Shown: positions 1 to 64,000 of the stretch, piece after piece
Numbering within the stretch: position 1 is the first letter of the stretch
Layout of the letters: the number at the start of each line of letters is the position of its first letter
IMG/VR virus record: IMGVR_UViG_3300048924_000203
Location: 22,232-86,231 of that record
Source of the DNA: a virus
Taxonomy: Duplodnaviria > Heunggongvirae > Uroviricota > Caudoviricetes
DNA length: 64,000 bases
Reading direction: 5' to 3' (one strand)
Made by a program: the position numbers and the translations under genes
Notes under the pieces: model-generated
Seen by the model: the letters and a program-made list of their open reading frames with translations, nothing else
The model's database searches: none
Told to the model about the DNA's origin: nothing

Positions 1-32
1 ACATCGACCACACGCCGGCATATGCCAGCGGC

Positions 33-227
33 ATGGCGCATCTCCGGGAAGTCATGGGCTGGGACTCCACCGATGAGCGCAACACCACCGGAGTAGGGGC
101 CAGCCGCCCCGCCGGGCCACGAACCACACCTGCCACACCCCTTTCACCCGGAGGGGCCCCACGAGGCGCCTGCGGGACGCGTAGCGGCGACTCGGAGTCG
201 GAACCGACGAGAGGCCACAGCGCATGA
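33..227 (+). CDS. hypothetical protein; frame is open to the window start, so it may be the C-terminus of an upstream gene
   Basis: ORF track; stop overlaps the next start as ATGA; Pro/Gly-rich. Confidence 0.3.
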   Translation: MAHLREVMGWDSTDERNTTGVGASRPAGPRTTPATPLSPGGAPRGACGTRSGDSESEPTRGHSA

Positions 228-478
228 GGACCAGGGCGAGCCGCCTCGTGTGGCATGAGACGGCGCAACGCTGGTTCTCGGCGACCGGGGCCCGCGGAAT
301 CTACTCGCTGTTCTGGTCTGGTGGGTGCTGGTGGCTGACCGGTAAGGGCCATGACGGGCTGTTGATGATGGCGCTCCCGCCGTTCGGTCAGCGGTTCGGC
401 GATCGTGATCAGGCGGAGCTGCACGCTGACTGGATCGAATGCCACGGCGCCGAGGGCGAAGTCAGCGGGGCCGGATGA
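224..478 (+). CDS. hypothetical protein (84 aa)
   Basis: ORF track; ATGA overlaps at both ends. Confidence 0.5.
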
Positions 479-1455
479 GCGGGAACGTCACGGCGACAGA
501 CCTTTTCGCTGGCGCCGGTGGATCATCGGAAGGCCTGAGGCAGGCGGGTATCCGCGTCGTCACTGCGGCGAACCACGACCCGATCGCCGTAGCCACCCAC
601 CGCGCCAACCATCCGGACACCGAGCACCGATGTGCTGACCTGTCCGAGACGGACTGGCGAACGTTCCCGCGGACGCAGGTGCTGTGGCTGAGCCCGTCGT
701 GTGTGTGGCATGCACGCTGTGGCGGCCGGAAGCGTCCGCCCGCCGATGTGGAGCGGATGCGCGCCGATGCCGGGGCGATCGACCGGGCCACCGCATTCGC
801 CGCGATCGAAGCTGCCGAGGTTCACCGGTACCCGCTCATTTTCGTGGAGAACGTCCCGGAGTTTCAGGCATGGACCTTGTATCGGTGGTGGCTGGACGGG
901 CTGCGGGCACTCGGCTATCACGTGCAGCCAATGGTGTTGGACGCCTACGACTTCGGTGAGGCGCAGCATCGGAAGCGTTGGTTCCTCGCAGCGACGTTCG
1001 ATGGTCTGCACATCGACCTCACCCCGCCGTACGTGCCGGTCCGGAACGCCGCGGACATCCTCGACGACCACGCGCTGGAGCCGGTGACCCGCCGGTTGTA
1101 CGTGTCTCCGCAGATCGACGCCATCGCAGAACGCGAGGTGCCGCACCTGGTGACCTACCGGCGCAACGCCAGACCGCACCGGACCGACCGGAGGCCGTTG
1201 GCCACGATCACAGCCGGCGGGAACCACCACGCCGTCGCCCTGGTCGACAGCCTCGGCCGGCAGTGGCACCGGCTGCTCACGGACCGGGAATGTGCACGCG
1301 CACAGGGCTTCCCGGACAGCTATGAGTTCGTCGGCACCAGAACACCGGTACCCGAGTTGCATGGCCCGGTGCGCCGCCAGATTGGTAATGCGGTGCCGGT
1401 GGGTATCGCCCGCTGGTTCGGCGAGCGCGCCATCGAAGCGTTGGGGGCGGCATGA
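475..1455 (+). CDS. DNA cytosine-5 methyltransferase
   Basis: Motifs I (DLFAGAGG), IV (SPSC), ENV, QHRKRWF and GNAVPV; start at MSGNV, which overlaps the upstream stop. Confidence 0.9.
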
Positions 1456-1598
1456 CTGACCCGATGTCACCTGAAGCGTGGGCGATCGCACGGATCCGGG
1501 AACTGCACGCCGAGTACTCGAACGCGCTGGAGGTTCCCCGCTACCGCATCGGCTCCATCTTGTCGGACCTTGATCGCGAACAGGCGGCGCAGCCATGA
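1452..1598 (+). CDS. hypothetical small protein (48 aa)
   Basis: ATGA overlap with the methyltransferase stop; below the ORF-track size cutoff. Confidence 0.35.
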
Positions 1599-1627
1599 CG
1601 AACCGGCCCACAATCTTCGGAAATACA

Positions 1628-1710
1628 TTGCACTGCAAGTGGTTTCATCATAGGATGAGCTTGTTGGCAAGCGGAAACGAGTCCGCGAGCGAGACGGAAT
1701 GGAGTCCGAT
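1628..1710 (+). promoter_or_regulatory. Promoter-plus-leader repeat, copy 1: -35 TTGCAC (1628-1633), 17-nt spacer, -10 TAGGAT (1651-1656), conserved structured leader
   Basis: One of five homologous ~90-bp elements; the others are copies 2-5 at 20382, 26594, 31327 and 32703. Confidence 0.55.
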
Positions 1711-2259
1711 TTGAAGCCGATTCTCACCGTTGACCAGCGCTGGCTACTTCGGTCCGTCGGCGGCTGGACGATGCGCGACTGCATGATCAGCCCCGAAGGC
1801 GTCTCTCACCTGATGCAGTCCATGTATGGCAGCAGTGGACACCCGATCGACGGTGGCCCGGCATGGCTGGCCAGCGGATTCCAATGCCGGGGCCGCAAAG
1901 TGGTGTCGAAACAGCCGCCGGTCGTCACTGTGACGGATGTGCAGATCAACCGCTACGCCGCCCAATTGGATGCGCCGCTCAAGGCTGAGTTGGTTGAGTG
2001 CCAGCAGGCTGACCGCGCGGAGAACGACCGCGTGTGGAAGTGGTGCCGCTGCGGACGCGAAGCCGAATGTCTCAGGGCCAACGAGGGTGATCCGTTCTGG
2101 GGCAACAGGTATCACCCATCCGAGGCTGAGGTGCAGGAGCACTACGAGGAGTGCTGGCGGATCCGCGACTGGACGGATGACCTTCTCGACCGGGCGCTCG
2201 GATTCGAGATCGCCGGCGAACAGCTCGGCCAGTTGGAACTTTTCGAGGTAAGCGCATGA
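1711..2259 (+). CDS. hypothetical protein; first gene downstream of repeat copy 1 (alternative ATG start at 1699)
   Basis: ORF track 1699..2259; TTG at 1711 aligns with the second-ATG position of the other copies, 6 nt after GGAG. Confidence 0.55.
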   Translation: MKPILTVDQRWLLRSVGGWTMRDCMISPEGVSHLMQSMYGSSGHPIDGGPAWLASGFQCRGRKVVSKQPPVVTVTDVQINRYAAQLDAPLKAELVECQQADRAENDRVWKWCRCGREAECLRANEGDPFWGNRYHPSEAEVQEHYEECWRIRDWTDDLLDRALGFEIAGEQLGQLELFEVSA

Positions 2260-2312
2260 CCCAACTGCCCGGTCCCGTGCCGGGCCACACGACGGATTGA
2301 AGGAGACAACGA

Positions 2313-2618
2313 ATGGCTGAAATCCCTGTAATCGATGCTGCGAGAAAGGCTGTCGGCCTGGACCGCGAGTCCATCCTCGCCGAGGTCGAAAGCCTGATCC
2401 GTTCGGGCATGCCGGACGCCGTGGTGATGGGCTTCATGAAGGCCAAGGTCGATGACCTGGCCGACCGATACTCGGAGGCGCAGTGGGCTGAGGCCGGCCG
2501 CATCGTCGACGAGCTTGGCCAGACGGTGCACAAGGGCGACCCGATCAAGAGGGCGCGTGTCGAACAGTTCAACCAGATGTTCCTGTCCGAGCTGCGGAAG
2601 CGGCAGGGGGAATCCTAG
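2313..2618 (+). CDS. hypothetical protein
   Basis: ORF track; ribosome binding site GAAGGAGA. Confidence 0.65.
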   Translation: MAEIPVIDAARKAVGLDRESILAEVESLIRSGMPDAVVMGFMKAKVDDLADRYSEAQWAEAGRIVDELGQTVHKGDPIKRARVEQFNQMFLSELRKRQGES

Positions 2619-2872
2619 TGAGCGACAACCTGACCAACGCGTGGATTCGCCCCATTGGCGATGACGAAGCATTCGAGGGAATGCTCGAATGCGAGAGACG
2701 CCGCGACTACGAGGCCGCCGCACTGAACTGTCTTGCTGCAGCGTCTATGACGCCCGAGGGCAGCGGTGAGGGCACTGATCTCGTCCGTATTGCCCAGGTG
2801 TACGCCACGCTTCATCAGGCACAGACGGCGCTGTTTATTGCAGAGAACCGTCAGCCGGTGATTTACCGATGA
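2618..2872 (+). CDS. hypothetical protein (GTG start)
   Basis: ORF track; N-terminal MSDNL shared with the next gene. Confidence 0.5.
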   Translation: MSDNLTNAWIRPIGDDEAFEGMLECERRRDYEAAALNCLAAASMTPEGSGEGTDLVRIAQVYATLHQAQTALFIAENRQPVIYR

Positions 2873-3975
2873 GCGACAACCTGATCGAACGCGCCGACGC
2901 CGCGCTAGTGGGAATCGAGACGTGGGATGTGTTCGGCGACTGGGTGGCAGCGCGGGTCAACCAGTGCACCTGCGCCTGCATCTCTGGGTATGGCCATGAG
3001 CCGGGGTGTGGATACGAACCCGTCGGCAAGGTCGACGAGCCAATCCTGAAACTCGCTGTGGCAGCGCGTGAACTGCTGCCGGAGCTGGTCGAGGCGCTCA
3101 AGCAGGCGCGCTCGTACAAGTCGCTGCCGATCGACATGGTGTGGCAGGACTACTACTCGCCGGACGACGTGCTCAAGATCCGGCGCCCACTCGATGCCGA
3201 GATTGAACGATTGCGTGCTGGCGGGCCTTGGGTTGAGCACGTCGAAACTGTTCGCGCCCTGCAAGAGTCACGGCACGGGGGCTGCATCTGCGACCGCAAC
3301 CCCGAAACCACCAACGGCCCCGAAGAGTACTGCTCGCACCACGGGCGCCCGTACTACGAGGCGGTCGACCGGCTGACGGCTGAGATCGACCTTCTGGTCC
3401 AGCAGCGGCGTGAGTTCACCGACCGGCTCGGGTACGGCGATGGTGTCACCGAACCGGCAGCCGAACTGGCCGACCTCGTCGACCCGATCAAGGAAGCGTT
3501 CTCCGAGGCCCGTGAGCACCACGAGTGCCCGCGTCTGTGTGAGCTGTGCGGGGAGCACCGGGCAACCACACGTTGCCCCGAGTGCCACGGGTCGGGCTGC
3601 CACGCGGCGATGTGCGAAGCATCGGGCGCGTACCGGGAGTGCGAGTACTGCGCCGGCGTCGGCTGGGTCCATGATGGCTGCGCCGAAATGAGTTACGCCG
3701 ACCTGGTCGCCCAGGCCGAGGTGGCGGTACGTCCCGTCGAGGACCCTGACTGGAAGCAGACCGACACCGGAGTCAAGGCCGGAGGAAAGCCCATTGATTG
3801 GTGCCCGAAGTGGTTGCGAGAGTGCTTATGCGCCCAGGCGACCAACGCGCCCGACGACCGAACACGGGCTGAGATTGGCCGGCTGATTCGACTGCTCGAC
3901 CTGCATCGGCCGCTGAGGAATGACGGGAAGCACCGCACCCTTCACACACCGACTTGCGGATGTGACGACCGATGA
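2869..3975 (+). CDS. Cys/His-rich protein with DnaJ-type CxxCxGxG zinc-finger motifs
   Basis: CPECHGSGCH, CELCGEH and CEYCAGVG motifs; ATGA overlap. Confidence 0.6.
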   Translation: MSDNLIERADAALVGIETWDVFGDWVAARVNQCTCACISGYGHEPGCGYEPVGKVDEPILKLAVAARELLPELVEALKQARSYKSLPIDMVWQDYYSPDDVLKIRRPLDAEIERLRAGGPWVEHVETVRALQESRHGGCICDRNPETTNGPEEYCSHHGRPYYEAVDRLTAEIDLLVQQRREFTDRLGYGDGVTEPAAELADLVDPIKEAFSEAREHHECPRLCELCGEHRATTRCPECHGSGCHAAMCEASGAYRECEYCAGVGWVHDGCAEMSYADLVAQAEVAVRPVEDPDWKQTDTGVKAGGKPIDWCPKWLRECLCAQATNAPDDRTRAEIGRLIRLLDLHRPLRNDGKHRTLHTPTCGCDDR

Positions 3976-4178
3976 GCGAGATCACCCGCTATGTCCTGGT
4001 TGGTCAGGACAACACCGAAGGCAGCTTCGAGTACACCGACTACGACGAGGCGGTGCGCGCCGCCACGGCGACTGGGCGCACGGCAGTCATTGAGCGTGTC
4101 TACACCTACGAGGACAGCGGCCTGGTCTGGACGCCGGACGGATCAGGCGTCTGGCCGCCGAAACGAGGGACGAGATGA
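3972..4178 (+). CDS. hypothetical protein
   Basis: ORF track; ATGA overlap. Confidence 0.5.
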   Translation: MSEITRYVLVGQDNTEGSFEYTDYDEAVRAATATGRTAVIERVYTYEDSGLVWTPDGSGVWPPKRGTR

Positions 4179-4492
4179 TTGACCCCGCAATTGAAGCCGC
4201 GCGGCGCGCATGGGTAGAGCGGTACGGCGAAAGCCAACTCGACAAATTCACGGACAAGGTGGATGACGAGGAAGACATCGCAGCATTCGTCACCGCCGCC
4301 GCCCGCGAGATGGCCAAGCCGATCAGGGAACTGCATCGGCCGATGACCCCCGACGAACTGCGCGATACGTGGCCGGGATACGTCGGAGTCGATCGCGCTG
4401 TTTGTGCGGAATGCACCAACGTCGACCGACTCAGGTGGCTGGACGAGTGCCCTACCGCCGATTGCGTCTACACCACCGAGGAGCTGGCGTGA
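4175..4492 (+). CDS. hypothetical protein (paralog A)
   Basis: ORF track; N-terminus MIDPAIEAARRAW. Confidence 0.55.
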   Translation: MIDPAIEAARRAWVERYGESQLDKFTDKVDDEEDIAAFVTAAAREMAKPIRELHRPMTPDELRDTWPGYVGVDRAVCAECTNVDRLRWLDECPTADCVYTTEELA

Positions 4493-4764
4493 GAGATCCC
4501 GCAATTGAAGCCGCACAACGCGTGTGGGATGAGATCGAGGACAACGACGCCACGTTCGACCCTGTGTTGGACATCGAGTGCGCCGAGCTGGTCGACGCTG
4601 CCCGCGAGGCGCTCGCCCCGATCCGGGAGCGTCACCGCCCATACGACCGGCCCATCTACGGCTCCGCTCAGACCGAGCGGGTGTGCCGCCACTGCCTCGG
4701 ACCGATCAAGTGGCCGTGCCCGGACGCCAGGGATGCCTACAGCAGTGAGGAATTGGAACGATGA
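4489..4764 (+). CDS. hypothetical protein (paralog B of 4175..4492)
   Basis: GTGA-overlap start; N-terminus VRDPAIEAAQRVW matches the upstream gene. Confidence 0.5.
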   Translation: MRDPAIEAAQRVWDEIEDNDATFDPVLDIECAELVDAAREALAPIRERHRPYDRPIYGSAQTERVCRHCLGPIKWPCPDARDAYSSEELER

Positions 4765-5201
4765 GTGATTCACTTCCCCCAGCAGAGGCCCAGCATCCGG
4801 CCTGTGGAGCATGCGGCAGCGAAACGCGGTACGACGGTGATCGCTTCATCTGCGAGGACTGCCAACTCGCGTTCAGCACCGACGACTTCCATGCCTTCTA
4901 TCTCGACCCCGAAGATGAGCCATGCGGCAAAGCGTGTGACAACAAATGGCACGGCGACAACAAGATCACACCTGGACACGGATTCGACTGCGGCACATGC
5001 AAACTTCCGACAGAGCACACGTCACCGTGCTGGAGGAACTGCCAGCCACGTGAGGTGCGAACCGAAATCGAAAAGCTAGATGACGCCGTCAAGAATCGCA
5101 CCCGCGGCAAGCTGCTCGGCGAGCTGACGCCGGATGAACTGAAGGCTGCGTTCGCGAGCGGGCCGATCATGTTCCGCGATGGCGAGCTGGTCGAGCCATG
5201 A
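4761..5201 (+). CDS. Cys-rich hypothetical protein (zinc-ribbon-like)
   Basis: ORF track; CGACGSETRY...CEDC motif. Confidence 0.55.
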   Translation: MSDSLPPAEAQHPACGACGSETRYDGDRFICEDCQLAFSTDDFHAFYLDPEDEPCGKACDNKWHGDNKITPGHGFDCGTCKLPTEHTSPCWRNCQPREVRTEIEKLDDAVKNRTRGKLLGELTPDELKAAFASGPIMFRDGELVEP

Positions 5202-5458
5202 GCTGGCGCAAGATCACCTGCGAAGAACGCGACGCCATCTATCAGGCCGAGCGCGACGAGAAGCTGGCCCCGATCTCCAGCTGCACCGACATGTCCGGCG
5301 AATTCCACGGCGGAGAGCCGCAGATGGACATCATCTGGGGCCTTGCGTCCACCGACACCCCGGTCCTGCGCGAGACGCGTTACCCGTCGCGGGATGCGGG
5401 GCAGCCTGACCGTAAGCCCTGTGAGCACTGGACATTTCAGAACGATGGTGACCGATGA
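5198..5458 (+). CDS. hypothetical protein
   Basis: ORF track; ATGA overlap. Confidence 0.5.
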   Translation: MSWRKITCEERDAIYQAERDEKLAPISSCTDMSGEFHGGEPQMDIIWGLASTDTPVLRETRYPSRDAGQPDRKPCEHWTFQNDGDR

Positions 5459-5571
5459 AAGACAAGAGATTCGACGCGCTGTTCTTCGTGCTGATGATCC
5501 TGCTCGCATTCGTAGGGCTGTGCGGGCTCGCCTGGTTCATCTGCGACTACGTGAACGGGGCAATGCCTTGA
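5455..5571 (+). CDS. small membrane protein (38 aa)
   Basis: ATGA overlap; hydrophobic core FFVLMILLAFVGLCGLAWFI. Confidence 0.35.
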   Translation: MKDKRFDALFFVLMILLAFVGLCGLAWFICDYVNGAMP

Positions 5572-6416
5572 GAGGCAAGACATCACCGCCGTTTGCCTAC
5601 TACGGCGGCAAGACTCGTATGGCATCGAGAATCGCGGCCCTGCTGCCGGCGCACGACCATTACATCGAACCGTTCGCCGGGAGCCTCGCAGTGCTTCTGG
5701 CCAAGGAACGCAGCCGCATGGAGACGGTCAACGACATTGACAACCTGCTGATGGCGTTCTGGCAAGTGCTCCGGGACAAGCCCGACGAGCTGGCGCGCGC
5801 CTGCGCGTTGACGCCGCATTCAAGGACGGAGTACTTGGCTGCGCGCGAGGCCTCGCTGGACGATCTCGACGATGTTGAGCGCGCACGCCTGGTCTGGGTG
5901 CAGCTCGCGCAGGGCCGCGGCGGCACACTCCGGAAAACGGGCTGGCGCTGCTACATCGACCCGGCGGGGTGTTCGTCTGGGATGACTCAGTACCTCGCCG
6001 GCTACGTCGATCGCATGGCTGCGTGCGCTGAGCGGCTTCAGCGCGTGAGCCTCGAATGCCTTCCCGGCCTGGAGATCGTCAAGAAATACGGGGCGTACGC
6101 GGACTGCTGCCTGTACGTTGACCCGCCCTACGTCGGGACCACTCGCGCCAGCGGCGGTGGGACGTACCGGCACGAGATGCGTAGCCGTGACGAGCACCTC
6201 GAACTGATTGAGGAGTTGATGGCCTGCCGCGCCTCAGTGGTTGTCTCCGGCTACCCCTCGGAGCTGTACGACGACGCGCTGCGCGGATGGGACCGCGTCG
6301 AGATTCCCACGATGACCGGCCAGGCGAAGACCAATCACTCACGCACCGAGGTTGTTTGGTCGAACCGTCCGATCAGCGAGCAGCAGTCTCTCTTCGAAAG
6401 CGAGCCTGCGTCATGA
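5568..6416 (+). CDS. dam: DNA N6-adenine methyltransferase (Dam family)
   Basis: Motif I PFAYYGGK and DPPY motif; TTG start overlapping the upstream stop; the ATG at 5343 is rejected. Confidence 0.8.
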   Translation: MRGKTSPPFAYYGGKTRMASRIAALLPAHDHYIEPFAGSLAVLLAKERSRMETVNDIDNLLMAFWQVLRDKPDELARACALTPHSRTEYLAAREASLDDLDDVERARLVWVQLAQGRGGTLRKTGWRCYIDPAGCSSGMTQYLAGYVDRMAACAERLQRVSLECLPGLEIVKKYGAYADCCLYVDPPYVGTTRASGGGTYRHEMRSRDEHLELIEELMACRASVVVSGYPSELYDDALRGWDRVEIPTMTGQAKTNHSRTEVVWSNRPISEQQSLFESEPAS

Positions 6417-6447
6417 CCCGTGGCACCACTGAACGATTGGGAGGTCC

Positions 6448-7119
6448 TTGATGTCTGAAACTAAATCCGATGACGAGTTCGTCGATGTTCGGATCGAGTT
6501 GCCGTTGCCGATGGACATCACCGGGACGCTGCTTCAGGTCATTGGGATGACGTGGCCGGGCACGATGATCAAGGACGGCAAAGGGGAGTGGCGTAGCGAT
6601 AGCCGTCTGGTGCTGGCGATCCCGAATGCGGAGCGGCACAAGTCGCCGAAGAAGGCCGAGAAATACGCGAAAGTCAAAGCGCACCTTGATGGTTGGGCCG
6701 ATACGGTGCTCAACGACCTTGGCCCCAGCGGTGTCGGTTTCGGTCTGCCGATGTACGTGGCAGACCTGCTGATCGGTATGTGCCAGGCGCAGTTCGAGCA
6801 GTGCCCCGACGCAGAAAACTACTTCGAATCGACGGTGTACGACCGGGAGAACCACACGCGCTACGTGGTTATCTGCGCGAGGTCCGAGGGCCAGACGCCG
6901 CACGCGCTGCGCCGGCAGGCCGAAGCTGAGCGGGACGATGCGCTGGCCGAAGTCGAACGACTCCGCGCAGCGCTAGATGACCGGAACATCATCACCGATC
7001 ACTACTTCCTGCCAGTGCTCGGCCATCCCGATGACGACGAGTGCACACACCGATCCGACGGCGCCGACTCGACGTACTGCGGCCAGTCGGAATCCGACCA
7101 CGCATGGAGTGACCGATGA
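6448..7119 (+). CDS. hypothetical protein
   Basis: ORF track; ribosome binding site GGGAGG. Confidence 0.6.
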   Translation: MMSETKSDDEFVDVRIELPLPMDITGTLLQVIGMTWPGTMIKDGKGEWRSDSRLVLAIPNAERHKSPKKAEKYAKVKAHLDGWADTVLNDLGPSGVGFGLPMYVADLLIGMCQAQFEQCPDAENYFESTVYDRENHTRYVVICARSEGQTPHALRRQAEAERDDALAEVERLRAALDDRNIITDHYFLPVLGHPDDDECTHRSDGADSTYCGQSESDHAWSDR

Positions 7120-7577
7120 GCGCGATCAACAAGGCTTTCTACATCGACAGCTACGGGAACCGTCATTGGTACCTGATGCTCGATGAGTATCCCGACTATC
7201 GCTACGAAGCGCGCAGGGTTGAGCCGCACGAGCTTCGGCACGGGCGCCCCAATGGCGAGACGCTCTACTGGGCCGAGGTCGGCCCGTTCGTCACGAGCTA
7301 CGTGCATAGCCCCGGGAGTAGGGACGCCTTTGGCGGGAGTGAGATCACGGTTCCCATGAAGGACGGCAGCGCCCGAACGTTCAAGGGTGATCTGTGGAGT
7401 TCTGGGCAGTGGTTGGCGAACCCCAACAGCAAGGGCGTCGCGATTGCATCTGTCGAGCAACTGACGAAGTGCTACGTGTTCTTCGGCGGCAGCCACATCG
7501 ACAACGACTTCTTCGAGCGATGGCTGGACGAGAACCCAGACAAAATCGCGCCGTATGAACGAGGCAGGGTCGCATGA
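7116..7577 (+). CDS. hypothetical protein
   Basis: ORF track; ATGA overlap. Confidence 0.6.
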   Translation: MSAINKAFYIDSYGNRHWYLMLDEYPDYRYEARRVEPHELRHGRPNGETLYWAEVGPFVTSYVHSPGSRDAFGGSEITVPMKDGSARTFKGDLWSSGQWLANPNSKGVAIASVEQLTKCYVFFGGSHIDNDFFERWLDENPDKIAPYERGRVA

Positions 7578-7882
7578 GTCCTTGCAAGCGTTGCCCGACG
7601 TGCCGCAGCTGGATGCTGTGCGTCTGGGGGAAGTGGCAGCACTTCGACGTCGCTACGCAGCGGTGGGTCGACGAATCCCTGGGCTGTCCACTAACGGACC
7701 TAATGGCGGCTGCGGTGACGGCCGGCGACTACCACGTCACGCCCAACGAAGACGTCATCGATCATCCTGCCTCGGATGAATGTCCCTGCGGCCCAACGCT
7801 CGACCCTGTTGAGCGTGACGACGGCAGCATCGGTTGGGTCTACATCCACCACGCCCTGGACGGAAGAGAGAAGGACGAATGA
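7574..7882 (+). CDS. hypothetical protein
   Basis: ORF track; ATGA overlap. Confidence 0.5.
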   Translation: MSPCKRCPTCRSWMLCVWGKWQHFDVATQRWVDESLGCPLTDLMAAAVTAGDYHVTPNEDVIDHPASDECPCGPTLDPVERDDGSIGWVYIHHALDGREKDE

Positions 7883-8103
7883 GCACGTGCGATCCGACCA
7901 TCGACCCCAGCATGCGGTCACGGCTGACGGTGCGTATGGAGATGTTCGAGGTGTACGAGAAATGTGGCGGCGCAATGGCGCTGCTGATGGTCACCTCTGA
8001 TCCGACTACGGCGCTGAAGGCCGCAACGCAGCCGACCGACAAGATCGTCAAACGCTGGTGGGTACGCGAAGGAACCGCATGTGAGGAGCTGGAAATCCGA
8101 TGA
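7879..8103 (+). CDS. hypothetical protein
   Basis: ATGA-overlap start inside ORF 7834..8103. Confidence 0.45.
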   Translation: MSTCDPTIDPSMRSRLTVRMEMFEVYEKCGGAMALLMVTSDPTTALKAATQPTDKIVKRWWVREGTACEELEIR

Positions 8104-8291
8104 AATGGTTCAGCCGCAAACCCAAGCCGCCATCCGGCCCTGAAATCGTGCGCGACACCTGCGACCCGAATCCCGGCGAATGGCAACCCTTCCCAGACAA
8201 TCTCGCCATCGGCCGCAAGGCTCTCCTGCTCTACGACGTCATCGGTGAGACTGATGGCACCGTCTGGATCCGGAAGAAGCCCAATGCCTGA
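8100..8291 (+). CDS. hypothetical protein
   Basis: ORF track; ATGA overlap. Confidence 0.45.
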   Translation: MKWFSRKPKPPSGPEIVRDTCDPNPGEWQPFPDNLAIGRKALLLYDVIGETDGTVWIRKKPNA

Positions 8292-8562
8292 CACGGCAGA
8301 CAGCCCCGAAGACAAGGCGCACGCTGCGTCGATCGCAATCGCCGAGCAGGCCGGGCACCTGTGGATGCTGGCGAACGCGCAGGGCATGAGGCAGGGCATG
8401 GCGGTGACCGCGGAGATGGTGGACGGCACTATCACCGCACTGTCCGGCGACCCGTCATTGGACGCCGGTCAACGGCGCCTATGCAGCTCCGTGCTGACGT
8501 CGTTGCGGGAGCAAATCACCTTGGCGGCGTTGCAGATTGAAGATCCGGAGCCCCGGCCATGA
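8284..8562 (+). CDS. hypothetical protein
   Basis: ATG at 8284 within ORF 8245..8562. Confidence 0.45.
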   Translation: MPDTADSPEDKAHAASIAIAEQAGHLWMLANAQGMRQGMAVTAEMVDGTITALSGDPSLDAGQRRLCSSVLTSLREQITLAALQIEDPEPRP

Positions 8563-8589
8563 CGAACCACCTGAAGGAAGGCGACACCG

Positions 8590-8862
8590 ATGAAACCTGT
8601 TGATATCGAACGCTGGCAGGAGCTGGAGGACCTGAAGTACCGGGCCTCCCTGGTCCAGTGCCGCATCGCCGCCGGCATCACCGTGCATGACATCGCCGTC
8701 GCAGCTGGGGTTTCCGACTCGTTCATCGAGCGCATCGAGGACTTCACCGCAGACCCGCACCTGTCGACGTTGCGCCGGTACGCGGCTGCGATCGGCGCCG
8801 CGGTTCACCACAGTGTCCGCCAGGTGCCCGCCGACGAGGAACCGGAAGGCGACCAGCAGTGA
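8590..8862 (+). CDS. helix-turn-helix DNA-binding protein (XRE-like)
   Basis: Helix-turn-helix segment CRIAAGITVHDIAVAAGVSDSFIERIE; ribosome binding site GAAGGAAGG. Confidence 0.55.
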   Translation: MKPVDIERWQELEDLKYRASLVQCRIAAGITVHDIAVAAGVSDSFIERIEDFTADPHLSTLRRYAAAIGAAVHHSVRQVPADEEPEGDQQ

Positions 8863-9233
8863 GCACCTGCAGCGACTACCCGTGGATCGAGGTGTACCCG
8901 GTCACCCGTCCATCCAAGGCCGACCTTGGTTGGACGCGCGCCGAATGCCAGCGCTGCGGCCAAGATTCATGCGACAACGCGGAGCCGTACACCGAGGACT
9001 GGACCCACGAGCACGCCAAGAAATGCCACCCCCGCTGGACAGTTCGGAAAGGGCGCTGCAAACCGTGTGCTGACAGCAAACCAGGAGCCTGCCTCAAAGC
9101 GTGGGTGATTACCGATTCCACCGGAGCAACCGTTGGATGCAGCGACGACTTTTACGACGCGATCACCTATGCCACTCGAAAGGCTGGCATCTGCCTGCAG
9201 AACGAACTCACCACACTGGGGGTCACATCCTGA
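8859..9233 (+). CDS. Cys-rich hypothetical protein
   Basis: ORF track; GTGA overlap. Confidence 0.5.
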   Translation: MSTCSDYPWIEVYPVTRPSKADLGWTRAECQRCGQDSCDNAEPYTEDWTHEHAKKCHPRWTVRKGRCKPCADSKPGACLKAWVITDSTGATVGCSDDFYDAITYATRKAGICLQNELTTLGVTS

Positions 9234-9598
9234 TGAACGCTGAAGCCCACAACGTGCTCACCGCTGCATTCGCTCACAGCTTGCAGCATGACGCCCGGCC
9301 GATGTCCACCGCGGGGGAGGCCGAGCACTTCACCAATGTCGCACTGTCTGCTCTCACCGCCGGCCACGCCGTCGTGAAACTGCCTGGACGGTGCGAGATC
9401 CCGATCAGCTGGGGCGGCGATTGCTTGGGAGCCTGGCAGGGGCCCGCGCTGAAGGACCCCGTCAGTGCGTGGCCGTCGCGAACCGGTGGCGAGCCGGAGA
9501 TCGCCCTGCCGGACGGCTCGTTCGTGAGCCTCCAAGATGCTCTCGACTTCGCAGGCGCGCTGTTGGCTGCTCTGAAAGCTGTGGAGTCTGTCCGATGA
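9233..9598 (+). CDS. hypothetical protein
   Basis: TGATG-overlap start inside ORF 9101..9598. Confidence 0.45.
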   Translation: MNAEAHNVLTAAFAHSLQHDARPMSTAGEAEHFTNVALSALTAGHAVVKLPGRCEIPISWGGDCLGAWQGPALKDPVSAWPSRTGGEPEIALPDGSFVSLQDALDFAGALLAALKAVESVR

Positions 9599-9762
9599 CC
9601 GGCCGCCACCGCATGTTCGATGCGAAACGCTGCGACGGGTGGATTGTGCACTGGGCCAAGGAAGTTGGCCACTTCATCAAGATTGGTCAGTTTCGGGCGT
9701 TCTTCCCCGGCGGATTCACGGTGCCCGTCATCATCCCCGGCGAACTTGGAGTTGACCGATGA
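9595..9762 (+). CDS. hypothetical small protein
   Basis: ATGA overlaps at both ends. Confidence 0.35.
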   Translation: MTGRHRMFDAKRCDGWIVHWAKEVGHFIKIGQFRAFFPGGFTVPVIIPGELGVDR

Positions 9763-10412
9763 CCGCTGAATCTCTCACTGCCCGCCCACCGATCCCGGCC
9801 ATGTGCGAGCACCGACCGACCACAGGTGGTGTCGTAATCCCCTGGGGCAATGTCCAACTGGCGGACGGCGGCTGCGACTTCCGAGGCCAGCACGAATCCC
9901 GTATCCAACGATGCTGGCTCGAGAACCGCTGCCAGATCTGCGGCGAGACGATGCCGGATCGGCCGATCGTTCTGTTCGGCGGGCCCAACCAGATCCGGCG
10001 CCTGCAGTTCGACGAGCCACCGATGCACCCGGCGTGCGCCGTGTACGCATCGCAGGCATGCCCGATGGTCGCTGGCCGGCAGAGTCACTACGCGGACCGT
10101 GCCACGGTCAGCGACGGGCCGCGGGCGGCGAAATGCCCCGAGCCTGGCTGTGACTGCGGAGGTTTCGTCCAGACCCCGGGACTCACGGCGGCACCCGGCG
10201 GCGACCCGGCGCACAACTGGTACGCGGTCTACGTGTCGGGCATCGCGCTCTGCGTCTCCGAGCATCGGCCCGACCGGATCCACTCCTGCATGGTCTCGCC
10301 GGGCCAGGTGTTGGCGATCCGGCACGTGTCGACGCCCGGTGTTGGCCGTGTGTGGAAACGCACCACGCTGGACCAGGCAGCCAGTAATAGCAAAGGAGCA
10401 CAGGGTGATTGA
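9759..10412 (+). CDS. Cys-rich hypothetical protein
   Basis: ORF track. Confidence 0.55.
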   Translation: MTAESLTARPPIPAMCEHRPTTGGVVIPWGNVQLADGGCDFRGQHESRIQRCWLENRCQICGETMPDRPIVLFGGPNQIRRLQFDEPPMHPACAVYASQACPMVAGRQSHYADRATVSDGPRAAKCPEPGCDCGGFVQTPGLTAAPGGDPAHNWYAVYVSGIALCVSEHRPDRIHSCMVSPGQVLAIRHVSTPGVGRVWKRTTLDQAASNSKGAQGD

Positions 10413-10884
10413 CCTCGAAGCTGTTCGTTCCGCCTATGCGAACGGTGAATCCCGCACCAGCATCGCTGCACGACTCGGCATCAGCTACAACGAGGTCTGG
10501 CGGATCATCCGCGCCGGCACATTCACACCGACTGCCGACGGTCACATCAGCGACCAGCTGCCCCGCAACTCCAGCACCTACACCAACTACCGCTGCCGCT
10601 GCGACGACTGCAGCGCCGCCGGCAGACTGAACTCACGCGAACGCTCCTGCGACTACCGAACCCGCATGCCCGCCGAGGTCCGCGCACGTGCGAAGGCACG
10701 AAAACTCAAGCGCGACCAGCGGTTGCGCGACGAAACCGCCGCTGCCGCTACGAAACACGGACAACCGTGGACGTTCGAGGAGATCGACGTGGCCTGCGAC
10801 CCGACTCTGTCAGCGCGCGAGGCGGCGCTGCGCATCGGCCGGTCGATCGACACCGTCAAGAAGATGCGGCGCCGCCGTGCCTGA
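10405..10884 (+). CDS. DNA-binding protein with two helix-turn-helix-like segments
   Basis: GTG start after AAAGGAG; helix-turn-helix segments SIAARLGISYNEVWRII and LSAREAALRIGRSIDTVKKM. Confidence 0.55.
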   Translation: MIDLEAVRSAYANGESRTSIAARLGISYNEVWRIIRAGTFTPTADGHISDQLPRNSSTYTNYRCRCDDCSAAGRLNSRERSCDYRTRMPAEVRARAKARKLKRDQRLRDETAAAATKHGQPWTFEEIDVACDPTLSAREAALRIGRSIDTVKKMRRRRA

Positions 10885-10911
10885 ACGTCACCCTCGAAGG
10901 AGCAGCCAGCG

Positions 10912-11253
10912 ATGAACCACCAGACGTATCAGGCCAGCGCCGGGCAGACCGAGCTGTCCAAGGCCATCGCCAAACACGCACGCCAACGATTGGAGCACCG
11001 GCTGTTCGCACCCACCAGCAAGGACGTGGCGAAGCCCTGCCGGGTCAGCTACGGCTGGTGCTTCGTGCACATGGCCAAGGAGCTACCTCCCGAGCCGGTG
11101 GTCGCCGTGGGCCAGTTCCAGATCGCCCGTAGCAATGAGCTGGAGATCGACCTGCGGGACGTCCACCCCGAGGTGGTTAGCGCGCTCACCGACCCTACGT
11201 GGGGCATTGACGCCGAGCCCGTGGGGTTCAAGGAGGTCGGCGGCGATGACTGA
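10912..11253 (+). CDS. hypothetical protein
   Basis: ORF track; ribosome binding site GAAGGAG. Confidence 0.55.
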   Translation: MNHQTYQASAGQTELSKAIAKHARQRLEHRLFAPTSKDVAKPCRVSYGWCFVHMAKELPPEPVVAVGQFQIARSNELEIDLRDVHPEVVSALTDPTWGIDAEPVGFKEVGGDD

Positions 11254-11662
11254 CACCCCAATCGAGATCACCTCAGCGGTGGACCAGGAATTCCTGAGCG
11301 ATCCCGACAACGGCATCCTCGGCGACTGCTGGCGCGCCTGCATCGCCACGGTCCTCGGTCTACCGGGCTCGGTCGTCCCGCACTTCATCCGCGACCACGG
11401 CGACGAATGGCTGGAGGCCACTGAGGACTGGCTGATAGCCAACGGGCATCCAAGGCTCTACTATTTCCCGGTTCGATTCCCAATCGCAGACCTGTTGCGG
11501 CCGTTTGTGATCCTCGTCGGGCCAAGCCCCCGAGGAGTAGCCCACGCGGTGGTGGCCGACGCGGACACCGGCGAGATGGTCCACGATCCGCATCCGTCGC
11601 GCGACGGTCTCGTATCCCACGCCGCTGTCTATGCCTTCGATGAGTTCCCGGAGGACGACTGA
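11250..11662 (+). CDS. hypothetical protein (possible papain-like Cys/His fold)
   Basis: ATGA-overlap start; CWRAC ... GVAHAVV motifs. Confidence 0.5.
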
Positions 11663-11892
11663 TGCCGGAGCCCCTCGTTGTCCGCCTGTCCGACCATCCC
11701 GCTGACACCTACATCGTGCCCTGCAGCTGCACACACCAGTTCAGTGACCACGCACGCGGCGGAAACCGGTGCACAGCACCCGACTCCTACGGCTGCCGCT
11801 GCGAGTGCCCCTCGTACGAGCCTGACCCGAATGGCTCGATGCGTGACGTCATCTTCGAAGTGCCTGATTCGACAGTGAGGAAGCTGCGATGA
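11662..11892 (+). CDS. Cys-rich hypothetical protein
   Basis: ORF track. Confidence 0.45.
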   Translation: MPEPLVVRLSDHPADTYIVPCSCTHQFSDHARGGNRCTAPDSYGCRCECPSYEPDPNGSMRDVIFEVPDSTVRKLR

Positions 11893-12311
11893 CCATGCGC
11901 ATCAAGGTCGCCCCGGCCGTCCAGTGCTGGAGCCCAAACATCTACGACGCCAACGGTGTCATGACCTACGAGCTGAAGCCGTTCTCCGAGGACCCCCGAT
12001 GCCTTTTCGGGTGGGGCCCGCCGACGCGCGGCTGCCACTGCATGTTCGGCCACACGTGCATCCGTGAACTCGGGCACCGCGGCAAGTGCGTGGACGGAAC
12101 TGAGGACGGAGCGAAATGCAGTAGCGCACAACGCCCGAAGAACTGGGACTCAAGGGAACGGGAACGCTGCAACGGCTCCTGCCCAGACTGCCACGGACCC
12201 ATCGACATCGGCGGCGCGTCGGACAAGCAGTGCGCGGTTGGACGCTACGGAACCGATAACCCCAACTGCTGCAGCACCTGCGGCGGCTGCTGCTGCGACG
12301 GAGCCTGCTGA
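11889..12311 (+). CDS. Cys-rich hypothetical protein with C-terminal CCSTCGGCCCDGAC
   Basis: ORF track; ATGA overlap. Confidence 0.5.
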   Translation: MTMRIKVAPAVQCWSPNIYDANGVMTYELKPFSEDPRCLFGWGPPTRGCHCMFGHTCIRELGHRGKCVDGTEDGAKCSSAQRPKNWDSRERERCNGSCPDCHGPIDIGGASDKQCAVGRYGTDNPNCCSTCGGCCCDGAC

Positions 12312-12535
12312 TGCGTACACACACCCCGCCTGTCGTCACGACCCGCGAGGACGGCACCAACTCAACACGTCACACCGTCCAACGCGTCTGCAACGGCTGT
12401 CACCGTGGCATCGGCGACGTCACCGAAGACGAGATGAACTGCATCACCTCCGGTCGACCGCTGCCCGATGTTCGGCATGAATGCCCTTGGTGCGCACTGT
12501 TCCTTGCCGAGGAACGGGCGAATGGCCATGCCTGA
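12311..12535 (+). CDS. hypothetical protein
   Basis: ORF track. Confidence 0.4.
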   Translation: MRTHTPPVVTTREDGTNSTRHTVQRVCNGCHRGIGDVTEDEMNCITSGRPLPDVRHECPWCALFLAEERANGHA

Positions 12536-12848
12536 CGAACCTTGCACGCTAACGACCGCTGACCACGCCGAAGCGCTCCACCAAGCATTCCAAGACGGCT
12601 ACGCCGCAGGACGAGCATCACGCGGCGGCATCCTGGACCCATGCCCCGGCAGCGGCCGGCCACCCTCGAAGATCACCCGCGCGATCACCGACCCGCTCGC
12701 CCGCCCGTACCGCGGTCTATGCCCAACCTGCGGTCGCGAATACACGCTCACCGACCGCGGCAAGACTGTCCGCAAGCACCGGAGAAACGAAGCGCCCAAT
12801 CAGGCAGAAAAGGAGAACCGCGATGTCGAAAAAGACGCAGTCCATTGA
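12522..12848 (+). CDS. hypothetical protein (overlaps its neighbours)
   Basis: ATG in ORF 12468..12848. Confidence 0.35.
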   Translation: MAMPDEPCTLTTADHAEALHQAFQDGYAAGRASRGGILDPCPGSGRPPSKITRAITDPLARPYRGLCPTCGREYTLTDRGKTVRKHRRNEAPNQAEKENRDVEKDAVH

Positions 12849-13344
12849 GAACAAGGACAGGGCGCGTAGAGCCGTTGACCTGAAAATCGCCGGGGCCACG
12901 TGGAAGCAAATCGCCGACGAACTCGGGATGGATTCAGAGTCCGGTCCCCGGCTGTTGGTGATGCGGTATTTCGAGAAGACCGCTAAAACGCAATTCGAGG
13001 AAATGCACCCGATCCTCCTCGAACGCTCCGAAGCGCTGTGGCGGAAAGCCTGGGCGAAGTTGAATGCCGTGCAGGCGAACGGGTCAATGGAAGACTGGGA
13101 CAAGGCCATGCGCCGATGCATCGACGTCCTCCAGAGCCTTGCTCGTATCAGCGGTTTGGGTAACGGCCCAGCGATTCAGGTGAACATCACCACCCCTGAG
13201 GACGTAAAGAAGCTCCGCGATGAATTCATGGAATTGCGCGGAATCAGTAATGCCATCGACGCGGAAATCATCGAGGATGAAGAAATGGTCGGAGGCGCTG
13301 AAATCGTCACGGTAAACGACCCGAGTGACGCACCTGTTGCATAG
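12823..13344 (+). CDS. helix-turn-helix DNA-binding protein (terminase-small-subunit-like or sigma region-4-like)
   Basis: Ribosome binding site AAAGGAGAA; N-terminal helix-turn-helix KIAGATWKQIADELGM; AAA/GAA-rich codons unlike neighbours. Confidence 0.55.
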   Translation: MSKKTQSIENKDRARRAVDLKIAGATWKQIADELGMDSESGPRLLVMRYFEKTAKTQFEEMHPILLERSEALWRKAWAKLNAVQANGSMEDWDKAMRRCIDVLQSLARISGLGNGPAIQVNITTPEDVKKLRDEFMELRGISNAIDAEIIEDEEMVGGAEIVTVNDPSDAPVA

Positions 13345-13382
13345 GATTAAAACAGTCAATAACCAGCAGAAAGGCCGCAAGA

Positions 13383-13808
13383 GTGATTCAAATAGCGACG
13401 TGTTCCTACGGGGAATTCAAGCCGGAAATGGGGATGCCGATCCGCACCAGCAACGGATTCCCGAAATGGTTCGCGCACCAGACCGTGGCATGGGAAAGCA
13501 CGTATCCGAAGTGGCACTGGATGAAGCTGCCGTACGAGGACTTCCACTCCCGGTACGTGCGCATGCTGGACGAGGTCGGCGCCGACACGCTCCGCGCCGA
13601 TCTGGAGTTCATGGCCGACACGTACGAGAAACTCACCGGCAGCCGGCCGGAGCGGGCAGTGCTGCTCTGCTACGAGAAGCTGTCCAAGGGCTCCTGGTGC
13701 CACCGCACGATGCTCTCGACGTATCTCACGGAGCACCTGGGCTGCACCGTCGTCGAGCTCGGCGCCGTACCTGTCGCGCTGCCTGATCCCGAGCCGACGC
13801 TGTGGTGA
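13383..13808 (+). CDS. hypothetical protein (possible DUF488-like)
   Basis: ORF track; weak resemblance only. Confidence 0.5.
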   Translation: MIQIATCSYGEFKPEMGMPIRTSNGFPKWFAHQTVAWESTYPKWHWMKLPYEDFHSRYVRMLDEVGADTLRADLEFMADTYEKLTGSRPERAVLLCYEKLSKGSWCHRTMLSTYLTEHLGCTVVELGAVPVALPDPEPTLW

Positions 13809-14050
13809 CAAGCCCGCGCCCGTGCTCGCCGTTCCGGGGACGGCACATCAGCATCCAGATCGGATCGGCCGCCGGCCGCGAAGGCGTCAAGGAACTCGTC
13901 GACAAGGCATTCGAGTACTACGACCGGATCGGGCCGGACGGTACCAACGAAGACGGGAAGCTGATCATGGGCACCGACGTGCCCGGGAACGGCTGCGCCA
14001 TGGTGTACGTGTGGCCACCCGACCACGCGGTGGTGTGCACATGCGAGTGA
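13802..14050 (+). CDS. hypothetical protein
   Basis: ORF track; GTG start. Confidence 0.4.
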   Translation: MVTSPRPCSPFRGRHISIQIGSAAGREGVKELVDKAFEYYDRIGPDGTNEDGKLIMGTDVPGNGCAMVYVWPPDHAVVCTCE

Positions 14051-14466
14051 CTGCTGCCGGAGCGGTGGCTGGCCCAGCTCCGCGTCCTTGCTCTTCGTGC
14101 CCGTATCGGCAGGATGTGCCTTCCGGGATATGGGACGCAAGCGAATACAACAAGCTGCCGGCATACGACCGCGACACCGGTGAGCAGCCAGCCAGCTTGT
14201 TCCTGTGCCACCAAACCAACGCCGATGACGCTAAGTCGGGGTTGTGCGCCGGATGGGTGGCATGCCACGGCCAGGAACTGCTCGCCCTGCGCCTCGCAAT
14301 CACGATGGGCCGCGTCGCCCCAGCGGTCATGGCCTACTCCACAGACATTCCGCTCTTCCAATCCGGTTCAGCCGCAGCGGAACACGGCAAAGCCGAGATC
14401 GCGCATCCTGACCGACGCGCGGTCTCAGCGACTCGCAAGGTCGCCGCGCGAAGGGGACTGGCATGA
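14041..14466 (+). CDS. Cys-rich hypothetical protein
   Basis: ATG inside ORF 13822..14466. Confidence 0.4.
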   Translation: MRVTAAGAVAGPAPRPCSSCPYRQDVPSGIWDASEYNKLPAYDRDTGEQPASLFLCHQTNADDAKSGLCAGWVACHGQELLALRLAITMGRVAPAVMAYSTDIPLFQSGSAAAEHGKAEIAHPDRRAVSATRKVAARRGLA

Positions 14467-14642
14467 CCGCATCTCACGACCGCGGAATCTACTGCCGATG
14501 CGCCGACATGCCCATCCTGCCCGACGTGGGGCGCGCCCTGGGATGTCACCAGAACGGAGGGTGCCCAGAACTGCGCGCGCTTGGTTGCTCAGCAGACGAT
14601 CCTCACCAGCGCTCTTCCGAATCGACTGAAAGAACACGATGA
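14463..14642 (+). CDS. hypothetical small Cys-rich protein
   Basis: ATGA overlaps at both ends. Confidence 0.3.
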   Translation: MTASHDRGIYCRCADMPILPDVGRALGCHQNGGCPELRALGCSADDPHQRSSESTERTR

Positions 14643-15355
14643 AATTCCACGAACTAACCCGGCAGGCCCGCAGCGCAATGCAGAAGCGAGGCTGGATGGA
14701 CAGCCGCCTCGACGACACGCTGCGATCCCGCGTAGCCCGGGCAGCCGGCGACTGGAACCACTGGTGGGATTGGGGCCACCCAGCCATGTGGCTCGTCGGC
14801 CGCTACGACACCGGATCAGCCGGCGTCCCACGCGGCCGCGACCTCTGGTGGATCCCCACCGAGTACGTCGAACACCCACTCGCCGGCTCACTGGTCGCAG
14901 ACTGCGAGCAGCGATTCGGCTGCTACATCACCACCGACTACAACGTTGTCCGCTCGTCGGCCGCCGAAATCGACTGGCGTATCTACGACCTGCAAGACGA
15001 CGGCCGCACCGTCAAGGTCGGGCTCTGGCCCAACCAGCCCGAGCACGGGGGCCGCATGCAGCCGCTGCCGTGGCAGGAGCTGAAGGTCGACCTGTTCCTC
15101 TGGTGGTACGTCTGGCAACACAAGGGAGTCGCCCAGTGGTTCGGCCTGCGCCGCTGGGCGTACTACAAGGCGCTCCACGCGGCGGTCAACAGGAAGGTCC
15201 CGTTCACCTGCCAGCAGGTGCCACCACCGAACTCGGGCGGCTACTCGCACTGGTATTGCCAGCTGAAGCGCCGTCACGCCGGAGACCACCGCGTCGGGGC
15301 CTACACCTGGTCCACGGGCCGTGTTCAGCGCTCGCCAATCGAGGCAAGCAAATGA
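14639..15355 (+). CDS. Trp-rich hypothetical protein
   Basis: ORF track. Confidence 0.55.
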   Translation: MKFHELTRQARSAMQKRGWMDSRLDDTLRSRVARAAGDWNHWWDWGHPAMWLVGRYDTGSAGVPRGRDLWWIPTEYVEHPLAGSLVADCEQRFGCYITTDYNVVRSSAAEIDWRIYDLQDDGRTVKVGLWPNQPEHGGRMQPLPWQELKVDLFLWWYVWQHKGVAQWFGLRRWAYYKALHAAVNRKVPFTCQQVPPPNSGGYSHWYCQLKRRHAGDHRVGAYTWSTGRVQRSPIEASK

Positions 15356-15546
15356 GCGACGAGACCCACGCCACCGAAGACGAAGCTCTCAAAGAGGCGC
15401 GCATCCGGAACAACGAGCGCCACCGGATTGCGTACCTGCTGGAGCAGAGCGGCGACACTCTCGTGAGCTACCTGAGCGATCCGCGTGACGCCGTGAAGCT
15501 GATCGCGTATCTGCTTCGGCTCGAAGCGAACAGGACAGCCGAATGA
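15352..15546 (+). CDS. hypothetical protein
   Basis: ATGA-overlap start. Confidence 0.4.
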   Translation: MSDETHATEDEALKEARIRNNERHRIAYLLEQSGDTLVSYLSDPRDAVKLIAYLLRLEANRTAE

Positions 15547-15740
15547 GCAACGAACCGATCGCGCACGTCTATGCGCAGGAAGACCAAGACGGCAAGTGGC
15601 AGTGGTGGATTACCTCACTCGGCAACAACGCCACCCTGGCCAAATCGGCACGCAAGTACTCCACGAAACGCGCCGCACTCAAGTCAGCACAGAAAGTCGC
15701 GTCACTCGGCGCCCTCGAAATCGATTGGCGGAACCAGTGA
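15543..15740 (+). CDS. hypothetical protein
   Basis: ORF track. Confidence 0.45.
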   Translation: MSNEPIAHVYAQEDQDGKWQWWITSLGNNATLAKSARKYSTKRAALKSAQKVASLGALEIDWRNQ

Positions 15741-16129
15741 GCGACGAACTGCGCGACATCACCCCCGCGAAAGTGCTTGCCGCTCATCAGCAACGGTTTG
15801 ATCCACGAGCCAGCTTCTGGGAAGTGTCCTGCACTTGCGGCGAGTGGAAGGCCGAAGCGAACGACCTGCATGCATCGAAAGTCCAACTGCACGCCGAACA
15901 CCAACTGGCCGCGCTCAAGGCTTCTGGCTACGAGGTGGTGAAACTGCCCGAACCGATGTGTCCTGGACGGCCAGAGATTGCCGCAGGGAACGGCGCCATC
16001 ACTTCACACGACGGCCACGACGTGCTGATCGCATTCCCCGGCGAGGCGCACCGATGGCGGTCACCTCGCATGGCCAGAGTCTTGGCCGGCTCGATCCTGG
16101 CTTCGGCGGCGGATGCGGACGGTGCCTGA
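15737..16129 (+). CDS. hypothetical protein
   Basis: GTGA-overlap start. Confidence 0.45.
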   Translation: MSDELRDITPAKVLAAHQQRFDPRASFWEVSCTCGEWKAEANDLHASKVQLHAEHQLAALKASGYEVVKLPEPMCPGRPEIAAGNGAITSHDGHDVLIAFPGEAHRWRSPRMARVLAGSILASAADADGA

Positions 16130-16410
16130 TGAGCCGATCGCGAATCATCAAGTTCGATGACGGCGGAACTGTCACCCTTCCGGACGTCGAAGCGAATGGC
16201 GTCACCGCGCTCGGTTGCTGGGTCAAGTCGAGCCCCATTCCCGGCACGCTGCCCTGGGAATGGGTGATCACCAACATGCCCGTCTGGGCCGTGACTGGAA
16301 TGTCGGCTGGCTACACGGCAACGCAGTGCGAAGCGCAACAGGCAGCACTGAGGGCGCTCGATTTCTGGGAGTCGTACGGCTACAACGTGAATCGGGACGG
16401 TGCGCGGTGA
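16129..16410 (+). CDS. hypothetical protein
   Basis: TGATG-overlap start. Confidence 0.4.
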   Translation: MSRSRIIKFDDGGTVTLPDVEANGVTALGCWVKSSPIPGTLPWEWVITNMPVWAVTGMSAGYTATQCEAQQAALRALDFWESYGYNVNRDGAR

Positions 16411-16754
16411 GGTACCCGAACGACATCGTCAACGAGGACTACGGGCTGCACCGAATCCACAAGGGACACGGCCTGGATCGGGACATGCTGCTCGTCGACC
16501 TTGAAGAACACGGCGACCGCCGGCGGGCAGGCGATGAACTCGTCGTCAAAGAGGTCTACCTGCGCTACGTGCCCCGCGTGAAGTGGTGCCAGAACTTGGA
16601 CGGCTGGGGCTGCGGGCAGGAGGGGGATTGGCATCCGCACTGGGTTGAGATCAAACAGCACCCCGACCACGCATTCACCGTCGTCCATTGGGGCGATGAC
16701 GACGACCCGCGCAACACCGATTGGACCCACAGCACCGGAAACGAGCCTCGATGA
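16407..16754 (+). CDS. hypothetical protein
   Basis: GTGA-overlap start inside ORF 16215..16754. Confidence 0.4.
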   Translation: MRYPNDIVNEDYGLHRIHKGHGLDRDMLLVDLEEHGDRRRAGDELVVKEVYLRYVPRVKWCQNLDGWGCGQEGDWHPHWVEIKQHPDHAFTVVHWGDDDDPRNTDWTHSTGNEPR

Positions 16755-17155
16755 GCGCCGAATTCCCCAGCCTCGCCGAGGTACTCGCCAAGCACCTGCA
16801 TAACGACGAAGGCGGCGGGCACGTTTGGTGCTCCTGCGAATCACACGCACAGTTCGGCCAGCTAGAGGTAATCAGCGAAGCCACCTACCTCGCGCACATC
16901 GAGCGCCGGTGGTTGGAGGCCCGCACGATCCGCACCGTCGACCAGCTCGACACGCTTCCTCCCGGTGCGATCGTGCTCACGGCCAGCCCACGCCTCATCC
17001 CCAGCTCATGCATCTGGATCAGAGACACCAGCGACGAGCACGGCCACTGGTGGAACTACCGCGGCGACGACTCATTCACCAGCGCTGACGTCCTGTACGA
17101 GAAGCCCGAGATCGCGCTCCTGCTCCACCACCCTGATTGGCCAGTGCCGCAATGA
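16751..17155 (+). CDS. hypothetical protein
   Basis: ATGA-overlap start. Confidence 0.45.
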   Translation: MSAEFPSLAEVLAKHLHNDEGGGHVWCSCESHAQFGQLEVISEATYLAHIERRWLEARTIRTVDQLDTLPPGAIVLTASPRLIPSSCIWIRDTSDEHGHWWNYRGDDSFTSADVLYEKPEIALLLHHPDWPVPQ

Positions 17156-17628
17156 GCGAGAAGCTGACCGGCGACGAGTACATGGAGCTTCTCCAGAGGC
17201 GGCTGGACGAGTACGTGAAGGCGCAGCGTGAGCGGATCGCGGCATCGGGCGTCACCCCACGACTGAGCCCGTTTCCTCCGCTGCTGACGTGGTTCATCCG
17301 GCCCGGCGACGAAGACCTGGTGGAGCTTCCACCCGATCCGGCGCCGAAGGTCCGCGAGCCGCGCCAGTACCGGCCGGCCTCGTACTGGCGCGAGCGGGTG
17401 GCGGCGATCGAGGCAGAGATGGAGGCGGTTGCGGCGCGTGCCAGTGTCGGCGACCGGGCCGCAGCCGGCGGGTGTGCGCTCGGACCGAAGCGCACTGCAG
17501 CCCACCAGAAGCGCGCTGACCAGGCGCTATCGCGGTACGTCGAGCTGGACAAGAAGCTGCAGGTCGCCAAGGGCCGGCTGTGCAGCGCGCAAGCCAGAGA
17601 AGCACGTCACGAAGGAGCACGCAAATGA
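17152..17628 (+). CDS. hypothetical protein
   Basis: ATGA-overlap start. Confidence 0.5.
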   Translation: MSEKLTGDEYMELLQRRLDEYVKAQRERIAASGVTPRLSPFPPLLTWFIRPGDEDLVELPPDPAPKVREPRQYRPASYWRERVAAIEAEMEAVAARASVGDRAAAGGCALGPKRTAAHQKRADQALSRYVELDKKLQVAKGRLCSAQAREARHEGARK

Positions 17629-17960
17629 ACCGAGCGCAACGCCGAGCAGCTGCACGCGAGCCCGACCCGCGCATCTGCGAACACGGAAACCCCAAGAAGA
17701 CCGACGGCAATGGCGAGCCTATGTGTCCGCACGGCTGTGGGTTCGTCGACAAACCAGTGAAGCGTCACCGCTGCTGCGGGAACGCCGCCAGCGGACAGCA
17801 CAGGCCCACTTGCCCACGCCGCCCGACGAAGCGACTCCGTCGGCGCACAAACGACAACGCCGCGGTGGTGGTGCTGATGCCACCTCAGCACGGGCGACCA
17901 CAGACCGCGGTGACGAAGGCCATCCGCAAGTACCTCGACATCAACCTTCAAGGCCGTTAA
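17625..17960 (+). CDS. basic Cys-rich hypothetical protein
   Basis: ATGA-overlap start. Confidence 0.45.
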   Translation: MNRAQRRAAAREPDPRICEHGNPKKTDGNGEPMCPHGCGFVDKPVKRHRCCGNAASGQHRPTCPRRPTKRLRRRTNDNAAVVVLMPPQHGRPQTAVTKAIRKYLDINLQGR

Positions 17961-17974
17961 GCGGGCCGCGTCAC

Positions 17975-17986
17975 GCCCCTTGCATA
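17975..17986 (+). promoter_or_regulatory. GCCCCTTGCATA 12-mer (site A)
   Basis: Exact 12-mer found three times, always intergenic; flanked by GTCAC..GTGAC. Confidence 0.4.
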
Positions 17987-18000
17987 CAGTGACGCTCACT

Positions 18001-18020
18001 CCGCCCGCAAGGCGGGGGAC
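18001..18020 (+). terminator. stem-loop CCGCCCGCAAGGCGGGGG
   Basis: GC-rich hairpin downstream of the stop at 17960. Confidence 0.35.
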
Positions 18021-18127
18021 TGCGCAGTTGGGGTAGTTGAAACCCGGCCCGCTTCCAGCGGGAAGCCTCCAGTTCGTTACTGGGACTGCGCTCAAACAGT
18101 AGGGCCTTGGAAGGGGAAGGAGCCCCA

Positions 18128-19459
18128 TTGTTCGCCGGCACGATCGAAGTCGAAGTCCGGGCAATGGTTCAGGAACACGTCCGGTCATGGGGCGTCAACG
18201 ACGTCTACATCGGCTGCAGCGGCAACTTCAGCATCGAACGGTTCCTCGGCCCGCTCGGGCACCGGATGCACGGCAACGACGTGTCGATCTACACGTGCCA
18301 GCTCGGCAAGTACCTGTCCGGCCAGTTCGTCGACTACACCATCCGCCCCGAGTCCGCGGAGGAGCTGGCGTGGCTCGAACCGTTCATGGAGACGGACGCC
18401 GACCGGATCGCGACCCTGATGCTCGGCACACGGTTCCTGCAGTTCGTCGGCAAGACCGGCGCGTACTTCGACCGGATGCTCGACGGCTTCCAGCGGCAAT
18501 TCCCGGAGATGCACGCCGCGACCAAGGCCAAGGTGGAGGCCGTCGAGACCCGGTTGGCGTCGTTTCACGTCATGGACGTGCGCGACTGGCTCCGCAACAT
18601 CGTCCCCCCAGAGGGCGCCGTGGCCAGTTTTCCACCCTTCGATATTGGTGGGTACGAGACCATGTGGAAGCCCCTCGACCAGCATTTCGAGTGGGCCGAA
18701 CCGGACTACGACATCCTGGACGAGAAGGGTATCCACGACACCCTTGAGCTGATCATGGACCGGGACCACTGGATCCTCGCGTCGAACCACCGCAGGCCGG
18801 AGTGGGAGGAGCGGCTGGTCGGCGTCGTGCAGACGTCGCCGCGGCGCCGGCCGAACTACGTGTATGCGTCGACGGAGAAGACGCGGATCGTGAAGCCCCG
18901 CACAGTGCTTGAGCCGGTCAAGGTCCCACGATTGGGTAGGGGCGACCGGATCGGCGACACCCTGAAGCTCGCGCCTCTCACTCTGCCGCAGTTCAACATG
19001 CTGCGGGCGCAGTACCTGAATCCGAAGATCCGCACCGCCGCGCCATCGGCGTCGTTCGCGGTCCTGTCGGAGGGTCGGATCATCGGCGCCGTCGCCGTGC
19101 TGCCCGGCAAGTTCGATCCGGATGAGATCTACCTGATGTCGGACTTCGCGGTTGCGTCGTCGGACTACTCGAAGTTGTCGAAACTCGTTGTCATGGCTGC
19201 TTGTTCGAAAGAATTGCAGCATTTGATGCAGAACGCGATGTCGCGGCCGATCCGGAAGGTTGCGACAACCGCGTTCACGCAGCGCCCGGTCTCGATGAAG
19301 TACCGCGGGCTGCTCGATCTGTCGAAGCGATCCGATTCCACGGATCCCGAGTTCGCGTACGAGCTGCAGTACGGCGGCACGGTCGGCCGCTGGACCTTGA
19401 CCGAGGCTGTGGCGGAGTGGCGTAAGCGTGGCTGGGACACGGTGAAAGGCGAAGAGTGA
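18128..19459 (+). CDS. hypothetical protein (443 aa); possibly a divergent gamma-class methyltransferase-like N-terminal domain
   Basis: TTG start after GGGAAGGAGCCC; YIGCSGNFS and FPPF motifs spaced as in Dam; GTGA-coupled to the ParB-like gene. Confidence 0.55.
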   Translation: MFAGTIEVEVRAMVQEHVRSWGVNDVYIGCSGNFSIERFLGPLGHRMHGNDVSIYTCQLGKYLSGQFVDYTIRPESAEELAWLEPFMETDADRIATLMLGTRFLQFVGKTGAYFDRMLDGFQRQFPEMHAATKAKVEAVETRLASFHVMDVRDWLRNIVPPEGAVASFPPFDIGGYETMWKPLDQHFEWAEPDYDILDEKGIHDTLELIMDRDHWILASNHRRPEWEERLVGVVQTSPRRRPNYVYASTEKTRIVKPRTVLEPVKVPRLGRGDRIGDTLKLAPLTLPQFNMLRAQYLNPKIRTAAPSASFAVLSEGRIIGAVAVLPGKFDPDEIYLMSDFAVASSDYSKLSKLVVMAACSKELQHLMQNAMSRPIRKVATTAFTQRPVSMKYRGLLDLSKRSDSTDPEFAYELQYGGTVGRWTLTEAVAEWRKRGWDTVKGEE

Positions 19460-20367
19460 AAAGGCATATCGAGGTACTGAAGCTCGCTGACCTCAAGGCG
19501 CAGCACATCAATGCTCGCTACATGAAGTCGGATATGTTCCGGCAGCTGGTCGCGAACCTGCAGAAGGATGGCACACTCACCTCCGTGCCGCTGGTCCGGC
19601 CGGACGGTGACGGTCACCGCATACTCTCCGGACACCACCGCATCGCCGCCGCCATCGAAGCGGGCATCACTGAGTCCGAGTGCTTGGTGCTGGACGAGGA
19701 AATCTCGCGGCAGCAGGAAGTCGCACTCGTCATCTCGCACAACAGCATCGACGGTGAGGACGACCCCGCCACGCTGAAAGCGATGTACGCGGAACTCGAC
19801 GACACGGAGTGGATGGACTACTCCGGTCTGGACGATCGCACCCTCGAACTCCTGGACGAGGTGTCGACGGAAGGGCTGTCGGAGGCGAATCTGTCGTTCT
19901 CCACGATCAACCTGGTGTTCCTGCCGCACGAGAAGGAAGCCGCCGAAGAGGCGCTGTTCGAGGCGACGAAGCAGTACGGCAGCGGCGATAAGTGGCTGGC
20001 TGGGATCGCCCAGTACGAGCCAACTTTGAACGCGCTGGAGACGGTCAAGTCGTCGTACGCCATCGGAAATATCGCCACCGCGCTCGGGATTGTGCTCGCG
20101 GTTTTCGAGAAGAATCTGACGCAGCTGGCTGACGGCTGGGTCGACAAGTCCGGGAAGCCGCGCCGGAAGAAGCCGGTCCCGATGGAGACCGTTTTCGGTA
20201 CGCGGCTGGTGGACAGCACTGTCGCGGCGAAAGTCCTTGCGGCGGTGAAGCAAGCGGAGAAGGCCGGCGATGTGCCCGATGGTGACCCTTGGGCGTTCAT
20301 CGGGTACCTCGCGGACACCTACCTCCTGTCACTACAGGCGGACGACGAGAACGAAAAGGCGTCCTAA
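19456..20367 (+). CDS. ParB-like nuclease-domain protein
   Basis: ParB N-terminal box RILSGHHRIAAA. Confidence 0.7.
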   Translation: MKRHIEVLKLADLKAQHINARYMKSDMFRQLVANLQKDGTLTSVPLVRPDGDGHRILSGHHRIAAAIEAGITESECLVLDEEISRQQEVALVISHNSIDGEDDPATLKAMYAELDDTEWMDYSGLDDRTLELLDEVSTEGLSEANLSFSTINLVFLPHEKEAAEEALFEATKQYGSGDKWLAGIAQYEPTLNALETVKSSYAIGNIATALGIVLAVFEKNLTQLADGWVDKSGKPRRKKPVPMETVFGTRLVDSTVAAKVLAAVKQAEKAGDVPDGDPWAFIGYLADTYLLSLQADDENEKAS

Positions 20368-20381
20368 TTTCACGAAATACA

Positions 20382-20464
20382 TTGCATAGCAAGCTGTTTC
20401 ATCATAGGATGAAGGAGTAAGCAAGCGGAAATGAGTCCGCGAGCCTGACGGAATGGAGTCCGAA
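20382..20464 (+). promoter_or_regulatory. Promoter-plus-leader repeat, copy 2: TTGCAT, 17-nt spacer, TAGGAT
   Basis: Homologous to copies 1, 3, 4 and 5. Confidence 0.55.
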
Positions 20465-20740
20465 ATGCCCCGCACCCGCACCTCACGCCCGGCGGTGGAC
20501 CACGCCGCGCGTCAGCAGGTTATTGAGCGTTTCGATGCGCAGCTCGACGCGCACGTCGCACCCCACGACAGCGCCTACCTCGACGGCGTGTACATGCTGA
20601 CCGCCCGCGGCACAGACGGCGAAGTCAAGATGACCGCCCGCAACCTTTCGATCGTTGACACAACCCGCCGGCTCGCGCTGATCTCGGTGACCAACGGTGC
20701 GACCGACGTCACCCTGAGCGTGCAGGAGTCCGCCCGATGA
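20465..20740 (+). CDS. hypothetical protein (alternative start at 20453, MESEM)
   Basis: ORF track 20453..20740; the second ATG lies 6 nt after GGAG. Confidence 0.55.
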   Translation: MPRTRTSRPAVDHAARQQVIERFDAQLDAHVAPHDSAYLDGVYMLTARGTDGEVKMTARNLSIVDTTRRLALISVTNGATDVTLSVQESAR

Positions 20741-21075
20741 GCACCATCACCATCCCCGCGATCGGCGACTCATTCGCGTACGAAGTGATCGTCTCCCACG
20801 CGAGCCTCCCGCAGGACCACAGCTGGCCCGGCAATCACGGCGTCGTTGGTGAGCACAAGCGTGGCTGGTTCAAGGACGCCAACGGCAAGTCGTACGTCGC
20901 ACACGGCTGCGACCTTGACCGCAAGCGCGCCTGCGCCGAGTGCTTCGACCAGTGGCAGACCCGCACCAGCACCGTGGTTTCCGTGCAGCACTACATGGAC
21001 AACAGCATCGAGGTCGTCCTGGCCGACGGCACCCGCCGCACCGTGGTCGCCCCGAACGGCGACGCCTGCTTCTGA
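20737..21075 (+). CDS. hypothetical protein
   Basis: ORF track. Confidence 0.55.
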   Translation: MSTITIPAIGDSFAYEVIVSHASLPQDHSWPGNHGVVGEHKRGWFKDANGKSYVAHGCDLDRKRACAECFDQWQTRTSTVVSVQHYMDNSIEVVLADGTRRTVVAPNGDACF

Positions 21076-21147
21076 CCCCCTGACCGGTGGGCCGGTCCCT
21101 CACCCCCCCGGGGACCGGCCCACCACTCCAACCGAAAGAGAGAGACG

Positions 21148-21528
21148 ATGTACCTCACGACCAAAGCGTCCGCGAAAGCCACGCTCGACGACCTGATCGC
21201 CCGCCTCACCACCCGCGTCTCGGAGAACCCGCGGCGAGTCACGGAGTACGCCAACGAGATTGAGGAGTGGCGCGGCATCACCGACACACTCTCCGAGTGG
21301 GAGCGATGGGAGTCCGACGCATCCGGCTACTTCAAGAACGCCGCAGAGCTGGTTACGGCGAAATGCGAGTGGATCGGAAGGATGGGCACCGAATCACCGG
21401 ACGATACGTGGTCCGGTCGCGGTAACGACGGACGCCGTGCCTACGCAGACGGGCGGCGCAAGGCGTTGCTATCGATCCGCGAACAGATCAGCGGCGAGGT
21501 CCGCGCGCTGAATGGAGCGTCGGCATGA
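21148..21528 (+). CDS. hypothetical protein
   Basis: ORF track. Confidence 0.55.
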   Translation: MYLTTKASAKATLDDLIARLTTRVSENPRRVTEYANEIEEWRGITDTLSEWERWESDASGYFKNAAELVTAKCEWIGRMGTESPDDTWSGRGNDGRRAYADGRRKALLSIREQISGEVRALNGASA

Positions 21529-22031
21529 CCGCACCCGCCGTGACCCCGACCATGACCGAGGGCCGAAAGAAGTTCCTGCACTACGTGTTCACCACCGCCA
21601 TGGAGGGCGGCATCCGCTACTGGGCCCAATGCGAGACCTACCATTGGGTCAACCCGAACCGTCGGCCTGAGTCGACCGTCATGGACACCGACTACCTCGA
21701 TCTCGACGGCTTTTCCGCGAAGATCACGAGCATCGATGGTGGCTGGGGCACCGACGAGGTATTCCAGTCAGGGCAGGAAGGTCCTCGCGAACTCCGCAAG
21801 AACGAGCCTCTGCGCATCGATGCCGCGGTCATCAACCGTGGCGTCATCATGATGGTCGACAAGGTGATGGAGGCAGCCGAGAGCGAGGACCCCAATGCCC
21901 AATTCAGCTGGAACTACCTGCGTCAGTTCGTGATCCAGTATCTGACCGACGGCGAGGACGGGGACTCAGACGCCACGGTCTGCGACTGGGTGGTCCAGCT
22001 CGGCTTGTTCGGAGCGCAGGTGTACGGCTGA
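21525..22031 (+). CDS. hypothetical protein
   Basis: ORF track. Confidence 0.55.
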   Translation: MTAPAVTPTMTEGRKKFLHYVFTTAMEGGIRYWAQCETYHWVNPNRRPESTVMDTDYLDLDGFSAKITSIDGGWGTDEVFQSGQEGPRELRKNEPLRIDAAVINRGVIMMVDKVMEAAESEDPNAQFSWNYLRQFVIQYLTDGEDGDSDATVCDWVVQLGLFGAQVYG

Positions 22032-22465
22032 TGAGCGATACCACTGTCGACGTGAGTGAGTGCCCCGGTCCGAACGGCTCAACAGTTCCACTGTGCGTAT
22101 TCGAGAACGCTGAGCCGAAATACGGCGGCCGGTTGGCCGTGAGCCTGGCCGACGACATGGCCTTGTTCACGCATCCCGACTATCCGACGGATTTCACCGC
22201 ACGTCCGCGGTTCCTGTCCACGGCAGACCGTCGGGTGCTGGGCTTCCTGCTGATCGAAGGACTGCCGCCGGCGGAGTACTCCGTGGGCGATCGTGTTGGA
22301 ATCCTGGGCCGCACCAAGAGCTGGGGATACGGGACCGTCGTCGCGGTCGAGACGCCGGACCCCGAAGACGTCGACGACTGCGAGCCCGAAATCAGTGTGA
22401 AGTGGGACCGGGTGACCGCGGTACAGACTCACTACCCTTCGGCGCTGTTCCCGGCGGTTTTCTGA
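22031..22465 (+). CDS. hypothetical protein
   Basis: ORF track. Confidence 0.5.
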   Translation: MSDTTVDVSECPGPNGSTVPLCVFENAEPKYGGRLAVSLADDMALFTHPDYPTDFTARPRFLSTADRRVLGFLLIEGLPPAEYSVGDRVGILGRTKSWGYGTVVAVETPDPEDVDDCEPEISVKWDRVTAVQTHYPSALFPAVF

Positions 22466-22674
22466 TGAGCGCCGCGGTCCGAAAGTACGGCAACGTGCCC
22501 CGCGAGTTCTTCGTCGAACAGCGCGTCGAGGCCATAGTCGGAGGCAGATTCCATCCTGGCACCGTCGAGCGCATCGGCCGCAAGTACGTGTACGTGCAGC
22601 TCGACAGCGGCGGCGAGCCTGTCGCTTTCAGTCCGGGCGTCGTGTCGTTCTGGCAGAACAGGGGCGACCGATGA
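22465..22674 (+). CDS. hypothetical protein
   Basis: TGATG-overlap start. Confidence 0.4.
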   Translation: MSAAVRKYGNVPREFFVEQRVEAIVGGRFHPGTVERIGRKYVYVQLDSGGEPVAFSPGVVSFWQNRGDR

Positions 22675-23156
22675 GCGCCGATCTGGTTGACCCCGAGCAC
22701 ATCCACGTCATGCTGTGGGCCGGCATGGAGCGCCGCTACGGCGGCCGGTGCAGCCCGTTGTCCTGGTACTGGGGCAACCCCGACGAGCGGGGCGTCCTCG
22801 ATCACCAGAGCGCTGATGCGGTCGGGCAGATGCTGCTCGACGCCAACGCCGCCAGCGTCAACGCCCGGTACGACGAGGACAACGCCTACGTCTGCCAGTA
22901 CCAGCGCCCGCGGTACCGGTCTTGGCAGCCGGTCGAGCTGCTGAAGGCGATCGAATGCTACGAGTACCAAGCATGCGAGGTCCACGACTGGCCGCAGACC
23001 CAGGCGTACGCGTTCTGCCAGGCCCTGCGCAAGGCCGTGATCCGCGGGATCGCCGACTACAGCGACGCCGGCACCTGGTCGATCACGTCGTCGAGCACGC
23101 CGCTGGCTGAGGTCAAGCGCCTCGCCATGGCACTGGAACGGGGTAGTGCCCGATGA
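22671..23156 (+). CDS. hypothetical protein
   Basis: ORF track. Confidence 0.55.
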   Translation: MSADLVDPEHIHVMLWAGMERRYGGRCSPLSWYWGNPDERGVLDHQSADAVGQMLLDANAASVNARYDEDNAYVCQYQRPRYRSWQPVELLKAIECYEYQACEVHDWPQTQAYAFCQALRKAVIRGIADYSDAGTWSITSSSTPLAEVKRLAMALERGSAR

Positions 23157-23584
23157 ACATCCCCGATTCGGTCATCGACCCGGCCACCGCGGATCTGGAC
23201 GTGTGGGCGTACGTCGTCGCGCTCAAGGACGACGACTGGGTCAACTGGGACTCGCCCGGCCAGATCACGAAGTACAACGGCAGCCGCCACCAAGTCGGCC
23301 GCTGGAACCTGCGTGACCTCTCCACCGGCTCACCGGTCGGGTGGGGCTACACGGACCACGAAGTCGTTGTGCTGCAAGTGATCAGCACGAGCACGGATAA
23401 CCGTGTGAGGGTCGAGGATGTGCGTCCCGGTGACGTGGTGAACGCCAAGTTGGCCCTCAGTGAGGCTGAGCTGGACTACACCGAAGTGGCTGAGGTGCGC
23501 GAACGCCCGCGCGGCAAGACGCTGGTATTCGTGGACGGTCGCACCCGCGACGTTCGCGCTATGGGATGGGTGGCCCGACGATGA
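23153..23584 (+). CDS. hypothetical protein
   Basis: ORF track. Confidence 0.55.
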   Translation: MNIPDSVIDPATADLDVWAYVVALKDDDWVNWDSPGQITKYNGSRHQVGRWNLRDLSTGSPVGWGYTDHEVVVLQVISTSTDNRVRVEDVRPGDVVNAKLALSEAELDYTEVAEVRERPRGKTLVFVDGRTRDVRAMGWVARR

Positions 23585-23847
23585 GCGAGATGGAATCGGT
23601 TGTGGCCGTTGAGGAAATCGAAACGGCGGAGCTGTCACCACGGAAGCGGCACGCGAACCGCATGTTGTTCATCGGCTGGGTCAATGCACGGCCGGGCGAA
23701 CGGTCCAGTTTGGATGTGCTCGGCTCGGTGATGCTGTACGACGCCGAGAAGTACTTCGTGGCCGCGGCGGAGGAGCTGCCCGACGAAGACGCGCTCCGGC
23801 AGCTGCACGCCGGCACCAAGGTCCGCTACTGGTCGCGGGGGATCTGA
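23581..23847 (+). CDS. hypothetical protein
   Basis: ATGA-overlap start. Confidence 0.45.
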   Translation: MSEMESVVAVEEIETAELSPRKRHANRMLFIGWVNARPGERSSLDVLGSVMLYDAEKYFVAAAEELPDEDALRQLHAGTKVRYWSRGI

Positions 23848-24089
23848 TGGCCGGGTTCCGCGTCGGCCAGCGCGTGGTGGTCAAGGCCTGCAACCTCTAC
23901 GACATCGAACCATGTGACGGCATGCCACTCGGAGGTCACTACGGCCATGTGAGTGTGGTGACTCATCGACTGATCAACGTCGAGTTGTCGGGCCGAATCG
24001 ACAAGGCGCACAGCGAATACGTCGGCGCCCGCAGCAGCCGGGACCGCACCTGGCCTTTCATCGCGGACGAGCTGGAGGCGGTGGACTGA
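23847..24089 (+). CDS. hypothetical protein
   Basis: ORF track. Confidence 0.45.
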   Translation: MAGFRVGQRVVVKACNLYDIEPCDGMPLGGHYGHVSVVTHRLINVELSGRIDKAHSEYVGARSSRDRTWPFIADELEAVD

Positions 24090-24298
24090 TGACCAAGGTC
24101 GACTACCCGCCGTGTGTGTGCGGCCATCCCGCCATTGAGCACCATCACAGCCCGTCGGGTTGCGGCACCTCGCGCTGCGAGTTCGACTCCGATCCCGACA
24201 CGGGCGCACCCAACTGCCCGTCCCAGTGCCGCGAGTACGAGCCGGCCGATATGGAGGCATGGGAGCGGGCATATGACATCAACGCGAAAGGAATCTGA
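24089..24298 (+). CDS. Cys/His-rich hypothetical protein
   Basis: ORF track. Confidence 0.45.
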   Translation: MTKVDYPPCVCGHPAIEHHHSPSGCGTSRCEFDSDPDTGAPNCPSQCREYEPADMEAWERAYDINAKGI

Positions 24299-24555
24299 TG
24301 GCGTACATCGACGTTCAGGGGCTGTTCGACGGGCCTGGTCTTGAGTTCCCCACCGACAACGAGTGGGAGCGTTCCGACTCGCTGCTGACGGAGTACGGCA
24401 TCAAGCCCGTCGAGCGCAGACATCCCGACGCGAGCGACGAGGGACTCGCCAGTTTCCTTGCGGGGAAGCCCACCAACCGGGCGTACCTGCGTTCACATAT
24501 GCGGCGGCGACTGGTCAAAGCCGGCCACCAGGTCGATGGGGGAGAAGGCATTTGA
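24298..24555 (+). CDS. hypothetical protein
   Basis: ORF track. Confidence 0.45.
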   Translation: MAYIDVQGLFDGPGLEFPTDNEWERSDSLLTEYGIKPVERRHPDASDEGLASFLAGKPTNRAYLRSHMRRRLVKAGHQVDGGEGI

Positions 24556-24719
24556 TGGAGATTCACACCCTGGTCACGGTGACCGCGGACATGCCGCTCC
24601 CGGACAACCTTCCCCGTGAAGGCTGGCGTGTCATCGGCCATCTGGACCGTGATCGCCTCACCATCGCGCGCAGTGGGCGCCGCATGGAGGTCTACAGCAA
24701 CCAAGTGGAGGCGAACTGA
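24555..24719 (+). CDS. hypothetical small protein
   Basis: TGATG overlaps at both ends. Confidence 0.35.
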   Translation: MEIHTLVTVTADMPLPDNLPREGWRVIGHLDRDRLTIARSGRRMEVYSNQVEAN

Positions 24720-25000
24720 TGGACGGCGCGATGAACGTCATGCAGCACGCCAACCTGCTGGACCGATCCACCGTCGTGGCGAAGCGCAACGGCTTCATTG
24801 AAAGCAAGGAGTACGGCGACGTCGTCGGCCTCGTCCGCCTGGACGTGAACGCGGCCGGTAAGCCGATTTGGCGCGCGCAGGCCGGCGACGTCGGATCGTT
24901 CGACTTCACCCGCGACGGCGCCATTCAACGCGTGATCGACCTGCACAACATGCAGGAGAAAGCGCGACTGTTCGATCTGATGCCGAAGGCGGAACGATGA
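24719..25000 (+). CDS. hypothetical protein
   Basis: ORF track. Confidence 0.45.
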   Translation: MDGAMNVMQHANLLDRSTVVAKRNGFIESKEYGDVVGLVRLDVNAAGKPIWRAQAGDVGSFDFTRDGAIQRVIDLHNMQEKARLFDLMPKAER

Positions 25001-25338
25001 GCGCCGAAGCCTGCGACGATTTCCCCTTCGAGCCGAGCGACTCGCACCCTGCACTCGTCGCGCCACCGCTGTTGCCTCGGAACAACTTCGACCTCGACGC
25101 GCGCAACGACACCGCTCTGGGCGCGAAGCTGCTCGCTGAAATCCTCATGGACGACGAGTGGCACCACGTCGATGACGTTGTCGACGAACTCATGGACGAA
25201 TGCGGACTCACGCTGCGCGGTGCCCGTTCCCTACTCAAGTCCGTCCGATCGCACGGTGACCTGCGGCGTGACGAACGCGGCTGGTTGCGACTCACAACCC
25301 GCTGGCAGGACTGGAACCCCGAGGCGGCTGAGCAGTGA
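24997..25338 (+). CDS. acidic hypothetical protein
   Basis: ATGA-overlap start. Confidence 0.45.
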   Translation: MSAEACDDFPFEPSDSHPALVAPPLLPRNNFDLDARNDTALGAKLLAEILMDDEWHHVDDVVDELMDECGLTLRGARSLLKSVRSHGDLRRDERGWLRLTTRWQDWNPEAAEQ

Positions 25339-25374
25339 TCAGCGGCTCTCCGGCATCAACACGAAAGGAATCTG

Positions 25375-25656
25375 ATGGAAGCGACTGACATCCGGCTCGA
25401 AATGACCTGCGCGGCTTGCCCCGAACAATACGAGGCCTTCATGGGCGCTCAGCAGGTCGGGTACCTGCGACTGCGGCACGGCACCTTCCGGGTCGACGTT
25501 CCCGACGCGGGAGGCCGCTGCGTCTACGCGGCCGAGACGATCGGTGACGGCGAGTTCGAGGACACGGAGCGTGAGTACCACCTGACACGGGCCAAGGAAG
25601 CCATCGCACGGCATGCCGAGCACGACGACTCATCCACCAACGGAAAGGACCGATAA
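25375..25656 (+). CDS. hypothetical protein
   Basis: ORF track. Confidence 0.45.
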   Translation: MEATDIRLEMTCAACPEQYEAFMGAQQVGYLRLRHGTFRVDVPDAGGRCVYAAETIGDGEFEDTEREYHLTRAKEAIARHAEHDDSSTNGKDR

Positions 25657-25658
25657 CC

Positions 25659-26066
25659 ATGAGCACTGAAACGACGGCGGCGAAGTGCCCCCTGTGCACA
25701 GCCGATATGGACCCGACTCCGGTGCGAAATGCCCTCTCTCGCTACGACAATGAGACGTACATCTGCTCTCGCTGTGGGACGGTGGAGGGCCTTGCTATGC
25801 CGACGGTGCATGACCGGCTGCCGGCGGGTGAGCCCCGCACGGTCCTGTACTTCGACGAGGTCATTGGAATTGTCAAGGTCACCGAGAACGAAGCGGGATA
25901 CATACCCGTCTTCATGAGCCCGGCCAACCCGTCGTGGTCCCGCAGCTACGTCGAGAAGGTCAACCAGCGCCTCGGCTGCGACTCGTCGACCGCGTTCAAG
26001 ATCGTGGCCGGCTCCATGGCCGCGCAGAACGACATGGAGGAGTTCCTGGGATTGAGGGAGCGATGA
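25659..26066 (+). CDS. hypothetical protein (zinc-ribbon-like)
   Basis: ORF track; CPLC..CSRC. Confidence 0.5.
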   Translation: MSTETTAAKCPLCTADMDPTPVRNALSRYDNETYICSRCGTVEGLAMPTVHDRLPAGEPRTVLYFDEVIGIVKVTENEAGYIPVFMSPANPSWSRSYVEKVNQRLGCDSSTAFKIVAGSMAAQNDMEEFLGLRER

Positions 26067-26314
26067 CCGCGACCGAGATCGCCTCTGCGGCAATGAACGT
26101 CGTCGAGGTCTTCGCCGACGGCGAGATCGCCGATTCCGTTGGCACATCGCTGACCTGTACCGAGGTCGAGACGCTGGCGGACCTGTTCCGGGCGACCGGT
26201 CACGAGCAGGCCGCCCAGGTATGGATCGACTGCCACGCCGAGGGTGACGACTGCGGCGACAGCCACTGCCGCTGCAAGGACTGCACCAATACCCCCGAAG
26301 GAGCGAAACCGTGA
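26063..26314 (+). CDS. hypothetical protein
   Basis: ATGA-overlap start. Confidence 0.45.
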   Translation: MTATEIASAAMNVVEVFADGEIADSVGTSLTCTEVETLADLFRATGHEQAAQVWIDCHAEGDDCGDSHCRCKDCTNTPEGAKP

Positions 26315-26556
26315 GCGGAATTGTGAAAGTCGAGTGGACTGAAACGTCGCAGTATTGCGCATTCATCGAGCTGCCTGAAGGCGAGACGTTCGAAGACTTC
26401 GACAAGTCCCGCTACGACATGGAGTCCCTTGTGGCGGAATACAACACGGACATCAACTTCGAGGGATGCGAGCGCAGCGACATCGAGATCTACAACCAGC
26501 AGCCCGGCCTCGGCGATGACGTCGAAGAACCGGATTGGGAGATGTTCGAAACGTGA
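26311..26556 (+). CDS. acidic hypothetical protein
   Basis: ORF track; GTGA start. Confidence 0.45.
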   Translation: MSGIVKVEWTETSQYCAFIELPEGETFEDFDKSRYDMESLVAEYNTDINFEGCERSDIEIYNQQPGLGDDVEEPDWEMFET

Positions 26557-26593
26557 CGGCTGGCACCAATGCCGCTATGAGCATCGAAACCCA

Positions 26594-26677
26594 TTGCATA
26601 ACAGTGTGTTTCATCATAGGATGATGTTGTCAGCCAGTCGGGATCGAGCCCGTAGGCGAGAGGGAATGGAGTCCCAC
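26594..26677 (+). promoter_or_regulatory. Promoter-plus-leader repeat, copy 3: TTGCAT, 17-nt spacer, TAGGAT; leader stem carries compensatory changes
   Basis: Inner stem CGGG..CCCG with loop AUCGAG replaces GCGGA..UCCGC. Confidence 0.55.
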
Positions 26678-27163
26678 ATGTCCGCAATGATCAGCACCGA
26701 GCAGTCCTCCGACCAGAAGCTGTGCGCAGGGTGCGGCAAGGCGTTCCGCGGCGACCGCGGTTTGAAGTCGCATCAGAATCACCGGAACGCGGCGCCGGAG
26801 TGCCTGCCGCACAACATCATTGAGCCAGATGCCGCGCCGGTCGAGCCGGTGATCGAGGTGGCCGCGGTGCGCGCCGCTCCGGTCTCGCCTGTGGCCGAGG
26901 CCGGCGACCGCGACGAGTTGATCCGAACGGCCCACACGTACGCGTTCGTGCCTGAGTTCCACACGCTGCTTGTCAAGGTCGACGGCCGTGACAAGTGGGC
27001 GATCCGGATGCTCGCCGAGGACGCCTTCGCTATCGCCCGGACGGCCGACAACAGGGTGCTGGTGCGGCGGACGAAGCATGAGAACAGCACCGAGACGACG
27101 GTGACGGATTACTACTGGAACGACGGCCTGCGGGTCCGCATGACCGAGCGGAATGCCGTCTAG
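26678..27163 (+). CDS. protein with C2H2-type zinc finger (alternative start at 26666)
   Basis: CAGCGKAFRGDRGLKSHQNH fits Cx2Cx12Hx3H. Confidence 0.55.
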   Translation: MSAMISTEQSSDQKLCAGCGKAFRGDRGLKSHQNHRNAAPECLPHNIIEPDAAPVEPVIEVAAVRAAPVSPVAEAGDRDELIRTAHTYAFVPEFHTLLVKVDGRDKWAIRMLAEDAFAIARTADNRVLVRRTKHENSTETTVTDYYWNDGLRVRMTERNAV

Positions 27164-27180
27164 CTACAGAACTCGCCCCG

Positions 27181-27192
27181 GCCCCTTGCATG
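27181..27192 (+). promoter_or_regulatory. GCCCCTTGCATG 12-mer (site B)
   Basis: Second copy of the 12-mer; followed by hairpins CTACCG..CGGTAG and ACCGCCGGA..TCCGGTGGT. Confidence 0.4.
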
Positions 27193-27271
27193 GGGTGTGC
27201 CTACCGTTTCGGTCGGTAGCGGGGCACGGAACCGCCGGAAGAGTCCGGTGGTCGTAGGGAAGGAGCCCTCA

Positions 27272-28303
27272 GTGGCACACGAATTGGACATCACCGACGG
27301 CGTCGCGTCGTTCGCATCCGCCAGGGAGCACGCGTGGCACCGACTCGGCACCGTCCTCCCGGACGCGATGACGGCCGAACAGGCCTTGGCCGCAGCACAT
27401 TTGGCGGGCTGGAACGTCCGCAAGAAGCCCCTGTACGTGGAGGGTGACCCGGTGCTCGCCGAGGACGGTGTCACCCTCGGTGGACCGGTGGAGGTGCCCG
27501 GGAAGTTCGCGACGGTCCGCACCAACCCCATCAACCAGAAGGAGGACGTGCTGGGCGTGGTGGGGGAGCAGTACACGATCATCCAGAACGAAGAAAACGC
27601 AGACATCCTGAACGCGATCGTCGACGAGTCCGGCGCCCACTTCGAGACCGGCGCGGCCCTGTTCGGCGGCCGGCAGACGTTCCTGTCGATGAAGCTGCCC
27701 CGCGCGATCGAGCTGCGCGGCGCGGCGGGCGTCGACGTGACGGAGCTGTACCTGATCGCGCGTAACTCGCACGACGGGTCGTCCGCGTTCCAACTGATGG
27801 TCAGCCCGGTCCGACCGGTGTGCATGAACACCCTGGCCGCGGCGATCCGAGAAGCCAAGTCTCAGTTTGCGATCCGGCACACCACGAACGCCAGGCAGAA
27901 CATCCAGTTGGCCCGCGAGGCACTGGGGATGACGTGGAAGTACGTCGACGTGTTCGAGAAGGAGTTGCAGAAGATGATCCACCGCGAGGTGTCCCGCTCG
28001 GACGCGACGATCACGCTGCGGAAAGTGCTCAAGTTCGACGAGAAGGCGCTGACGGAGCGGTCGGAGAAGAACCAGAACGCCCGCATCGGTGAGATCCTGA
28101 AACTGTGGACCAGCTCGGACACCCTGAACGGATTCCACGGATCCAGCTACGGCCTGTACCAGGCGGTGGCGGAGTGGGCTGACCACTACTCGCCGACGTG
28201 GGCCGGTCAGGGCCAGGCGGAGATGCAGCGTGCTGAGCGGATCGCGAAGGGCGGCGAGATGCAGCGCATCAAGACGGAAACGTTCACACTGCTGACGGTG
28301 TAA
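27272..28303 (+). CDS. DUF932 (TIGR03299-like) phage/plasmid protein
   Basis: GTG start after GGGAAGGAGCCC; motifs AWHRLG and NSHDGSSA. Confidence 0.75.
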   Translation: MAHELDITDGVASFASAREHAWHRLGTVLPDAMTAEQALAAAHLAGWNVRKKPLYVEGDPVLAEDGVTLGGPVEVPGKFATVRTNPINQKEDVLGVVGEQYTIIQNEENADILNAIVDESGAHFETGAALFGGRQTFLSMKLPRAIELRGAAGVDVTELYLIARNSHDGSSAFQLMVSPVRPVCMNTLAAAIREAKSQFAIRHTTNARQNIQLAREALGMTWKYVDVFEKELQKMIHREVSRSDATITLRKVLKFDEKALTERSEKNQNARIGEILKLWTSSDTLNGFHGSSYGLYQAVAEWADHYSPTWAGQGQAEMQRAERIAKGGEMQRIKTETFTLLTV

Positions 28304-28312
28304 CCCCCACTC

Positions 28313-28355
28313 GGGGTGCTCACCGGTCGCCTACGGGATGATCAGTGAGCACCCC
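28313..28355 (+). terminator. perfect 11-bp inverted repeat GGGGTGCTCAC..GTGAGCACCCC
   Basis: Immediately downstream of the DUF932 stop. Confidence 0.45.
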
Positions 28356-28404
28356 AACCCACCTCCCGAACGGAAGGTACGGGGCGGTACAGGCCAGCAG
28401 AGTC

Positions 28405-28431
28405 GGAACCCCAACTACCCGTTGGGGTTCC
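28405..28431 (+). promoter_or_regulatory. perfect 11-bp hairpin GGAACCCCAAC-taccc-GTTGGGGTTCC abutting the ribosome binding site of the XRE gene
   Basis: Inverted repeat 20 nt upstream of the ATG at 28452. Confidence 0.4.
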
Positions 28432-28451
28432 CCGCATAGGAGGAACAACGG

Positions 28452-28760
28452 ATGAGCGAGTACCAGTGGGGCCAGGCAGCACGGATCCGCTGCCTGCGCG
28501 ACTACCTCGGCCTGTCCGTCAACGAGCTCGCCGCCGCGCTGAACGTGTCGACACGCTCCTACCAGAGTTTCGAGTCCGGCCGCGCCGCCATCCCCGCCGG
28601 CGTCATGGCCGACGTCAACGCACTGGTCCACCGCCTCGACGTCCTGGCCGCCGACTACTCGTCGCGCGATGAACTGTCCATCGCAGACATGTCCGCGTTC
28701 GAGCTGCGCGCCGCCGGCATCGCCGCCGCCGCCAACCAGGAACTCCAAATCAGCCAGTGA
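28452..28760 (+). CDS. XRE-family helix-turn-helix transcriptional regulator
   Basis: LRDYLGLSVNELAAALNVSTRSYQSFESGR; ribosome binding site TAGGAGGAA. Confidence 0.75.
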   Translation: MSEYQWGQAARIRCLRDYLGLSVNELAAALNVSTRSYQSFESGRAAIPAGVMADVNALVHRLDVLAADYSSRDELSIADMSAFELRAAGIAAAANQELQISQ

Positions 28761-28784
28761 ACGCCTCGGCAGAAGGTGACGGCA

Positions 28785-28907
28785 ATGGATGACGACGACC
28801 GCGTGGCACTGCGCATCCTCGCCGTGGAGATGCTCATGGCCCTGGTGCTCCTCGCGCTGGGCTTCGGCCTCTCGGCACTCATTGTGTGGCTATTCCTGAC
28901 GAACTGA
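28785..28907 (+). CDS. small membrane protein (40 aa)
   Basis: Single hydrophobic helix; ribosome binding site GAAGGTGA. Confidence 0.3.
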   Translation: MDDDDRVALRILAVEMLMALVLLALGFGLSALIVWLFLTN

Positions 28908-28958
28908 CCCCGCGTCACACGTAGGCGCTGCACTGGCCGCGGCTACACATCTCTACCC

Positions 28959-29165
28959 ATGAGCACCCACGAGTCAGCACAAGCGACTGACCGCCGGTGG
29001 GCCACAGAATCCGAAACCGCCGAACACGCCCGCGTCAGCAACAACACCATCCGACGCTGGCGAGACCGCGGGCTGATCACCGGATACAGGGTCGGCCGCA
29101 CCGTGCGCTACGACCTCTGCGAGATCGACGAACTGCTCATCTCAGGCGCCGGCGTCGCCCCATGA
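28959..29165 (+). CDS. excisionase/MerR-like helix-turn-helix DNA-binding protein (candidate small terminase partner)
   Basis: Helix-turn-helix segment SETAEHARVSNNTIRRWRDRGLITGYRVGRTVRY; ATGA-coupled to terminase. Confidence 0.6.
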   Translation: MSTHESAQATDRRWATESETAEHARVSNNTIRRWRDRGLITGYRVGRTVRYDLCEIDELLISGAGVAP

Positions 29166-30766
29166 CAGCTGTCGTCCCCGACCAGCTCGAAGCATGGTTC
29201 GACAAGCTGGAGAAGCTGGAAGAGCCGAAACGCACCCAGATGCTGAAATGGGTGAAACAGGAACTGGCGCGCGAAAAGTCGCTCGCCACGCACCGGAACG
29301 CAGCCGAGCTCGCGGCCAGCCTCGACCCCAGCTTCGTGATTACGCCGGCCAACCGTCTGATCGCTGAGGCGATCGAAGAGGCGATCGATACGCGCCGCGG
29401 ACGACTCCTGATTACTTGTCCGCCACAAGAGGGCAAAACGACCTTATCTGCTGTGTATGGCGTGGTCAGGGCGCTGCAGAAGCACCCCGAGTGGCGGGTC
29501 ATGCTGGCCTGCTTCGCATCTGGCCTCGCGGAAGATTCCTCGATCGCCGCCCGTGCCGTCATCTCCAAGCACGGCTCGGATGCCGTGGACCCCCTCACCC
29601 AGATGGACGGCACCGACGAGCTGGGCCTCGCCCTCGCATATGACAAGGCCGCGGCGGCTCAGTGGCGGATTCGCGGCCATCGCGGTGGCCTTGTCGCTGT
29701 CGGTCTCGGCGGAACGATCTCCGGCCGGCCAGCGGACTTGCTGATCATCGACGACCCCATCCGCGGCATGGAAGCGTCAAACTCTCCAACCGTCAAGCGC
29801 CATGTGATCGAGAGCTTCCAAGGTGACCTGACGACCCGACTCGCTGCCGGGGCGCCCGTGATCCTGATCCAAACCCGATGGGCGACAGACGATTTAGCAG
29901 GCTGGATCTTGGACCGTGAGGGCAAACTGCCGACGGAGAAGCGGCGGTGGCGGCACCTCAACATCCCTGCTTTGTCTGAGGAAGGCCTCTACGATTCGCT
30001 CGGCCGCCCTCCTGGTGTGTGGTTGGAGTCGGCGCGTGGCCGCACCACCTCGGACTGGGAAGAGACTCGCGACGACGTTGGCTCCCGTGTGTTCGGCTCC
30101 CTCTATCAGGGTTCGCCGTCCCCGCTTGAGGGCGGCCTGATCAAGAAGCAGTGGCTGGAGGACCACCGACTCACACTCCCGCCCGCCAATCCGGAGTGGA
30201 CTGTGGTCGGTGTGGACCCGTGCGACTCCGGGCACGGTGACGATGCCGGTGTTGTCGCTGCCTCGATAGGCACCGACGGGCGCGTGGCGATGATCGCTGA
30301 CCGGTCCGCTCCCATGACGTCGGATGAGTGGGCGAAGACCGCCGTGAAGCTGGCGATCGAGGTCGGCGCCAGCAAGATCGTCGTCGAATCGTTCGCGACC
30401 CGGGAAACCTACCGGCGGGTGCTCGACGAAGCAGTCACCGATGCCAACCCGCCCCACTCGATCGAGATTGTGCCGTGGCCGCCGATCGGGTCCGGGCGCG
30501 GCGGCGGTGACGCGCTGGCCCGCTCCACGGCACTATTGGCGCAGTTGGAGAACGGAAAAACCCGGCTGGTTGGTCACTTCCCGAAGTGGGAGGAGAAGGC
30601 GACGAGCTGGAATGCGGGCCAGCACCAGCCAGACGGTGTCGCGGCCCTGACCGTCGCACATGACGAGCTGCTCCATGCCGCCGGGCTGGAATGGGATTTC
30701 GCGACGCCGTTCGAGACGCCGCAGGACGACGGCGACATGGGGGACTGGATGCAACGCAACATCTGA
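29162..30766 (+). CDS. terL: terminase large subunit
   Basis: Walker A-like LITCPPQEGKTT; C-terminal nuclease VGVDPCDSGHGDDAG; 534 aa. Confidence 0.85.
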   Translation: MTAVVPDQLEAWFDKLEKLEEPKRTQMLKWVKQELAREKSLATHRNAAELAASLDPSFVITPANRLIAEAIEEAIDTRRGRLLITCPPQEGKTTLSAVYGVVRALQKHPEWRVMLACFASGLAEDSSIAARAVISKHGSDAVDPLTQMDGTDELGLALAYDKAAAAQWRIRGHRGGLVAVGLGGTISGRPADLLIIDDPIRGMEASNSPTVKRHVIESFQGDLTTRLAAGAPVILIQTRWATDDLAGWILDREGKLPTEKRRWRHLNIPALSEEGLYDSLGRPPGVWLESARGRTTSDWEETRDDVGSRVFGSLYQGSPSPLEGGLIKKQWLEDHRLTLPPANPEWTVVGVDPCDSGHGDDAGVVAASIGTDGRVAMIADRSAPMTSDEWAKTAVKLAIEVGASKIVVESFATRETYRRVLDEAVTDANPPHSIEIVPWPPIGSGRGGGDALARSTALLAQLENGKTRLVGHFPKWEEKATSWNAGQHQPDGVAALTVAHDELLHAAGLEWDFATPFETPQDDGDMGDWMQRNI

Positions 30767-30773
30767 CCGTCGC

Positions 30774-30785
30774 GCCCCTTGCATA
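30774..30785 (+). promoter_or_regulatory. GCCCCTTGCATA 12-mer (site C)
   Basis: Third exact copy, directly after the terminase stop. Confidence 0.4.
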
Positions 30786-30829
30786 ACGTTCGTAGCGTGC
30801 CTCCGGATCGTTGGGAACCAGATGCTCAC

Positions 30830-31300
30830 ATGATCGACTCGGTGCTGTCTACGCCGAAGTCATCGTGGAAGATGACGGACCTGTCCGGGCCCGACAGATC
30901 GTGGCTGGTCGCAGGCCTGACGTTGGCTGGTGTGACAGCTCAGGACATCGCCGACCGGCTGTCGTGCTCGCTCCGGTTGGTGCGGACGATTCGCGCGGAG
31001 GACATGACGCAGGTCTGCTACCTGGCGCAGCAGCAGCTCAAGACGATGGGTGATGACCTCCGGCAGGCGGAGCTGACGGAGCGACTGACCAGCCGGGAAC
31101 TCGTCAAGTCGCAGTCCGAGACGGACCGGGTACGGCTGCAGCTCGACCAGGTCATCGACGCTCACATTGCCGGCACGCTGGACACCTTCCCGCGGTGTGG
31201 GCATCCGAAGGTCCCGTACAACGTGTACAAGTCGCAGGGCCGCGAGTACTGCCGGGAATGCCGCCGGGACTGGGACAAGAACCACCGGAAACCGGCGTGA
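30830..31300 (+). CDS. helix-turn-helix plus zinc-ribbon protein
   Basis: ATG in ORF 30779..31300; AGLTLAGVTAQDIADRL and CGHP...CREC motifs. Confidence 0.5.
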   Translation: MIDSVLSTPKSSWKMTDLSGPDRSWLVAGLTLAGVTAQDIADRLSCSLRLVRTIRAEDMTQVCYLAQQQLKTMGDDLRQAELTERLTSRELVKSQSETDRVRLQLDQVIDAHIAGTLDTFPRCGHPKVPYNVYKSQGREYCRECRRDWDKNHRKPA

Positions 31301-31326
31301 AGCATGGGCGCGGTCAATGAAATCAA

Positions 31327-31409
31327 TTGCCCTGCAACAGATTTCGGCATAGGATGAATTGGTAGGCAAGCGGAAACAAGTCCGCATGTTCAACGGAAGA
31401 AAGTCCGAA
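31327..31409 (+). promoter_or_regulatory. Promoter-plus-leader repeat, copy 4: TTGCCC, 17-nt spacer, TAGGAT
   Basis: Homologous leader GCAAGCGGAAACAAGTCCGC. Confidence 0.5.
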
Positions 31410-31508
31410 ATGCCCACAGCACCACATACCCACTTACGAGTGGCGTTCAACGCGCGACATTCGGGACCCACCGCAATTCAGGCGGGCGATGAACCGGAAC
31501 GGTGGTGA
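31410..31508 (+). CDS. leader-encoded small ORF (32 aa)
   Basis: ATG at the conserved repeat position. Confidence 0.3.
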   Translation: MPTAPHTHLRVAFNARHSGPTAIQAGDEPERW

Positions 31509-31565
31509 TCAGGCAGACCTCTGACCTCTGTAAACGACCCGAAATTTGAAGAAGGAGACATACCT

Positions 31566-32495
31566 ATGTGGTTAATCGTCTGGACCGTCATCGTCGGTCT
31601 GGTGTTGCTGGCGGCCATCGTGATTGGCGCCATCGCAACCGTGCTGTCAGTAAGGGAACGAGAACCGTTATGGGAGGCAATCGGAACCGCCGTCGGTGTG
31701 GGGCTGATCGGACTCATCATGCTGGTGTTCTCCTCCGCCACCGTGGTGCCAACCCGGGACTACGGCGTGGTGACCAAGTTCGGCCGCCCGGTGGGTACGT
31801 TGCCCAACGGACTGCATTGGGTCGCGCCATGGGAATCCGTCGAGTCGATGGATGGCGCCATTCAGATCGACTGGCACCGGGACACCGACAACAACAAGGA
31901 CACCCACGGCGACGCCATCCAGGTGCGCCTCGGTAACCAGTCCAATGCCTACCTGGACACCTCGGTGCGCTGGGAGATGAAGCAGGACGCAGCCGACGAT
32001 CTATACCTCCAGTACCGGTCATTCGACGCGGTGCGGACCAACCTCATCACGCGGAACTTGCAGACCGCGCTCAACGAGGTGTTCGCGCATTACAACCCGC
32101 TGGCCACCGTCGTCGCAGCTGATCCGAACTTGCCGGCGGACAAGGTCCAGACCGACACCCTTATCTCGCTGGCGGCAAAGGCCACCGAAATCATGAAGTC
32201 CAAGGTCGGTGACCAGGTGACGATCTTTGAGATCCAGATTCCGACCATCGCGTTCGACGAGGAAACGCAGCACAAGATCGACCAGCTCAACCAGCAGAAG
32301 GCTGCCACGGCGGTCGCGGTCGAACAGCAGAAGACCAACGTCGAGCAGTCCAAGGCCAACAACGACCTGGTCGCTTCAGTGAAGGATCCGAACGTGCTGG
32401 TCTCCAAGTGCCTGGATATCGTCCGGGATAAGGGCGGAAGCCCACTCGGATGCTGGCCAGGTGCGGGGGTTGTGCCCACCATCCCCACGAAGTAA
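31566..32495 (+). CDS. SPFH/band-7 (stomatin/HflC-like) membrane protein
   Basis: N-terminal membrane helix plus VVPTRDYGVVTKFGRPVGTLPNGLHWVAPW; ribosome binding site GAAGGAGA. Confidence 0.8.
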   Translation: MWLIVWTVIVGLVLLAAIVIGAIATVLSVREREPLWEAIGTAVGVGLIGLIMLVFSSATVVPTRDYGVVTKFGRPVGTLPNGLHWVAPWESVESMDGAIQIDWHRDTDNNKDTHGDAIQVRLGNQSNAYLDTSVRWEMKQDAADDLYLQYRSFDAVRTNLITRNLQTALNEVFAHYNPLATVVAADPNLPADKVQTDTLISLAAKATEIMKSKVGDQVTIFEIQIPTIAFDEETQHKIDQLNQQKAATAVAVEQQKTNVEQSKANNDLVASVKDPNVLVSKCLDIVRDKGGSPLGCWPGAGVVPTIPTK

Positions 32496-32512
32496 CGCCT
32501 GAGCACGAAGAA

Positions 32513-32545
32513 GGCCCCGCACTCATCTAGTGCGGGGCCTTTCTC
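32513..32545 (+). terminator. rho-independent terminator GGCCCCGCAC..GTGCGGGGCC followed by TTTCT
   Basis: Perfect 10-bp stem plus T-tract after the SPFH gene. Confidence 0.7.
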
Positions 32546-32702
32546 TGTATCTCGGTCGACAGGCCTCTGTCCTGGCCTTCCGTTACCGAGTAACGGAAGT
32601 TCGTCGCGCCTGCTGCATAGGCTTCCCCACGTGGACAGGACGGGCTACGCCGCGCAGGCTCCGGATTACACCGAAAAACATGCGTTGAACTGCATAAACA
32701 TC

Positions 32703-32785
32703 TTGATTAGCACATCTAATTGTCATAGGATGAAGGAGTAAGCAAGCGGAACTGAGTCCGCGAGCCTGACGGAATGGAGTCCGAA
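32703..32785 (+). promoter_or_regulatory. Promoter-plus-leader repeat, copy 5: TTGATT, 17-nt spacer, TAGGAT
   Basis: Leader nearly identical to copy 2. Confidence 0.55.
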
Positions 32786-33106
32786 ATGCCCACCAGCAAC
32801 CACCGACGCGCCTCGGCGCACGCCATCCTCGCCGCCGGCATCGTCATCGGCGCCGCTCTCGGCATCCCCACCGGTGCCATCGTCTCGGCCACATCCGCCA
32901 TCGCCGCCCCGACCGTGACCGAGGACAGCCCCGCGTGGGACTGCATCTTCGACGGGAACCGCATCTGCGGGCCCGGCAACCCTCAGGGCGTGGCCGCCGG
33001 CTGCTACAACGACCGGGGCGCGCTGGTCGCGCCGTGGCCCTGCCATCTGGTCGTCAACCCCGACGGCAGCGCCGACGTCTACACCGGCTCGGCGGTCACC
33101 CGATGA
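32786..33106 (+). CDS. secreted/membrane-anchored Cys-rich small protein (alternative start at 32774)
   Basis: N-terminal hydrophobic signal-like segment; 5 Cys. Confidence 0.55.
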   Translation: MPTSNHRRASAHAILAAGIVIGAALGIPTGAIVSATSAIAAPTVTEDSPAWDCIFDGNRICGPGNPQGVAAGCYNDRGALVAPWPCHLVVNPDGSADVYTGSAVTR

Positions 33107-33402
33107 GCGACCTGAGCAACGTCACCATCGACGGCGTTCCCCAGACCTGGCGGCAGCTCTACGAACGCGAGCACGCGGCCTGTATGCGACTGGAGGACTA
33201 CCGGCGAATGCTCACCGACCTGTCGCGTAACGAGCATGGCCGACATGAGGGCGATATCGACGGCGCGAGCCCATCGCAGGGAAACCCACATCTCAGGACC
33301 GGGGACGTGATCGGCTACGCGATCGGCGGGGCATTCAAGTACGTCGTGCCCGCCCCGGAGCTGCGCGGCGACATCGCGGCGTGGAAGGTGCGGAACCAGT
33401 GA
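33103..33402 (+). CDS. hypothetical protein
   Basis: ATGA-overlap start. Confidence 0.45.
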   Translation: MSDLSNVTIDGVPQTWRQLYEREHAACMRLEDYRRMLTDLSRNEHGRHEGDIDGASPSQGNPHLRTGDVIGYAIGGAFKYVVPAPELRGDIAAWKVRNQ

Positions 33403-33506
33403 CCGCGCCGCCTCGCCGCCGGTTCCGTGACACGCTGTGGCCGCCGGCCATCGTGCTGGTCGTCCTGTGGGCGTTGATCGGCCTCTTGATCTGGTGGCTG
33501 CTATGA
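33399..33506 (+). CDS. small membrane protein (35 aa)
   Basis: GTGA start; hydrophobic. Confidence 0.3.
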   Translation: MTAPPRRRFRDTLWPPAIVLVVLWALIGLLIWWLL

Positions 33507-33790
33507 CCGGCATCGACCGGCAGTCCGCCTACGCGCTCCGGGCCGCCGAGGGCTTTCTCGCCTCGATGAACTACTACGGGCAGGCCTACGTACCCGTGGC
33601 TGCCGTCGGTGGGCCCGCGACACCGACCTACTACCGGAACATGCTCAGCAGGGCCGTTCACGCGCTCGGCGACTACGCCGCATTGTCCGAAGTATCAGCC
33701 GCGGCCACCGCTCGCGACGGGCACGCGTTCTACGCCTGGAACGTCTACGCCGAAGCTGTGATCGCACGATACGGAGGTACTACCCCATGA
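33503..33790 (+). CDS. hypothetical protein
   Basis: ATGA-overlap start. Confidence 0.45.
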   Translation: MTGIDRQSAYALRAAEGFLASMNYYGQAYVPVAAVGGPATPTYYRNMLSRAVHALGDYAALSEVSAAATARDGHAFYAWNVYAEAVIARYGGTTP

Positions 33791-34059
33791 AGCACGACAT
33801 CGACCACAGCGGCCACCACTGGCCGATCCTCGGCGGTCGTGGCATCCCGTGCGTGCTCGTCGAGGCCGACCAGGAGATGACTGGCGGCTGGGTCGTGACG
33901 GCCGGCGAGAAGTTCCCCGTCACGGTGTTGGTGCGCCCGGTGGGCACGCTGGAGTTGGCTCCCGACACCGCGGCTCTGCTGTCCGGCCTGTTCTCGGCCG
34001 ATTACGTCGACGATCTGCTGCACGCGTTGGAGCAGGCGAGGAGGATCGCGGAGTCATGA
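33787..34059 (+). CDS. hypothetical protein
   Basis: ORF track. Confidence 0.45.
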   Translation: MKHDIDHSGHHWPILGGRGIPCVLVEADQEMTGGWVVTAGEKFPVTVLVRPVGTLELAPDTAALLSGLFSADYVDDLLHALEQARRIAES

Positions 34060-34424
34060 GCGCGACGAGCATCGACGCGACCCTCGATTGGCAGGTGGGC
34101 GACCCGGAAGCGCGCGTATGGCGAGCACGTCAGCCGTATTGGGCTGAACACCGCGATGGTGATGGCGTGTACATCGTCACCCGGACGGAAGCGCGGACGG
34201 TGACCGTCCTCGGCGAGCACCTGGACGATCCGTCGGTGTGGCGCGTGTCCTGGCACGCCCGGTCGAGAGACATGGACGCCGTCGTGATGCCTCTCGACCT
34301 GGCTACGCATACGGACCTGGAACTGGTGAAGGCCGCCGCGGCCGCGCACCACGCGGTCGGAAGGCGCGCGAATGCGTGGGCCCGATATATGCGTGAGAAC
34401 GATCCTCCGGAGGTAACCCGATGA
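34056..34424 (+). CDS. hypothetical protein
   Basis: ATGA-overlap start. Confidence 0.45.
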   Translation: MSATSIDATLDWQVGDPEARVWRARQPYWAEHRDGDGVYIVTRTEARTVTVLGEHLDDPSVWRVSWHARSRDMDAVVMPLDLATHTDLELVKAAAAAHHAVGRRANAWARYMRENDPPEVTR

Positions 34425-34900
34425 GCCATATTCGAGATATCAAACTGGTTGGGCACTGCCCGATCTGCGGCGAGTCCACCCTCTACGCCAAGCCAGGCGG
34501 CCTGATCCACTGCGCCAACGCTGAGTGCGCGAACCGCGTCGCCGTGACTGCGATCCTCGGAGAACACGAGACCGAGCACATCGTCACCCTGAACGACGAC
34601 GCCATGACCTGGGTGTTCAACAAGGAGACCGGATACGACGAGCAGGTAAGCCCCGGCGTGTTCTACGGCAGCTTCACCATCCGCCATCCGCTGCGGGAAC
34701 GCGTCGAGCTGGCTGACCTCGCAGACTGCACGCTGCACCCGCGGCTCTCGCGCAACCATCCCGGCGAGGCCGGAACTTACCGGGTGACGCCGACGAGCCG
34801 GGTCCACAACGCCGACCCAGATCCGGACGATCCGCTGGCCGAGTTGGGCCCGAAGCGCGGCGACACCGTCCACGACTGGACCTGGGAAAGGATCGCGTAG
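34421..34900 (+). CDS. hypothetical protein (zinc-ribbon-like)
   Basis: ORF track; CPICG...CANAEC. Confidence 0.5.
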   Translation: MSHIRDIKLVGHCPICGESTLYAKPGGLIHCANAECANRVAVTAILGEHETEHIVTLNDDAMTWVFNKETGYDEQVSPGVFYGSFTIRHPLRERVELADLADCTLHPRLSRNHPGEAGTYRVTPTSRVHNADPDPDDPLAELGPKRGDTVHDWTWERIA

Positions 34901-35016
34901 TGGACGTTCTTGGCGGGCTCATCGCTGCGGCTTTCGGGCTGTTGCTGTCGGTCGTGCTCACGATGGGCGTCGGCTGGCTACTTGGGATGGCTCTCGATCA
35001 GTGGGCTAACAAGTGA
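34900..35016 (+). CDS. small membrane protein (38 aa)
   Basis: GTG start overlapping TAG; hydrophobic. Confidence 0.3.
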   Translation: MDVLGGLIAAAFGLLLSVVLTMGVGWLLGMALDQWANK

Positions 35017-35312
35017 CCGATGCAACGATGACTCGCAGTGAGCGGCGTGAACGTCAGGACGCCGAGACCAAAGCCTTCCTGGAGACCGCGTACGCGAATC
35101 CTGGCGTGTGGTTCAAAGTGCCGCTCCACCTCGGTGTAGTGCCCATCTCCGCCGTGAATCTCGCGCCTGATGGCAGCCGCGTGGAAATCACCGCGGCCCT
35201 GGACCTGTCGGTGTTCGATTTCTACCGTGAGGGCGGCCTTGGCGAGTATGGCCAGGTCTGGGCGCGCCGCAAGAAGCGGCCATTCGACCTCCCGCCGGAG
35301 GGACGCGACTGA
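35013..35312 (+). CDS. hypothetical protein
   Basis: ORF track. Confidence 0.45.
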   Translation: MTDATMTRSERRERQDAETKAFLETAYANPGVWFKVPLHLGVVPISAVNLAPDGSRVEITAALDLSVFDFYREGGLGEYGQVWARRKKRPFDLPPEGRD

Positions 35313-35422
35313 TGGACACCGTGATCCTCGTGCTGTTGGCGCTCGGCGTGCCGGTTGGCGTGGTCCTGTTGGCGTGGCGGTGGGTTTTCACCTCCGATGA
35401 CGAGGGCAACGACGATGCTTGA
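35312..35422 (+). CDS. small membrane protein (36 aa)
   Basis: TGATG start; hydrophobic. Confidence 0.3.
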   Translation: MDTVILVLLALGVPVGVVLLAWRWVFTSDDEGNDDA

Positions 35423-35786
35423 CCCGGACAACCCGAACCTTTGCCTCGGGCATGGACACGTGTTCCCCCGCCCTGACGGTGCGAAGGCGCGGTGCGGTGG
35501 CCCGGCGTTATGCGCTGACTGTCGCCGTGATCAGGCCAAGGCGGATGCGGGCACCACTCACCGGCTGACGGCACAGCAGATCACCCAGCGCAAGGCGGCG
35601 ATGGAAGCCCATCCCGACGAACCGGCGCGGTGGCGCCCATGGCTCGACGACGCGAGCGACGATCTATTTCCCGAGACCGCTATCCCGCCGCTCGGCACCC
35701 CCGGCAACGACGCCACTGCCGTCACGGTGACCGCCAACATGCGAATCCCGCTGCACACGAACGATCCACCGGAGGTAACCCTGTGA
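35415..35786 (+). CDS. hypothetical protein
   Basis: ATG in ORF 35355..35786. Confidence 0.4.
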   Translation: MLDPDNPNLCLGHGHVFPRPDGAKARCGGPALCADCRRDQAKADAGTTHRLTAQQITQRKAAMEAHPDEPARWRPWLDDASDDLFPETAIPPLGTPGNDATAVTVTANMRIPLHTNDPPEVTL

Positions 35787-36268
35787 GCACCTACGCGGCC
35801 GACACCACTGTCAGCAGCGAGAAGTCGCGTGGCGAGATCGAACGGACGCTCAGCCGATATGGGGCGAAGTCGTTCATGTACGGCTACGACGAAACGCACG
35901 CGATGATCCAGTTCGACACCCAGAACCGCCGGGTGCGGTTCGTACTGCCCATGCCCGACCGGAACGCGGCTGAGTTCGTTATGTCGGGCCACACGCCGCC
36001 GCGGCGACGGACGCCGGCCCAGACCGCCGAGGCGTACGAGAAAGCGGTCCGCCAACGCTGGCGCGCCCTGGCCCTGGTGATCAAGGCGAAGCTGGAGGCC
36101 ATCGAGTCCGGAATCTCCACGTTCGACGTCGAGTTCATGGCTCAGCTGGTGATGCCCGACGGTCGGACCGTCGCTGAGGACGTCGTGCCGAAGATAGTTG
36201 CTGCGTACGAGAACCACCGGATGCCGGCACTACTCCCGGCCTACTCGACGAAGGCGATCGAGGCATGA
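35783..36268 (+). CDS. hypothetical protein
   Basis: GTGA-overlap start. Confidence 0.45.
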   Translation: MSTYAADTTVSSEKSRGEIERTLSRYGAKSFMYGYDETHAMIQFDTQNRRVRFVLPMPDRNAAEFVMSGHTPPRRRTPAQTAEAYEKAVRQRWRALALVIKAKLEAIESGISTFDVEFMAQLVMPDGRTVAEDVVPKIVAAYENHRMPALLPAYSTKAIEA

Positions 36269-36438
36269 GCAACACGACACGCGATGCCCAGGCGCTGAAG
36301 GACCTCAAGGAAGCGCAGCGGCTACTGGTCGCAGTCAAGGGCCAGTTCCTCAACGACCATCCCGCCTACACCCTGCTCACAGTGGCGATCAACGACGCCT
36401 ACGAGGCGGAGCGCGCGATTCAGGGGTGGTGGCCATGA
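36265..36438 (+). CDS. hypothetical small protein
   Basis: ATGA overlaps at both ends. Confidence 0.35.
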   Translation: MSNTTRDAQALKDLKEAQRLLVAVKGQFLNDHPAYTLLTVAINDAYEAERAIQGWWP

Positions 36439-36626
36439 GCCGGATCCGGCCTCACACGTGTGGCGACCCCGGACCGTATGACGCTCACTGCACCGACGAT
36501 CCGGGGCACCGCTACTCGTGCTACGACGGCGGCGATGACGTGTCGTTCAACCGTCGGCAGGACTTCCGCCACGACTGCGATGACCCTTCGTGCGACCGAC
36601 AGCACTTCACCAACGAGGGAGATTGA
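36435..36626 (+). CDS. Cys/Asp-rich hypothetical protein
   Basis: ATGA-overlap start. Confidence 0.4.
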   Translation: MSRIRPHTCGDPGPYDAHCTDDPGHRYSCYDGGDDVSFNRRQDFRHDCDDPSCDRQHFTNEGD

Positions 36627-36628
36627 CC

Positions 36629-36793
36629 ATGGCCGGCTCTTCGCGTGTGCAGTGGCCCCAGAGCGTGTACAACGCCTACGTCCAGTTCGGTCCGCGTCCG
36701 CGGTGGCTGCTGAAGCTCATCGCCCGACCGTTCGTTCGCGTAGTGCCTGACGACGAGATGTTGCCGAAGAAGGTGGCCGCTGATGATCGCTAA
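36629..36793 (+). CDS. hypothetical small protein
   Basis: Ribosome binding site GAGGGAG. Confidence 0.35.
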   Translation: MAGSSRVQWPQSVYNAYVQFGPRPRWLLKLIARPFVRVVPDDEMLPKKVAADDR

Positions 36794-37325
36794 CCTGGCT
36801 GGCCAGTCCGTCCCAGACGATGGGGTGAACCCGCCGCCGGTCCGCATCGTGGAGGACACCGCAATTCATGGTGGTCGTGAGCTCAGGTGCTACGTCGGCA
36901 CCACCACGATCGCGACGGCCACGCTGCTCCCCGCGTCGACAGGCTTCGGCAATGGCCGGTGGTCAGTGCTGCCCCACCCAGCGATGGAGCGGCTCGCCGG
37001 TACGCGGGCGGCCTCGTCGGTGGTGCTCGACGAAGACGACGCCCGCCAGGCACTTGGCTTCCTCGCCGGCCTCTACCTAGCTGGTGCTCCAGACATTCCG
37101 CGTCTGCACGCACTCGGCTCGTACGCATCTAGCCAGGGCGTTGTGTACAGCTTCCCGGCTGGCGCTCTCCCTGAAGGAGTCCGTCATGCTCGTCAGCTAA
37201 TCGGCCAGCAGGTGCTGATCGACGGCCTCCGATTCACGGTCCGTGGTGTCGAACACTGGGCGATCGTCTGCCCGCGTGACGGGGCACGGTGCGAGCATCC
37301 GTTCGGCTTGTTGGTCGAGTCATGA
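36783..37325 (+). CDS. hypothetical protein
   Basis: ORF track. Confidence 0.5.
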   Translation: MIANLAGQSVPDDGVNPPPVRIVEDTAIHGGRELRCYVGTTTIATATLLPASTGFGNGRWSVLPHPAMERLAGTRAASSVVLDEDDARQALGFLAGLYLAGAPDIPRLHALGSYASSQGVVYSFPAGALPEGVRHARQLIGQQVLIDGLRFTVRGVEHWAIVCPRDGARCEHPFGLLVES

Positions 37326-37381
37326 GCACGTACGTGTACCTGGAATACGGCGTGCGCCATCCGGTTGAGGAGGAATCGTGA
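37322..37381 (+). CDS. possible 19-aa bridging micro-ORF
   Basis: ATGA/GTGA overlaps only. Confidence 0.2.
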   Translation: MSTYVYLEYGVRHPVEEES

Positions 37382-37968
37382 GCGGGACGGAGCCACGCAT
37401 GGTGCGCGCTGTTCAGGGCTGGCGGTGGATGCCCGGACATTCGCACGTGCAGCAGTCGTTCATCGTGCGTGCCCCGGAGGCCGAGCTGGAGGCGGAGCTG
37501 GCGCGGCAGTGTGCGGCGACTGCAGCTCTGCCTGGTTTGTTGCCGACGCCGTCGATCATCGAGCTACCGGCAGAGGCTCTGTCCGATGACGCTCCCGCAC
37601 CGTCCCTGGTCGATGTGCTGCTGGCGCACCTGGTCCCGTATGGAGGCCACGGAGTACACGTGACGTGCGAATGTGGCTGGGAGACCGGCACTGACGACCT
37701 CCGGGACTGGTGGGTCAAGCACGCTGAGCACGTCGCCCAGGAGGCGAAAGCAGCCGGCCTGATGGTGCTGCCCGCGCCGCGCTCCGACGTCATGGACCGG
37801 GTGATAGCTGAGGTGGCGAGGATCGACGGCCGCGATGAGCCGTTCTGTGTGGACTGCCACGACCGGGAGGTTGGCGTCGACGCGACGCTTGTCACTGAGT
37901 TGGTCGCCGAGGTCGCGCAGTTGCGGGCCGAGCAGGAGCGTGCGATGGCTGAAGGGGACTGGGCATGA
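37378..37968 (+). CDS. hypothetical protein
   Basis: ORF track. Confidence 0.5.
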   Translation: MSGTEPRMVRAVQGWRWMPGHSHVQQSFIVRAPEAELEAELARQCAATAALPGLLPTPSIIELPAEALSDDAPAPSLVDVLLAHLVPYGGHGVHVTCECGWETGTDDLRDWWVKHAEHVAQEAKAAGLMVLPAPRSDVMDRVIAEVARIDGRDEPFCVDCHDREVGVDATLVTELVAEVAQLRAEQERAMAEGDWA

Positions 37969-38282
37969 GTGAGGGGGCGGACTCGCCGCGTATGCGGGAG
38001 TATGACGATCCTTCGGGCCTGCTGGAGGTCGATACAACTGACGCCAATGAAGTGTCGTTCGGCATGGCTGACCGGTTGGGCGACCAGGCTGGCATGCGGC
38101 TCGGCCGGGACGTGGTCGCTGCCTTGCACGCCCAGCTCGGCGAGTGGCTTCGCGTCGACCCGCCGATTGGCAATGTCCCCTGCCCAACCTGCGGCGAATA
38201 CGACCCATACGACTGCACATGCCCAGATCGGCAACGGTCAGCGGGTCGACACGACCACCGAGCGCAGGAAGGTGGTGAGTGA
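37965..38282 (+). CDS. hypothetical protein
   Basis: ORF track. Confidence 0.45.
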   Translation: MSEGADSPRMREYDDPSGLLEVDTTDANEVSFGMADRLGDQAGMRLGRDVVAALHAQLGEWLRVDPPIGNVPCPTCGEYDPYDCTCPDRQRSAGRHDHRAQEGGE

Positions 38283-38575
38283 TGGTCGAGTGGGCGTGGT
38301 GGTTGGGCCTGACCGTACTGAGCGTGGCGGTGGTGCTGGCGCTGGCGCCCCGTCGCGCGAAGCCTCCAGTTGCTCTCGGCCTGGTCGTCGATCGCTACAG
38401 AGTGGCAATCACGGTGGATGGCCGGCGGGTCGCTGAGACGTCCTGCGCGGTCGGGGATGGCGACCTTGTGCGACTGGTTCCGATCCCAGGCGAGCAGTGC
38501 TGGCGGTACGTCGCGATGGTTGGTGATGCACCGGTACTGGAGTGGGCTGACACAGGCGGGCTGGTGCGGCGATGA
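38279..38575 (+). CDS. membrane-anchored hypothetical protein
   Basis: ORF track; N-terminal membrane helix. Confidence 0.45.
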   Translation: MMVEWAWWLGLTVLSVAVVLALAPRRAKPPVALGLVVDRYRVAITVDGRRVAETSCAVGDGDLVRLVPIPGEQCWRYVAMVGDAPVLEWADTGGLVRR

Positions 38576-38868
38576 GTGCGAACGGCGACGAGGTCTACGC
38601 GCTCGCGTCTGTCCTGGGCCACGAACCGGAATGCTGCACCAAACGAGAAGAGGGCGATGGGGAATGCACGCCAGACTGGCCCGACTGCTCACTGTGGGAG
38701 ACGGCCAGCTTGATTCTGCGGTCGAGCAACCTGAATGAGTTGTTGGCGATGGCGTGGCAGCGTGGATTTGAGGCGTGCCAGCAGCGGACAGCCAACGAGC
38801 TACTGGCTCTGTTGCCGCAGGTACGGGATACGACCAACCCGTTTTCCGGTGAGGAGTTGTCGTCATGA
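38572..38868 (+). CDS. hypothetical protein
   Basis: ORF track. Confidence 0.45.
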   Translation: MSANGDEVYALASVLGHEPECCTKREEGDGECTPDWPDCSLWETASLILRSSNLNELLAMAWQRGFEACQQRTANELLALLPQVRDTTNPFSGEELSS

Positions 38869-39554
38869 CCGAGCTGGTGTGCACCTGCCCAACGAATGAC
38901 CAGGGGGTGCGTGTGTCGATCGATCCGGCGTGCCGTCGGCATCCGGGGCACAAGGGCATCGGGTCGCCGGATTGCTGGTGCCTTCAGGATGGGCTGATCG
39001 GCCGATTGGCGACGGCTATGGATTGCCCGCAGCACGGGCGTCCACGCGGAGCGTCACCGATGCCTCGGTACGCGACTGGCGGGCTGATCAGTCCGCGGCC
39101 GGACGATGGCAGCCTGCTGGTTGATCTGTCGCCGGGATACATGCTGCCGGCGGACTATGCGGCCGCGTTGGGTATCGGGTCGGACTTGATGGCGATGCCG
39201 AACGACCACGGCGGCCCGGGTGCGTCCAAACCGGATATGGATTTCTCCAGCCAGGCCCATGCCGAAGCGGAGGCGCGGTGTCGGGCGGAGTTCGCGGAGC
39301 GTGAGTCGAAGGCCCGCGCGTGGCTGCGTGAGCGAGTGCAGGCCGCGTTGATCGACGAGCTGAAACGGCAGACCGCTGCCTATCCGGGTTTCACGGCACA
39401 GACAACGACGCAGCCGAATCTGTTCGTGGTAGACGGCATCTTGTCGGTGGACGAGTTGGCCAGCGCGACGGTCGACGTGTTCCTGGCGATGCTGTCCGAT
39501 CCGCCGGCGATGGTGACTGATCAGGATGGTGTGACTCGGGTGGAACAGCGCTGA
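38865..39554 (+). CDS. hypothetical protein
   Basis: ORF track. Confidence 0.5.
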   Translation: MTELVCTCPTNDQGVRVSIDPACRRHPGHKGIGSPDCWCLQDGLIGRLATAMDCPQHGRPRGASPMPRYATGGLISPRPDDGSLLVDLSPGYMLPADYAAALGIGSDLMAMPNDHGGPGASKPDMDFSSQAHAEAEARCRAEFAERESKARAWLRERVQAALIDELKRQTAAYPGFTAQTTTQPNLFVVDGILSVDELASATVDVFLAMLSDPPAMVTDQDGVTRVEQR

Positions 39555-39856
39555 TGCCTGGCCGCTCGGTCGCGCTGGCGAAGGGTCCGGCGTTGTCGTT
39601 ACACCGGACGTATGTAGCCGAGTGCGCTGATGGTGCCCGAGCGGAGTTCTTTGATGATCTGGCCGGCGCGAAGGCCTGGATTCGGGTGCACGGCGGGACG
39701 ATCCGGTACGGCAATCACGCCGGCGCTCCCGCACGTTGTGATGAGCCGCATTGGTGCCAGGGCTGCGATGAAGTGGTTCATGGCACGTGGATGGCGTGGC
39801 GTGATGGGTTGTGGCGGTGCGCTGAGTGCCGTGGCGTGTGGAAAGCGGTTGTGTAA
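39554..39856 (+). CDS. Cys-rich hypothetical protein
   Basis: ORF track. Confidence 0.45.
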   Translation: MPGRSVALAKGPALSLHRTYVAECADGARAEFFDDLAGAKAWIRVHGGTIRYGNHAGAPARCDEPHWCQGCDEVVHGTWMAWRDGLWRCAECRGVWKAVV

Positions 39857-40188
39857 TGGACGAATTGGATAATCCGGAGGGCCAGGGGTCATACGGGATG
39901 GTGATGCCGTTCGTGACTGTCGCATCGAAGGGTGGACCGCACGACGACGAGTCGTACGCGGCGGGCTTTGAGATGGGTGGTCTGGACGCGACGTTGAAGG
40001 CCTTGGCCCCGTTCACGGCGTTGGTGCGGATGCCGGTGACGATCCGCAGCGTCAATCGTGAGCAGGCGGATTTGATCGCGATGAAGCACGGGTTCACGAT
40101 CGACGATGTGATGTGGACGGACGAGTCGGGGCCCGATGGCTGGGATGTGATTGTCGTCCGCCGCGATGTGGCCGGGGGAGACGAATGA
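39856..40188 (+). CDS. hypothetical protein
   Basis: ATG overlapping TAA in ORF 39826..40188. Confidence 0.45.
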   Translation: MDELDNPEGQGSYGMVMPFVTVASKGGPHDDESYAAGFEMGGLDATLKALAPFTALVRMPVTIRSVNREQADLIAMKHGFTIDDVMWTDESGPDGWDVIVVRRDVAGGDE

Positions 40189-40832
40189 TGAGCGTTTTCG
40201 ACGATGGTGGCCCTGTGACGGGCGCGGGTCCGATCCCTGCGTCGACGGGTGCGCCGGATGCGCGGTTGACCGACGAGCAGCGCGCGGTGTTGTCCGCTTA
40301 TGCGGAGGCGCTGGGCGCGGATGCTGTCCTTGATCGCGAGTACACCGATGAGCAATTGGAGAGCAGCCCGTACGCCGAGATGATGTCCGAAGCTGTACCC
40401 GTTGGTCAGGACGAATACCGCGGCCGACCTGCCGACGGCGGTCCGTCTTCGTTCTCTGCTGGTGGTGTGGTTGTCGGCGGCGTTCGAGTTTCGTACTTGA
40501 GCGGACAGCCGGATGTGCATCTCGCTGAGTCCCAGAGGCAAGCGTTGGTGGGCGAGGCCCAGGAGCAGCTCGACGAGCCGGTCCTGGCGTGCCCGACGTG
40601 CTGGCGCAGTCACGGCTGTGACCTCCCCGCCGGCCATCCTGGCGACGACTACAGCCATGTGTGCGATCCGTGCCCGGATGGCTGTTCAGAGCCGGACCTT
40701 GAAGACTGGCCAGATGGTTGGTCGGCATCGGTGGGCCGCTGTTCGGTGCATTGCGGTGATCATCCGATCAGTGGCGACCGGCTGTTCGACGTGACGCGCG
40801 CGGGTTCGACGAACGAGCGTGTGCTGCCGTGA
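40185..40832 (+). CDS. Cys-rich hypothetical protein
   Basis: ATGATG start. Confidence 0.45.
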   Translation: MMSVFDDGGPVTGAGPIPASTGAPDARLTDEQRAVLSAYAEALGADAVLDREYTDEQLESSPYAEMMSEAVPVGQDEYRGRPADGGPSSFSAGGVVVGGVRVSYLSGQPDVHLAESQRQALVGEAQEQLDEPVLACPTCWRSHGCDLPAGHPGDDYSHVCDPCPDGCSEPDLEDWPDGWSASVGRCSVHCGDHPISGDRLFDVTRAGSTNERVLP

Positions 40833-41089
40833 CGGCGCGGGACGATCTGGCTGAGCGTGTGCGGACGGGTGTGCTGTCTCCGGAGCAGGCTGCTGCGGTG
40901 CGTGCGTCGCTGGAGGCTTCGGGCGCGAGGATGCGGGCGGCTGCGCAGGCGTTCGCTGAGGCAGCGCGGCCGGGGCTGGTGGAGTTCGAGCAGCGGGTGA
41001 ATGACCTGATGGAGGCGGCGCGGCGGTCGCTGCAGGGCCAGAGTGAACCGATTCCGATCCCCTGGGGTGTTGTGCCGGTTACGGTTTGA
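40829..41089 (+). CDS. hypothetical protein
   Basis: ORF track. Confidence 0.4.
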   Translation: MTARDDLAERVRTGVLSPEQAAAVRASLEASGARMRAAAQAFAEAARPGLVEFEQRVNDLMEAARRSLQGQSEPIPIPWGVVPVTV

Positions 41090-41705
41090 CGGTGTCGTCA
41101 GATCGGCGGCCGGGGTGAATCGGGGAGGTTGGGCATGGCCGAGATTGCGGAGGCGACGGACGCGGCGCGTGAGGCGTTGTTGAGGAGGATCGCGAATCTT
41201 GCGCCGCAGTTGAGTGCTGCTGCGGGTGTGCGGGATTTGGCGCAGGCGTTTGCGTTGACGGTTGGTGCGATGCCGGGTCGGTTGCCGGGTGCGTTGGGTG
41301 AGGTGAAGGTCTCGAATTAGGGCGCTGCTGCCGCTGCTGCGGGCTTGTCGGGTCGGTGGTGGTGATGTCGTCGGCGAGGAGCCAGAGCTGCATCGTCACG
41401 GTGGATTTGTCGTTGCCGCTGCGGGCCTCCAACTCCACTACGGCCAACCATGTTCCGTCGTCGCGTAGCAGCCAGGCTGATTGGTGCGCGGGCATCCAGG
41501 GTTCGAGGTGGAGGCCTCCGGCTTTGGCCCACATGGGGATCTGGTCGCGGCGCAGTGGGCCGCGCGGGAATGCTCGGGCGGTGTTGATCCAGACGGGTCT
41601 GTCGACGTGATGGAGGGTGCGGTAGCCGAGCAACTCGCGAGCCCAGTTGTCGAACATGTGTGCGAGTCTGTCAGGTCTGCGCTGGGTTGACCAGGCCAGG
41701 GCCAA
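41079..41705 (-). CDS. reverse-strand hypothetical protein; C-terminal 90 aa are low-complexity and overlap 41129..41320
   Basis: Long reverse-strand ORF with a plausible globular N-terminal 115 aa. Confidence 0.4.
   Translation of the reverse strand: MALAWSTQRRPDRLAHMFDNWARELLGYRTLHHVDRPVWINTARAFPRGPLRRDQIPMWAKAGGLHLEPWMPAHQSAWLLRDDGTWLAVVELEARSGNDKSTVTMQLWLLADDITTTDPTSPQQRQQRPNSRPSPHPTHPATDPASHQPSTQTPAPNPAHPQQHSTAAQDSRSSSTTPHAPRPSPPQSRPCPTSPIHPGRRSDDTVKP
41129..41320 (+). CDS. hypothetical protein; overlaps a reverse-strand ORF
   Basis: Ribosome binding site GGGGAGG; T/G-ending codons with many TTG. Confidence 0.3.
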   Translation: MGMAEIAEATDAAREALLRRIANLAPQLSAAAGVRDLAQAFALTVGAMPGRLPGALGEVKVSN

Positions 41706-41765
41706 TGAAAACCGGCCCTTACCCCTCGGTGGATGGAATCCGTTGAGGGGCAGCGGGGCCGGTGT

Positions 41766-42089
41766 TTATGCGCCTGAGACTACACCCGGATCCAGCGGCG
41801 CCAGCTTGATCGGATCGCCGACCACCGCGCCGGCCTCTTCCCTCGTCGGCCAGAACAGCTCAGGGCTGCCGGTCTCGTCCAAGTACATGATCCAGGTCGT
41901 GCCGTCGTCCCTGGTGCCTTCGATGTATCCGGCGTAGCCACTCTCCGCGGGGACGGGGTAGCGGCCGATCTCGACTCGTTGCATTGGAATGCCCTTCTCG
42001 TGGTGGATGCGGTGGTTGCGCCCCACCTGGGCACGGGATGAACGGTAGCAGCGCCCCGTGACACGAATCTGTCGTCGCAGGTCTTGCAT
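41766..42089 (-). CDS. reverse-strand hypothetical protein
   Basis: ORF track. Confidence 0.45.
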   Translation of the reverse strand: MQDLRRQIRVTGRCYRSSRAQVGRNHRIHHEKGIPMQRVEIGRYPVPAESGYAGYIEGTRDDGTTWIMYLDETGSPELFWPTREEAGAVVGDPIKLAPLDPGVVSGA

Positions 42090-42134
42090 AACCTCACGGG
42101 GTATGGCCTTGGAACCTGGTAGGTGCGTAGCGCG

Positions 42135-43700
42135 ATGACTTCGGAAACCGTCTCGTCTGAATCGTCAGGCAACGCGTCTGATCTGATTGCGACCCTGCTG
42201 CATCGGTCTCCGCGGATCGCGATGGCAGCCGCGTCGGCCCAGTTCGCGTGGCCGCTGGTGAAGCGCGCGCACACGAAGGTCAAGGAGCGCCGCACCTACA
42301 CGGTGAAGGTTCCAGCGACCGACGAAATCTACGACGACCTGCACGAATGGGTGTTGGGTCTGCTGCCCACCGATGAGCAGCGCGCGTTGGTGGCGTGGAC
42401 CTCGAAACGCGACGACCTCGGACCCACCGCCGCGTACCCGGGAAGCAGCGGACCGCCGAAGCCCCCGCGAATTCGCCTGCGGTACGACGGTTCTCGCGAG
42501 CAGATGGTCACCATCGGCGGACACCGCATCAAGGTCGTGATCAACGACGGCGAGGCGTACAAGGACGATGGCCGCTGGAAGCCCGCCGAGCTGATGTTCA
42601 CCATGCACTCGCTCGGCGCCCAACAGGCGCTGCTGCAGGAGATGGCTCAGGTGGCCAAGCGGTCACGCGAAGAGAAGCGCCAGCCCGTGTTCCGGATGCT
42701 CGACAAGTGGGGCGACTGGGCCCGCGTCGACGACCTGCCGGTCCGCGACCTGGACAGCGTCATCCTGGCGGACGGACAGCTCGACAGGCTGGTGGCCGAC
42801 GTCGCCGATTTCCTTGAGCGCGAAGGGGAGTACGCGCGCCGCTGCATCCCGTGGCACCGCGGACATCTCTACGAGGGGCCACCGGGGACCGGGAAGACGT
42901 CGGTGGCCCGTGCAATCGCCAGCCACTTCACGATGGACGTTTGGTACCTGCCGCTGGCTGACATCACGAAGGACTGCAACCTGCTGAACGCGATCAGCCG
43001 GATCACGCCGCGCTCGATGCTGCTGCTCGAAGACGTCGACGTGTTCCACGCAGCCACCCAGCGTGACGAGAACGCCGGCGTCACGCTGTCCGGGCTGCTG
43101 AACGCTCTGGATGGCATCGCCACGCCGCACGGTCTGCTCACGGTGCTGACCACGAACACGCCGGAGGTCCTGGACAAGGCGGTGGTTCGACCTGGCCGCG
43201 TGGACCTGGTCGAGCACTTCGGGTTCGCCACCGCTGATCAGGTCGCACGGTTGTTGAGCCGCTGGTACGACTGCCCTGTCCATCCGGCTGCGGTCAGCCC
43301 GATGGACAGTGTTCCGCCGGCTCAGATCGTGGAGGTGTGCAAGCGCAGCGCCACCATCGATGATGCGTGGCGCGAACTCGACAAGCTCAAGGCGAACAGC
43401 ACCAGCGTGATTACTCCGCCCATTGCCGTGGGATTCCGGACCGTAGGAGAACCGGCACAGGACCGTGAATCCTACCGGCAGCTGAGCTTCACATTCCACA
43501 GCAGCCGCCCGTCGGAGTTCCGCGTTCAGCTGTCGGTCGACGGTGTCGAGGCAGAGTCTGATCCGCTTCCCTACGACGCCGACAATGACGCTGCGAACGA
43601 TGCACGGTTACAGGCGATATCCCGTTGGGAAGAGAAAACGGGTCGCGTGTTGCCAGCAGACGCGAGAGCGTGGCTGCCGATCGAGATGGTGGCGTTCTGA
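42135..43700 (+). CDS. AAA+ ATPase of BCS1-like type
   Basis: Walker A GPPGTGKTS; Walker B LLLEDVD; sensor TTN; Arg finger PGRVDL; SGLLNALDGIA block matches the BCS1 signature. Confidence 0.8.
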   Translation: MTSETVSSESSGNASDLIATLLHRSPRIAMAAASAQFAWPLVKRAHTKVKERRTYTVKVPATDEIYDDLHEWVLGLLPTDEQRALVAWTSKRDDLGPTAAYPGSSGPPKPPRIRLRYDGSREQMVTIGGHRIKVVINDGEAYKDDGRWKPAELMFTMHSLGAQQALLQEMAQVAKRSREEKRQPVFRMLDKWGDWARVDDLPVRDLDSVILADGQLDRLVADVADFLEREGEYARRCIPWHRGHLYEGPPGTGKTSVARAIASHFTMDVWYLPLADITKDCNLLNAISRITPRSMLLLEDVDVFHAATQRDENAGVTLSGLLNALDGIATPHGLLTVLTTNTPEVLDKAVVRPGRVDLVEHFGFATADQVARLLSRWYDCPVHPAAVSPMDSVPPAQIVEVCKRSATIDDAWRELDKLKANSTSVITPPIAVGFRTVGEPAQDRESYRQLSFTFHSSRPSEFRVQLSVDGVEAESDPLPYDADNDAANDARLQAISRWEEKTGRVLPADARAWLPIEMVAF

Positions 43701-43752
43701 TGGCCCGCACGGCGCCGCTGCTCGACCCAGGCATCGCATCGCAGGTCGACTG

Positions 43753-43998
43753 ATGCCCAGGCGCGAGTTGCACACGTACGAGTACGTCTGCGACGGCTAC
43801 CTGCGGCACGACGGCAAGAAATGCACCAGCCGCAAGGTGGTCTCGGCCTATGACGCCAACGCCGCCGACGCGGCGATAACCGAGCCAACGCTGGATTCGG
43901 CCGAGTTGCTCGTCACTGGCCGTTGGGGATGGGCGTTCACGCGGCATGGTTGGTTGTGCCACCTCCCACACCGCGACGATCCGCGAGTACGCGACTGA
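43753..43998 (+). CDS. hypothetical protein
   Basis: TGATG start. Confidence 0.4.
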   Translation: MPRRELHTYEYVCDGYLRHDGKKCTSRKVVSAYDANAADAAITEPTLDSAELLVTGRWGWAFTRHGWLCHLPHRDDPRVRD

Positions 43999-44285
43999 TG
44001 GCCGTCGGGACGCTCGTCCTGCGGCGCCACACAGATGGCGACGACGTCTGGCTGACGGTCGAGACCGCTGACCCGGAGATCCACGTCAATGACGCCATCC
44101 TGGAGGACATCGAGCGATGCCGAGACACGGGCTACATCCCCGGATGCCGACTCATCCGCACTGCCGGCGAGACGGGTTACCGAGGGGCGCTGCTTCACCT
44201 CGACGCGCGTGATCGGCACGTGGTGTACCGCGTCTCTGAATTTGACGAGGCCACTGGGTACTGGATCGCGAGGTGGCCCGACTGA
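43998..44285 (+). CDS. hypothetical protein
   Basis: TGATG start. Confidence 0.4.
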   Translation: MAVGTLVLRRHTDGDDVWLTVETADPEIHVNDAILEDIERCRDTGYIPGCRLIRTAGETGYRGALLHLDARDRHVVYRVSEFDEATGYWIARWPD

Positions 44286-44563
44286 TGAGGTTGCGATTCG
44301 CGTTGTGGATGATGGCTCGCTGCTACCGATTAGTCGAGCTAATTGATCGGCGTGCGGTGCCGAAGTGTTCTCCGTGGGCATTCACGTTCGAAGAGGGCCG
44401 CGGCGCGGTGATCAACAACTCCGGGTCGTCGTTGAACGCCCGCCGTGGCGCTGCGCTCTGGTACACGAACGATCTGGACTATGAGCGAGCATGGTCCGAC
44501 TCGACCACATTCGCCGGCCGCGACGCATTGGCCGAGTTCATGGCTCGGCACGGGATCACGTGA
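44285..44563 (+). CDS. hypothetical protein
   Basis: TGATG start. Confidence 0.4.
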   Translation: MRLRFALWMMARCYRLVELIDRRAVPKCSPWAFTFEEGRGAVINNSGSSLNARRGAALWYTNDLDYERAWSDSTTFAGRDALAEFMARHGIT

Positions 44564-44603
44564 GCGGCATGGGGGCGCACCCTCCGCTCATAACGTCCAG
44601 TCC

Positions 44604-45008
44604 ATGAGCCTTGGACACGTACTCCTGATTCTGTCGATCTACGTGCTGACGGTGGCGAGCGTGACTCGCCTCGTGAACTACGACGTGATCTTCGACCCGA
44701 TCCGCCTGTGGCCGGCCCGCCGCGCCTCGGTCGCCCACGCCGCCGCGAAGGAGGCTGAAGCCAACGGCATGGCCATCGAGCACTCCGCGGCGATGAAGCG
44801 CTACGCCCGCTGGGTCCTGGTGTGCGACTTCATGGCCTGCCCGTGGTGCGTGTCCACGTGGGTCGCCGCCGCCACCGCGCCCGCCGTGATCCTGCTGACC
44901 GGCTGGTCCTGGTGGACCCTCCCGCCGCTCGCGCTCTCCGCCCGCTACCTGGTCGGATTCTGCGACCGCTGGGTAGCGGAGGACCTCACAATCGTCGACA
45001 AGGGCTAA
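44604..45008 (+). CDS. DUF1360-like integral membrane protein
   Basis: Three hydrophobic helices; LVNYDVIFDPIR motif. Confidence 0.5.
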   Translation: MSLGHVLLILSIYVLTVASVTRLVNYDVIFDPIRLWPARRASVAHAAAKEAEANGMAIEHSAAMKRYARWVLVCDFMACPWCVSTWVAAATAPAVILLTGWSWWTLPPLALSARYLVGFCDRWVAEDLTIVDKG

Positions 45009-45017
45009 ACACCCAGC

Positions 45018-47033
45018 TTGGCTACCGTCCGTCTCGTGACGGCCACCAATCTCCGCGTCGTTCGGCGCCCACGCACCCCGCTCGTCGCCGCACTCACGGC
45101 CGCCTCCGCGCCGGTCACGGACCCCACGAAAATCTTCACCGCCACCACAGGCCGCCACAACGCATGGCAGGACGACGCATGGCGCTACACGAAGTGCATC
45201 CCAGAACTCGGCTACTTCGTCCGCTGGCGCTCCAACGCCTGCGCACAGGTCCGCCTCGTCGCATCCGCCATCGACCCCGACACCGGGCTGCCCACCGGCT
45301 CGATCGACGAGAAGGACACTCAGGGCAAGGAGTTCGTCGAGCTGGTCAAGCAGATCGCCGGCGGGCCGCTTGGCCAGAAGCGGCTGATCAAGCGCGCCGC
45401 CACCTGCCTCACCGTCCCCGGCGAACTGTCCATCTGCATCCTGCAGACCGACGACGGCGAGAAGTGGTACGCGATCTCGAAGAAGCAGATCAAGCCGTCC
45501 CAGCAGAAGTCCGACTCGGTCGCGATCAAGCTGCCCGACGGCACCCTCCACGAGTTCGACAAGGGCAAAGACGCGATGTTCCGCGTCTGGAACGAGGACG
45601 CCGAGGACCCCTCCGAAGCTGACTCACCCGTCCGCGCCTGCCTCGACGCGCTCGGCGAGATCGAGCGCGCCACGAAGAAGATCAAGAACGCCGACCGCTC
45701 CCAGCTGCTGAACAACGGCCTGCTCATGGTCCCGTCGGAAGCATCCCTCCCGGACAACCAGGCACCGACCGCCGCAAGGCAGGAAGGCACTCCCACAGCG
45801 GCACAGTCCAAGCGGGTCGCCCAGTCCCTGCAGCGCATGATCGTCCAGGCCGCAGAAGCCTCCGTACGCGACGAGAACAGCGTCGCCGCGGTACTCCCGA
45901 TGGTCGCCGCCGCACCGGGCGAGCACCTCGGCAAGGTCGTCCACATCGAGTTCTCGAAAGAGGCACAGAAGTCCGCTGTCGAGATCCGCGACAGCGCCAT
46001 CGCCCGCACCGCAACAGGCCTGGACATCACCAAGGAACGCCTCCTCGGCATGGGCGAGAACTCCAACCACTGGACCGCCTACCTGCTGGCCGACGAAGAC
46101 GTGAAGCTGCACGTCAACCCGCCCATGGAAGTGCTCTGCCAGGCCATGTACGAGCACACCTTGTCGAACATGCTCGACGCGAAGGGCATCGACTCGTCCA
46201 AGTACACGCTGTGGTTCGACGCCTCGAACCTCACCAAGGACCCGGACCTCACCGACGAGTTCAAGGACGCGTACCAGTCGGGCACCGTCACCAGCACCTC
46301 GTTCGTCGACGGACTCGGCCTCCCCGAACGCGCCCTCTACGACTTCACCACCGAAGAAGGCAAGGCCCAGTGGGCACGCGACCGCGTCTCCGCCGACCCC
46401 AACCTGCTGCCAATTCTGGGGCAGATGATCCCCGAATTCGCAGGCTACGACTTCGGCACCCCACAACCAGCAGCACCGGGCCAGCCCGTCGACGACTACG
46501 GCAACCCCATCGACACCGGACAGGCATACGACCAGTCCACAGACACGAGCACCGACACGGCGACCACCAACCAGCAGACCAACGGACCTGCCGACGTGCA
46601 AGAACCGCAGACCGAAACCAACGACCCCACCACACCCACGTACAGCGTGGAATCACTGGCACGCGCCCGAGCAGAGACCGTCGCCCTCACAGTCGAAGAA
46701 CTCCTCGCCAACCGCGCACTCGAACTGGCCGCCAAGCGACGAATCCACACCAGCGACCGCGCACTCCACGCACGCCTCCGCCACGTCCCCGCACACGAAC
46801 GAAACCGCCACCTACCACCAGTCACACCAGCCGAAGTCCAACGCCTCATCAGGGGATGGGACGACATCCTCACCCCAGAGTTCGCGACCGCCAGCGGCCT
46901 GAACTACAACCGGCTCCACGCCGCTGTCTCCGCCCGGGTGATCGCTGAGCTCACGGCCGGCCAGGTGAACGCCCACGCCACGAACGGGCCGACGGCCACC
47001 TCATCCACCCCGACGAGCCTTGGAGTGTCCTGA
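45018..47033 (+). CDS. portal protein
   Basis: Size, position, acidic C-terminal tail; typical actinophage portal. Confidence 0.8.
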   Translation: MATVRLVTATNLRVVRRPRTPLVAALTAASAPVTDPTKIFTATTGRHNAWQDDAWRYTKCIPELGYFVRWRSNACAQVRLVASAIDPDTGLPTGSIDEKDTQGKEFVELVKQIAGGPLGQKRLIKRAATCLTVPGELSICILQTDDGEKWYAISKKQIKPSQQKSDSVAIKLPDGTLHEFDKGKDAMFRVWNEDAEDPSEADSPVRACLDALGEIERATKKIKNADRSQLLNNGLLMVPSEASLPDNQAPTAARQEGTPTAAQSKRVAQSLQRMIVQAAEASVRDENSVAAVLPMVAAAPGEHLGKVVHIEFSKEAQKSAVEIRDSAIARTATGLDITKERLLGMGENSNHWTAYLLADEDVKLHVNPPMEVLCQAMYEHTLSNMLDAKGIDSSKYTLWFDASNLTKDPDLTDEFKDAYQSGTVTSTSFVDGLGLPERALYDFTTEEGKAQWARDRVSADPNLLPILGQMIPEFAGYDFGTPQPAAPGQPVDDYGNPIDTGQAYDQSTDTSTDTATTNQQTNGPADVQEPQTETNDPTTPTYSVESLARARAETVALTVEELLANRALELAAKRRIHTSDRALHARLRHVPAHERNRHLPPVTPAEVQRLIRGWDDILTPEFATASGLNYNRLHAAVSARVIAELTAGQVNAHATNGPTATSSTPTSLGVS

Positions 47034-47215
47034 TGGGCGTGCGCGAGCGGGTGGTGCAGATCATCGGGGATGCGATCACCGCTGAGGTGATGGCGACGGC
47101 GTTCAACGAGATCGTCGGTGGCTTGGCGGACGGTCAGGGGAAGTACGCGGTGGACGTGGAGAAGGTCGCGGAGGCGGCTGCCGGGCGGTTGGAAGCTGAG
47201 GGGTTGATCCGATGA
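47033..47215 (+). CDS. hypothetical protein
   Basis: ORF track. Confidence 0.4.
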   Translation: MGVRERVVQIIGDAITAEVMATAFNEIVGGLADGQGKYAVDVEKVAEAAAGRLEAEGLIR

Positions 47216-47604
47216 ACGTTGCAGAGGCGATCGCGTGTGCTGGGTTGGCGCACATGGTGGGGGATTACGTGATCCAGTCGGATTGGATGGCGTCGGAGAA
47301 GACGAAGCGGTGGTGGCCGGCCATCGCGCACGGGGTCAGCTATGGGCTGCCGTTTGTGCTGGTGACGCAGTCGATCGTGGCGTTGGCGGTGATCGTCGGG
47401 ACGCACATCCTGATCGACCGCTGGCGTCTCGCTCGGCATGTGGTGTGGTTCAAGAATCAGCTGGCGCCCAAGGTGTTTCGGCCTGGTCACACGCCGACGG
47501 GCATGGGTGTGGGGAAGCCGGACTGGATGGCGGTGTGGCTGCTGATCATCGCGGACAACGTGCTGCACATGCTGATCAACGTCGGTTCGGTGGTGTGGCT
47601 CTGA
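47212..47604 (+). CDS. integral membrane protein (DUF3307-like)
   Basis: ORF track; hydrophobic helices. Confidence 0.5.
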   Translation: MNVAEAIACAGLAHMVGDYVIQSDWMASEKTKRWWPAIAHGVSYGLPFVLVTQSIVALAVIVGTHILIDRWRLARHVVWFKNQLAPKVFRPGHTPTGMGVGKPDWMAVWLLIIADNVLHMLINVGSVVWL

Positions 47605-47783
47605 TGGCCGAGATCGACCGCTCATACCCCGATCGCATCCGCGCGCACACCGAGCATGTGACGGTCACCCTGTACCGACCCGGCCAGCCCGACAGCCGCA
47701 TTGTCCTGGTGACCGACAAGGGGTACCACGTGGACGAGGTCATCGAGGCTGTGTTGGCCGTCCGTGACGAGGTGAACGGCTGA
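47604..47783 (+). CDS. hypothetical protein
   Basis: TGATG start. Confidence 0.4.
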   Translation: MAEIDRSYPDRIRAHTEHVTVTLYRPGQPDSRIVLVTDKGYHVDEVIEAVLAVRDEVNG

Positions 47784-47953
47784 TGCTCAGCGACTTCGAC
47801 CTGGCGCGGAAGCTGTGGTGGGCCGCGCACCAGATGAAGCGGCAGTACCGCGACGCCGGCTTCTGCATCGCCCGCCTCTTCTGCACTGAGCGGGGCATCG
47901 ACGCGGATGCCGCCGAGTACGACGTCGTGCACAGCGGATGGGAGCCGTCCTGA
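47783..47953 (+). CDS. hypothetical protein
   Basis: TGATG overlaps at both ends. Confidence 0.4.
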   Translation: MLSDFDLARKLWWAAHQMKRQYRDAGFCIARLFCTERGIDADAAEYDVVHSGWEPS

Positions 47954-50900
47954 TGTGGCCGAAGCCTGGTCAAGGGCTGGACCGCGTGCTGGCTGGTGAA
48001 GCTGCTGTTGAGGGCCTGTACCGGGAGGCGCTGACCCGCTGGTCGCCGGTCGCGATGGCCGCGGTGCTGCCGACGTTCGGCGCCGCCGTCACCGCGGATG
48101 CCGGCTACCCGCAGGACCCGCAGCTGCCCCCGGACCCTGCGGCTGTCGAGCAGGGCAACGGCTGGGTCACCGTCGCCGAGGTCGTGATCGTGGCGGGCGT
48201 GGCGGCGCTGTTCGCCGCCGCGGTGGTGGAGGCGATGGACGGTCTCGGCATCCCTCTGCCCGGCCTGCCGTCACTGAAACGCCAGGAACGTGCCGGAAAC
48301 CCGCAGGTCGCACCCCCCACGAGCAGCGTGACGGTCACCCGCGACCAGGCAAAACAGTCACACCGGGAAGACCCGAACGGTCCGTCTGCGGCCCGACCAG
48401 ACCCGACAACGCCCCCGCATGGTCCGAATCCCCAGGACGATACGACGAAACCGCTGGTCGCACCCGACCTGGATCCGGCAGTCCTGGCGATCGTCAACAC
48501 GGCGGCCGCCGACATGGACGCCGAACAGCTCCACGAGGCGATGCGCATCGTCGACGAAACCCCCGCCCTGGCGCAGGCCCGCGACCAAGTGGTCCAGGTC
48601 CAGCGCGACGCTGCCGCCCGCACGCCGAAGGTCGTCGCTGAGAAGGTCACCGCCGCGATCCGCGACACCGCTCCCGACGAGGCGGGCACGGTCACGATGG
48701 CCGCGCAACGCTCGGCCGCCGCCGACGTGCTGCAACCCGACAGCGACGCCATGGCCCAGATCGCGGCCACCGCCGGCCACCTCTCGGCCGCCGTGCAGAA
48801 CCACGCCTTGCAGGCCGCCGCCGAACTGTCCGAAGACGCGCCGGAACTCGAGAAATTCTGGGCCTGCACCCTCGACGGCCGGACCCGGGACACGCACTGG
48901 GCCGCCGACGGCGCCCGCGTCCCGCTGGCCGCGCCGTTCATCGTCGGCGGCGAACCACTCATGTTCCCCGCCGACCCGGCCGGCTCCCCGGCTGAGACGT
49001 ACGGCTGCCGCTGCCGCATGGGCATCCTCGCCCGCGACGAGTCCCTGCCGACCGAGGTGGACCGGCACACCGAACGCCTCGACGGCCACGACTCTGTCGC
49101 TGTGCACCGCGGGGGCCGCACCCAGGTAGAGGAAATTGAGGCCCGTGCAGCCCGAGGGAACACCCGGGCGCGCGACAACCGTGACGGAGTCGGGACCGTG
49201 GCATCAGCCGCGCCGGATGATCAGGAGTTGACGATGACCAGTGCCATTGCCGCTGAGGACCTGCCTGACGGCCTGACCATCCGGCCGTCCGCCGAGCTCG
49301 CCGCGACCGCCGAGCCGGCCATCCCTGTCGACGGCGCCACCGGGGAAACCGTCGACGGTGAGACGTTCCTGACGTTCACCGACGCACTGTTCGCCGTCAC
49401 CGGCATCCCCACCGACGACCGCCGAATGCTCCTCTCCACCATCGAGCTTGAGTTCCGGGACTTCCCGCTTCCGCTGCAGTGGAAGGAGAAGACCGGCGAC
49501 GGCCACACTGGCTCTGTCACCGTCGGCGTCATCGAGTCCGGCTCGCTGAACGACCAGGGCGAGATCCGCGGCTCCGGCTACATGCTGAACAACAGCAACG
49601 CGTACAAGGCCCTGGAGCTGATCCAGCACGGCGTGAACCGGCCGTCCATCGACATGGCCGACGCCACCGCCGTCCTCGCGTACGACGACGGCACCGAAGT
49701 CACCGAGGAAAACCTCGACCCCACCCAGCGGATCAGCGAGGCGTACACCCGCGGCACCGTGACCGCATGCACGATCGTCGCCATCCCCGCGTTCGGGCAG
49801 ACCCGACTCGCCCTGAACCCCGAACGCGAGTCGCGGGACGTGGCCATGACCGCAGCCGCCCTGACCGCTGCCGCCGCCTACCAGCAGCCGGTCTACGAAC
49901 CCGCCATGTTCGCCGCCGCCGACCCGAACCTGCTCGCGCCGATGCGCCTGTCGATCGACCCCGACACCGGGCACGTGTTCGGATTTATCGCCACCTGGAA
50001 GGACAAGCACCGCTCCGTTGGCCTCGGCCACATCAAGCCGCCCCGCTCGCACACGAACTACGAGCACTTCCACACCAGCCCGGGTGTGCACCTGTCGAAC
50101 GGCACCGTGCTGCCGGTCGGCAGGCTCACGGTCGGCATCGGCCACGCCCCGACCCGCGGCATCTCCTCGGCCGCCGCGCAGGCGCACTACGACAACGTCG
50201 AAGCGTGCTGGGCCATCGGCCGCATCAGCGAGCACCGGCTGGGCATCTACTTCTCCGGCGTCGTCGCACCCTGGGCCAGCCCCGAGAAGGTCCAGATGGG
50301 TCTCGCATCGCCCGTGTCCGGTGACTGGCGCCCGGTCGGACAGGGCAACGCCCTGGAGCTGGTCGCCGTCCTCAGCGTCAACACCCCGGGGTTCCTGTGC
50401 AAGACGGAAACCGACGCGTCGGGCGCCCCGCTGGCGATGGTCGCCTCCCTGACCGTCGCCGACGACGTGCCGGTCATGTCCTACTCGCTGGACGAGCTGA
50501 AAGCGGTGTTCGCGCAGGTGCTGGCCGAGGACCGTGCCGCAAGCAACGCTGACCGCGCGCAGCTGGTGAACAACGGCGTGCTGATGGCCCCGTCGGAGGC
50601 GTCTCTCCCTGGCCCGCAGGCCAGCGCCGACCCGGCCCCCGCCGCCGACGACACGGCCACGGACACCGACCTGGCCCCTGCCGCCGTCGACGCGACCGAC
50701 CGCATGGGCGAACTGATCGCACAGTTCAGCGGCATCGACGCACCGGCCACGCCGGCCACCCCGGCGGAAGCCGCGCCGGTCGAGCTGACCCCGACGGAAC
50801 GCATGGGCTCCCTGATCAGCGAGTTCAACGGCAAGGTCCGCGACGCCGCCTACTGGGGCAAGCCTGTCGGAACCCCGATCACCCCCGGCATGAAGCCGAA

Positions 50901-51366
50901 GGGCCGGAGCGACCACGACCTGAGCAAGGCATCACACAACCAACTGGTCCAGGGTCTGCACGATGCTGAGGTCCACGGTGACCGAGAGGGCGCAGCCGAG
51001 ATCCGCGCCGAAGCAGAGAAGCGGCCTGCGTCGAAGGGCCAGGTATCGAAGCTCGACGCTGACGGCAAGTTGCAGTACGACTACGGCACCGGCGCCAACG
51101 CCAAGTCCAATGAGCGCCGCGACCGCATTCTCATGGCGCGGTCCGCTCCGGAGCGGTTGTCCACGAAGGACCTCAAGACCGCCCGCACGCACATGCTGGC
51201 CGACCAGAAGCGCATGGCAGACCCCCGCTTCAAACTTCCTGGCGAGGACACGTCCGCGCAGGACAAGAAGCGAGCACAGGAACTGGCCGGTGTGGAGCGC
51301 GAGCTTGAGGCGCGCAAGAAGGCTCCCAGCAGCAAGTCGAGTGGCGGTAGCAGCCCAAAAGCCTGA
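47953..51366 (+). CDS. MuF-like minor capsid (head morphogenesis) protein, probably fused to a capsid maturation protease
   Basis: MuF motif CTLDGRTRDTHWAADG...YGCRCRMG; no separate protease gene between portal and capsid. Confidence 0.75.
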   Translation: MWPKPGQGLDRVLAGEAAVEGLYREALTRWSPVAMAAVLPTFGAAVTADAGYPQDPQLPPDPAAVEQGNGWVTVAEVVIVAGVAALFAAAVVEAMDGLGIPLPGLPSLKRQERAGNPQVAPPTSSVTVTRDQAKQSHREDPNGPSAARPDPTTPPHGPNPQDDTTKPLVAPDLDPAVLAIVNTAAADMDAEQLHEAMRIVDETPALAQARDQVVQVQRDAAARTPKVVAEKVTAAIRDTAPDEAGTVTMAAQRSAAADVLQPDSDAMAQIAATAGHLSAAVQNHALQAAAELSEDAPELEKFWACTLDGRTRDTHWAADGARVPLAAPFIVGGEPLMFPADPAGSPAETYGCRCRMGILARDESLPTEVDRHTERLDGHDSVAVHRGGRTQVEEIEARAARGNTRARDNRDGVGTVASAAPDDQELTMTSAIAAEDLPDGLTIRPSAELAATAEPAIPVDGATGETVDGETFLTFTDALFAVTGIPTDDRRMLLSTIELEFRDFPLPLQWKEKTGDGHTGSVTVGVIESGSLNDQGEIRGSGYMLNNSNAYKALELIQHGVNRPSIDMADATAVLAYDDGTEVTEENLDPTQRISEAYTRGTVTACTIVAIPAFGQTRLALNPERESRDVAMTAAALTAAAAYQQPVYEPAMFAAADPNLLAPMRLSIDPDTGHVFGFIATWKDKHRSVGLGHIKPPRSHTNYEHFHTSPGVHLSNGTVLPVGRLTVGIGHAPTRGISSAAAQAHYDNVEACWAIGRISEHRLGIYFSGVVAPWASPEKVQMGLASPVSGDWRPVGQGNALELVAVLSVNTPGFLCKTETDASGAPLAMVASLTVADDVPVMSYSLDELKAVFAQVLAEDRAASNADRAQLVNNGVLMAPSEASLPGPQASADPAPAADDTATDTDLAPAAVDATDRMGELIAQFSGIDAPATPATPAEAAPVELTPTERMGSLISEFNGKVRDAAYWGKPVGTPITPGMKPKGRSDHDLSKASHNQLVQGLHDAEVHGDREGAAEIRAEAEKRPASKGQVSKLDADGKLQYDYGTGANAKSNERRDRILMARSAPERLSTKDLKTARTHMLADQKRMADPRFKLPGEDTSAQDKKRAQELAGVERELEARKKAPSSKSSGGSSPKA

Positions 51367-51407
51367 CCGCCCGCGCGGCGGCACAACTCGCGCATGTCGA
51401 CCCGGCC

Positions 51408-52400
51408 GTGTTCGACATCTCCCGGATGCCGGCCAGCCTGAAGCAGTACTGGCTGGCGGGCGCCGGCGCAGCGAAAATCCGGTGGGGCGCCGGTGGCGAC
51501 TTCGACCGCTGCGTGACTGCGATCAACGCCGAGATCACCAAGCACGGCCGAAAGCCGTTGCCGGACCACGAGATCAAGGGCCTGTGCGCGAACCTGCACC
51601 GCGAAGCCACAGGCGCGACACCCGGTAACGCGCCGGGGGAGCGGCACCACTCCATCGATGATCCGACTGCGCGGATGGCCGAACTGATCGCCGAGTTCGC
51701 GCAGCGCTTCGTCCGGAACGCCGACTACTGGGGAAAGCCAGTCGGGACGCCGATCAAACCTGGCATGAAGCCGAAGCGCGGCAAGGGCCACGAGTATCGG
51801 CCTGCGAAGCACCGAGGCATCGAAGGCTGGGAGAACCCGCCGACCACGCCCGCTCGCGCCGACGACGCGCACGTGCTGGCGAACATCATCCACCAGCAGG
51901 GCTGGACCGGCCCGATGGACGAACTCGACGACGACGCGTTCGACCGGTTCGCCGCCGACTCCCCGGCCGTCGTCTACCGCGGGCTGACCGGCTTCCTCGA
52001 CCGGACCGGAGGCAAGCGGACACCGCGATCGGCGGAGGAGCTGCACCGCCAGTTCATCGACGAGGACGACCCGTTCATCGGCAGCGGCCACTACGGGTAC
52101 GGCTGGTACACCAGCGACAAGGTTGACCGGGCGAACGAGTACGCCGGCGAGTCGTCGACGGGCAAGGGGGACCGGTCGGCGGTCGGCCGCTCCGTCATGG
52201 AGATGGCGGTCCGCCCCGAAGCTCGAATCCTGGACCTCACCGGGCCCGACGTGAAGAACAGCGACCGACGCGACGACCTTGGGCAGTACGCGGCGCAGCT
52301 CGGCTACGACGGTGTGAAGCTCTCGGGAACGACGCCTCGCGAGTCGTACTATCTGCTGTTGAACCGCTCCGCGGTGGTGGTCAGGAGAATGCGTCAGTGA
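51408..52400 (+). CDS. ADP-ribosyltransferase-like (R-S-E type) domain protein
   Basis: VVYRG (Arg motif), GWYTSDK (STS-like motif); N-terminus repeats a module of the upstream gene. Confidence 0.5.
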   Translation: MFDISRMPASLKQYWLAGAGAAKIRWGAGGDFDRCVTAINAEITKHGRKPLPDHEIKGLCANLHREATGATPGNAPGERHHSIDDPTARMAELIAEFAQRFVRNADYWGKPVGTPIKPGMKPKRGKGHEYRPAKHRGIEGWENPPTTPARADDAHVLANIIHQQGWTGPMDELDDDAFDRFAADSPAVVYRGLTGFLDRTGGKRTPRSAEELHRQFIDEDDPFIGSGHYGYGWYTSDKVDRANEYAGESSTGKGDRSAVGRSVMEMAVRPEARILDLTGPDVKNSDRRDDLGQYAAQLGYDGVKLSGTTPRESYYLLLNRSAVVVRRMRQ

Positions 52401-52681
52401 TCAGTCCAGATGTGAGCCGGGCACTCGGCACGCTGACCGCTGCCGCCACGGATCACCGGTGGCGTGACCGCCCCGAGTTCGAAGGCCTCCGCGGATTCAT
52501 CTTCGACGCCGGCGAACTCGATCCGAGCTGGGACGACGACGACCCGAAAGTGCTCGCAGCGTTCGCCGACAACCCCGAGCGCGTCGATCAGATCCGCAAG
52601 CTGGCGCCGTACCTCGATGAGGCCGGTTGGCACGGCGACATGCCCGCCGCCGCGAAGGCGCTTGGTTTCGAGTACCCGTAG
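52397..52681 (+). CDS. hypothetical protein
   Basis: ORF track; GTGA start. Confidence 0.45.
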   Translation: MISPDVSRALGTLTAAATDHRWRDRPEFEGLRGFIFDAGELDPSWDDDDPKVLAAFADNPERVDQIRKLAPYLDEAGWHGDMPAAAKALGFEYP

Positions 52682-52711
52682 CTGCACGGGCGGCCCATAC
52701 CGTCCCGGGTC

Positions 52712-52891
52712 ATGGGATGCAGCTGCCGAGGTGCTGGTCGTGCCGGTGGAACCACCAGTAGTGGTGCGACGATCACCGGCTACCAGTACACGTCACCGAC
52801 CGGCCAGGTGAAGGTGTTCCTGAACATCAATGAGGCGAAGGCCGAGATGCGGAAGAACGTCGGCGGCGAGATCCGCCAACTCACGTCGTAG
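52712..52891 (+). CDS. hypothetical small protein (MGCSC N-terminus)
   Basis: 59-aa ORF, below the track cutoff. Confidence 0.3.
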   Translation: MGCSCRGAGRAGGTTSSGATITGYQYTSPTGQVKVFLNINEAKAEMRKNVGGEIRQLTS

Positions 52892-52957
52892 ATGACTCGC
52901 GTCCGGCGTTGTGTTGGCGCCGCTACTCGAAACCTACTGTAAAGCTCCGCGCCACCC

Positions 52958-52985
52958 TTGAAAGCCTCTGACCTGCGCCTATGGG
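52958..52985 (+). promoter_or_regulatory. candidate late promoter: TTGAAA, 16-nt spacer, TATGGG
   Basis: AT-richer 225-bp gap upstream of the capsid gene. Confidence 0.3.
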
Positions 52986-53114
52986 TCGCACTCTAAAACT
53001 ACTTGAAGCGTTTGCACCCCGCATTCCTAGCTTCTGCCGAGTAAGAGAGCTTCCGTCGAGAGCTATGTGCCGGGAAGCGATCTGACCGACGTACAGACCG
53101 CTAGGAGCACTCCC

Positions 53115-55235
53115 GTGAAGTTCACGATGCCCGACGACCTCTCCACCCTCACCGTCGCTGAGCTCGATGCCCTCGCCGCCGAAGCTCAGGCCGAGATCAA
53201 CGTCTACGTGGCCCAGCACGCGGCCAAGAAGACGTTCTCTCCCGAGGACGTGGCCGATTTCGAGTTCCTGTCCAACGCGCACAAGACGATCACCACGGCA
53301 TCCGCCGATCTGGTCGCTGCTGAGCAGGCCGACGCCGCCAAGCTGGCCGACCTGATCGAGCAGAACACGCCGAAGCCTGCCGCCCCGGCAGAGCCCGAGG
53401 CTCCGGCAGCCCCCGAGGCAGCGGCCGGTGAAGACACCGGTGGTGACGCGACCATCGCCAATGGCGCGATCGTCGACACCGCGCCGGCTCCTGCCGCCCC
53501 CGCGGCACCGGCTCCCGCAGCAGCACCCGCAGCCGTCCCGGCACCGGCCGAACCCGCACCAGCGCCGGTCGAGCAGCCGGTAGCAGTCGCCGCCGCAGCT
53601 ACCGCGCCGGTGAACTTCGCCGCCGCGACCACCAGCACCCCGGTGCCCACCCCCACGGACAGCAAGCCTGGCCGTAAGTGGAACCTGCTGCCGTCCGCCG
53701 CGAACTTCGCCGAGCACGAAGGCAAGGGCGTCAGCCTCCGCGAGATCGCCATGGGCATCTCCGAGATCGACCTCGGTAGCGGTCACGGCGTCCGGCAGAC
53801 CGGCACCTTCAACGGCATGGCGAAGCAGGCCATCGCCACCATCGCCCGCCCGCAGGTCACCATGGAGGCGACCAGCGAACAGCAGGTCTACGACTTCCTG
53901 CAGACGCTCGGCAAGGAGATCCCCGGCCACGGCGACGCCACGGCCAATGGTCTCGTCGCTGCAGGTGGTTGGTGCGCCCCGTCGCAGCAGCTGTACGACT
54001 TCTGCGACGTCCCCCCGGCTTCGGGCCTGATCTCGCTGCCGGACTTCCCGTTCGACATGTCCCGCGGCGGCGTCCGCGTCCCCGTCAACCCGGACATCTC
54101 GGCCCTGCTGTCCAAGCTGTGGCACTACACCGAGACCGAGCTGGAGGCCACCAACGGCCAGGGCGACCCGACCGCGGTCAAGCCGATCATCGAACTGCCT
54201 TGCCCGGACGAGTTCATCGAGTGGCGGCTGGAAGCGATCGGCTGGGCCGCGAAGGCCGGCATCCTGCAGAAGTCGGCATGGCCCGAAGCCATCGAGAACG
54301 CGCTGCAGCAGATTCAGGTCGCTCACCAGCACCGTGTCTCGCAGCTGTCGATCGGCAAGATGGTCGCCGGCTCCGGCCCAGTGAAGGTCGTCCCGACCGA
54401 CGCCGTACTCGGCGCCACGTCCGGCGCGCTGAACGCTCTGGACATCAACGCCGTCAACCTGCGCATCGACAAGGGCCTCGCCATCGACGCCACCATCGAA
54501 GGCACCGCCCCGATCTTCTTCCGGAACGTGCTGCGCGCCGACCTCGCACTCCGCGAGGACAAGGAGTTCCTGGAAGTCACCGACGCCGATATCGACCGCT
54601 GGTTCGCGGTCCGGAACATCTACCTGCAGTACGTGGTGGATTGGCAGAAGGGTGGCAGCGGCCAGCCCGGCGATCTGAATGCGCAGCGGTGGCCTGGCCA
54701 CGCGGACGTGATGCTGTACCCGGCCGGCACCTGGTTCCGCCAGCTGGCCAACGTCATCACGCTGGGTGTGCAGTACCCGCTGGAGCTGCTGCAGCTGAAC
54801 CAGTACACGCACATCTTCACCGAGGACTCGTTCCAGGTGGGTCGTCGCTGCAACGAGTCGATCAACGTGCGGCTGCCGTTGTGCGTGAACGGCGCGGTCG
54901 GTGCTCGCGAGCGCATCGAGTGCTCCGGCGTCTACAACGAGACGGTGACCAAGACGGTCACCATCGGTGGCACGGTCCTGCCGACCGGCGGCCTGTTCCC
55001 GGTGTCGTTCTCCAACGGCGGCACCGCGAACATCGCGTGGAACTCGACCAACACGCAGGCCAAGACCGCGCTCGGCGCGATCGACGACGGCCACCCGGCC
55101 AGCGAGTTCACCGTCGCTGGCGGCCCGCTGCCGGGCGCTGCGCTGGCGATCACCTACCCGGCCGAGCTGGGTGACCTGTCGGCCACTGAGGTCGGTCTGA
55201 CCGGTGGTACCGGCACCACGGTCACCGTCGCCTGA
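53115..55235 (+). CDS. major capsid protein (HK97 fold) with N-terminal scaffolding domain and Pro/Ala-rich linker
   Basis: GTG after AGGAGC; coiled-coil N-terminus; GGWCAPS motif; C-terminal Ig-like tail. Confidence 0.8.
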   Translation: MKFTMPDDLSTLTVAELDALAAEAQAEINVYVAQHAAKKTFSPEDVADFEFLSNAHKTITTASADLVAAEQADAAKLADLIEQNTPKPAAPAEPEAPAAPEAAAGEDTGGDATIANGAIVDTAPAPAAPAAPAPAAAPAAVPAPAEPAPAPVEQPVAVAAAATAPVNFAAATTSTPVPTPTDSKPGRKWNLLPSAANFAEHEGKGVSLREIAMGISEIDLGSGHGVRQTGTFNGMAKQAIATIARPQVTMEATSEQQVYDFLQTLGKEIPGHGDATANGLVAAGGWCAPSQQLYDFCDVPPASGLISLPDFPFDMSRGGVRVPVNPDISALLSKLWHYTETELEATNGQGDPTAVKPIIELPCPDEFIEWRLEAIGWAAKAGILQKSAWPEAIENALQQIQVAHQHRVSQLSIGKMVAGSGPVKVVPTDAVLGATSGALNALDINAVNLRIDKGLAIDATIEGTAPIFFRNVLRADLALREDKEFLEVTDADIDRWFAVRNIYLQYVVDWQKGGSGQPGDLNAQRWPGHADVMLYPAGTWFRQLANVITLGVQYPLELLQLNQYTHIFTEDSFQVGRRCNESINVRLPLCVNGAVGARERIECSGVYNETVTKTVTIGGTVLPTGGLFPVSFSNGGTANIAWNSTNTQAKTALGAIDDGHPASEFTVAGGPLPGAALAITYPAELGDLSATEVGLTGGTGTTVTVA

Positions 55236-55327
55236 CCGGTGATCCGTCGATAGGACTGGTGGGTCGGGTGTGAGCAACCAAGGCCGTTCACGCCCGACCC
55301 ACCTCCACACCACCGGGAGGCCAAACG

Positions 55328-56107
55328 ATGACCGTAGAGACCGCACCAGCACCGTTTTACTTCGATGCACCGCTGGTCAACCCATCGCCGAACGGCCTCT
55401 ACGGCGCCACGGACTGGGCTGACGAGGGGGAGCCGCACCGGTGGCTCACCGCAGGCGTGCAGATCCGTCCGCACAACTACGGCGGCGAGACAGGGTTCGG
55501 CGTGTGGACCGGCACCTGGTGCGCGCCGCCGATCGACCCGGACGAGAAGAAGGACGGCGAGCGTCCGGACATGGACCCGCCGCCGTTCGATCCGATCGTC
55601 GTGTGGGCTGCCGACAAGTGTGACTTGACTCGTGGGTCGCAGACCGAGGTCGTCACACGCGCACAGCAGAATCTGCGGCTGCAGGAGCAGAACGCAGTGG
55701 AGATGGATCTTGCGGTGCGTGCCCTGGCCGACGCGGGCGCACCCACCGCGGTCGCTGACATCACGGCAGCGGTGTCGAAACTCGAAGAGCTGCTGGCGGA
55801 TACGAACACCGTCGGTCAGATTCACGCGGCGGCGGGCTGGGCGGCGTATGCCGCGCAGGCCCAGCTGATCTTCCGTTCCGGATCGACGCTGAAGACCCCG
55901 TTGGGTCACACGTGGGTGTTCGGCGGCGGCTACAAGGCCGGCCTGGGCGCGAAGCTGGTTGCCACGAGCCCGACGTACGGCTGGCGTGGCGAGGCCAAGA
56001 CACGCACGGCGATCCGGCAGGAGTGGAACCGCTTCGTGGCCATTGCCGAACGCCCGGTTGCTGTCGGCTATGAGAAGGCCGTCGGCGCAGTCACCATCAC
56101 CCCGTAG
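55328..56107 (+). CDS. hypothetical capsid-associated protein
   Basis: ORF track; ribosome binding site GGAGG. Confidence 0.55.
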   Translation: MTVETAPAPFYFDAPLVNPSPNGLYGATDWADEGEPHRWLTAGVQIRPHNYGGETGFGVWTGTWCAPPIDPDEKKDGERPDMDPPPFDPIVVWAADKCDLTRGSQTEVVTRAQQNLRLQEQNAVEMDLAVRALADAGAPTAVADITAAVSKLEELLADTNTVGQIHAAAGWAAYAAQAQLIFRSGSTLKTPLGHTWVFGGGYKAGLGAKLVATSPTYGWRGEAKTRTAIRQEWNRFVAIAERPVAVGYEKAVGAVTITP

Positions 56108-56121
56108 AGGAGCAACAGACC

Positions 56122-56724
56122 ATGCCTGAAGGCATTTCCGTCATCATCGACGACGAGGGCTACGCCAACATCACCTTCGAGAACCGGGCACTCCGCGGCC
56201 CGGCCCTCGACCGGCTGATCGAGATCGGCGGGCCCGGCACTGTGGACAAGAGCACCGAGCACGGATACCCCGTGTACCGGGTGCCGGAAGGCAACGCCCG
56301 CGCCGCCGGCCTGCTCGCCACTGCCGGTGTCGCTGACGATCTCCCCACAGCCACGTTGCTGCCAGATGAGAAAGGCGTTCACACGATCCTGAGTCCTCTG
56401 CCGCCCGAACCTGGCACCGTGCTGACCCCGGCGCAGACCGAGCACGTTGAGCGGCTGACCGAACTGCTGGATAACGGCGGCACTTCGCAGACCGAGGAAG
56501 AGAAGGCCGCTGCCGACGGCACCCAGCCCGCACCGGCCGAAGCCCCCGAGACGCCCGCTGCCCCCGAGGTACCGGGCGCTCCTGCCGAGAAGAAGTACCC
56601 GGAAGGCGAGCCCACCACTGAGTGGAAGCTGCTGCAGCTCAAGGCGTACGCCGCCGACCACGGCAAGGACGCAGAGGAACTGCGCACCAAGGCTGAGGTG
56701 CTGGAGCTGATCAACAGCAAGTAG
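56122..56724 (+). CDS. hypothetical protein with Rho-N/SAP-like C-terminus
   Basis: Ribosome binding site GAGGAG; C-terminal WKLLQLKAYAADHG. Confidence 0.55.
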   Translation: MPEGISVIIDDEGYANITFENRALRGPALDRLIEIGGPGTVDKSTEHGYPVYRVPEGNARAAGLLATAGVADDLPTATLLPDEKGVHTILSPLPPEPGTVLTPAQTEHVERLTELLDNGGTSQTEEEKAAADGTQPAPAEAPETPAAPEVPGAPAEKKYPEGEPTTEWKLLQLKAYAADHGKDAEELRTKAEVLELINSK

Positions 56725-56738
56725 GCCCGAGCACACGA

Positions 56739-56769
56739 CAGCCCAGCAGCCGGGGAAGCTGCTGGGCTG
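56739..56769. terminator. bidirectional terminator hairpin CAGCCCAGCAGC-cgggga-GCTGCTGGGCTG
   Basis: Perfect 12-bp stem between convergent genes. Confidence 0.6.
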
Positions 56770-56776
56770 TCGTGCG

Positions 56777-58930
56777 TCAGAGTGCGAGCAGTGACCGGAT
56801 GAGGTCACGATCGACCGCAGCGGCCGGGTCCTGCTGCTGCCGGAACGCTTCCGCGGCGATGATCGCCATGTCCCCGTACGTCAGCCGGTCCACGCCGATC
56901 TCCGCGGCGATCGCATCAGCGATGGTGCCGCCCAACGAGATCGAGTGCCCCGCAGCCTGCGACCCGTTGGAGGTGTCGACCCAGATCGCCTCACGGCTGA
57001 CCAGATCGACCACCATCGGTGCCACCAGAGTGGCGTCGCAGCTGGACTGGAACGCCGTCGCCACCGTGCGTGGATCGAACTGCTGGCCGGCGTCCCCGTT
57101 CGAGCGGAGCATCGCGCCGGCCAGGTTGTCCACCTTCGACAGGTGCTGACCCGAGAACGAGTTCACCGTCATCGCCACGTACCGCGCCTGCGGGTACATC
57201 CGGAGCGCTGCCGCCATGTCGATGTCGATGAACTCTGCGGCGCCGTGCGGCGGCGGGGCGTCCGTGAGGTCACCGGAGAACGTCGCGAAGTGCCGGTTGC
57301 CGCCATATGAGCGGTAGTCAACGGTCGTGACCTGGCGGAAGTCCTTGTCCAGCAACAGTGCTCCGAGGTCGAGATCGACCCGGCCGTGGCCGTTGTGCCA
57401 GTGCACGAACAGCCGCAGCACACCGTGGTCTCCGCCGATCACGAACCGCTCGCCACGCTCGATCGATCGGTCCGTCGACGAAGCGTCCCGGTTGATCGTG
57501 GAGATCGCGGCCGTGTCGGCGGTGCCGATCACGAGCTCGGCCGGCACCAGCTCGCTGCCGAGCCCGCGCAGTCGGGATGCGAGAGCGCCGCGCACTGCGA
57601 GCTGCAGCAGCACCGCGTCCGCCGCCGACACGACGCTCCGCTGCTCCCGCACGAAGTTCGCCCGGCCAGTGACACGCTGCACCGTCGCCCGGCCCGCAGC
57701 GACCGCAGCCAGCCCGTTGTACGCCGCCACGAGCTGTGTGGCCCGGGCCCGCATCCCGTGATGCTCCACCGCGTCACGCAGGTATCCGAGGTCGCCATCC
57801 AGCGTCGCGAGATGCACGAGCCGCGCTACCAGCTGACCCGGCCGCTGCACCAGCAGGTCCACCGCCGTCCCGAGATGCCCGGCCTCGAACGCCGCCTCCA
57901 TCAGCGACGCGAACGTACGGTACTCGATGTTCGAGTGGATGATGTCCAGCGCACGCCGCTCAGCGTCGGTGGACGCGAACTCGAACGGGTGCACGTACCG
58001 CATCACCCGGCGCCACAGGTTGCGGCGCGTGGCCAGGGTGTCCGCACGGTAGCCCTCGGTGAGCTCGCCGAGGCGCTTCACCAGCAGATGCCGGATCGGC
58101 TTCGGCACCGACCGGACCCGGACCGAGCGGTACGCCGAATCAGCCAGTGCCCGCACCGCACGGTCATGCTCCTGGGCGAGGTCCTCGCGGAGCGGCTCGG
58201 TGTACAGCGTCAGGACAGCGCGGAGAAGGTCGTCGGCGCCCTCTGCCGTGTGCAGCGCGGCGGCGGGCACATTCTCGGTGGACCCGCCGGCACTGGCCAG
58301 CGCTTCGATCACGGTCTGCCAGTTCTCCCGGTTGCGCACGCCCGACACGTCAACGCCGAAATCGGGCCGCCGCTCTGCTCCGTATGAGATGGCCGCGGTG
58401 ACGAACTCGCGGTCGTCGGGGGAGAGTGCGACCGGCCGCCGGATCAGGTCCAGTGCCATGTCGAGCAGCCCGTACCCGTCGGCCACACGGAGGGGCTTCG
58501 ATGACACCAACAGGTCCGCCAACGGCAAGTCCGGCCGGACCTTCACCGACCGGTCCACCATGGCGAACCGGTCAAGCTCCTTGCCCGACGGGTCGAACGC
58601 CACCGACAGGTAGTAGACGATCTGGTCGACGAACAGCTGCAGCGTCGACAAGTCCCGGACCTGCTCCGGAAACCCCGGATACACGGGCAGGTACGTCCGG
58701 TCCGCGCCGGACACCTTCCGCGCCGCGGCCAGGATCGCCCGCATATCCAACTCGGAGAGCCCCTGCAGCTCTGCAGGGTTGGTGAGGTAGCCGAGGTTCA
58801 GCAGCTCGACCGCCACCACGTCTCCGCCGTGCTCGATCGGCTCGTCGCTGGCGTGCAGGCGTGCGGCGATTCCCCGGCGCAGCGCGGACTCAGTGAGCGC
58901 CTGCGAGTGGGTCGTGAGCGTCGTGGTCAT
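56777..58930 (-). CDS. large TerD-domain-containing protein (717 aa)
   Basis: Reverse-strand ORF starting MTTTL after GGAGACA; C-terminal block VHWHNGHGRVDLDLGALLLDKD...FSGDLTDA...EFIDIDM matches the TerD signature. Confidence 0.65.
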   Translation of the reverse strand: MTTTLTTHSQALTESALRRGIAARLHASDEPIEHGGDVVAVELLNLGYLTNPAELQGLSELDMRAILAAARKVSGADRTYLPVYPGFPEQVRDLSTLQLFVDQIVYYLSVAFDPSGKELDRFAMVDRSVKVRPDLPLADLLVSSKPLRVADGYGLLDMALDLIRRPVALSPDDREFVTAAISYGAERRPDFGVDVSGVRNRENWQTVIEALASAGGSTENVPAAALHTAEGADDLLRAVLTLYTEPLREDLAQEHDRAVRALADSAYRSVRVRSVPKPIRHLLVKRLGELTEGYRADTLATRRNLWRRVMRYVHPFEFASTDAERRALDIIHSNIEYRTFASLMEAAFEAGHLGTAVDLLVQRPGQLVARLVHLATLDGDLGYLRDAVEHHGMRARATQLVAAYNGLAAVAAGRATVQRVTGRANFVREQRSVVSAADAVLLQLAVRGALASRLRGLGSELVPAELVIGTADTAAISTINRDASSTDRSIERGERFVIGGDHGVLRLFVHWHNGHGRVDLDLGALLLDKDFRQVTTVDYRSYGGNRHFATFSGDLTDAPPPHGAAEFIDIDMAAALRMYPQARYVAMTVNSFSGQHLSKVDNLAGAMLRSNGDAGQQFDPRTVATAFQSSCDATLVAPMVVDLVSREAIWVDTSNGSQAAGHSISLGGTIADAIAAEIGVDRLTYGDMAIIAAEAFRQQQDPAAAVDRDLIRSLLAL

Positions 58931-59261
58931 GGCGTGTGTCTCCGTTCGTGGAACGTGTGCACACCACGGAGACCGTCGAGCGGAGCAGTGCCTGAACAGG
59001 TTCTGCTCCGCTCGGGGAGTGTGCACGGTGGAAAGGTGTGACGGCTGGGTTCATTAAGAGTGAAGAGCCACCACTATGGCCCCCGTGCAGTAGCAACGGT
59101 AGCAGTCGGGTGCGACGGCACCTCAGCCATTTTCCGGGCGCGCCGACGCGCCGCCGACTGATCCATCCGCACCGGCCTGCTGCCATTTCAGGGCGGATGC
59201 ACCCCGCATTCATAGCGTCAGCCACAACCTTGGACCCCGACGCTATGAGGAGCCGGCCGTC

Positions 59262-60335
59262 ATGGCTATGTACACACTGATCAAGGGCAACCGCCTGCGA
59301 CTCACCAAGGTCAACTCGTGCGGTAAGCCGGTCGCCGGCCCCGCCAACTACCTCGTCACCGACGGCTTCGTCCGTCTCAGCATCGATCCTCAGATGAAGG
59401 AACGTAAGGAGATCGAGCAGGAGAACGCCGAAGGCAAGGTGTGCTTCACCGACACGACGCCCGCGGTACGCAAGTACCACAACGTCAAGTTGGAAATGTG
59501 CAACATCAACACCCACGCGATCACGCTGCTGAACGGCTGGCCGCAGGTCCTGGACTACGCGGATGTGCCGATCGGCTTCGAGGACCTGCCCGACGTTGAC
59601 GGCGACTACGGCGTCATGGTCGAGGTGTGGACCACGGGCCGCTCCGACGAGGACTGCGCGATCCCGCTGACCGACGACGACCTCGCTGACACCGGGTCAG
59701 GCAAGAAGTACGGCTACCTGGCCATCGCCGCGAAGGAATGGGTCCTCGACGGCGGCCTGTCGGTCCAGGCAGACATCTCGACCGTCAACTTCACCGGCAT
59801 CAGCCTCCCGCCGACCGGCTGGGGCCGCGGCCCGTGGAACGTCATGGAGACCGACGCCCTCGGCACCCCGGGTCGTCTGCTGACACCAATGGGCCGCAAC
59901 AAGTCGCACTACCGGTCGTTCCGCACCGGCATCGAGCCGCCCGCCATCACTCCCGGCGACGGCCTGTGCGAGCTGGCGATCGACACGATCTTCACCGCCC
60001 CGGACTTCTACTACGGCGGCACCGCCGGCGCCCCGGCGGCGGATGTCGCTCCGGCGCAGCCGATCTGCGGCGGCAAGAAGTACTCGGTGGTGGTCACCGG
60101 TACCGGCAACTTCAGCCTGAAGGTCGGCACGCCGGACACGGCGCCGATCGCGGTCGGCGCGCTGAAGGGTGCGGTGGAGTCGGCGATCGTTGCCCTGTCC
60201 AACGTCGCCCCGGGCCAGGTGCAGGTGTCCGGTACCGCCGGCAACTACACCGTGACGCTCGACCCGTCGCTGCCGGCGCTGACCGCTGGTGCCACGGTGC
60301 CCACCGGCGGCACCGCGACCGTGACAGCGCTCTGA
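59262..60335 (+). CDS. hypothetical structural protein with C-terminal Ig-like domain
   Basis: ORF track; C-terminal 90 aa resemble the capsid C-terminus. Confidence 0.6.
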   Translation: MAMYTLIKGNRLRLTKVNSCGKPVAGPANYLVTDGFVRLSIDPQMKERKEIEQENAEGKVCFTDTTPAVRKYHNVKLEMCNINTHAITLLNGWPQVLDYADVPIGFEDLPDVDGDYGVMVEVWTTGRSDEDCAIPLTDDDLADTGSGKKYGYLAIAAKEWVLDGGLSVQADISTVNFTGISLPPTGWGRGPWNVMETDALGTPGRLLTPMGRNKSHYRSFRTGIEPPAITPGDGLCELAIDTIFTAPDFYYGGTAGAPAADVAPAQPICGGKKYSVVVTGTGNFSLKVGTPDTAPIAVGALKGAVESAIVALSNVAPGQVQVSGTAGNYTVTLDPSLPALTAGATVPTGGTATVTAL

Positions 60336-60431
60336 CCGGACCTGGAAGTGGTGAAGGTGGCACCTCCCCTGGAGGTGCCACCTCCACAGGCCCGACAACC
60401 TTTCCCGGCAGCTGAGTAGGGGAGTGCGGTC

Positions 60432-61817
60432 ATGGATTTCGTGCCTACGGTCTTTCACGACGATGCACCTCCCGGCGTCTCGGCCAGCGAGCTGGCCAAG
60501 GTCAACGCGGGCGTCGTTGAGGGCATCACTAAAGCTGAGGCGGCGAAGTCGATCGCCGACGCTGCAGCGGTCGCTCCTCAAATGATTGCGGCGACCTGGG
60601 CCGAAACCACCGACAAGCAGGCTGCCCCCGTACGACCGGGCCTTGTAGCTATCGGTGACTCATTCATCGGCCTCACGTACATCACGACTCCGTGGAATGG
60701 GTCCAGCCTGAGCCGTACTGCGGTCTATTACAGCGGTGGGTACCTCGCCACGGCGATGATCTGGACACGTCAGCCGTGCACCTTCATTCCGAAGGGCGTA
60801 TCGGGAGAATCTGCAGCCACCGGGCTGACGCGATTCGACGCTGACGTTGTGGCGAAGCATCCACACGTGGTGTTGATCAACTACGGATCAAACGACATGG
60901 CCCTGAGTCGCACAGCTGCGGATACGTTCGCGGATATGCGGGCCATGTACGCAAAGGCGTGGAGGATTGGGGCGAAAGTCATCGCGACGACGTGCCCGCC
61001 TCGCAACTCGTTCACTTCGACCCAGATGAAAGAAGCCTGCAAGCTCAACACGCTGATGCGGAATTACGCCGCGACCAATCCACAGGACTTTTACCTGGTC
61101 GATCTGTGGCGTGCTCTGGCTGATCCGGCCACCGGAAACTACATCGCGGCCTACACAGCCGATGGTATTCATCCGAACGCCGCTGGTGCATGGCGGCTGG
61201 CCAAGGAGTTCGACAGCGCATTCGGGCGGTTCTTCATGAACCCAACCACCAACCTGGCCCGCTGCAACATCAACGATGACAACCTGCTGGTAAACCCGAT
61301 GTTCATCACCTCAGGCGGCAGCCTCCTGACCGCTGGAATAACTGGCACCGTGGGATCCGGTTGGGCAGCGTTTTCAGACGACGCTGCAACGGTGGTGGCC
61401 AACGTATCGCTAGTCGCTCGCGCCGACGGCCTGGGAAACTGGCAGCAGGTGAATGTCACATCCGATCCGACACCAACGAAGTGCGCTCATTTCCTACAAA
61501 GCATCGCGACAGGATTCGCCGCTGGCGATCTGGTGCAGGCGTGGGTCGAGTTCGAGACCGACTCCGCAGGCTGGACCAACGGATCGGTAGAGATGTTCCT
61601 GATGTGTCAGGACGGGAGCGGGAATCTGCTGCATTTCACTCGAAGCCTCAGCCCCGACACGTCCGTACTTGGGGTTCGCCCAGAGTCAGGGGTGCAGGCC
61701 ACTCCGCCGGTCGTCGTGCCGGCTGGTACCACCCAGATCACGTGCCGACTCAGTAAGGGTGGCACCGGCACCGTGCGATTCGGGCGAGTGTCCATCCGGA
61801 AACTGCCTACGTCGTAG
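60432..61817 (+). CDS. SGNH/GDSL hydrolase with C-terminal beta-sandwich domain
   Basis: GDS block AIGDSF; GSND; DGIHPN; AT-richer codons than neighbours. Confidence 0.75.
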   Translation: MDFVPTVFHDDAPPGVSASELAKVNAGVVEGITKAEAAKSIADAAAVAPQMIAATWAETTDKQAAPVRPGLVAIGDSFIGLTYITTPWNGSSLSRTAVYYSGGYLATAMIWTRQPCTFIPKGVSGESAATGLTRFDADVVAKHPHVVLINYGSNDMALSRTAADTFADMRAMYAKAWRIGAKVIATTCPPRNSFTSTQMKEACKLNTLMRNYAATNPQDFYLVDLWRALADPATGNYIAAYTADGIHPNAAGAWRLAKEFDSAFGRFFMNPTTNLARCNINDDNLLVNPMFITSGGSLLTAGITGTVGSGWAAFSDDAATVVANVSLVARADGLGNWQQVNVTSDPTPTKCAHFLQSIATGFAAGDLVQAWVEFETDSAGWTNGSVEMFLMCQDGSGNLLHFTRSLSPDTSVLGVRPESGVQATPPVVVPAGTTQITCRLSKGGTGTVRFGRVSIRKLPTS

Positions 61818-61871
61818 CCGGTTTCAATCTGCAGCCTGGCCAGAGCACCCGGCGTCGTTACCGTCACCCGC

Positions 61872-62636
61872 ATGTCCTGCGACTGGCCGATCGACCGTGG
61901 TTGCCTTCCGCCACTGCCTGAGCTGTCGGACCCGCCGACCCCCGAAGAGCAGGCCGCCTACGACCGTGCCCGCGCGCAGCAATACGCCGCCGAAGACCTC
62001 GCGGTCTCGGTCATGTGGGCGCTCTCCGGCCGCCAGTTCGGCGTCTGCCCTGTGATCACCCGCCCGTGCCCGCCACAACGGAACTGGGACCGCTACAACT
62101 ACGACTGGCCGACCACCGCGTTCTACGGCCTGTCCGAGCTCGACCGCTACCTGCTCGCGTCGGGCTGCGGCTGCGCCGGGTCCTGCAGCCAGGGCGGCCC
62201 CGCGATGCTGCACCTGCCCGGCCCTGCCCAGTCCGTCACCAAAGTCACCATCAACGGCACCGTGCTCGACCCCGCCGAGTACCGGCTGGAAGGCGACATC
62301 CTGTACCGGCTCGGCGGGGTCTGGCCGTCGCAGAACCTCGGCCTCCCCGCCGGCGAGAACGGCACCTGGACCGTCGAATACCTGCAGGGCACCCCGCCGC
62401 CCGCTGGCACAGCGAAACTCGTCGGCCTGCTCGCGAACGAGTTCCTGGCTGCCTGCAACGGCGGGAAGTGCCGACTCCCGAGGAACGTCACCAACGTGCA
62501 GCGGCAGGGTGTCTCGTTCGACATGTTCAACCCGAACGACATCTACGACTCCGGCAAGACCGGCCTCGCAGAGGTCGACATGTGGCTGGCTGCGGTCAAC
62601 CCGAATCACCTGGCGTGCGCGCCGGAGGTCCTGTGA
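61872..62636 (+). CDS. head-to-tail adaptor/connector protein
   Basis: MSCDWPID N-terminus; position before the gp10-like gene. Confidence 0.55.
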   Translation: MSCDWPIDRGCLPPLPELSDPPTPEEQAAYDRARAQQYAAEDLAVSVMWALSGRQFGVCPVITRPCPPQRNWDRYNYDWPTTAFYGLSELDRYLLASGCGCAGSCSQGGPAMLHLPGPAQSVTKVTINGTVLDPAEYRLEGDILYRLGGVWPSQNLGLPAGENGTWTVEYLQGTPPPAGTAKLVGLLANEFLAACNGGKCRLPRNVTNVQRQGVSFDMFNPNDIYDSGKTGLAEVDMWLAAVNPNHLACAPEVL

Positions 62637-63157
62637 TGGCCGCGGTGTGTACGGATCCGGCGTCGGAGGTCATCAACGCGCTGATCGTTGCGCTGCGGGA
62701 CGCGTTCGACCCAGCGGGGCCCTGCCCGATCGACAGCACGGCGACTCCGACTGTGCGGTTCTTCGCCGGCGACACAGAACCGCCGGCGGCCTGGAACGCG
62801 CACGCCCAAACCGCCGGGTGCGATGAGCCGCTCCTGTGGGTCCGAGTAGTGAAGCGGTACCGGTCTGATCGATTCCCCGATCAGACGACCGTTGTGGATG
62901 ACTGCAAAACGATGCGAGTGGTCGTGGTGGAGGTGGGTATCGCCAGGTGCGCGGTGGTGGACGCGGACCCATCGTGGGACGACTACGCCACTGAAGCTGA
63001 AGTGTCCCTGGACGATTCGCGGCGCATCGAGAAAGCGCTGTGTGCGGCCGTCACTGCACTTAGGCAGGACCATCGGGCTGGTTACGAGAGCATCCTGCCG
63101 TTCGGCCCCGAGGGCGGCATCCTCGGCTGGACCGCGCAGGTCCTCGCGAGTTTCTGA
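62636..63157 (+). CDS. head-tail connector/stopper-like protein
   Basis: TGATG start in ORF 62015..63157. Confidence 0.5.
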   Translation: MAAVCTDPASEVINALIVALRDAFDPAGPCPIDSTATPTVRFFAGDTEPPAAWNAHAQTAGCDEPLLWVRVVKRYRSDRFPDQTTVVDDCKTMRVVVVEVGIARCAVVDADPSWDDYATEAEVSLDDSRRIEKALCAAVTALRQDHRAGYESILPFGPEGGILGWTAQVLASF

Positions 63158-63172
63158 GAAAGGAAGAACGCT

Positions 63173-63520
63173 ATGGCAACAAAGGTGACGATCGAAGGCT
63201 CGCGCATCACCCCGACGGACAAGCTGCCTCGCGGTGTGCGGACCACCGTGGAGCTGACACCGTCAGTGCAGGAGTTCATCAACCGAGGGTTCGCGGTGGA
63301 GATCAGCCGCCAGGAGCTGCCCGACGAACAACCCGTCGAGGTGCCCGATGGCGACCAGACGGGCGATTCGGATGCTGATGAGGCACCGGGCGCAGGGGAG
63401 GCCGACGACTACCCGGCGGCAGCACCTGACCAGGAAGCCGACGCCAAGCCGAATGATGAGTCGGCCGAGAAGCCCAGCCGCGGGCGCCGACCGAAGACGA
63501 CTGAACCGCCCGAGGAGTAG
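63173..63520 (+). CDS. acidic hypothetical protein
   Basis: Ribosome binding site AAAGGAAG. Confidence 0.5.
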   Translation: MATKVTIEGSRITPTDKLPRGVRTTVELTPSVQEFINRGFAVEISRQELPDEQPVEVPDGDQTGDSDADEAPGAGEADDYPAAAPDQEADAKPNDESAEKPSRGRRPKTTEPPEE

Positions 63521-63522
63521 CC

Positions 63523-63954
63523 GTGGCCGGCATCCAAATCACGTCGGTCAGCTTCGAGGTCAACGAGGTAGGCCTGCAGGAGCAGACGCGCCCGATCCTC
63601 CGCACAAGGCACTCATCGCTGACACGGCGGACTGAAGCCCAAGCGAAGATCAACGTCCCGGTCCGGACCGGGCATCTTGGCCGCTCGATCCGCGAAGACC
63701 CGCAGGTGTGGAAGGGCCCGTTCCACGTGTCCGGCGGCGTCACCGCACACGCAGAGTATGCCGCCGCGGTCCACAACGGCCGCAACGGAAACGGGCGGTT
63801 TATCTACCCGCGCAACGGGACGACGCTCAAATTCACCGGCCGTGACGGACGGACGGTGTTCGCACCTCGTGTGCGGATGGGATCCACCAAGCCTCGGCCG
63901 TTCCTGCTGAACGCTGCCCGTCAGGCCGTCGCATCTGACCCGTACATCAGCTGA
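63523..63954 (+). CDS. HK97 gp10-like head-tail joining protein
   Basis: AAVHNG motif; GTG start. Confidence 0.6.
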   Translation: MAGIQITSVSFEVNEVGLQEQTRPILRTRHSSLTRRTEAQAKINVPVRTGHLGRSIREDPQVWKGPFHVSGGVTAHAEYAAAVHNGRNGNGRFIYPRNGTTLKFTGRDGRTVFAPRVRMGSTKPRPFLLNAARQAVASDPYIS

Positions 63955-64000
63955 CCTGGGAATGCCTGCGACTGCAACCAACTGGCCCGTAAGCTCACGC

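What the first reader, a model, noticed from the sequence alone, without database searches (positions are those of the whole stretch)
41079..45008. Accessory island between the small-ORF block and portal: reverse-strand genes plus a BCS1-type AAA+ ATPase
This is the only stretch where coding switches strand: two reverse-strand ORFs at 41079-42089. It is followed by a 521-aa AAA+ ATPase with a long N-terminal domain and an AAA module that matches the mitochondrial BCS1 signature (SGLLNALDGIA, PGRVDL). Three unknown ORFs of about 90 aa and a DUF1360 membrane protein come next. BCS1-like ATPases are protein translocases or unfoldases; one in a phage beside a membrane protein suggests host manipulation, superinfection exclusion or counter-defence. 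No integrase or repressor is recognisable.
Basis: partly seen in the sequence, partly recalled or inferred. Interest (0 to 1): 0.7.

Follow-up and report, generated by a model that had tools for sequence, protein, structure and literature searches.

The report
Phage accessory genes with Bcs1-like ATPase
This stretch is the right-hand end of a 13-kb block of optional genes inserted between the terminase and portal genes of a mycobacteriophage-like virus, and its largest gene is a soluble Bcs1/YjoB-type AAA+ ATPase of a kind already noted in phages, so it is real but fairly ordinary.

Summary

- **ATPase (42135-43700):** it is a Bcs1-clade AAA+ ATPase. It passes Pfam BCS1_N and AAA, has an 'ED' Walker B, and its model matches Bcs1 structures full-length (E 5e-24).
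- **No membrane anchor:** neither it nor any of 50 relatives has a transmembrane helix, so it resembles the soluble chaperone YjoB, not a membrane translocase.
- **Length:** its 521 aa come from an in-frame fusion of a ~425-aa ATPase to a ~96-aa domain that is a separate gene elsewhere.
- **Reverse-strand genes:** both are real, but shorter than stated (72 aa and a ~105-aa domain). One has lost its stop codon. They are not the only reverse-strand coding in the window.
- **DUF1360:** this is a core partner of the portal (31 of 32 relatives), not part of the island.
- **Extent of the island:** it runs about 31.3-44.6 kb. The terminase-portal gap is 14.3 kb here, against 1.0-2.7 kb in most relatives.
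- **Distribution:** among portal relatives only one metagenomic contig carries the ATPase and the reverse genes. Across 22 ATPase loci no neighbour is conserved.
- **Defence:** no defence family matches specifically.

Phage Bcs1 orthologs were already described in 2021. Verdict: a new member of a known kind, of modest interest.

The parts
31300..44600 (+). Whole accessory block between the terminase module (TerL plus an HTH protein) and the DUF1360-portal pair. The finding covers only its right-hand quarter.
   Evidence: Homologs of Jeon gp1-gp3 lie at 28452-31297 and of gp5-gp6 at 44604-46988. In Jeon a single gene, gp4 (345 bp), separates them. The TerL-to-portal gap is 14.3 kb here, against 1.0-2.7 kb in 26 of 27 measurable relatives.
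41135..41320 (+). Possible 61-aa plus-strand ORF that overlaps the read-through tail of the reverse gene.
   Evidence: GGGGAGG lies 7-13 nt upstream of the ATG, and third-position GC is 0.90 in the first 20 codons. No homolog was found among the loci fetched up to that point. Uncertain.
41079..41657 (-). Reverse-strand gene 2. The conserved ~105-aa domain (41343-41657) is a predicted SH3/Tudor-like beta-barrel. It is followed by ~90 aa of P/S/T/Q-rich read-through because the stop codon was lost.
41766..41984 (-). Reverse-strand gene 1: a 72-aa protein of unknown function.
   Evidence: phrog_7834, E 1.5e-19. 88% identical to the 72-aa gene of L008. Homologs in 78 phage records, all annotated as hypothetical.
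42100..42122 (+). Remnant (MALEPG, then a stop) of a 149-aa ORF that precedes the ATPase in L008 and has been deleted here.
   Evidence: The sequence ATGGCCTTGGAACCTGGTAG matches the first six codons of the L008 ORF. Nucleotide alignment with L008 skips about 414 bp at this point.
42135..42773 (+). ATPase N-terminal region (residues 1-213): a long conserved N-terminal helix followed by the Bcs1-specific domain. No transmembrane segment.
   Evidence: Pfam BCS1_N covers residues 39-213, 30.7 bits against a cut-off of 28.1. Foldseek aligns 400-436 columns with full-length Bcs1. Best 19-residue hydropathy is 0.89 here and at most 1.37 in 50 relatives, against 2.1-2.2 for the membrane-protein controls.
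42774..43406 (+). ATPase AAA module with its lid (residues ~214-424). All catalytic motifs are intact.
   Evidence: Walker A at 248, Walker B of the 'ED' type at 295, sensor-1 TTN at 339, RPGRVD at 352. PDB sequence search gives Bcs1 at E 1.3e-33, with the next family at 1e-18.
43407..43700 (+). Fused C-terminal domain (~96 aa, three strands plus a helix), derived from a small gene that is independent elsewhere. GTG 43407 is probably its original start codon.
   Evidence: Close relatives end 'KLKVGR*'. Nucleotide homology to L008 stops at 43392, and the junction sequences are shown. The stand-alone 100-aa protein P0138 is 56% identical, E 3.5e-22, and is its own gene in L041. Model pLDDT is 71-85 with no alignment coverage.
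43753..43998 (+). Small ORF, 81 aa, function unknown.
   Evidence: Third-position GC signal is in this frame from 43740 to 43920. No homolog was found among the fetched loci or in PHROGs.
43998..44285 (+). Small ORF, 95 aa, function unknown. Its ATG overlaps the previous stop codon (TGATG).
   Evidence: Homologs in Mycobacterium phages Sparky and Farewell, 43% identity, E 2e-17.
44285..44563 (+). Small ORF, 92 aa, function unknown. Start and stop are coupled in the same way.
   Evidence: phrog_10449, E 3.8e-24. Homologs in 28 Mycobacterium phages (PLot, PBI1, Gumball and others), located in their right arms.
44604..45008 (+). DUF1360 membrane protein. It is a core partner of the portal gene, not part of the accessory block.
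   Evidence: Pfam DUF1360 and phrog_781. 46-48% identical to Jeon gp5 and Dori gp6. Present next to the portal in 31 of 32 relatives.
45018..47033 (+). Portal protein (context; right-hand boundary of the block).
   Evidence: phrog_776, E 1.7e-212. 59% identical to the Jeon portal.
29180..30766 (+). Large terminase subunit (context). It shows that the Bcs1-like ATPase is not the packaging motor.
   Evidence: 77% identical to Jeon gp2 over residues 7-529.

Best explanation
The region is the right-hand end of a mosaic block of optional, non-structural genes. In this lineage of Jeon-like (Northamptonvirus-like) actinophages the block has accumulated in the gap between the terminase module and the DUF1360-portal pair.

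Its largest gene encodes a cytoplasmic Bcs1/YjoB-clade AAA+ ATPase. By analogy with Bcs1 and YjoB (inferred, not shown), the protein most likely assembles into a six- or seven-membered ring. Its N-terminal domains would form a chamber above the ATPase ring, and ATP hydrolysis would be used to hold, remodel or release a folded protein client during lytic growth. It would not thread unfolded chains and would not move cargo across a membrane.

In this phage a recombination event at the 3' end of the gene removed the stop codon. That fused the ATPase in frame to a small ~96-aa domain, which might act as an extra client- or partner-binding module or might be inert.

The two reverse-strand genes are independent moron-type insertions of unknown function. 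One belongs to a family otherwise found at the ends of mycobacterial prophages. The client of the ATPase is unknown.
For: SHOWN
- Family assignment by sequence, motifs and fold.
- The 'ED' Walker B is shared with Bcs1 and YjoB (PMC9565160).
- There is no aromatic-hydrophobic-Gly pore loop between Walker A and Walker B (sequence printed).
- No transmembrane segment in any of 50 family members.
- Soluble YjoB is the next-best structural match after Bcs1. YjoB is a hexameric chamber chaperone (PMC9565160).
- The fusion is documented at nucleotide level, and its partner is a stand-alone gene elsewhere.
- Accessory status and the gap expansion.
- No conserved neighbour in 22 loci.
- The gene lies among early or non-structural genes in a Mycobacterium marinum prophage, in Rhodococcus phage NiceHouse and in Caulobacter phage CcrColossus.
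- The reverse-gene family lies at prophage ends or next to an integrase.

INFERRED: ring assembly, use of a chamber, a folded-protein client, and lytic-phase expression.
Against: - No client, oligomer or expression data exist.
- The model is of a monomer only.
- The conserved, Ala-rich N-terminal helix followed by a basic stretch resembles a degenerate version of the Bcs1 anchor, so peripheral membrane association cannot be excluded.
- By sequence the protein is closer to Bcs1 than to YjoB, so the YjoB analogy rests on solubility and fold, not on orthology.
- The fusion could be non-functional or recent. It is seen in only two contigs, and these may come from one sample.
Confidence: 0.55

Rival explanations
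1. Membrane-proximal translocase or assembly chaperone. The ATPase would dock at the membrane, perhaps through DUF1360 or the SPFH protein at 31566-32495. It would move or load folded proteins during prohead assembly near the portal, as proposed for jumbo-phage Bcs1 orthologs.
For: - Iyer et al. 2021 (PMC7824862) proposed this role for phage Bcs1 orthologs.
- In this lineage the gene lies about 1.3 kb upstream of the portal, with a membrane protein in between.
- An SPFH/Band-7 protein is in the same block.
- The N-terminal helix is conserved.
Against: - No transmembrane segment in 50 relatives.
- DUF1360 accompanies the portal in 31 of 32 relatives, and 30 of those lack the ATPase at this position.
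- No neighbour, and no portal or terminase, is conserved next to the ATPase across 22 loci.
- In other phages the gene lies among non-structural genes.
Confidence: 0.15
2. Conflict gene. The ATPase, alone or together with the reverse-strand genes, would act in superinfection exclusion, anti-phage defence or counter-defence, for example by dismantling a host immune complex.
For: - Patchy, mosaic distribution and accessory status.
- Weak matches to the defence ATPases TRIP13 and IetA.
- The reverse-strand 105-aa family sits at prophage ends beside polymorphic-toxin and ESX cassettes, or next to an integrase.
Against: - The PADLOC matches cover only 60-130 residues around the P-loop, at E 5e-10 or weaker. 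No HORMA, CD-NTase or IetS partner is present.
- The ATPase is co-oriented with lytic genes and sits in an early lytic operon in a prophage.
- No effector gene is conserved nearby.
- The reverse genes co-occur with the ATPase only in the window and L008.
Confidence: 0.2
3. Decaying cargo. The fused ATPase and the read-through reverse gene would be products of recent, sloppy recombination and no longer functional.
For: - Two genes at mosaic junctions have lost their stop codons.
- The upstream 149-aa ORF has been deleted.
- The fusion is seen in only two contigs.
Against: - All catalytic motifs are intact, and third-position GC is 0.82 over the gene.
- Identity to relatives is 86-90% with no frameshifts.
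- The fused domain keeps a confident predicted fold and is 56% identical to its stand-alone homolog.
Confidence: 0.1

Closest known systems
Mitochondrial Bcs1 (heptameric AAA translocase of the folded Rieske Fe-S protein; PDB 6sh3, 6uko, 8t7u)
   Same: - Best sequence match in the PDB (E 1.3e-33).
- Full-length structural match covering both the Bcs1-specific N-domain and the AAA module (E 5e-24, 418 columns).
- 'ED' Walker B and the SGLLNALDG and RPGRxD motifs.
- No canonical aromatic pore loop.
   Different: - No transmembrane anchor.
- Prokaryotic-virus context, with no Rieske or bc1 link.
- An extra 96-aa C-terminal domain.
- Oligomeric state unknown.
Bacillus subtilis YjoB (soluble hexameric chamber chaperone; PDB 7w42; PMC9565160)
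   Same: - Soluble and prokaryotic.
- Bcs1-like N-domain fold plus an AAA module with an 'ED' Walker B.
- Second-best structural family (E 4e-15).
- NCBI names one close relative from Mycobacterium marinum 'putative ATPase YjoB'.
   Different: - Only 18% identity in the structural alignment.
- YjoB is not among the 60 best PDB sequence matches listed.
- YjoB is described as conserved in Bacilli, with the host clients KatA and GapB. Nothing comparable is known here.
Phage and giant-virus Bcs1-like ATPases (phrog_7485; Microbacterium phages Zooman/Cece, Rhodococcus phage NiceHouse gp183, Caulobacter phage CcrColossus gp235, Tenacibaculum phages, phiKZ gp286; noted by Iyer et al. 2021, PMC7824862)
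   Same: - Same family: phrog_7485, E 5e-54.
- 25-36% identity by tblastn.
- BFVD structural matches at E 1e-27 to 1e-21.
- No experimentally defined function in any of them.
   Different: - Those are mostly in large or jumbo genomes.
- This subfamily (60-90% identical members) is common in metagenomes and mycobacterial prophages.
- It has no relative above 36% identity among 50,697 deposited phage records.
- The C-terminal fusion is specific to this phage.

Membership tests
[quoted passage not shown] | AAA module with Walker A, Walker B, sensor-1 and the second-region-of-homology arginines | tested here: met
   GPPGTGKT at 248, MLLLEDVD at 295, TTN at 339, RPGRVD at 352. Pfam AAA E 1.7e-16.
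[quoted passage not shown] | Walker B with 'ED' instead of 'DE' (the feature that PMC9565160 reports as shared by Bcs1 and YjoB) | tested here: met
   LLLEDVD. E299 and D300 are invariant in the 50-sequence alignment.
[quoted passage not shown] | Bcs1-specific N-terminal (middle) domain | tested here: met
   Pfam BCS1_N 30.7 bits against a cut-off of 28.1, residues 39-213. Foldseek aligns 400-436 columns with full-length Bcs1 chains.
[quoted passage not shown] | N-terminal transmembrane anchor | tested here: not met
   Best 19-residue Kyte-Doolittle mean in the N-terminus is 0.89. Across 50 relatives the maximum is 1.37. The DUF1360 and DUF3307 controls give 2.21 and 2.13.
[quoted passage not shown] | Heptameric ring with two chambers that translocates a folded Fe-S protein | not testable with these tools
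   Only a monomer model was made. WhiB, an Fe-S protein, lies within 6 kb in only 5 of 22 loci.
YjoB-type soluble chamber chaperone | Cytoplasmic, with a Bcs1-like N-domain fold plus an AAA module | tested here: met
   No transmembrane segment. Foldseek match to 7w42 at E 4e-15 over 428 columns.
YjoB-type soluble chamber chaperone | Sequence-level orthology to YjoB (a family described as conserved in Bacilli) | tested here: not met
   18% identity in the structural alignment. YjoB is absent from the 60 best PDB sequence matches listed.
Phage large terminase / packaging ATPase | Terminase ATPase fold and position as the packaging motor | tested here: not met
   The true TerL is at 29180-30751, 77% identical to Jeon gp2. 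The ATPase gets no terminase hit in Pfam or PHROGs.
Known anti-phage defence ATPases (TRIP13/Cap6 of CBASS, IetA of IetAS) | Full-length match to the family model, plus the partner genes (HORMA/CD-NTase, or the IetS protease) | tested here: not met
   PADLOC hits cover 60-130 residues at E 5e-10 to 1e-3. None of nine neighbouring or nearby proteins hits PADLOC. NCBIfam IteA scores 18 bits against a cut-off of 510.
DUF1360 (PF07098) | Match above the Pfam gathering score, and membrane helices | tested here: met
   26.9 bits against a cut-off of 21. phrog_781, E 4.6e-33. Hydropathy 2.21.

The most novel reading that the evidence does not exclude
A soluble phage Bcs1-like ring that has captured a small C-terminal adaptor domain could act as a dedicated remodeller of one folded protein complex. 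The target could be a host immune or proteostasis complex that it takes apart, or a phage protein that it delivers to the assembling prohead. The terminase-portal gap would then be a previously unrecognised hot spot where this lineage collects such conflict or assembly genes.
Probability: 0.1. Interest if true: 0.6.

Novelty: new member of a known kind. Interest (0 to 1): 0.3.

Why it matters
- **Open function:** Bcs1-like ATPases are widespread in phages and giant viruses, yet none has an experimentally known role. A compact subfamily that is soluble, abundant in mycobacterial prophages and metagenomes, and closely related to cultivable Mycobacterium smegmatis phages would be a tractable entry point.
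- **A clean example of mosaicism:** the locus shows how recombination at gene boundaries creates gene fusions. It also shows the normally tight terminase-portal junction expanding from about 1.5 kb to 14 kb.
- **Limits:** none of this overturns current understanding. No evidence ties the genes to defence or to membrane translocation.

Tried and rejected
- **Close phage relatives at DNA level:** megablast of the region against 50,697 phage records found nothing. The distant search matched only short stretches, mainly DUF1360/portal, the 72-aa reverse gene and part of the ATPase.
- **ATPase as terminase replacement:** considered because relatives have TerL just upstream of DUF1360-portal. Rejected once TerL was found at 29180-30751.
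- **Conserved partner gene:** ORFs around 22 ATPase loci were clustered, and nothing is shared beyond close relatives. One ~420-470-aa family is adjacent in 4 loci only.
- **Fe-S client (WhiB) by analogy with Rieske:** WhiB lies within 6 kb in 5 of 22 loci and none was found in the window. Rejected.
- **Defence-system membership:** PADLOC and NCBIfam gave only generic AAA hits.
- **Discrete mobile cassette:** no flanking direct or inverted repeats. No promoter- or terminator-like sites above chance. No Rfam hits.
- **Pfam identity of the fused C-terminal domain:** none. The word-indexed homolog search also found nothing, and only the exhaustive search found relatives. Its matches to giant repeat proteins may be partly compositional.
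- **Literature:** a search combining BCS1 with defence and prophage terms returned nothing relevant.
- **AFDB fold library:** unavailable.
Full report
**What the window is.** The window has about 65% G+C and is almost entirely coded on the plus strand. It has no nucleotide-level relative among 50,697 deposited phage records. Its portal is 59% identical to that of Mycobacterium phage Jeon and its kin (Northamptonvirus) and 49% identical to Dori. tblastn and tblastx against the complete Jeon and Dori genomes give a clear synteny map:
- window 28452-28760 corresponds to Jeon gp1
- 29180-30751 to gp2, the large terminase (77% identity)
- 30797-31297 to gp3
- 39853-40101 to gp4
- 44604-45002 to gp5 (DUF1360)
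- 45018-46988 to gp6, the portal

In Jeon, gp3 and gp5 are separated only by the 345-bp gp4. Here they are about 13.3 kb apart. The finding therefore describes the right-hand quarter of a much larger insertion block.

**Checking the observation.** The genes are real.
- ATPase: the ORF runs from ATG 42135 to the stop at 43700 (521 aa), with third-position GC of 0.82.
- Reverse-strand ORFs: both match PHROG families. They have 89% and 88% identical counterparts in a related metagenomic contig, L008.
- Reverse-gene boundaries: those counterparts show the true genes are shorter. One is 72 aa, starting at 41984. The other starts at 41657 and has a ~105-aa conserved domain.
- Lost stop codon: relatives of the second gene are 102-108 aa. 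In the window its stop has been lost, so the frame runs on for about 90 low-complexity residues to 41079.
- The read-through stretch has a weak coding signal and overlaps a plus-strand ORF with a strong ribosome-binding site.
- Small ORFs: three coupled ORFs of 81, 95 and 92 aa follow the ATPase.
- DUF1360: the protein at 44604-45008 is confirmed.
- Strand switch: the claim that this is the only one is wrong. A 749-aa RING-domain gene lies on the minus strand at 56777-59026.

**The ATPase.** Sequence comparison with solved structures puts Bcs1 far ahead of all other AAA proteins (E 1.3e-33, against 1e-18 for the next family). An AlphaFold model built from a 50-sequence alignment has mean pLDDT 78. 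It matches full-length Bcs1 chains over 400-436 columns at E 5e-24, followed by Bacillus subtilis YjoB at E 4e-15.

The Walker B motif is of the 'ED' type. Kwon et al. report that this feature is shared by Bcs1 and YjoB (PMC9565160). The stretch between Walker A and Walker B has no aromatic-hydrophobic-Gly pore loop. Sensor-1 and the arginine motif are intact.

One defining feature of Bcs1 fails. There is no transmembrane anchor in this protein or in any of 50 relatives. The maximum 19-residue hydropathy is 1.37, against 2.1-2.2 for two membrane proteins in the same window. In that respect the family resembles YjoB, a soluble hexamer whose N-domains form a chamber needed for chaperone activity (PMC9565160).

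**A gene fusion.** Close homologs (60-90% identical) are 420-430 aa and end 'KLKVGR*'. Nucleotide homology to L008 stops at 43392, eleven bases before L008's stop codon. After codon 424 the window reads on in frame.

The added ~96 residues are predicted as a compact three-strand-plus-helix domain at pLDDT 71-85, despite having no alignment coverage. An exhaustive HMMER search found a stand-alone 100-aa protein that is 56% identical nearly end to end (E 3.5e-22), and it is encoded as its own gene.

The GTG at 43407 lines up with that gene's start. The 521-aa protein is therefore an in-frame fusion created at a mosaic junction. On the 5' side, a 149-aa ORF that overlaps the ATPase start in L008 has been deleted, leaving only its first six codons.

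**Is it an island, and is it in relatives?** I fetched 80 loci encoding related portals and scored each gene. 32 loci have portals at least 41% identical.
- DUF1360 sits beside the portal in 31 of them, so it is a core gene.
- The distance from terminase end to portal start is 1.0-2.7 kb in 26 of the 27 loci where it can be measured. It is 6.3 kb in L042, which shares the SPFH and gp4-like genes.
- In L008 the distance is more than 12.6 kb, and in the window it is 14.3 kb.
- The ATPase and both reverse genes occur only in L008.

The ATPase and reverse genes are therefore accessory, and the terminase-portal gap is an insertion hot spot in this sub-lineage. Conversely, 22 loci that carry the ATPase share no neighbour apart from close relatives.
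- In a Mycobacterium marinum prophage the gene lies in the early region, among RecE/RecT, ThyX, methylases and WhiB.
- In Rhodococcus phage NiceHouse and Caulobacter phage CcrColossus it lies among non-structural genes.

**Function.** No defence family matches beyond generic P-loop similarity. No partner, effector or membrane protein is consistently linked to the gene.

The best-supported reading is a soluble, ring-forming, chamber-type AAA+ chaperone or remodeller that acts on a folded protein client during lytic growth. The family, motifs, fold and solubility are shown. Ring assembly, use of a chamber and timing of expression are inferred.

Iyer et al. (PMC7824862) had already noted Bcs1 orthologs in jumbo phages and proposed membrane-proximal translocation of folded proteins into heads. 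The lack of a membrane anchor and of any linkage to structural genes argues against that for this subfamily, but does not exclude peripheral membrane association.

**The reverse-strand genes.**
- The ~105-aa family occurs, among deposited phages, only in Mycobacterium abscessus prophages. Two contexts were inspected: one at a prophage end next to a polymorphic-toxin cassette, and one beside an ESX/lipoprotein cassette about 5 kb from a prophage end.
- In Mycolicibacterium mucogenicum its gene converges on an integrase gene.
- Its model is a small SH3/Tudor-like barrel with no informative match.
- The 72-aa family is widespread in mycobacteriophages, always annotated as hypothetical.

Both look like independently transcribed morons. 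Their function is unknown, and their association with the ATPase is limited to the window and L008.

**Verdict.** The Bcs1 assignment and the accessory status are supported. The link to a membrane protein and the translocase idea are not supported. The defence or exclusion idea has no positive evidence.

BFVD shows that Bcs1-like ATPases are common in phages and giant viruses, and the literature already records them. This is therefore a new member of a known kind, with a lineage-specific fusion as a minor twist.

Noticed in passing
window 56777-59026 (minus strand): A 749-aa reverse-strand gene of the MXAN_6230/SCO0854 RING-domain family (NCBIfam E 2e-67, third-position GC 0.87). It sits inside the structural operon, between the capsid genes and the major tail protein gene. 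Jeon has small forward genes there.
   Followed up: partly
window 30766-45018, compared with L042, L008 and 27 other loci: The terminase-portal gap is graded across relatives: 1.0-2.7 kb in most, 6.3 kb in L042, more than 12.6 kb in L008 and 14.3 kb here. This suggests stepwise accumulation of accessory genes at a junction that is normally tight.
   Followed up: yes
window 31566-32495: An SPFH/Band-7 (stomatin/HflK-like) protein of 309 aa lies immediately after the terminase module (Pfam E 1.9e-19; phrog_200 'lipoprotein'). It is shared with L042 at 75% identity. SPFH proteins partner with AAA proteases in cells, but no link to the ATPase 10 kb away was found.
   Followed up: partly
window ~28400, and the whole window: Jeon's physical left end maps to about window 28400, so the window is permuted relative to Jeon. 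The exact ATPase sequence is on record on a contig of 108,881 bp, while Jeon is 60.9 kb. The window spreads about 34 kb of Jeon-equivalent sequence over 64 kb. The genome may be much larger than its relatives, or the contig may be a concatemer or a prophage with flanks.
   Followed up: no
window 43410-43697; P0139, P0140, P0142: The fused C-terminal domain also gives matches to tandem repeats in very large proteins (9 stretches in a 7602-aa protein, 7 in a 940-aa protein carrying DUF7507 repeats). These proteins are D/A/T-rich, so the matches may be partly compositional.
   Followed up: partly
window 47938-51366; L008 15996-19865: A 1142-aa fusion of MuF-like and capsid maturation protease regions follows the portal. 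The L008 counterpart (1289 aa) carries an intein (PF14890), and an Endonuclease VII gene lies on the reverse strand just upstream of it.
   Followed up: no
window 18022-19459: A tRNA-Gly(tcc) is followed directly by a 450-aa protein with phage DAM-like and GNAT-like domains (PF22555, PF22559). Jeon has the same arrangement (gene 67, the tRNA, then gp68; 78% identity).
   Followed up: partly
window 60432-61817: A 461-aa GDSL-type lipase/acylhydrolase (Pfam E 1.1e-18) lies between the major tail protein and the head-to-tail adaptor genes. It may be a mycolic-acid or lipid esterase placed within the structural operon.
   Followed up: no
window 42100-42122, compared with L008 9555-10004: Only the first six codons remain of a 149-aa ORF that overlaps the ATPase start by 4 nt in L008. 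The M. marinum prophage has an unrelated 169-aa ORF in the same coupled position.
   Followed up: yes
window 27197-28303: A 368-aa DUF932 protein (Pfam E 4.3e-54) lies just upstream of the terminase module, near the point that corresponds to Jeon's genome end.
   Followed up: no

Follow-up and report, generated by a model that had tools for sequence, protein, structure and literature searches.

The window, the 64,000-nucleotide stretch of caudoviral DNA analyzed here, encodes a portal protein and a fusion of a MuF-like domain with a head maturation protease. Pfam, PHROG and AF2 evidence upheld these gene identities, which the original prediction had assigned from the sequence.

45018..47033, + strand: portal protein gene, 671 aa (phrog_776, E 1.7e-212)
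47938..51366, + strand: MuF-like and head maturation protease fusion, 0-frame product of 1142 aa (Pfam, PHROG)
48760..49020, + strand: MuF domain, aa 275-361 (Pfam PF04233, Phage_Mu_F, E 2.9e-6)
49855..50514, + strand: head maturation protease region, aa 640-859 (phrog_18402, E 8.6e-30; phrog_29860)

The AF2 model of the portal has a pLDDT of 80, and Foldseek matched it to solved portals (HK97, phiXa, lambda) with a probability of 1.0. The fusion protein matches phrog_21406, phrog_859, phrog_18402 and phrog_595. Its Phage_Mu_F match scores 28.4 bits, slightly under the 29.6 gathering cut-off, and head-morphogenesis PHROG families match aa 200-377. Nucleotides 49361-50459 are 78-79% identical to the 'capsid maturation protease and MuF-like fusion protein' of Mycobacterium phage GodPhather and its relatives, and the protease region is 81% identical to GodPhather and the related locus L002.

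A repeat search located every repeat that had been claimed for this region, each where it had been placed. D1 is 83 nt long (50836-50918 versus 51711-51793, 81% identical; VRDAAYWGKPVGTPITPGMKPK versus VRNADYWGKPVGTPIKPGMKPK), D2 is a 77-nt match between the portal gene (45687-45763) and the fusion gene (50545-50621) with about 81-85% nucleotide identity (NADRSQLLNNGLLMVPSEASLP versus NADRAQLVNNGVLMAPSEASLP), and D3 is a 42-nt element that occurs three times, at 50693, 50792 and 51664 (RMGELIAQF, RMGSLISEF and RMAELIAEF). Self-BLAST of 44500-53000 gave bit scores of 69.9 for D1 and 68.0 for D2. The maximum score in codon-shuffled controls (n = 60) averaged 28.0 (sd 2.0) with a top value of 33.4, which puts D1 and D2 far past chance. 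This self-comparison, akin to the dot-plot check proposed with the prediction, also distinguished D1 and D2 from low-complexity Ala/Pro tracts. The peptide common to portal and fusion is present at the expected nucleotide identity of about 80%, but its length is 22-26 aa rather than a fixed 25 aa.

D3 and D1 encode two protein modules, an ERM helix and a YWG core.

50693..50734, + strand: ERM helix copy 1 (TDRMGELIAQFSG), repeat D3
50792..50833, + strand: ERM helix copy 2 (TERMGSLISEFNG), repeat D3
50836..50918, + strand: YWG core copy 1 (VRDAAYWGKPVGTPITPGMKPKG), repeat D1
51664..51705, + strand: ERM helix copy 3 (TARMAELIAEFAQ), repeat D3; also in L004 and L008
51711..51793, + strand: YWG core copy 2 (VRNADYWGKPVGTPIKPGMKPKRGKG), repeat D1, directly before the effector; same place in L004 and L008

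The tandem ERM pair is kept in L018, L014/P0008, L004 and L008. Canonical family members end in a homolog of ERM copy 2 (..TPTERMxxLLxxRA*), and ..PTERMxxLLxx* forms the protein end in about 100 of 120 MuF-protease homologs. Judged by these homologs, ERMxxLIxEF is the normal C-terminal tail helix of this protease family. YWG core homologs occur in GodPhather, L018, P0009, P0010 and Gordonia phage toxins, and the core lies at aa 20-45 of the Gordonia phage proteins Chidiebere gp26 and gp27 and GMA6 orf13 and orf14. By its distribution, VRxxxYWGxPVGTPIxPGMKPK is a conserved tag ahead of cargo domains, both in polyproteins and in stand-alone Gordonia phage toxins. Over the 17 codons of the YWG core, the two window copies show five silent third-position changes and a single amino-acid difference, and this mostly silent divergence points to purifying selection and not to recency. 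On sequence grounds, neither module is a recent duplication, because the modules are conserved across a large family, the YWG core heads unrelated Gordonia phage toxins, and synonymous sites have diverged. Illegitimate recombination, one of the suggestions made for these repeats, was therefore not borne out as a recent origin of ERM and YWG; the other suggestion, common motifs for docking or cleavage, points in the right direction for them.

The 3' end of the fusion gene reads ...C CCA AAA GCC TGA, which places a slippery heptamer one codon ahead of the stop.

51354..51360, + strand: slippery heptamer C CCA AAA, in X XXY YYZ phase with the fusion frame (sequence)
51364..51366, + strand: 0-frame stop TGA, short product (sequence)
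51360..52400, + strand: -1 frame extension, 346 codons and stop (heptamer, coding-like GC3, conservation)
upstream of 51408, + strand: predicted -1-frame peptide AAAQLAHVDPAVFDISR

CCCAAAA occurs once in the window, both strands counted, and its codons are rare there (CCA makes up 7% of Pro codons and AAA 11.5% of Lys codons). In 12 distinct related loci (the window, L002, L004, L005, L008, L012, L013, L014, L015, L018, L041 and L057) the heptamer lies in phase, 6 nt short of the gene end. Ascertainment of this set was partly biased: L012-L015 were picked for proteins ending PK[AGD], L041 and L057 came via the nucleotide pattern, and only L002, L004, L005, L008 and L018 came to light without use of the heptamer. 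The block CCCAAAAGNCTGA is invariant in all 12 loci and its flanks diverge; the upstream proteins of the related loci are 45-77% identical to that of the window. The negative control, L182, has neither a -1 extension nor the heptamer. The -1 frame is open in all 12 loci, for 199-359 codons in the 11 untruncated ones, contains no ATG, GTG or TTG upstream of the slip site, and reaches its first start codon 12-138 codons past it (138 in L012, 111 in L014, 69 in L013). GC3 of the -1 frame past the slip site is 0.71-0.89 across loci and 0.87 in the window, and the extensions occupy otherwise unexplained 'intergenic' gaps of 200-400 nt. Protein conservation between loci runs upstream of the called starts, as in AKVRQPDKWWRKDGxRPxVGESTDGL, and the 16 codons ahead of GTG 51408 (SLTARAAAQLAHVDPA) resemble L004/L008 (RLTAEQAVIDPA). 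No Shine-Dalgarno-like sequence was found upstream of 51408. No downstream RNA stimulator was conserved or statistically supported across loci (Z-scores of -2.6 to +1.4, mostly not significant), and only L004, L008, L012 and L015 show a clear downstream hairpin.

The conserved heptamer, the open startless frame, the coding GC3 and the conserved protein make a -1 extension the best reading of 51408-52400; the annotated gene is most likely the 3' part of a frameshifted fusion gene with a predicted long product of 1141 + 346 = 1487 aa. In several loci, conserved coding-like -1 sequence is, as far as its start codons indicate, expressible by nothing but frameshifting. Describing the repeats as lying across structural genes was accordingly misleading, since the 51408 gene most likely continues the fusion, which also puts the third ERM copy in the same polypeptide lineage; GodPhather-like phages have a single ORF.

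The extension carries two domains and is followed by a small ORF.

51417..51671, + strand: 'IRWG' domain (KQYWLAGAGAAKIRWG..GDFDRC..LC..H; phrog_6439, E 2.3e-22; phrog_21406 positions 1209-1293)
51789..52397, + strand: type A C-terminal effector domain, 203 aa (homolog searches)
52397..52681, + strand: 94-aa ORF, candidate cognate immunity protein (conserved after type A effectors)

In many of 240 actinophage records the IRWG domain is part of a capsid maturation protease/MuF fusion ORF, and it follows the ERM helix in-frame in P0031, P0035, P0039, P0049, P0053 and GodPhather. The type A effector has six close and 745 remote homologs, with 88 of 110 at the extreme protein C-terminus and with Phage_Mu_F (15 of 93), VG15 (5) and Phage_min_cap2 (2) as N-terminal partners. 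It had no match in Pfam, NCBIfam or PHROG. Some family members match ART Pfam families weakly, the PDB profile search gave weak matches (E 0.05-0.8) that were nearly all ART-fold chains, and hhalign against a VIP2-like ART gave 0.7% probability; the domain is possibly a divergent ADP-ribosyltransferase fold. Relatives are polymorphic for the C-terminal effector of the extension, which comes in four unrelated types. The last 200 positions of phrog_1752 match type B, and the C-termini of phrog_13257 and phrog_34915 match type C; types A, B and C are found elsewhere in-frame and C-terminal on MuF or protease proteins. The start of the 94-aa ORF overlaps the effector stop (GTGA) with AGGAGA 9 nt upstream. 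This ORF, which had no match in Pfam or PHROG, lies downstream of every type A effector (the window, L002, L004, L005, L008 and L009), unrelated small ORFs take its place after type B effectors, and the small downstream ORFs thus co-vary with effector type. The cargo is probably toxic. MuF polymorphic toxins accompanied by small ORFs downstream have been described, with no mention of frameshifting (PMC5576092), and PRFect flags MuF-like/VIP2 gene pairs among unannotated frameshift predictions (PMC10274946).

Expression of 51408-52400 as an independent gene from GTG 51408 or ATG 51426, with ERM and YWG modules binding the same docking partner and the invariant block acting, for example, as a termination or reinitiation signal, is improbable. 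Gene callers do give a separate gene, downstream RNA structure is not significant, and a start-type codon lies 12-34 codons past the slip site in L002, L004, L005, L008 and L015. Independent initiation is possible for the window locus taken by itself because its GTG is only 16 codons past the slip site, but in L012, L014, L013 and L018 the conserved coding-like -1 sequence runs for 69-138 codons until the first ATG, GTG or TTG. The conservation upstream of called starts, the absence of a Shine-Dalgarno-like sequence at 51408, the in-frame arrangement of the same domains in other phages, and a heptamer that is built of rare codons and missing where the extension is missing also argue against a separate gene. 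The window does come from a metagenome assembly and the site does include a short A4 run, yet an assembly or sequencing indel, or transcriptional instead of ribosomal slippage, is barely credible: the same architecture recurs across 12 distinct assemblies that stem from different projects (JGI, ENA, Logan, NCBI, IMG/VR), and known RNA-polymerase slippage tracts are much longer than A4.

The D2 repeat has a different history from the ERM and YWG modules.

45687..45752, + strand: portal motif NADRSQLLNNGLLMVPSEASLP, aa 224-245, repeat D2
50545..50610, + strand: portal-like peptide NADRAQLVNNGVLMAPSEASLP, aa 870-891, in the linker past the protease, repeat D2

In the AF2 model (H206-227, H229-233, E236-239, a loop, then H267-284), the portal motif takes in the last part of the long stem helix, the short helix that follows and the first clip strand. 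Its columns N224, A225, S228, R229, L230, N233, G234, P239, E241, S243, L244 and P245 are among the most conserved in 110 portal homologs. The portal-like peptide is missing in most relatives and was not found in GodPhather gp8, the L002 fusion or P0008, where the same portal motif is present; the closest relative, L018, keeps a diverged, decaying copy (NADKSQMVNEGLLMATPEDTQA). Between the window and L018 the fusion copies are 64% identical in nucleotides and at 11 of 22 residues, versus 85% and 19 of 22 for the portal motif, and this divergence is consistent with relaxed constraint on a variable linker. Position 4 covaries between portal and fusion within each genome (R/R, CGC/CGC in the window; K/K, AAG/AAG in L018), and Gln6 (CAG) of the window portal also occurs in the fusion copies. 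On these comparisons the peptide is the conserved portal stem-clip motif copied to an ectopic site in a rapidly evolving linker, and it bears signs of gene conversion. It would have been inserted in the common ancestor of the window phage and L018 and later partly homogenized with the portal. Illegitimate recombination, as originally proposed, is thus favored for this peptide by its absence from most relatives, its decay in L018 and its covariation with the portal.

A functional role, in which the peptide mimics the stem-clip element, anchors the MuF-protease at the portal or at portal partners and co-evolves with the portal, is unlikely. It would account for the copying of a motif that ranks among the most conserved in the portal, its retention in two lineages, the position-4 covariation and the common Gln6, and SPP1 gp7, a MuF-family protein that binds the portal, is a precedent. 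However, the peptide is absent from three relatives with the same portal motif, the fusion copies diverge faster than the portals, canonical topology inferred from the AF2 model puts the clip outside the capsid and away from internal proteins, and short-tract gene conversion better explains a three-base covariation. The alternative that all repeats including ERM and YWG are non-functional footprints of recent within-genome duplication or illegitimate recombination is highly improbable. Copies separated by about 870 nt and 4.9 kb are 81% identical in nucleotides, such an origin is favored for the portal-like peptide, and the post-IRWG module copy in GodPhather is far more degenerate than that of the window, so copy homogenization or cassette import in the window lineage is possible. 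Against this stand the silent differences between YWG cores, conservation of the module in 45%-identical proteins and unrelated Gordonia phages, and a tandem ERM pair older than the split of the window, L018, L014, L004 and L008. A role for the modules as cleavage sites of the fused protease rather than docking elements is a less favored but tenable idea, in which cuts would separate the polyprotein into MuF-protease, linker, IRWG and effector pieces. The modules are present at every domain boundary, and the Gordonia YWG core, about 20-45 residues from the cargo N-terminus, resembles a removable propeptide. ELIAEF includes an (L/I)xE pattern, the signal after which T4 gp21 cleaves its capsid targeting sequences. 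In about 100 canonical homologs, however, the ERM helix is the very C-terminus and a cut would trim just 2-6 residues. This question bears on module role only and is compatible with frameshifting.

Taken together, the locus most likely encodes one modular head-internal protein to which a -1 frameshift adds swappable, probably toxic cargo, with the ERM and YWG repeats as junction elements. A majority of ribosomes would end at the UGA to give the 1142-aa MuF-protease, and a minority would slip back one base to give a product of about 1487 aa with the IRWG domain, junction module and effector. The YWG core may serve to tag cargo, as a site of processing or as a boundary for recombination, and the ERM helix may, by analogy with the HK97 protease C-terminus, tether the protein inside the procapsid. 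The predicted system is a MuF-type polymorphic toxin with an immunity protein; the toxin would enter the capsid on the MuF-protease carrier and then be delivered with the DNA, on the model of T4 Alt, which is loaded in the capsid and delivered with DNA. GodPhather gp8, a precedent for the fusion, joins protease, module, IRWG and second module in a single ORF.

The window is an actinophage-like sequence of high GC content (62–71%). Its closest annotated relatives are the Mycobacterium phages GodPhather, Jeon and Taptic, with nucleotide alignment limited to the protease core, where identity is 78–79%. The head genes and the repeats within them are arranged as follows.

45018–47033, portal gene.
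47938–51366, fusion of a MuF domain and a predicted head maturation protease (1142 aa).
51408–52400, 330-aa ORF.
52397–52681, 94-aa ORF.
53067–55235, major capsid protein (722 aa).
50836–50918 and 51711–51793, YWG-core repeat, 83 nt, 81% identical.
45687–45763 and 50545–50621, portal motif and portal-like peptide of the fusion, 77 nt, 81% identical.
50693, 50792 and 51664, three 42-nt copies of the ERM-helix repeat.

All of the repeats described in the original prediction were found in the window. Self-BLAST gave bit scores of 69.9 for the YWG-core pair and 68.0 for the portal/fusion pair, far above the maximum of 33.4 (mean 28.0) reached over 60 codon shuffles. The repeats are not an artefact of low-complexity sequence.

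The fusion gene comes after the portal gene. Its MuF domain matches Pfam PF04233 with E = 2.9e-6 and 28.4 bits against a cut-off of 29.6; several PHROG head-morphogenesis families also match (E 1e-9 to 5e-21), and homologs carry precomputed PF04233 assignments. Matches to PHROG 'head maturation protease' families reach E = 8.6e-30 and agree with the GenBank annotation of the relatives, and a Pfam scan of the fusion returned no Peptidase_S78 match.

Several features of the surrounding region were recorded. A BCS1-like AAA ATPase gene (42123–43700; Pfam AAA E 1.7e-16, BCS1_N E 3.7e-7) lies just upstream of the head genes and occupies the same place in L018, the closest related locus. A small Cys-rich ORF (52712–52891, MGCSCRGAGRAGG.., Pfam DUF7196) between the MuF-protease/effector cassette and the capsid gene is kept in all relatives, extension-less ones included. 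In the related locus L005 (also L006 and L007), a ParE / PhdYeFM toxin-antitoxin pair (2012–2529) separates the DUF7196 ORF from the capsid gene and is encoded on the opposite strand. A C-terminal stretch of ~90 aa in the major capsid protein (aa 629–718) matches major-tail-protein PHROGs and may be an Ig-like decoration domain. The ORF at 55328–56107 has 51% identity with the GodPhather 'major capsid pentamer protein', so hexamer and pentamer capsid proteins are separate in the window phage. A single tRNA-Gly(TCC) is located at 18022–18093, and an Rfam scan of the whole window found no family at the gathering score.

The original prediction treated the 330-aa ORF as the next gene; it is better read as a putative −1 frameshift extension of the fusion. 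The fusion gene ends in AGC CCA AAA GCC TGA, where C CCA AAA (51354–51360) is a canonical X XXY YYZ slippery heptamer in phase with the 0 frame. Past this site the −1 frame reads SPK|SLTARAAAQLAHVDPAVFDISRMPAS… and runs directly into the 330-aa ORF, with positions 51360–51425 encoding AAAQLAHVDPAVFDISR and SLTAR. CCCAAAA occurs once in the 64-kb window with both strands counted, and its codons CCA and AAA make up 7% of Pro codons and 11.5% of Lys codons. A GTG lies 16 codons past the slip site, and therefore the window locus alone is not decisive.

Related loci were collected by several routes. Homologs of the C-terminal domain of the 330-aa ORF are rare, forming six clusters in 5.8 billion proteins, and their contigs have the arrangement of the window: in L002, L004, L005 (= L006, L007) and L008 the upstream gene ends in …CCCAAAAG[ACG]CTGA and the −1 frame leads into the effector ORF. 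A PK[AGD] C-terminus is present in 6 of 120 homologs of the C-terminal half of the fusion, and the four further loci examined from this group (L012–L015) have the same slip site and −1 extensions of 199–282 aa, that of L015 being cut by the contig end. L018, reached via its portal (89% identical), also carries the site. A nucleotide-pattern scan of IMG/VR contributed L041 and L057, whose carriers are only 45% identical to that of the window; these were the 2 true loci among 41 in the viral collection, and the same scan of genome contigs gave chance matches only, after filtering. A related-locus search with the protease domain added a single truncated locus from the viral and metagenome collections; the genome collection yielded none. 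The L018 MuF-protease (13362–17912, = L019 4152–8702) is 1516 aa long and contains an intein (PF14890 Intein_splicing); despite the intein, its end has kept the CCCAAAAGGCTGA site as well as a type B extension.

The heptamer is in phase and exactly 6 nt from the gene end in 12 of 12 distinct loci, several of which were chosen in ways that favour the slip site; only L002, L004, L005, L008 and L018 were reached independently. The block CCCAAAAGNCTGA is unchanged across loci while its flanks diverge, and the carrier proteins are 45–77% identical. The −1 extensions are 199–359 aa long, and those of L012–L015 occupy 200–400 nt 'gaps' between annotated genes. The −1 frame contains no ATG, GTG or TTG between the upstream stop and the slip site, and none for a further 12–138 codons after it (138 in L012, 111 in L014 and 69 in L013). 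This start-less stretch has a GC3 of 0.71–0.89 versus a GC2 of ~0.5 and encodes peptides kept between loci, such as AKVRQPDKWWRKDGxRPxVGESTDGL. L182, a canonical relative that has no extension, ends in …TPTERIGQMLAGRA*; the heptamer is absent there and the next gene begins at the stop codon. Fused single-ORF versions exist among the relatives.

RNA folding 3′ of the heptamer in nine loci yielded no conserved or significant structure, with Z-scores mostly not significant. A 7–8 bp hairpin (GACCGCC..GGCGGUC) is present in L004, L008 and L012; the window, L013 and L014 have it weakly or not at all, and the RNA downstream of the slip site had no Rfam match. Comparison of Shine-Dalgarno sequences at gene starts was not discriminating because many genes here have no clear motif. 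Judged from the comparative sequence evidence, it is likely that the 330-aa ORF is a −1 frameshift extension within one modular head-internal protein.

The extensions end in four unrelated domain types carried behind homologous MuF-protease proteins. Type A is found in the window, L002, L004, L005 and L008; type B in L012, L014, L018 and probably L015; type C in L013 and L057; and type D in L041, where the −1 extension (10255–11112) is 285 aa long and follows a carrier 45% identical to that of the window. For types B and C the matches are to the C-terminal parts of 'head maturation protease' and 'head morphogenesis' PHROG families, and these two types therefore occur in-frame elsewhere. Pfam/NCBIfam scans returned nothing or sub-threshold noise for the 330-aa ORF, the C-terminus of the fusion, the 94-aa ORF and the extensions of types B, C and D, and effector types A to D have no Pfam match. 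A RelA/SpoT-like assignment for the L041 type D domain was dropped when Pfam gave no support.

A search of 1.84 billion representatives found 745 remote homologs of type A (E ≤ 1e-3), and the domain forms the extreme C-terminus of 88 of 110 homologs. The N-terminal partners among 93 homologs scanned include Phage_Mu_F (15), VG15 (5) and Phage_min_cap2 (2), and 6 of the 93 weakly match ART-PolyVal, PARP, ADPrib_exo_Tox or DUF3990 (best E 1e-4). The type A profile gave 33 weak matches to the PDB (E 0.05–0.8), nearly all to ART-fold proteins (tankyrase, PARP, diphtheria toxin), in alignments that centre on the motif GxGxYxS..A..Y. Invariant or near-invariant positions of type A are YRG, GxY and a second Tyr. 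The Glu of VVEM varies, and that of GExYYxVLNR is the majority residue only; a search of the alignment for an R-S-E or H-Y-E triad found no invariant catalytic Glu. An AF2 model of type A with six homologs was unusable (pLDDT 38). An ART fold for type A is possible but unproven. The domain is not classed as VIP2-like because hhalign against the Gordonia VIP2-like ARTs gave 0.7%, no relationship.

The type A effector is always followed by a conserved ORF of 94–95 aa whose start overlaps the effector stop; in the window this start has AGGAGA 9 nt upstream. Type B (L012, L014) is followed by a different small ORF with an NPYRG motif. An effector paired with a small downstream ORF is the arrangement known from MuF polymorphic toxins and their immunity genes, here with the toxin apparently joined by recoding. 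The extension effector is a candidate toxin and is probably toxic, with the small ORF as its candidate immunity gene. A type A fragment and its 94-aa partner are also found on a 3.4-kb contig (L009, 2627–3411) right after a TrkA_N-domain gene, with no MuF-protease upstream; this may reflect a chimeric assembly, or a toxin-immunity cassette that has become detached and lies in a bacterial genome.

The ERM and YWG repeats occupy defined positions in this architecture. About 100 of 120 homologs terminate in …VGxPPxPxTP(T/A)E(R/E)(M/I)xxLLxx*, and the ERM helix is therefore the normal C-terminal tail of the family. The slip site directly follows this helix in L002, L012, L013, L014, L041 and L057, so the short product ends like a canonical family member and the long product would continue beyond it. 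The YWG core, (V/I)(R/K)xxx(Y/F/W)W(G/R)xPxGTPIxPGMKP, comes after the ERM helix wherever a further domain comes. The tandem ERM-helix pair is common to the window, L018, L014, L004 and L008 and is therefore older than the divergence of these lineages. The two YWG-core copies of the window differ at five silent sites and one residue over 17 codons, which argues for copies under selection that are not recent. The core also lies 20–45 residues from the N-terminus of the VIP2-like toxins, and of an adjacent ~1000-aa protein, in Gordonia phages Chidiebere and GMA6. In these phages (L016 4997–7077, Chidiebere gp25/gp26; L017 4955–7044, GMA6 orf12/orf13) the gene before the toxin ends in ..RRARHLLTPPTEEKR* and the toxin gene, which overlaps it by ATGA and is in the −1 frame, starts with a VRDxEYWGxPxGTPITPGMKP core, so that an ERM-like/YWG junction is split over two ORFs in unrelated phages.

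The original prediction offered docking or cleavage motifs, or footprints of illegitimate recombination, as explanations for both sets of repeats. The recombination reading is very unlikely for the ERM/YWG copies. Their tandem and 'cross-gene' occurrences are, with good probability, conserved modules at the junctions of one recoded and modular head-internal protein with a polymorphic effector. By analogy with other capsid systems we infer that the modules mark junctions and act as a tether, a cargo tag or a processing site, any one of these functions being much less certain than the junction reading itself; the original suggestion that they are cleavage sites is a live alternative among these.

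Recombination is the probable origin of the portal-like peptide. The portal motif belongs to the most conserved columns of 110 portal homologs. The AF2 model of the portal (pLDDT 80) matches HK97, phiXa, lambda and other portals with a Foldseek probability of 1.0; searching the PDB by sequence gave no match, either with the single portal sequence or with its profile. The motif spans the end of a long helix (206–227), a short helix and a strand (236–239), followed by a disordered loop and a returning helix (267–284), and by canonical portal topology is the predicted stem–clip junction. The fusion copy is missing from GodPhather, L002 and the homologous protein P0008, and L018 has a diverged form (NADKSQMVNEGLLMATPEDTQA). 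Val8 and Ala15 are common to both fusion copies, which points to a single origin. Between the window and L018 the fusion copies are only 64% identical in nucleotide sequence, versus 85% for the portals. The codon at position 4 is the same in the portal and the fusion copy of each genome (CGC/CGC in the window, AAG/AAG in L018), and Gln6 (CAG) of the window portal agrees with the fusion copies, unlike other portals. The most economical explanation is that the motif was inserted ectopically into a variable linker long ago and has since undergone short-tract gene conversion. We regard a functional peptide that docks the fusion to the portal or its partners as unlikely. An exact 19-nt match between the portal gene (45270–45288) and the protease part of the fusion (49954–49972), with IDPDTG encoded by both, scores 37.2 bits against the shuffle maximum of 33.4; it may mark another micro-conversion tract, or two conserved motifs may coincide here by chance.

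A genuine frameshift would mean that, in this phage group, genes labelled 'capsid maturation protease and MuF-like fusion' are mis-annotated, as are the hypothetical genes and gaps that follow them. Actinophage structural operons would then contain another conserved recoding event in addition to that of the tail chaperones. The frameshift would explain how a swappable, potentially toxic effector is carried on an essential head protein without burdening every copy. The MuF polymorphic-toxin concept would extend to mycobacteriophage-like phages, with relevance to phage therapy of mycobacteria and to lysogen competition. A broader and distinctly more tentative model, which we hold to be possible rather than probable, is that an actinophage lineage meters injected polymorphic effectors onto a capsid-internal MuF-protease carrier by recoding. 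One gene would yield a structural/enzymatic short form and a toxin-bearing long form at a fixed low ratio, checked by a co-encoded immunity protein, and the ERM helix with the VRxxxYWGxPxGTPIxPGMKP core would serve actinophages in general as a capsid-cargo tag, functionally equivalent to the T4 capsid targeting sequence. This short conserved peptide is a candidate tag for packaging cargo into capsids and, if the model is true, might offer a means of loading foreign proteins into mycobacteriophage heads.

T4 head-internal proteins carry a capsid targeting sequence, and T4 Alt is an injected ADP-ribosyltransferase. The C-terminal domain of the HK97 protease reportedly directs encapsidation, a finding attributed to Duda, Oh and Hendrix in 2013 (cited in PMC12749128). 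The proposed likeness to the window system lies in short peptides common to different head-internal proteins, an enzyme effector in the capsid, and a C-terminal protease tail that directs encapsidation. There is no sequence relationship to either system, and the window cargo would be covalently joined to the protease-MuF carrier rather than targeted separately.

The lambda G/GT tail assembly chaperone frameshift (Xu, Hendrix and Duda 2004, as cited in PMC7302621) resembles the putative window event in having a slippery heptamer close to the 3′ end of a structural gene, a minority product with a C-terminal extension, a site kept across very divergent phages, and a fused single ORF instead in some phages. 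The window gene differs in encoding a head-internal protein rather than a tail chaperone, its extension is polymorphic and probably an effector rather than a conserved assembly domain, and its 0-frame stop is just one codon past the heptamer.

Apart from a passing software prediction, the one precedent that literature searches returned, a conserved −1 frameshift in MuF–protease genes seems not to have been described. PRFect (McNair et al., PMC10274946 / PMC10885494) lists neighbouring MuF-like and VIP2 ADP-ribosyltransferase genes among predicted unannotated frameshift pairs in SEA-PHAGES genomes, and its authors state that such pairs exist as single fusion genes elsewhere. This is a one-sentence remark under 'false positives' with no site, conservation analysis, or link to polymorphism or immunity, and it does not concern MuF-protease fusions.

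GodPhather, Jeon and Taptic (Northamptonvirus) have a syntenic order of portal, fusion, DUF7196, hexamer MCP and pentamer MCP genes. GodPhather gp8 consists of MuF, protease, an ERM/YWG module (TERMAAALSAYAEGEFARRVRNADYWGVPVGTPIRAGMKPRG), a charged region, an IRWG domain and a degenerate second module, and the window is collinear with it, with the IRWG domain at the start of its 330-aa ORF. Unlike the window, gp8 is an uninterrupted 1682-aa ORF with no CCCAAAA site; the type A effector, the 94-aa ORF and the portal-like peptide in gp8 are absent from GodPhather.

Another of the closest known systems is that of the MuF polymorphic toxins of temperate phages, which have immunity genes (Jamet et al. 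2017, PMC5576092, where frameshifting is not mentioned). The likeness includes a MuF head-morphogenesis domain at the N-terminus of a protein whose gene lies between those for portal and capsid, a C-terminal domain that varies between homologous proteins, a small downstream ORF that co-varies with it, and the in-frame occurrence of type A on Phage_Mu_F proteins elsewhere. The window group differs in the additional fusion of MuF to a head maturation protease, in effector types that have no Pfam model, and in a conserved ERM/YWG junction ahead of the cargo. Its variable domain would also be joined by a −1 frameshift rather than in-frame, so that one gene would give both a short toxin-less form and a long toxin-bearing form.

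What the first reader, a model, noticed from the sequence alone, without database searches (positions are those of the whole stretch)
56777..58930. 717-aa TerD-domain protein on the reverse strand inside the head gene cluster
This is the only large reverse-strand gene. It lies between capsid-associated genes, is bounded by a perfect 12-bp bidirectional terminator (56739-56769), and has a 330-bp divergent promoter region. Its C-terminus carries the TerD/tellurite-resistance signature (DLDLGALLLD...FSGDLTDA...EFIDIDM). Ter operons were first recognised through phage and colicin resistance. A phage-borne TerD-domain protein with a large unknown N-terminal region is unusual and may act in superinfection exclusion or Ca-dependent stress modulation.
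Basis: partly seen in the sequence, partly recalled or inferred. Interest (0 to 1): 0.75.

Follow-up and report, generated by a model that had tools for sequence, protein, structure and literature searches.

The report
Phage Ro60-like TerD protein with RNA
The reverse-strand gene is real and does end in a divergent TerD-type domain, but its "unknown" front half resembles the RNA-binding protein Ro60, and the gene always travels with a previously uncatalogued structured RNA just upstream, so it looks like a self-contained RNA-protein module rather than a tellurite-resistance gene.

Summary
A 717-aa gene (56777-58930, minus strand) under purifying selection lies antisense between capsid-associated genes and the major tail gene of an Omega-like mycobacteriophage or prophage. 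A hairpin bounds it downstream, and its stem is 17 bp, not 12.

Pfam's TerD model does not hit the protein. Three other results show the C-terminal domain is a divergent TerD domain:
- Profile-profile comparison with Klebsiella TerZ/A/D/E gives 96.8% probability.
- 5 of 63 family members hit Pfam TerD.

The main new result is a roughly 165-nt structured RNA directly upstream. It has its own extended -10 promoter, shows strong covariation, and has no Rfam match. In a metagenome-wide scan, 14 of 15 structured copies precede a homologue of this gene, against 0 of 92 chance matches.

In large lytic phages, homologues lie inside tRNA/tmRNA arrays next to RNA-repair genes. My best reading is a Ro60/Y-RNA-like ribonucleoprotein cassette with TerD in place of vWA (confidence about 0.45). 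Superinfection exclusion is untested and weakly supported.

The parts
56777..58930 (-). Complete ORF of 717 aa plus stop. A RING-less member of the MXAN_6230/SCO0854 family (PHROG 33734).
   Evidence: ORF. (PHROG 33734, 4e-58). (NF041916, 1.5e-67, 228 bits against a cutoff of 600). (28 close homologues; 3067 representative clusters). (dN/dS 0.23-0.29).
57551..58930 (-). N-terminal alpha-solenoid, aa 1 to about 460, Ro60/TROVE-like. The low-confidence loop at aa 111-132 is where RING-bearing relatives carry their Prok-RING_4 finger.
56951..57529 (-). Divergent TerD-type beta-sandwich domain, aa about 468-660. Invariant residues are R506, D521, S552, G553, D554, E566, G605 and D652.
56780..56950 (-). 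Short C-terminal helical tail, aa 661-717, conserved in the RING-less branch.
   Evidence: Secondary structure. Alignment.
56734..56774 (.). Bidirectional terminator-type hairpin (17-bp perfect stem, 7-nt loop, no U-tract) between the convergent stop codons at 56722-56724 (+) and 56777-56779 (-).
   Evidence: Two compensatory changes in L002/L003. Not called by the T-tract scan.
59096..59104 (-). Candidate extended -10 promoter, TGC-TACCGT. The hexamer ends 7 nt before the first paired base of the RNA element.
   Evidence: all 17 motif copies listed have a TANNNT hexamer ending 5-8 nt upstream of the outer stem, usually preceded by TGN. Conserved TG(C/T)TAC(C/G)GT. Inferred only, with no transcript data.
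59022..59089 (-). P1 domain of the conserved structured RNA: an outer stem, an internal 8-bp helix (GUGGUGGC/GCCGUCAC), a small apical hairpin, and conserved junctions (GCCAUA ... ACCUUUCC).
   Evidence: Inner helix is 100% paired in 12 sequences from 6 lineages, 4 of 8 pairs are compensatory, and 0 of 500 shuffles reach the observed score. Seven different, fully complementary outer stems. No Rfam match.
58977..59014 (-). P2 hairpin of the leader. Sequence varies but structure is conserved. Possible terminator or attenuator.
   Evidence: RNAalifold: all 6 pairs with compensatory changes lie in P1/P2, 5 of them in P2. Equivalent hairpins with U-rich tails follow the motif in other lineages.
58938..58973 (-). 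P3 hairpin (GUCUCCGU ... ACGGAGAC), nearly invariant, pairing the Shine-Dalgarno GGAG that lies about 9 nt before the ATG.
58931..59261 (.). The 330-bp divergent intergenic region shared with the major tail protein gene. The ends are conserved and the centre is variable.

Best explanation
The locus is a self-contained cassette: promoter, structured RNA, ORF, terminator. It is inserted antisense between capsid-associated genes and the major tail gene of an Omega-like temperate mycobacteriophage or prophage.

The protein has two modules. The N-terminal alpha-solenoid resembles the RNA-binding TROVE ring of Ro60. The C-terminal module is a divergent TerD beta-sandwich, sitting where Ro60 has its metal-binding vWA domain. 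It is the RING-less, mostly phage-borne branch of the bacterial MXAN_6230/SCO0854 RING family.

Proposed mechanism:
1. The protein binds the conserved structured RNA encoded directly upstream. In this cassette that RNA is its own 5' leader. In other lineages it is also present as a separate small-RNA gene.
2. The two form a Ro60/Y-RNA-like ribonucleoprotein.
3. This RNP acts on structured RNAs, probably tRNA-like ones. Possible actions are surveillance, repair scaffolding, or shielding from host or rival nucleases.
4. The conserved TerD pocket (D521, S552-G553-D554, E566, D652) supplies metal or small-ligand control.
5. Binding to the leader (P1), next to the SD-sequestering P3 hairpin, would also autoregulate translation.
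6. Its own promoter and antisense orientation let it be expressed independently of the late structural operon, probably from the prophage.

Shown: gene reality, TerD and TROVE-like folds, family placement, absence of a RING, RNA structure, the exclusive RNA-gene linkage, and the tRNA/RNA-repair neighbourhoods.

Inferred: RNA binding by the protein, the RNP, ligand control, autoregulation, and expression timing.

For: Family: NF041916 at 1.5e-67. The RING is inserted in a loop in relatives only. There are 3067 representative clusters.

RNA:
- The leader is conserved in seven cassettes that sit in at least four different genomic contexts, even though CDS dS reaches 0.74.
- MFE z-score is -5.
- Covariation is seen in P2 and P1.
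- The covariance model finds it upstream, on the same strand, of homologues at 36-49% identity.
- In the unbiased metagenome scan, 14 of 15 structured copies lie 30-335 nt upstream of a homologue against 0 of 92 unstructured matches, Fisher p 1e-16.
- Every copy has a -10 hexamer 5-8 nt before the stem, and distal tandem copies have their own terminator-like hairpins.

RNA-biology neighbourhoods of homologues:
- Weasels2 gp266 lies among tRNAs with RtcB, a Thg1-like enzyme and a 2'-5' RNA ligase.
- RpAliso and RcXuper homologues lie between tRNAs/tmRNA and an RlaP RNA-repair nucleotidyltransferase.
- A 485-kb phage and a faecal phage carry it in tRNA/tmRNA arrays.
- A Suv3-like helicase is adjacent in L023, and a 2H phosphoesterase lies nearby in L007.

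Precedent: a phage Ro60 binds adjacent Y-like RNAs and modulates host PNPase (PMC12135203). ROT/TROVE proteins are noted in phage RNA-repair sets (PMC7824862).
Against: - No sequence-level TROVE signal: Pfam TROVE is absent in all 63 scanned members, and PDB profile searches find no Ro60.
- I could not check whether the solenoid closes into a ring.
- The RNA is not a Y RNA by Rfam and could be a metabolite-sensing leader instead.
- The window phage and its close relatives have no tRNA or RNA-repair neighbours. The only tRNA is 39 kb away.
- The tRNA-linked lytic-phage homologues lack the RNA motif under my searches.
- There are no expression or binding data of any kind.
Confidence: 0.45

Rival explanations
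1. Ter-type defence moron. A lysogen-expressed TerD protein works as TerD does in ter operons, through Ca2+-linked stress or envelope responses, and excludes superinfecting phages.
For: The TerD fold is real. The gene is antisense with its own promoter region and terminator. It moves as a cassette among mycobacterial prophages, including near a prophage edge next to host PPE and p450 genes in M. abscessus, where its cluster has 83 member sequences. The jumbo-phage survey suggests phage Ter components may serve in competition with superinfecting phages and notes standalone TerD in actinobacterial phages (PMC7824862).
Against: - No TerB, TerC, TerZ, TelA or vWA partner appears in any context examined.
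- No PADLOC model hits.
- The central acidic GDGDD part of the canonical Ca loop is lost.
- This view does not explain the 460-aa Ro60-like domain, the dedicated RNA, or the homologues in tRNA/RNA-repair islands of lytic phages.
Confidence: 0.15
2. The upstream RNA is a riboswitch-like or attenuator leader that senses a small molecule, for example the nucleoside-like ligand proposed for Ter systems. It simply controls expression, and the protein does not bind it.
For: The architecture resembles a riboswitch: a conserved multi-stem P1 with invariant junctions, then a hairpin of variable sequence (P2, terminator-like in other lineages), then an SD-sequestering P3. The linkage to one gene family is strict.
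Against: Distal tandem copies have their own -10 element and their own terminator-like hairpin, and are followed by a second promoter. That looks like a stand-alone small-RNA gene rather than a serial attenuator. No Rfam riboswitch resembles it. The protein's best structural match is an RNA-binding ring.
Confidence: 0.2
3. Decoy of a host system. Actinobacteria encode the RING-bearing version, a putative E3-like protein built on the same TROVE-like/TerD scaffold. The phage's RING-less copy would compete for the same RNA, ligand or substrate and neutralise the host protein.
For: The relationship is co-linear, and the RING is precisely excised or inserted in one loop. RING forms are chromosomal and stand-alone, while RING-less forms sit in phage-like contexts. 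About a third of the distant relatives scanned carry Prok-RING_4 (23 of 63).
Against: The function of the RING form is unknown. RING-less forms are the majority of the closest 150 representatives, so they need not derive from host copies.
Confidence: 0.1
4. Virion or assembly protein that merely happens to lie among the structural genes.
For: Its position between capsid-associated genes and the major tail gene.
Against: It is in the opposite orientation, with its own terminator and promoter region. The same cassette occurs outside structural modules. It matches no structural PHROG.
Confidence: 0.03

Closest known systems
MXAN_6230/SCO0854 family RING domain-containing proteins (NCBIfam NF041916; Pfam Prok-RING_4, PF14447). 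From my own recollection, unverified here, Burroughs, Iyer and Aravind (2011) described the architecture as a RING plus helical ROT/TROVE-like repeats plus a C-terminal TerD domain.
   Same: The helical domain and the TerD-like domain are co-linear. The HMM match is 1.5e-67 over aa 323-693, and the proteins align end to end.
   Different: There is no RING finger: one Cys in the whole protein, no PF14447 hit, and the relatives' RING is an insertion in a loop. The roughly 150-aa C-terminal extension is absent. The score is far below the family cutoff (228 against 600 bits). The gene is phage or prophage-borne and has a dedicated upstream RNA.
TerD / TerZ / TerE / TerA of tellurite-resistance (ter) operons (Pfam PF02342; PDB 2kxt, 2qz7)
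   Different: The protein is below detection by the Pfam model. The central GDGDD of the Ca-binding loop GDN(R/L)TG(E/A)GDGDDE is replaced. The domain is fused to a 460-aa helical domain. There is no ter operon context.
Ro60 (Rsr)/TROVE proteins with adjacent Y RNA genes, including Thermus phage phiLo Ro60 with Yrl1/Yrl2 (PMC12135203)
   Same: Ro60 is the best structural match of the N-domain. Both have a two-module plan, an RNA-binding solenoid plus a metal-binding domain. Both have structured RNA gene(s) immediately adjacent, sometimes in two copies. Both are associated with RtcB/RNA-repair and tRNA genes in phages.
   Different: There is no detectable sequence homology to TROVE. TerD takes the place of vWA/MIDAS. 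The RNA is not a Y RNA by Rfam and shows no recognised tRNA-like module. In the mycobacterial cassette the RNA is the mRNA leader.
Prophage-encoded, independently transcribed moron genes of temperate mycobacteriophages (general knowledge; Cluster J genome organisation in PMC3706429)
   Same: Antisense insertion in a temperate, Omega-like phage, with its own promoter region and terminator. The cassette is mobile between prophage contexts.
   Different: No defence phenotype or known defence domain. Homologues also occur co-oriented in the early or non-structural regions of lytic phages.

Membership tests
TerD domain family (Pfam PF02342) | Significant match to the Pfam TerD HMM | tested here: not met
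   No hit at E<=1 for the whole protein or at E<=10 for the isolated domain. 5 of 63 homologues do hit, best 4.1e-7.
TerD domain family (Pfam PF02342) | TerD beta-sandwich fold | tested here: met
TerD domain family (Pfam PF02342) | Profile-level homology to canonical TerD paralogues | tested here: met
   hhalign of the family profile (A2) against Klebsiella TerZ/TerA/TerD/TerE: probability 96.8%, E 2.8e-10, 133 columns.
TerD domain family (Pfam PF02342) | Ca2+-binding loop GDN(R/L)TG(E/A)GDGDDE (motif recalled from the TerD NMR study) | tested here: inconclusive
   The aligned segment is SGDLTDAPPPHGAAE. GD, T and the final E are kept and invariant in the family, but the central GDGDD is lost. 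Metal binding cannot be tested with these tools.
Ter (tellurite-resistance/phage-inhibition) system | Operon context with TerB, TerC, TerZ/A/E, TelA or vWA (TerF/TerY) partners | tested here: not met
   None found in the window or in ten other contexts.
MXAN_6230/SCO0854 RING family (NF041916) | Score at or above the curated cutoff (600 bits) | tested here: not met
   228.5 bits, E 1.5e-67, covering profile positions 372-750 of 842.
MXAN_6230/SCO0854 RING family (NF041916) | Prok-RING_4 zinc finger | tested here: not met
   No PF14447 hit and only one Cys. The relative P0028 has it at aa 137-182, aligned to a gap or loop in the window protein.
MXAN_6230/SCO0854 RING family (NF041916) | Shared helical domain plus TerD-like domain, co-linear | tested here: met
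   Full-length alignment with RING-bearing members.
Ro60/TROVE (Pfam PF05731) | Sequence match to the TROVE model or to solved Ro60 proteins | tested here: not met
   No Pfam hit in the protein or in 63 relatives. No Ro60 in the PDB sequence or profile searches.
Ro60/TROVE (Pfam PF05731) | TROVE helical-repeat fold | tested here: inconclusive
Ro60/TROVE (Pfam PF05731) | C-terminal vWA domain with MIDAS site | tested here: not met
   The C-terminal domain is TerD-type, not vWA.
Ro60/TROVE (Pfam PF05731) | Adjacent gene(s) for a cognate Y RNA | tested here: inconclusive
   A conserved, covarying structured RNA lies immediately upstream and is strictly linked to the gene. It matches no Rfam Y RNA family, and binding is untested.
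Known anti-phage defence systems (PADLOC-DB 2.0) | Match to any defence-system protein model | tested here: not met
   0 families at E<=1.
Intrinsic (Rho-independent) terminator | GC-rich hairpin followed by a U-tract | tested here: inconclusive
   The hairpin is strong and has compensatory changes, but there is no T-run on either strand. Tail-less hairpin terminators are common in mycobacteria (my own knowledge).
Rfam RNA families (release 15) | The upstream RNA matches a described family | tested here: not met
   No match at E<=1 in window 56500-59400 or in four other loci carrying the motif.

The most novel reading that the evidence does not exclude
This is a previously unrecognised Ro60/Y-RNA-type ribonucleoprotein system. 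A TROVE-like ring is fused to a TerD domain instead of vWA. Its cognate RNA is the new P1 motif encoded directly upstream, as a leader and in some phages also as separate small-RNA genes. Phages and prophages would use the system to manage or repair structured RNAs, or to blunt host RNA-targeting defences. The RING-bearing bacterial relatives would then be the cellular counterpart that couples the same RNA sensing to an E3-like output.
Probability: 0.35. Interest if true: 0.85.

Novelty: new variant of a known kind. Interest (0 to 1): 0.72.

Why it matters
TerD domains are widespread, but their ligand and mechanism remain unsettled. Bacterial and phage Ro60 biology currently rests on one architecture, TROVE plus vWA with a Y RNA.

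This locus offers a compact, portable two-component module: a structured RNA of about 70 nt and a 717-aa protein. Its family has more than 3000 representative clusters, and the RNA-protein pairing can be tested directly by EMSA, RIP-seq and structure determination.

If the pairing holds:
- TerD domains are linked to RNA biology.
- The RING-bearing actinobacterial and myxobacterial family, which has no known function, gains a functional handle.
- A new RNA family is added to phage RNA-repair and counter-defence toolkits.

The cassette is also common in Mycobacteroides abscessus prophages (83 member sequences in one protein cluster), so it may affect lysogen physiology in a clinically relevant host.

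Tried and rejected
- Pfam on the whole protein and on the isolated C-domain: no hits.
- PADLOC: nothing.
- PDB sequence search: nothing. The PDB profile search gave only a non-significant TerD alignment, E 0.31.
- A second word-indexed homologue search with the alignment added no new proteins.
- Pattern-based locus searches found nothing in IMG/VR. They found one locus in GTDB genomes. One alignment was too diverse to use.
- Near-identical DNA search of the phage collection: no close relative of the window, only a 121-bp Gordonia phage match.
- Rfam at gathering threshold over the whole window, and at E<=1 around the gene and in four other loci: no relevant family.
- The sigma-70 consensus scan found no promoter in 55-61 kb. 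The extended -10 proposal comes from comparative conservation instead.
- The GTG start at 59026 (749 aa) was rejected because of frame-breaking indels in L002 and the N-termini of homologues.
- The RNA motif was not found near the tRNA-linked lytic-phage homologues, WXIN, or the RING-bearing locus.
- LOR-domain neighbours in two contexts were noted but not pursued.
- The Burroughs 2011, Anantharaman 2012 and Burroughs 2016 papers are not held in the library. Statements about them rest on my memory and on citations in PMC7824862.
- PHROG checks of other reverse ORFs were mostly uninformative.
Full report

The minus-strand ORF at 56777-58930 exists and encodes 717 aa. A longer GTG-initiated reading (749 aa, from 59026) is unlikely. 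All close homologues start at the same MTT... methionine. A close relative (L002) has two 1-nt indels between the GTG and the ATG.

The gene is under purifying selection, with dN/dS 0.29, 0.24 and 0.23 in three pairwise comparisons. Its GC3 of 0.88 matches the flanking structural genes.

It has a 17-bp perfect stem at 56734-56750 / 56758-56774 and a 7-nt loop. dG is -44 and -47 kcal/mol on the two strands, with z -5.0 and -7.2. Relatives show two compensatory changes in it: a paired C/G insertion and an A-U to C-G swap. It lacks a T-tract.

PHROG annotation of the neighbourhood gives this order:
- portal, 45018-47033
- MuF/protease fusion, 47938-51366
- major head protein, 53067-55235
- two conserved unknowns, 55328-56107 and 56122-56724
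- the reverse gene
- major tail protein, 59262-60335
- a GDSL lipase
- a head-tail adaptor

So the gene lies at the head/tail boundary rather than strictly inside the head cluster. At least one other reverse-strand gene exists at 41079-41705.

**2. What the protein is**

Direct profile searches give no Pfam family at all, even for the isolated C-terminal domain at E<=10. PADLOC gives nothing. The protein matches PHROG 33734, of unknown function, at 4e-58.

It also gives a strong but sub-threshold match to NCBIfam NF041916, "MXAN_6230/SCO0854 family RING domain-containing protein" (1.5e-67; 228 bits against a cutoff of 600).

Alignment with homologues shows that the RING-bearing relative P0028 carries its Prok-RING_4 finger (PF14447, 1e-19) as an insertion. 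At that position the window protein has only a short, low-confidence loop (aa 111-132). The window protein has a single cysteine.

An exhaustive HMM search finds 3067 representative clusters, 1459 of them at E<=1e-30. Most of the closest 150 are RING-less proteins of about 700 aa, with a minority of RING forms of about 850-900 aa. Among more distant members, 23 of 63 carry the RING.

**3. The C-terminal domain is TerD-type**

- I fetched the ter operon of a Klebsiella plasmid and aligned TerD, TerE, TerZ and the C-terminal domain of TerA. Profile-profile comparison with the 114-member family alignment gives probability 96.8% and E 2.8e-10 over 133 columns.
- Five of 63 family members hit Pfam TerD directly, best 4.1e-7.

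The family-invariant residues (R506, D521, S552, G553, D554, E566, G605, D652) map onto TerD's DLD, SGD.T and D/E-x-I-x-(I/V)-D motifs. However, the central acidic GDGDD of the canonical loop is replaced by PPPHGAA.

This is a divergent TerD domain, and its metal or ligand site may differ from the canonical one.

**4. The N-terminal 460 aa is Ro60/TROVE-like**

There is no sequence-level TROVE signal, so I treat this as a fold-level resemblance and not as membership. From my recollection, which I could not verify because the paper is not held, the Pfam description of the prokaryotic RING families states that the finger is fused to ROT/TROVE-like repeats and a TerD domain. That would agree with what I find.

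**5. Genomic contexts**

The same antisense placement, between the PHROG-970 gene and the major tail gene, recurs in L002, L003, L017 and L018.

Homologues at 73-77% identity lie in quite different prophage contexts. These include M. abscessus (a cluster of 83 member sequences, next to host PPE and p450 genes), Mycolicibacterium conceptionense, and two other contigs. In every case there is a 350-490-nt non-coding stretch upstream and a convergent gene downstream. The unit therefore moves as a cassette.

In the phage collection, full-length homologues occur in these records:
- Mycobacterium phage WXIN (an Omegavirus), in a non-structural block
- Rhodococcus phage Weasels2
- Ruegeria phage RpAliso and Rhodobacter phage RcXuper
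- a 485-kb uncultured phage
- a faecal phage

In the last four lineages the gene is embedded in tRNA/tmRNA arrays. In Weasels2 all ten tRNAs lie in one island (77-101 kb of 135 kb) together with RtcB, a tRNA-His guanylyltransferase and a 2'-5' RNA ligase, and the island contains the homologue. In RpAliso the next gene is an RlaP RNA-repair nucleotidyltransferase (PF10127, 3.5e-12). Other contexts include a Suv3-like helicase and a 2H phosphoesterase.

The RING-bearing form is a stand-alone chromosomal gene.

**6. A conserved structured RNA travels with the gene**

The roughly 165 nt upstream of the ATG are far more conserved than the coding sequence. Seven cassettes from different contexts share invariant blocks of 19-27 nt, although synonymous divergence in the ORF reaches 0.74. 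The region folds with z = -5.0.

RNAalifold predicts three elements:
- P1, a multi-stem domain, window 59022-59089
- P2, a hairpin of variable sequence, 58977-59014
- P3, 58938-58973, which pairs the Shine-Dalgarno GGAG

Six predicted pairs have compensatory changes, five of them in P2.

A covariance model and a structural regex find the P1 core upstream, on the same strand, of homologues that are only 36-49% identical (L007, L008, L022, L023). In L007 and L023 it is present as two tandem copies.

Across 12 sequences from six lineages, the 8-bp inner helix is paired in 96 of 96 cells. Four pairs show compensatory changes, and 0 of 500 shuffles reach the observed covariation score. Slid controls pair in only 30-77% of cells. 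The outer stem has seven different, fully complementary sequences. No Rfam 15 family matches.

I ran an unbiased scan of the metagenome collection with a loose sequence pattern. It gave 107 matches in 98 loci. Of the 15 that satisfy the structure, 14 have a homologue of the gene starting on the same strand. The gene starts 30-38 nt downstream of a proximal copy and 244-335 nt downstream of a distal or single copy. The fifteenth is cut by the contig end. None of the 92 unstructured matches has a homologue. Fisher p is 1e-16.

Every copy examined (17 of 17) has a TANNNT hexamer, usually TGN-extended, ending 5-8 nt before the outer stem. Transcription would therefore start at the first paired base. 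Distal tandem copies are followed by GC-rich hairpins with U-rich tails and then by a second promoter-like element, as expected for stand-alone small-RNA genes.

**7. Mechanism**

Shown:
- a two-module protein with a Ro60-like solenoid and a TerD domain
- the loss or absence of the RING found in bacterial relatives
- an exclusive physical linkage to a covarying structured RNA with its own promoter
- an autonomous cassette structure
- RNA-repair and tRNA neighbourhoods in lytic phages

Inferred: the protein binds this RNA and forms a Ro60/Y-RNA-like RNP. That RNP would act on structured RNAs through surveillance, repair scaffolding or protection from nucleases. The TerD pocket would provide metal or ligand control. 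In the mycobacterial cassette, P1 and P3 would also give translational autoregulation.

The precedent is a phage Ro60 that binds two adjacent Y-like RNAs and attenuates host PNPase (PMC12135203). ROT/TROVE proteins are also listed among phage RNA-repair components (PMC7824862). I give this reading about 0.45.

Rivals:
- riboswitch-type leader with a protein that does not bind RNA (0.2)
- RING-less decoy of the host RING protein (0.1)
- structural protein (0.03)

**8. Novelty and verdict**

The RING/TROVE-like/TerD architecture has, to my recollection, been described computationally. The jumbo-phage survey notes standalone TerD in actinobacterial phages. What I could not find described is the RING-less phage branch as such, its tRNA-array association, and above all the dedicated RNA element, which is absent from Rfam 15.

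I classify the finding as a new variant of a known kind, a Ro60/Y-RNA-like module with TerD in place of vWA. Interest is about 0.7.

Caveats:
- Both AF2 models have low-confidence stretches (aa 78-135 and 416-431).
- E-values from the quickly calibrated covariance model are rough.
- There are no expression or binding data.

Noticed in passing
window 58931-59104 (minus strand); also L002 5097-5267, L004 9832-10006, L007 7635-7775 and 7903-8006, L008 about 7790-7865, L022 883-1018, L023 3691-3753 and 3833-3993: A conserved, covarying structured RNA with no Rfam match and its own extended -10 element lies directly upstream of this gene family. Some lineages have two tandem copies. 14 of 15 structured copies in a metagenome-wide scan precede a homologue, against 0 of 92 chance matches.
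   Followed up: yes
L005/L016 (Weasels2 77-101 kb), L012 (RpAliso 1.6-10 kb), L013 (RcXuper), L014 (LR745208), L015 (MT835874): In large lytic phages the homologue is embedded in tRNA/tmRNA arrays beside RNA-repair genes (RtcB, a Thg1-like enzyme, 2'-5' RNA ligase, RlaP). I made no formal genome-wide significance test. In Weasels2 the island covers about 16-18% of the genome.
   Followed up: partly
window 60351-60387: A second strong hairpin (17-nt arms, 94% complementary, 3-nt loop) lies just after the major tail protein gene. It is probably a terminator or attenuator for that highly expressed gene.
   Followed up: no
window 60432-61817: A GDSL-family lipase/esterase gene lies among the structural genes. 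Its GC (0.61) and GC3 (0.71) are clearly lower than its neighbours' (GC3 0.82-0.91), suggesting a more recent acquisition. Relatives (L002, L017) carry two tandem GDSL genes here.
   Followed up: no
window 53067-55235 (aa 629-718) and 59262-60335: The C-terminal 90 aa or so of the major head protein matches the C-terminal part of the major-tail-protein PHROG 792. The head and tail subunits therefore appear to share a domain.
   Followed up: no
window 47938-51366; L002 14705-17436: A 1142-aa portal-associated MuF/protease-type fusion protein. The corresponding gene in the relative L002 is 1516 aa and carries an intein-splicing domain.
   Followed up: no
window 42123-43700: A BCS1-like AAA+ ATPase (BCS1_N plus AAA domains) is encoded just upstream of the portal gene. 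This is unusual for a phage packaging or structural module.
   Followed up: no
L006 10741-11241; L007 12464-13174: A LOR (LURP-one-related, PF04525) domain gene lies immediately downstream of the RING-bearing homologue. It also appears, as a faint hit only, a few genes downstream of a RING-less phage homologue. This may be coincidence.
   Followed up: no
L023 1385-3592: A Suv3-like DEAD-box RNA helicase gene is divergently adjacent to the homologue and its two RNA-motif copies.
   Followed up: no
window 39054-40658 (minus strand): A 534-aa reverse ORF with intermediate codon-position GC (0.67/0.57/0.70) and no PHROG hit. Overlapping ORFs on both strands are equally uninformative, so the coding assignment in 37.4-41 kb is unresolved.
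   Followed up: partly
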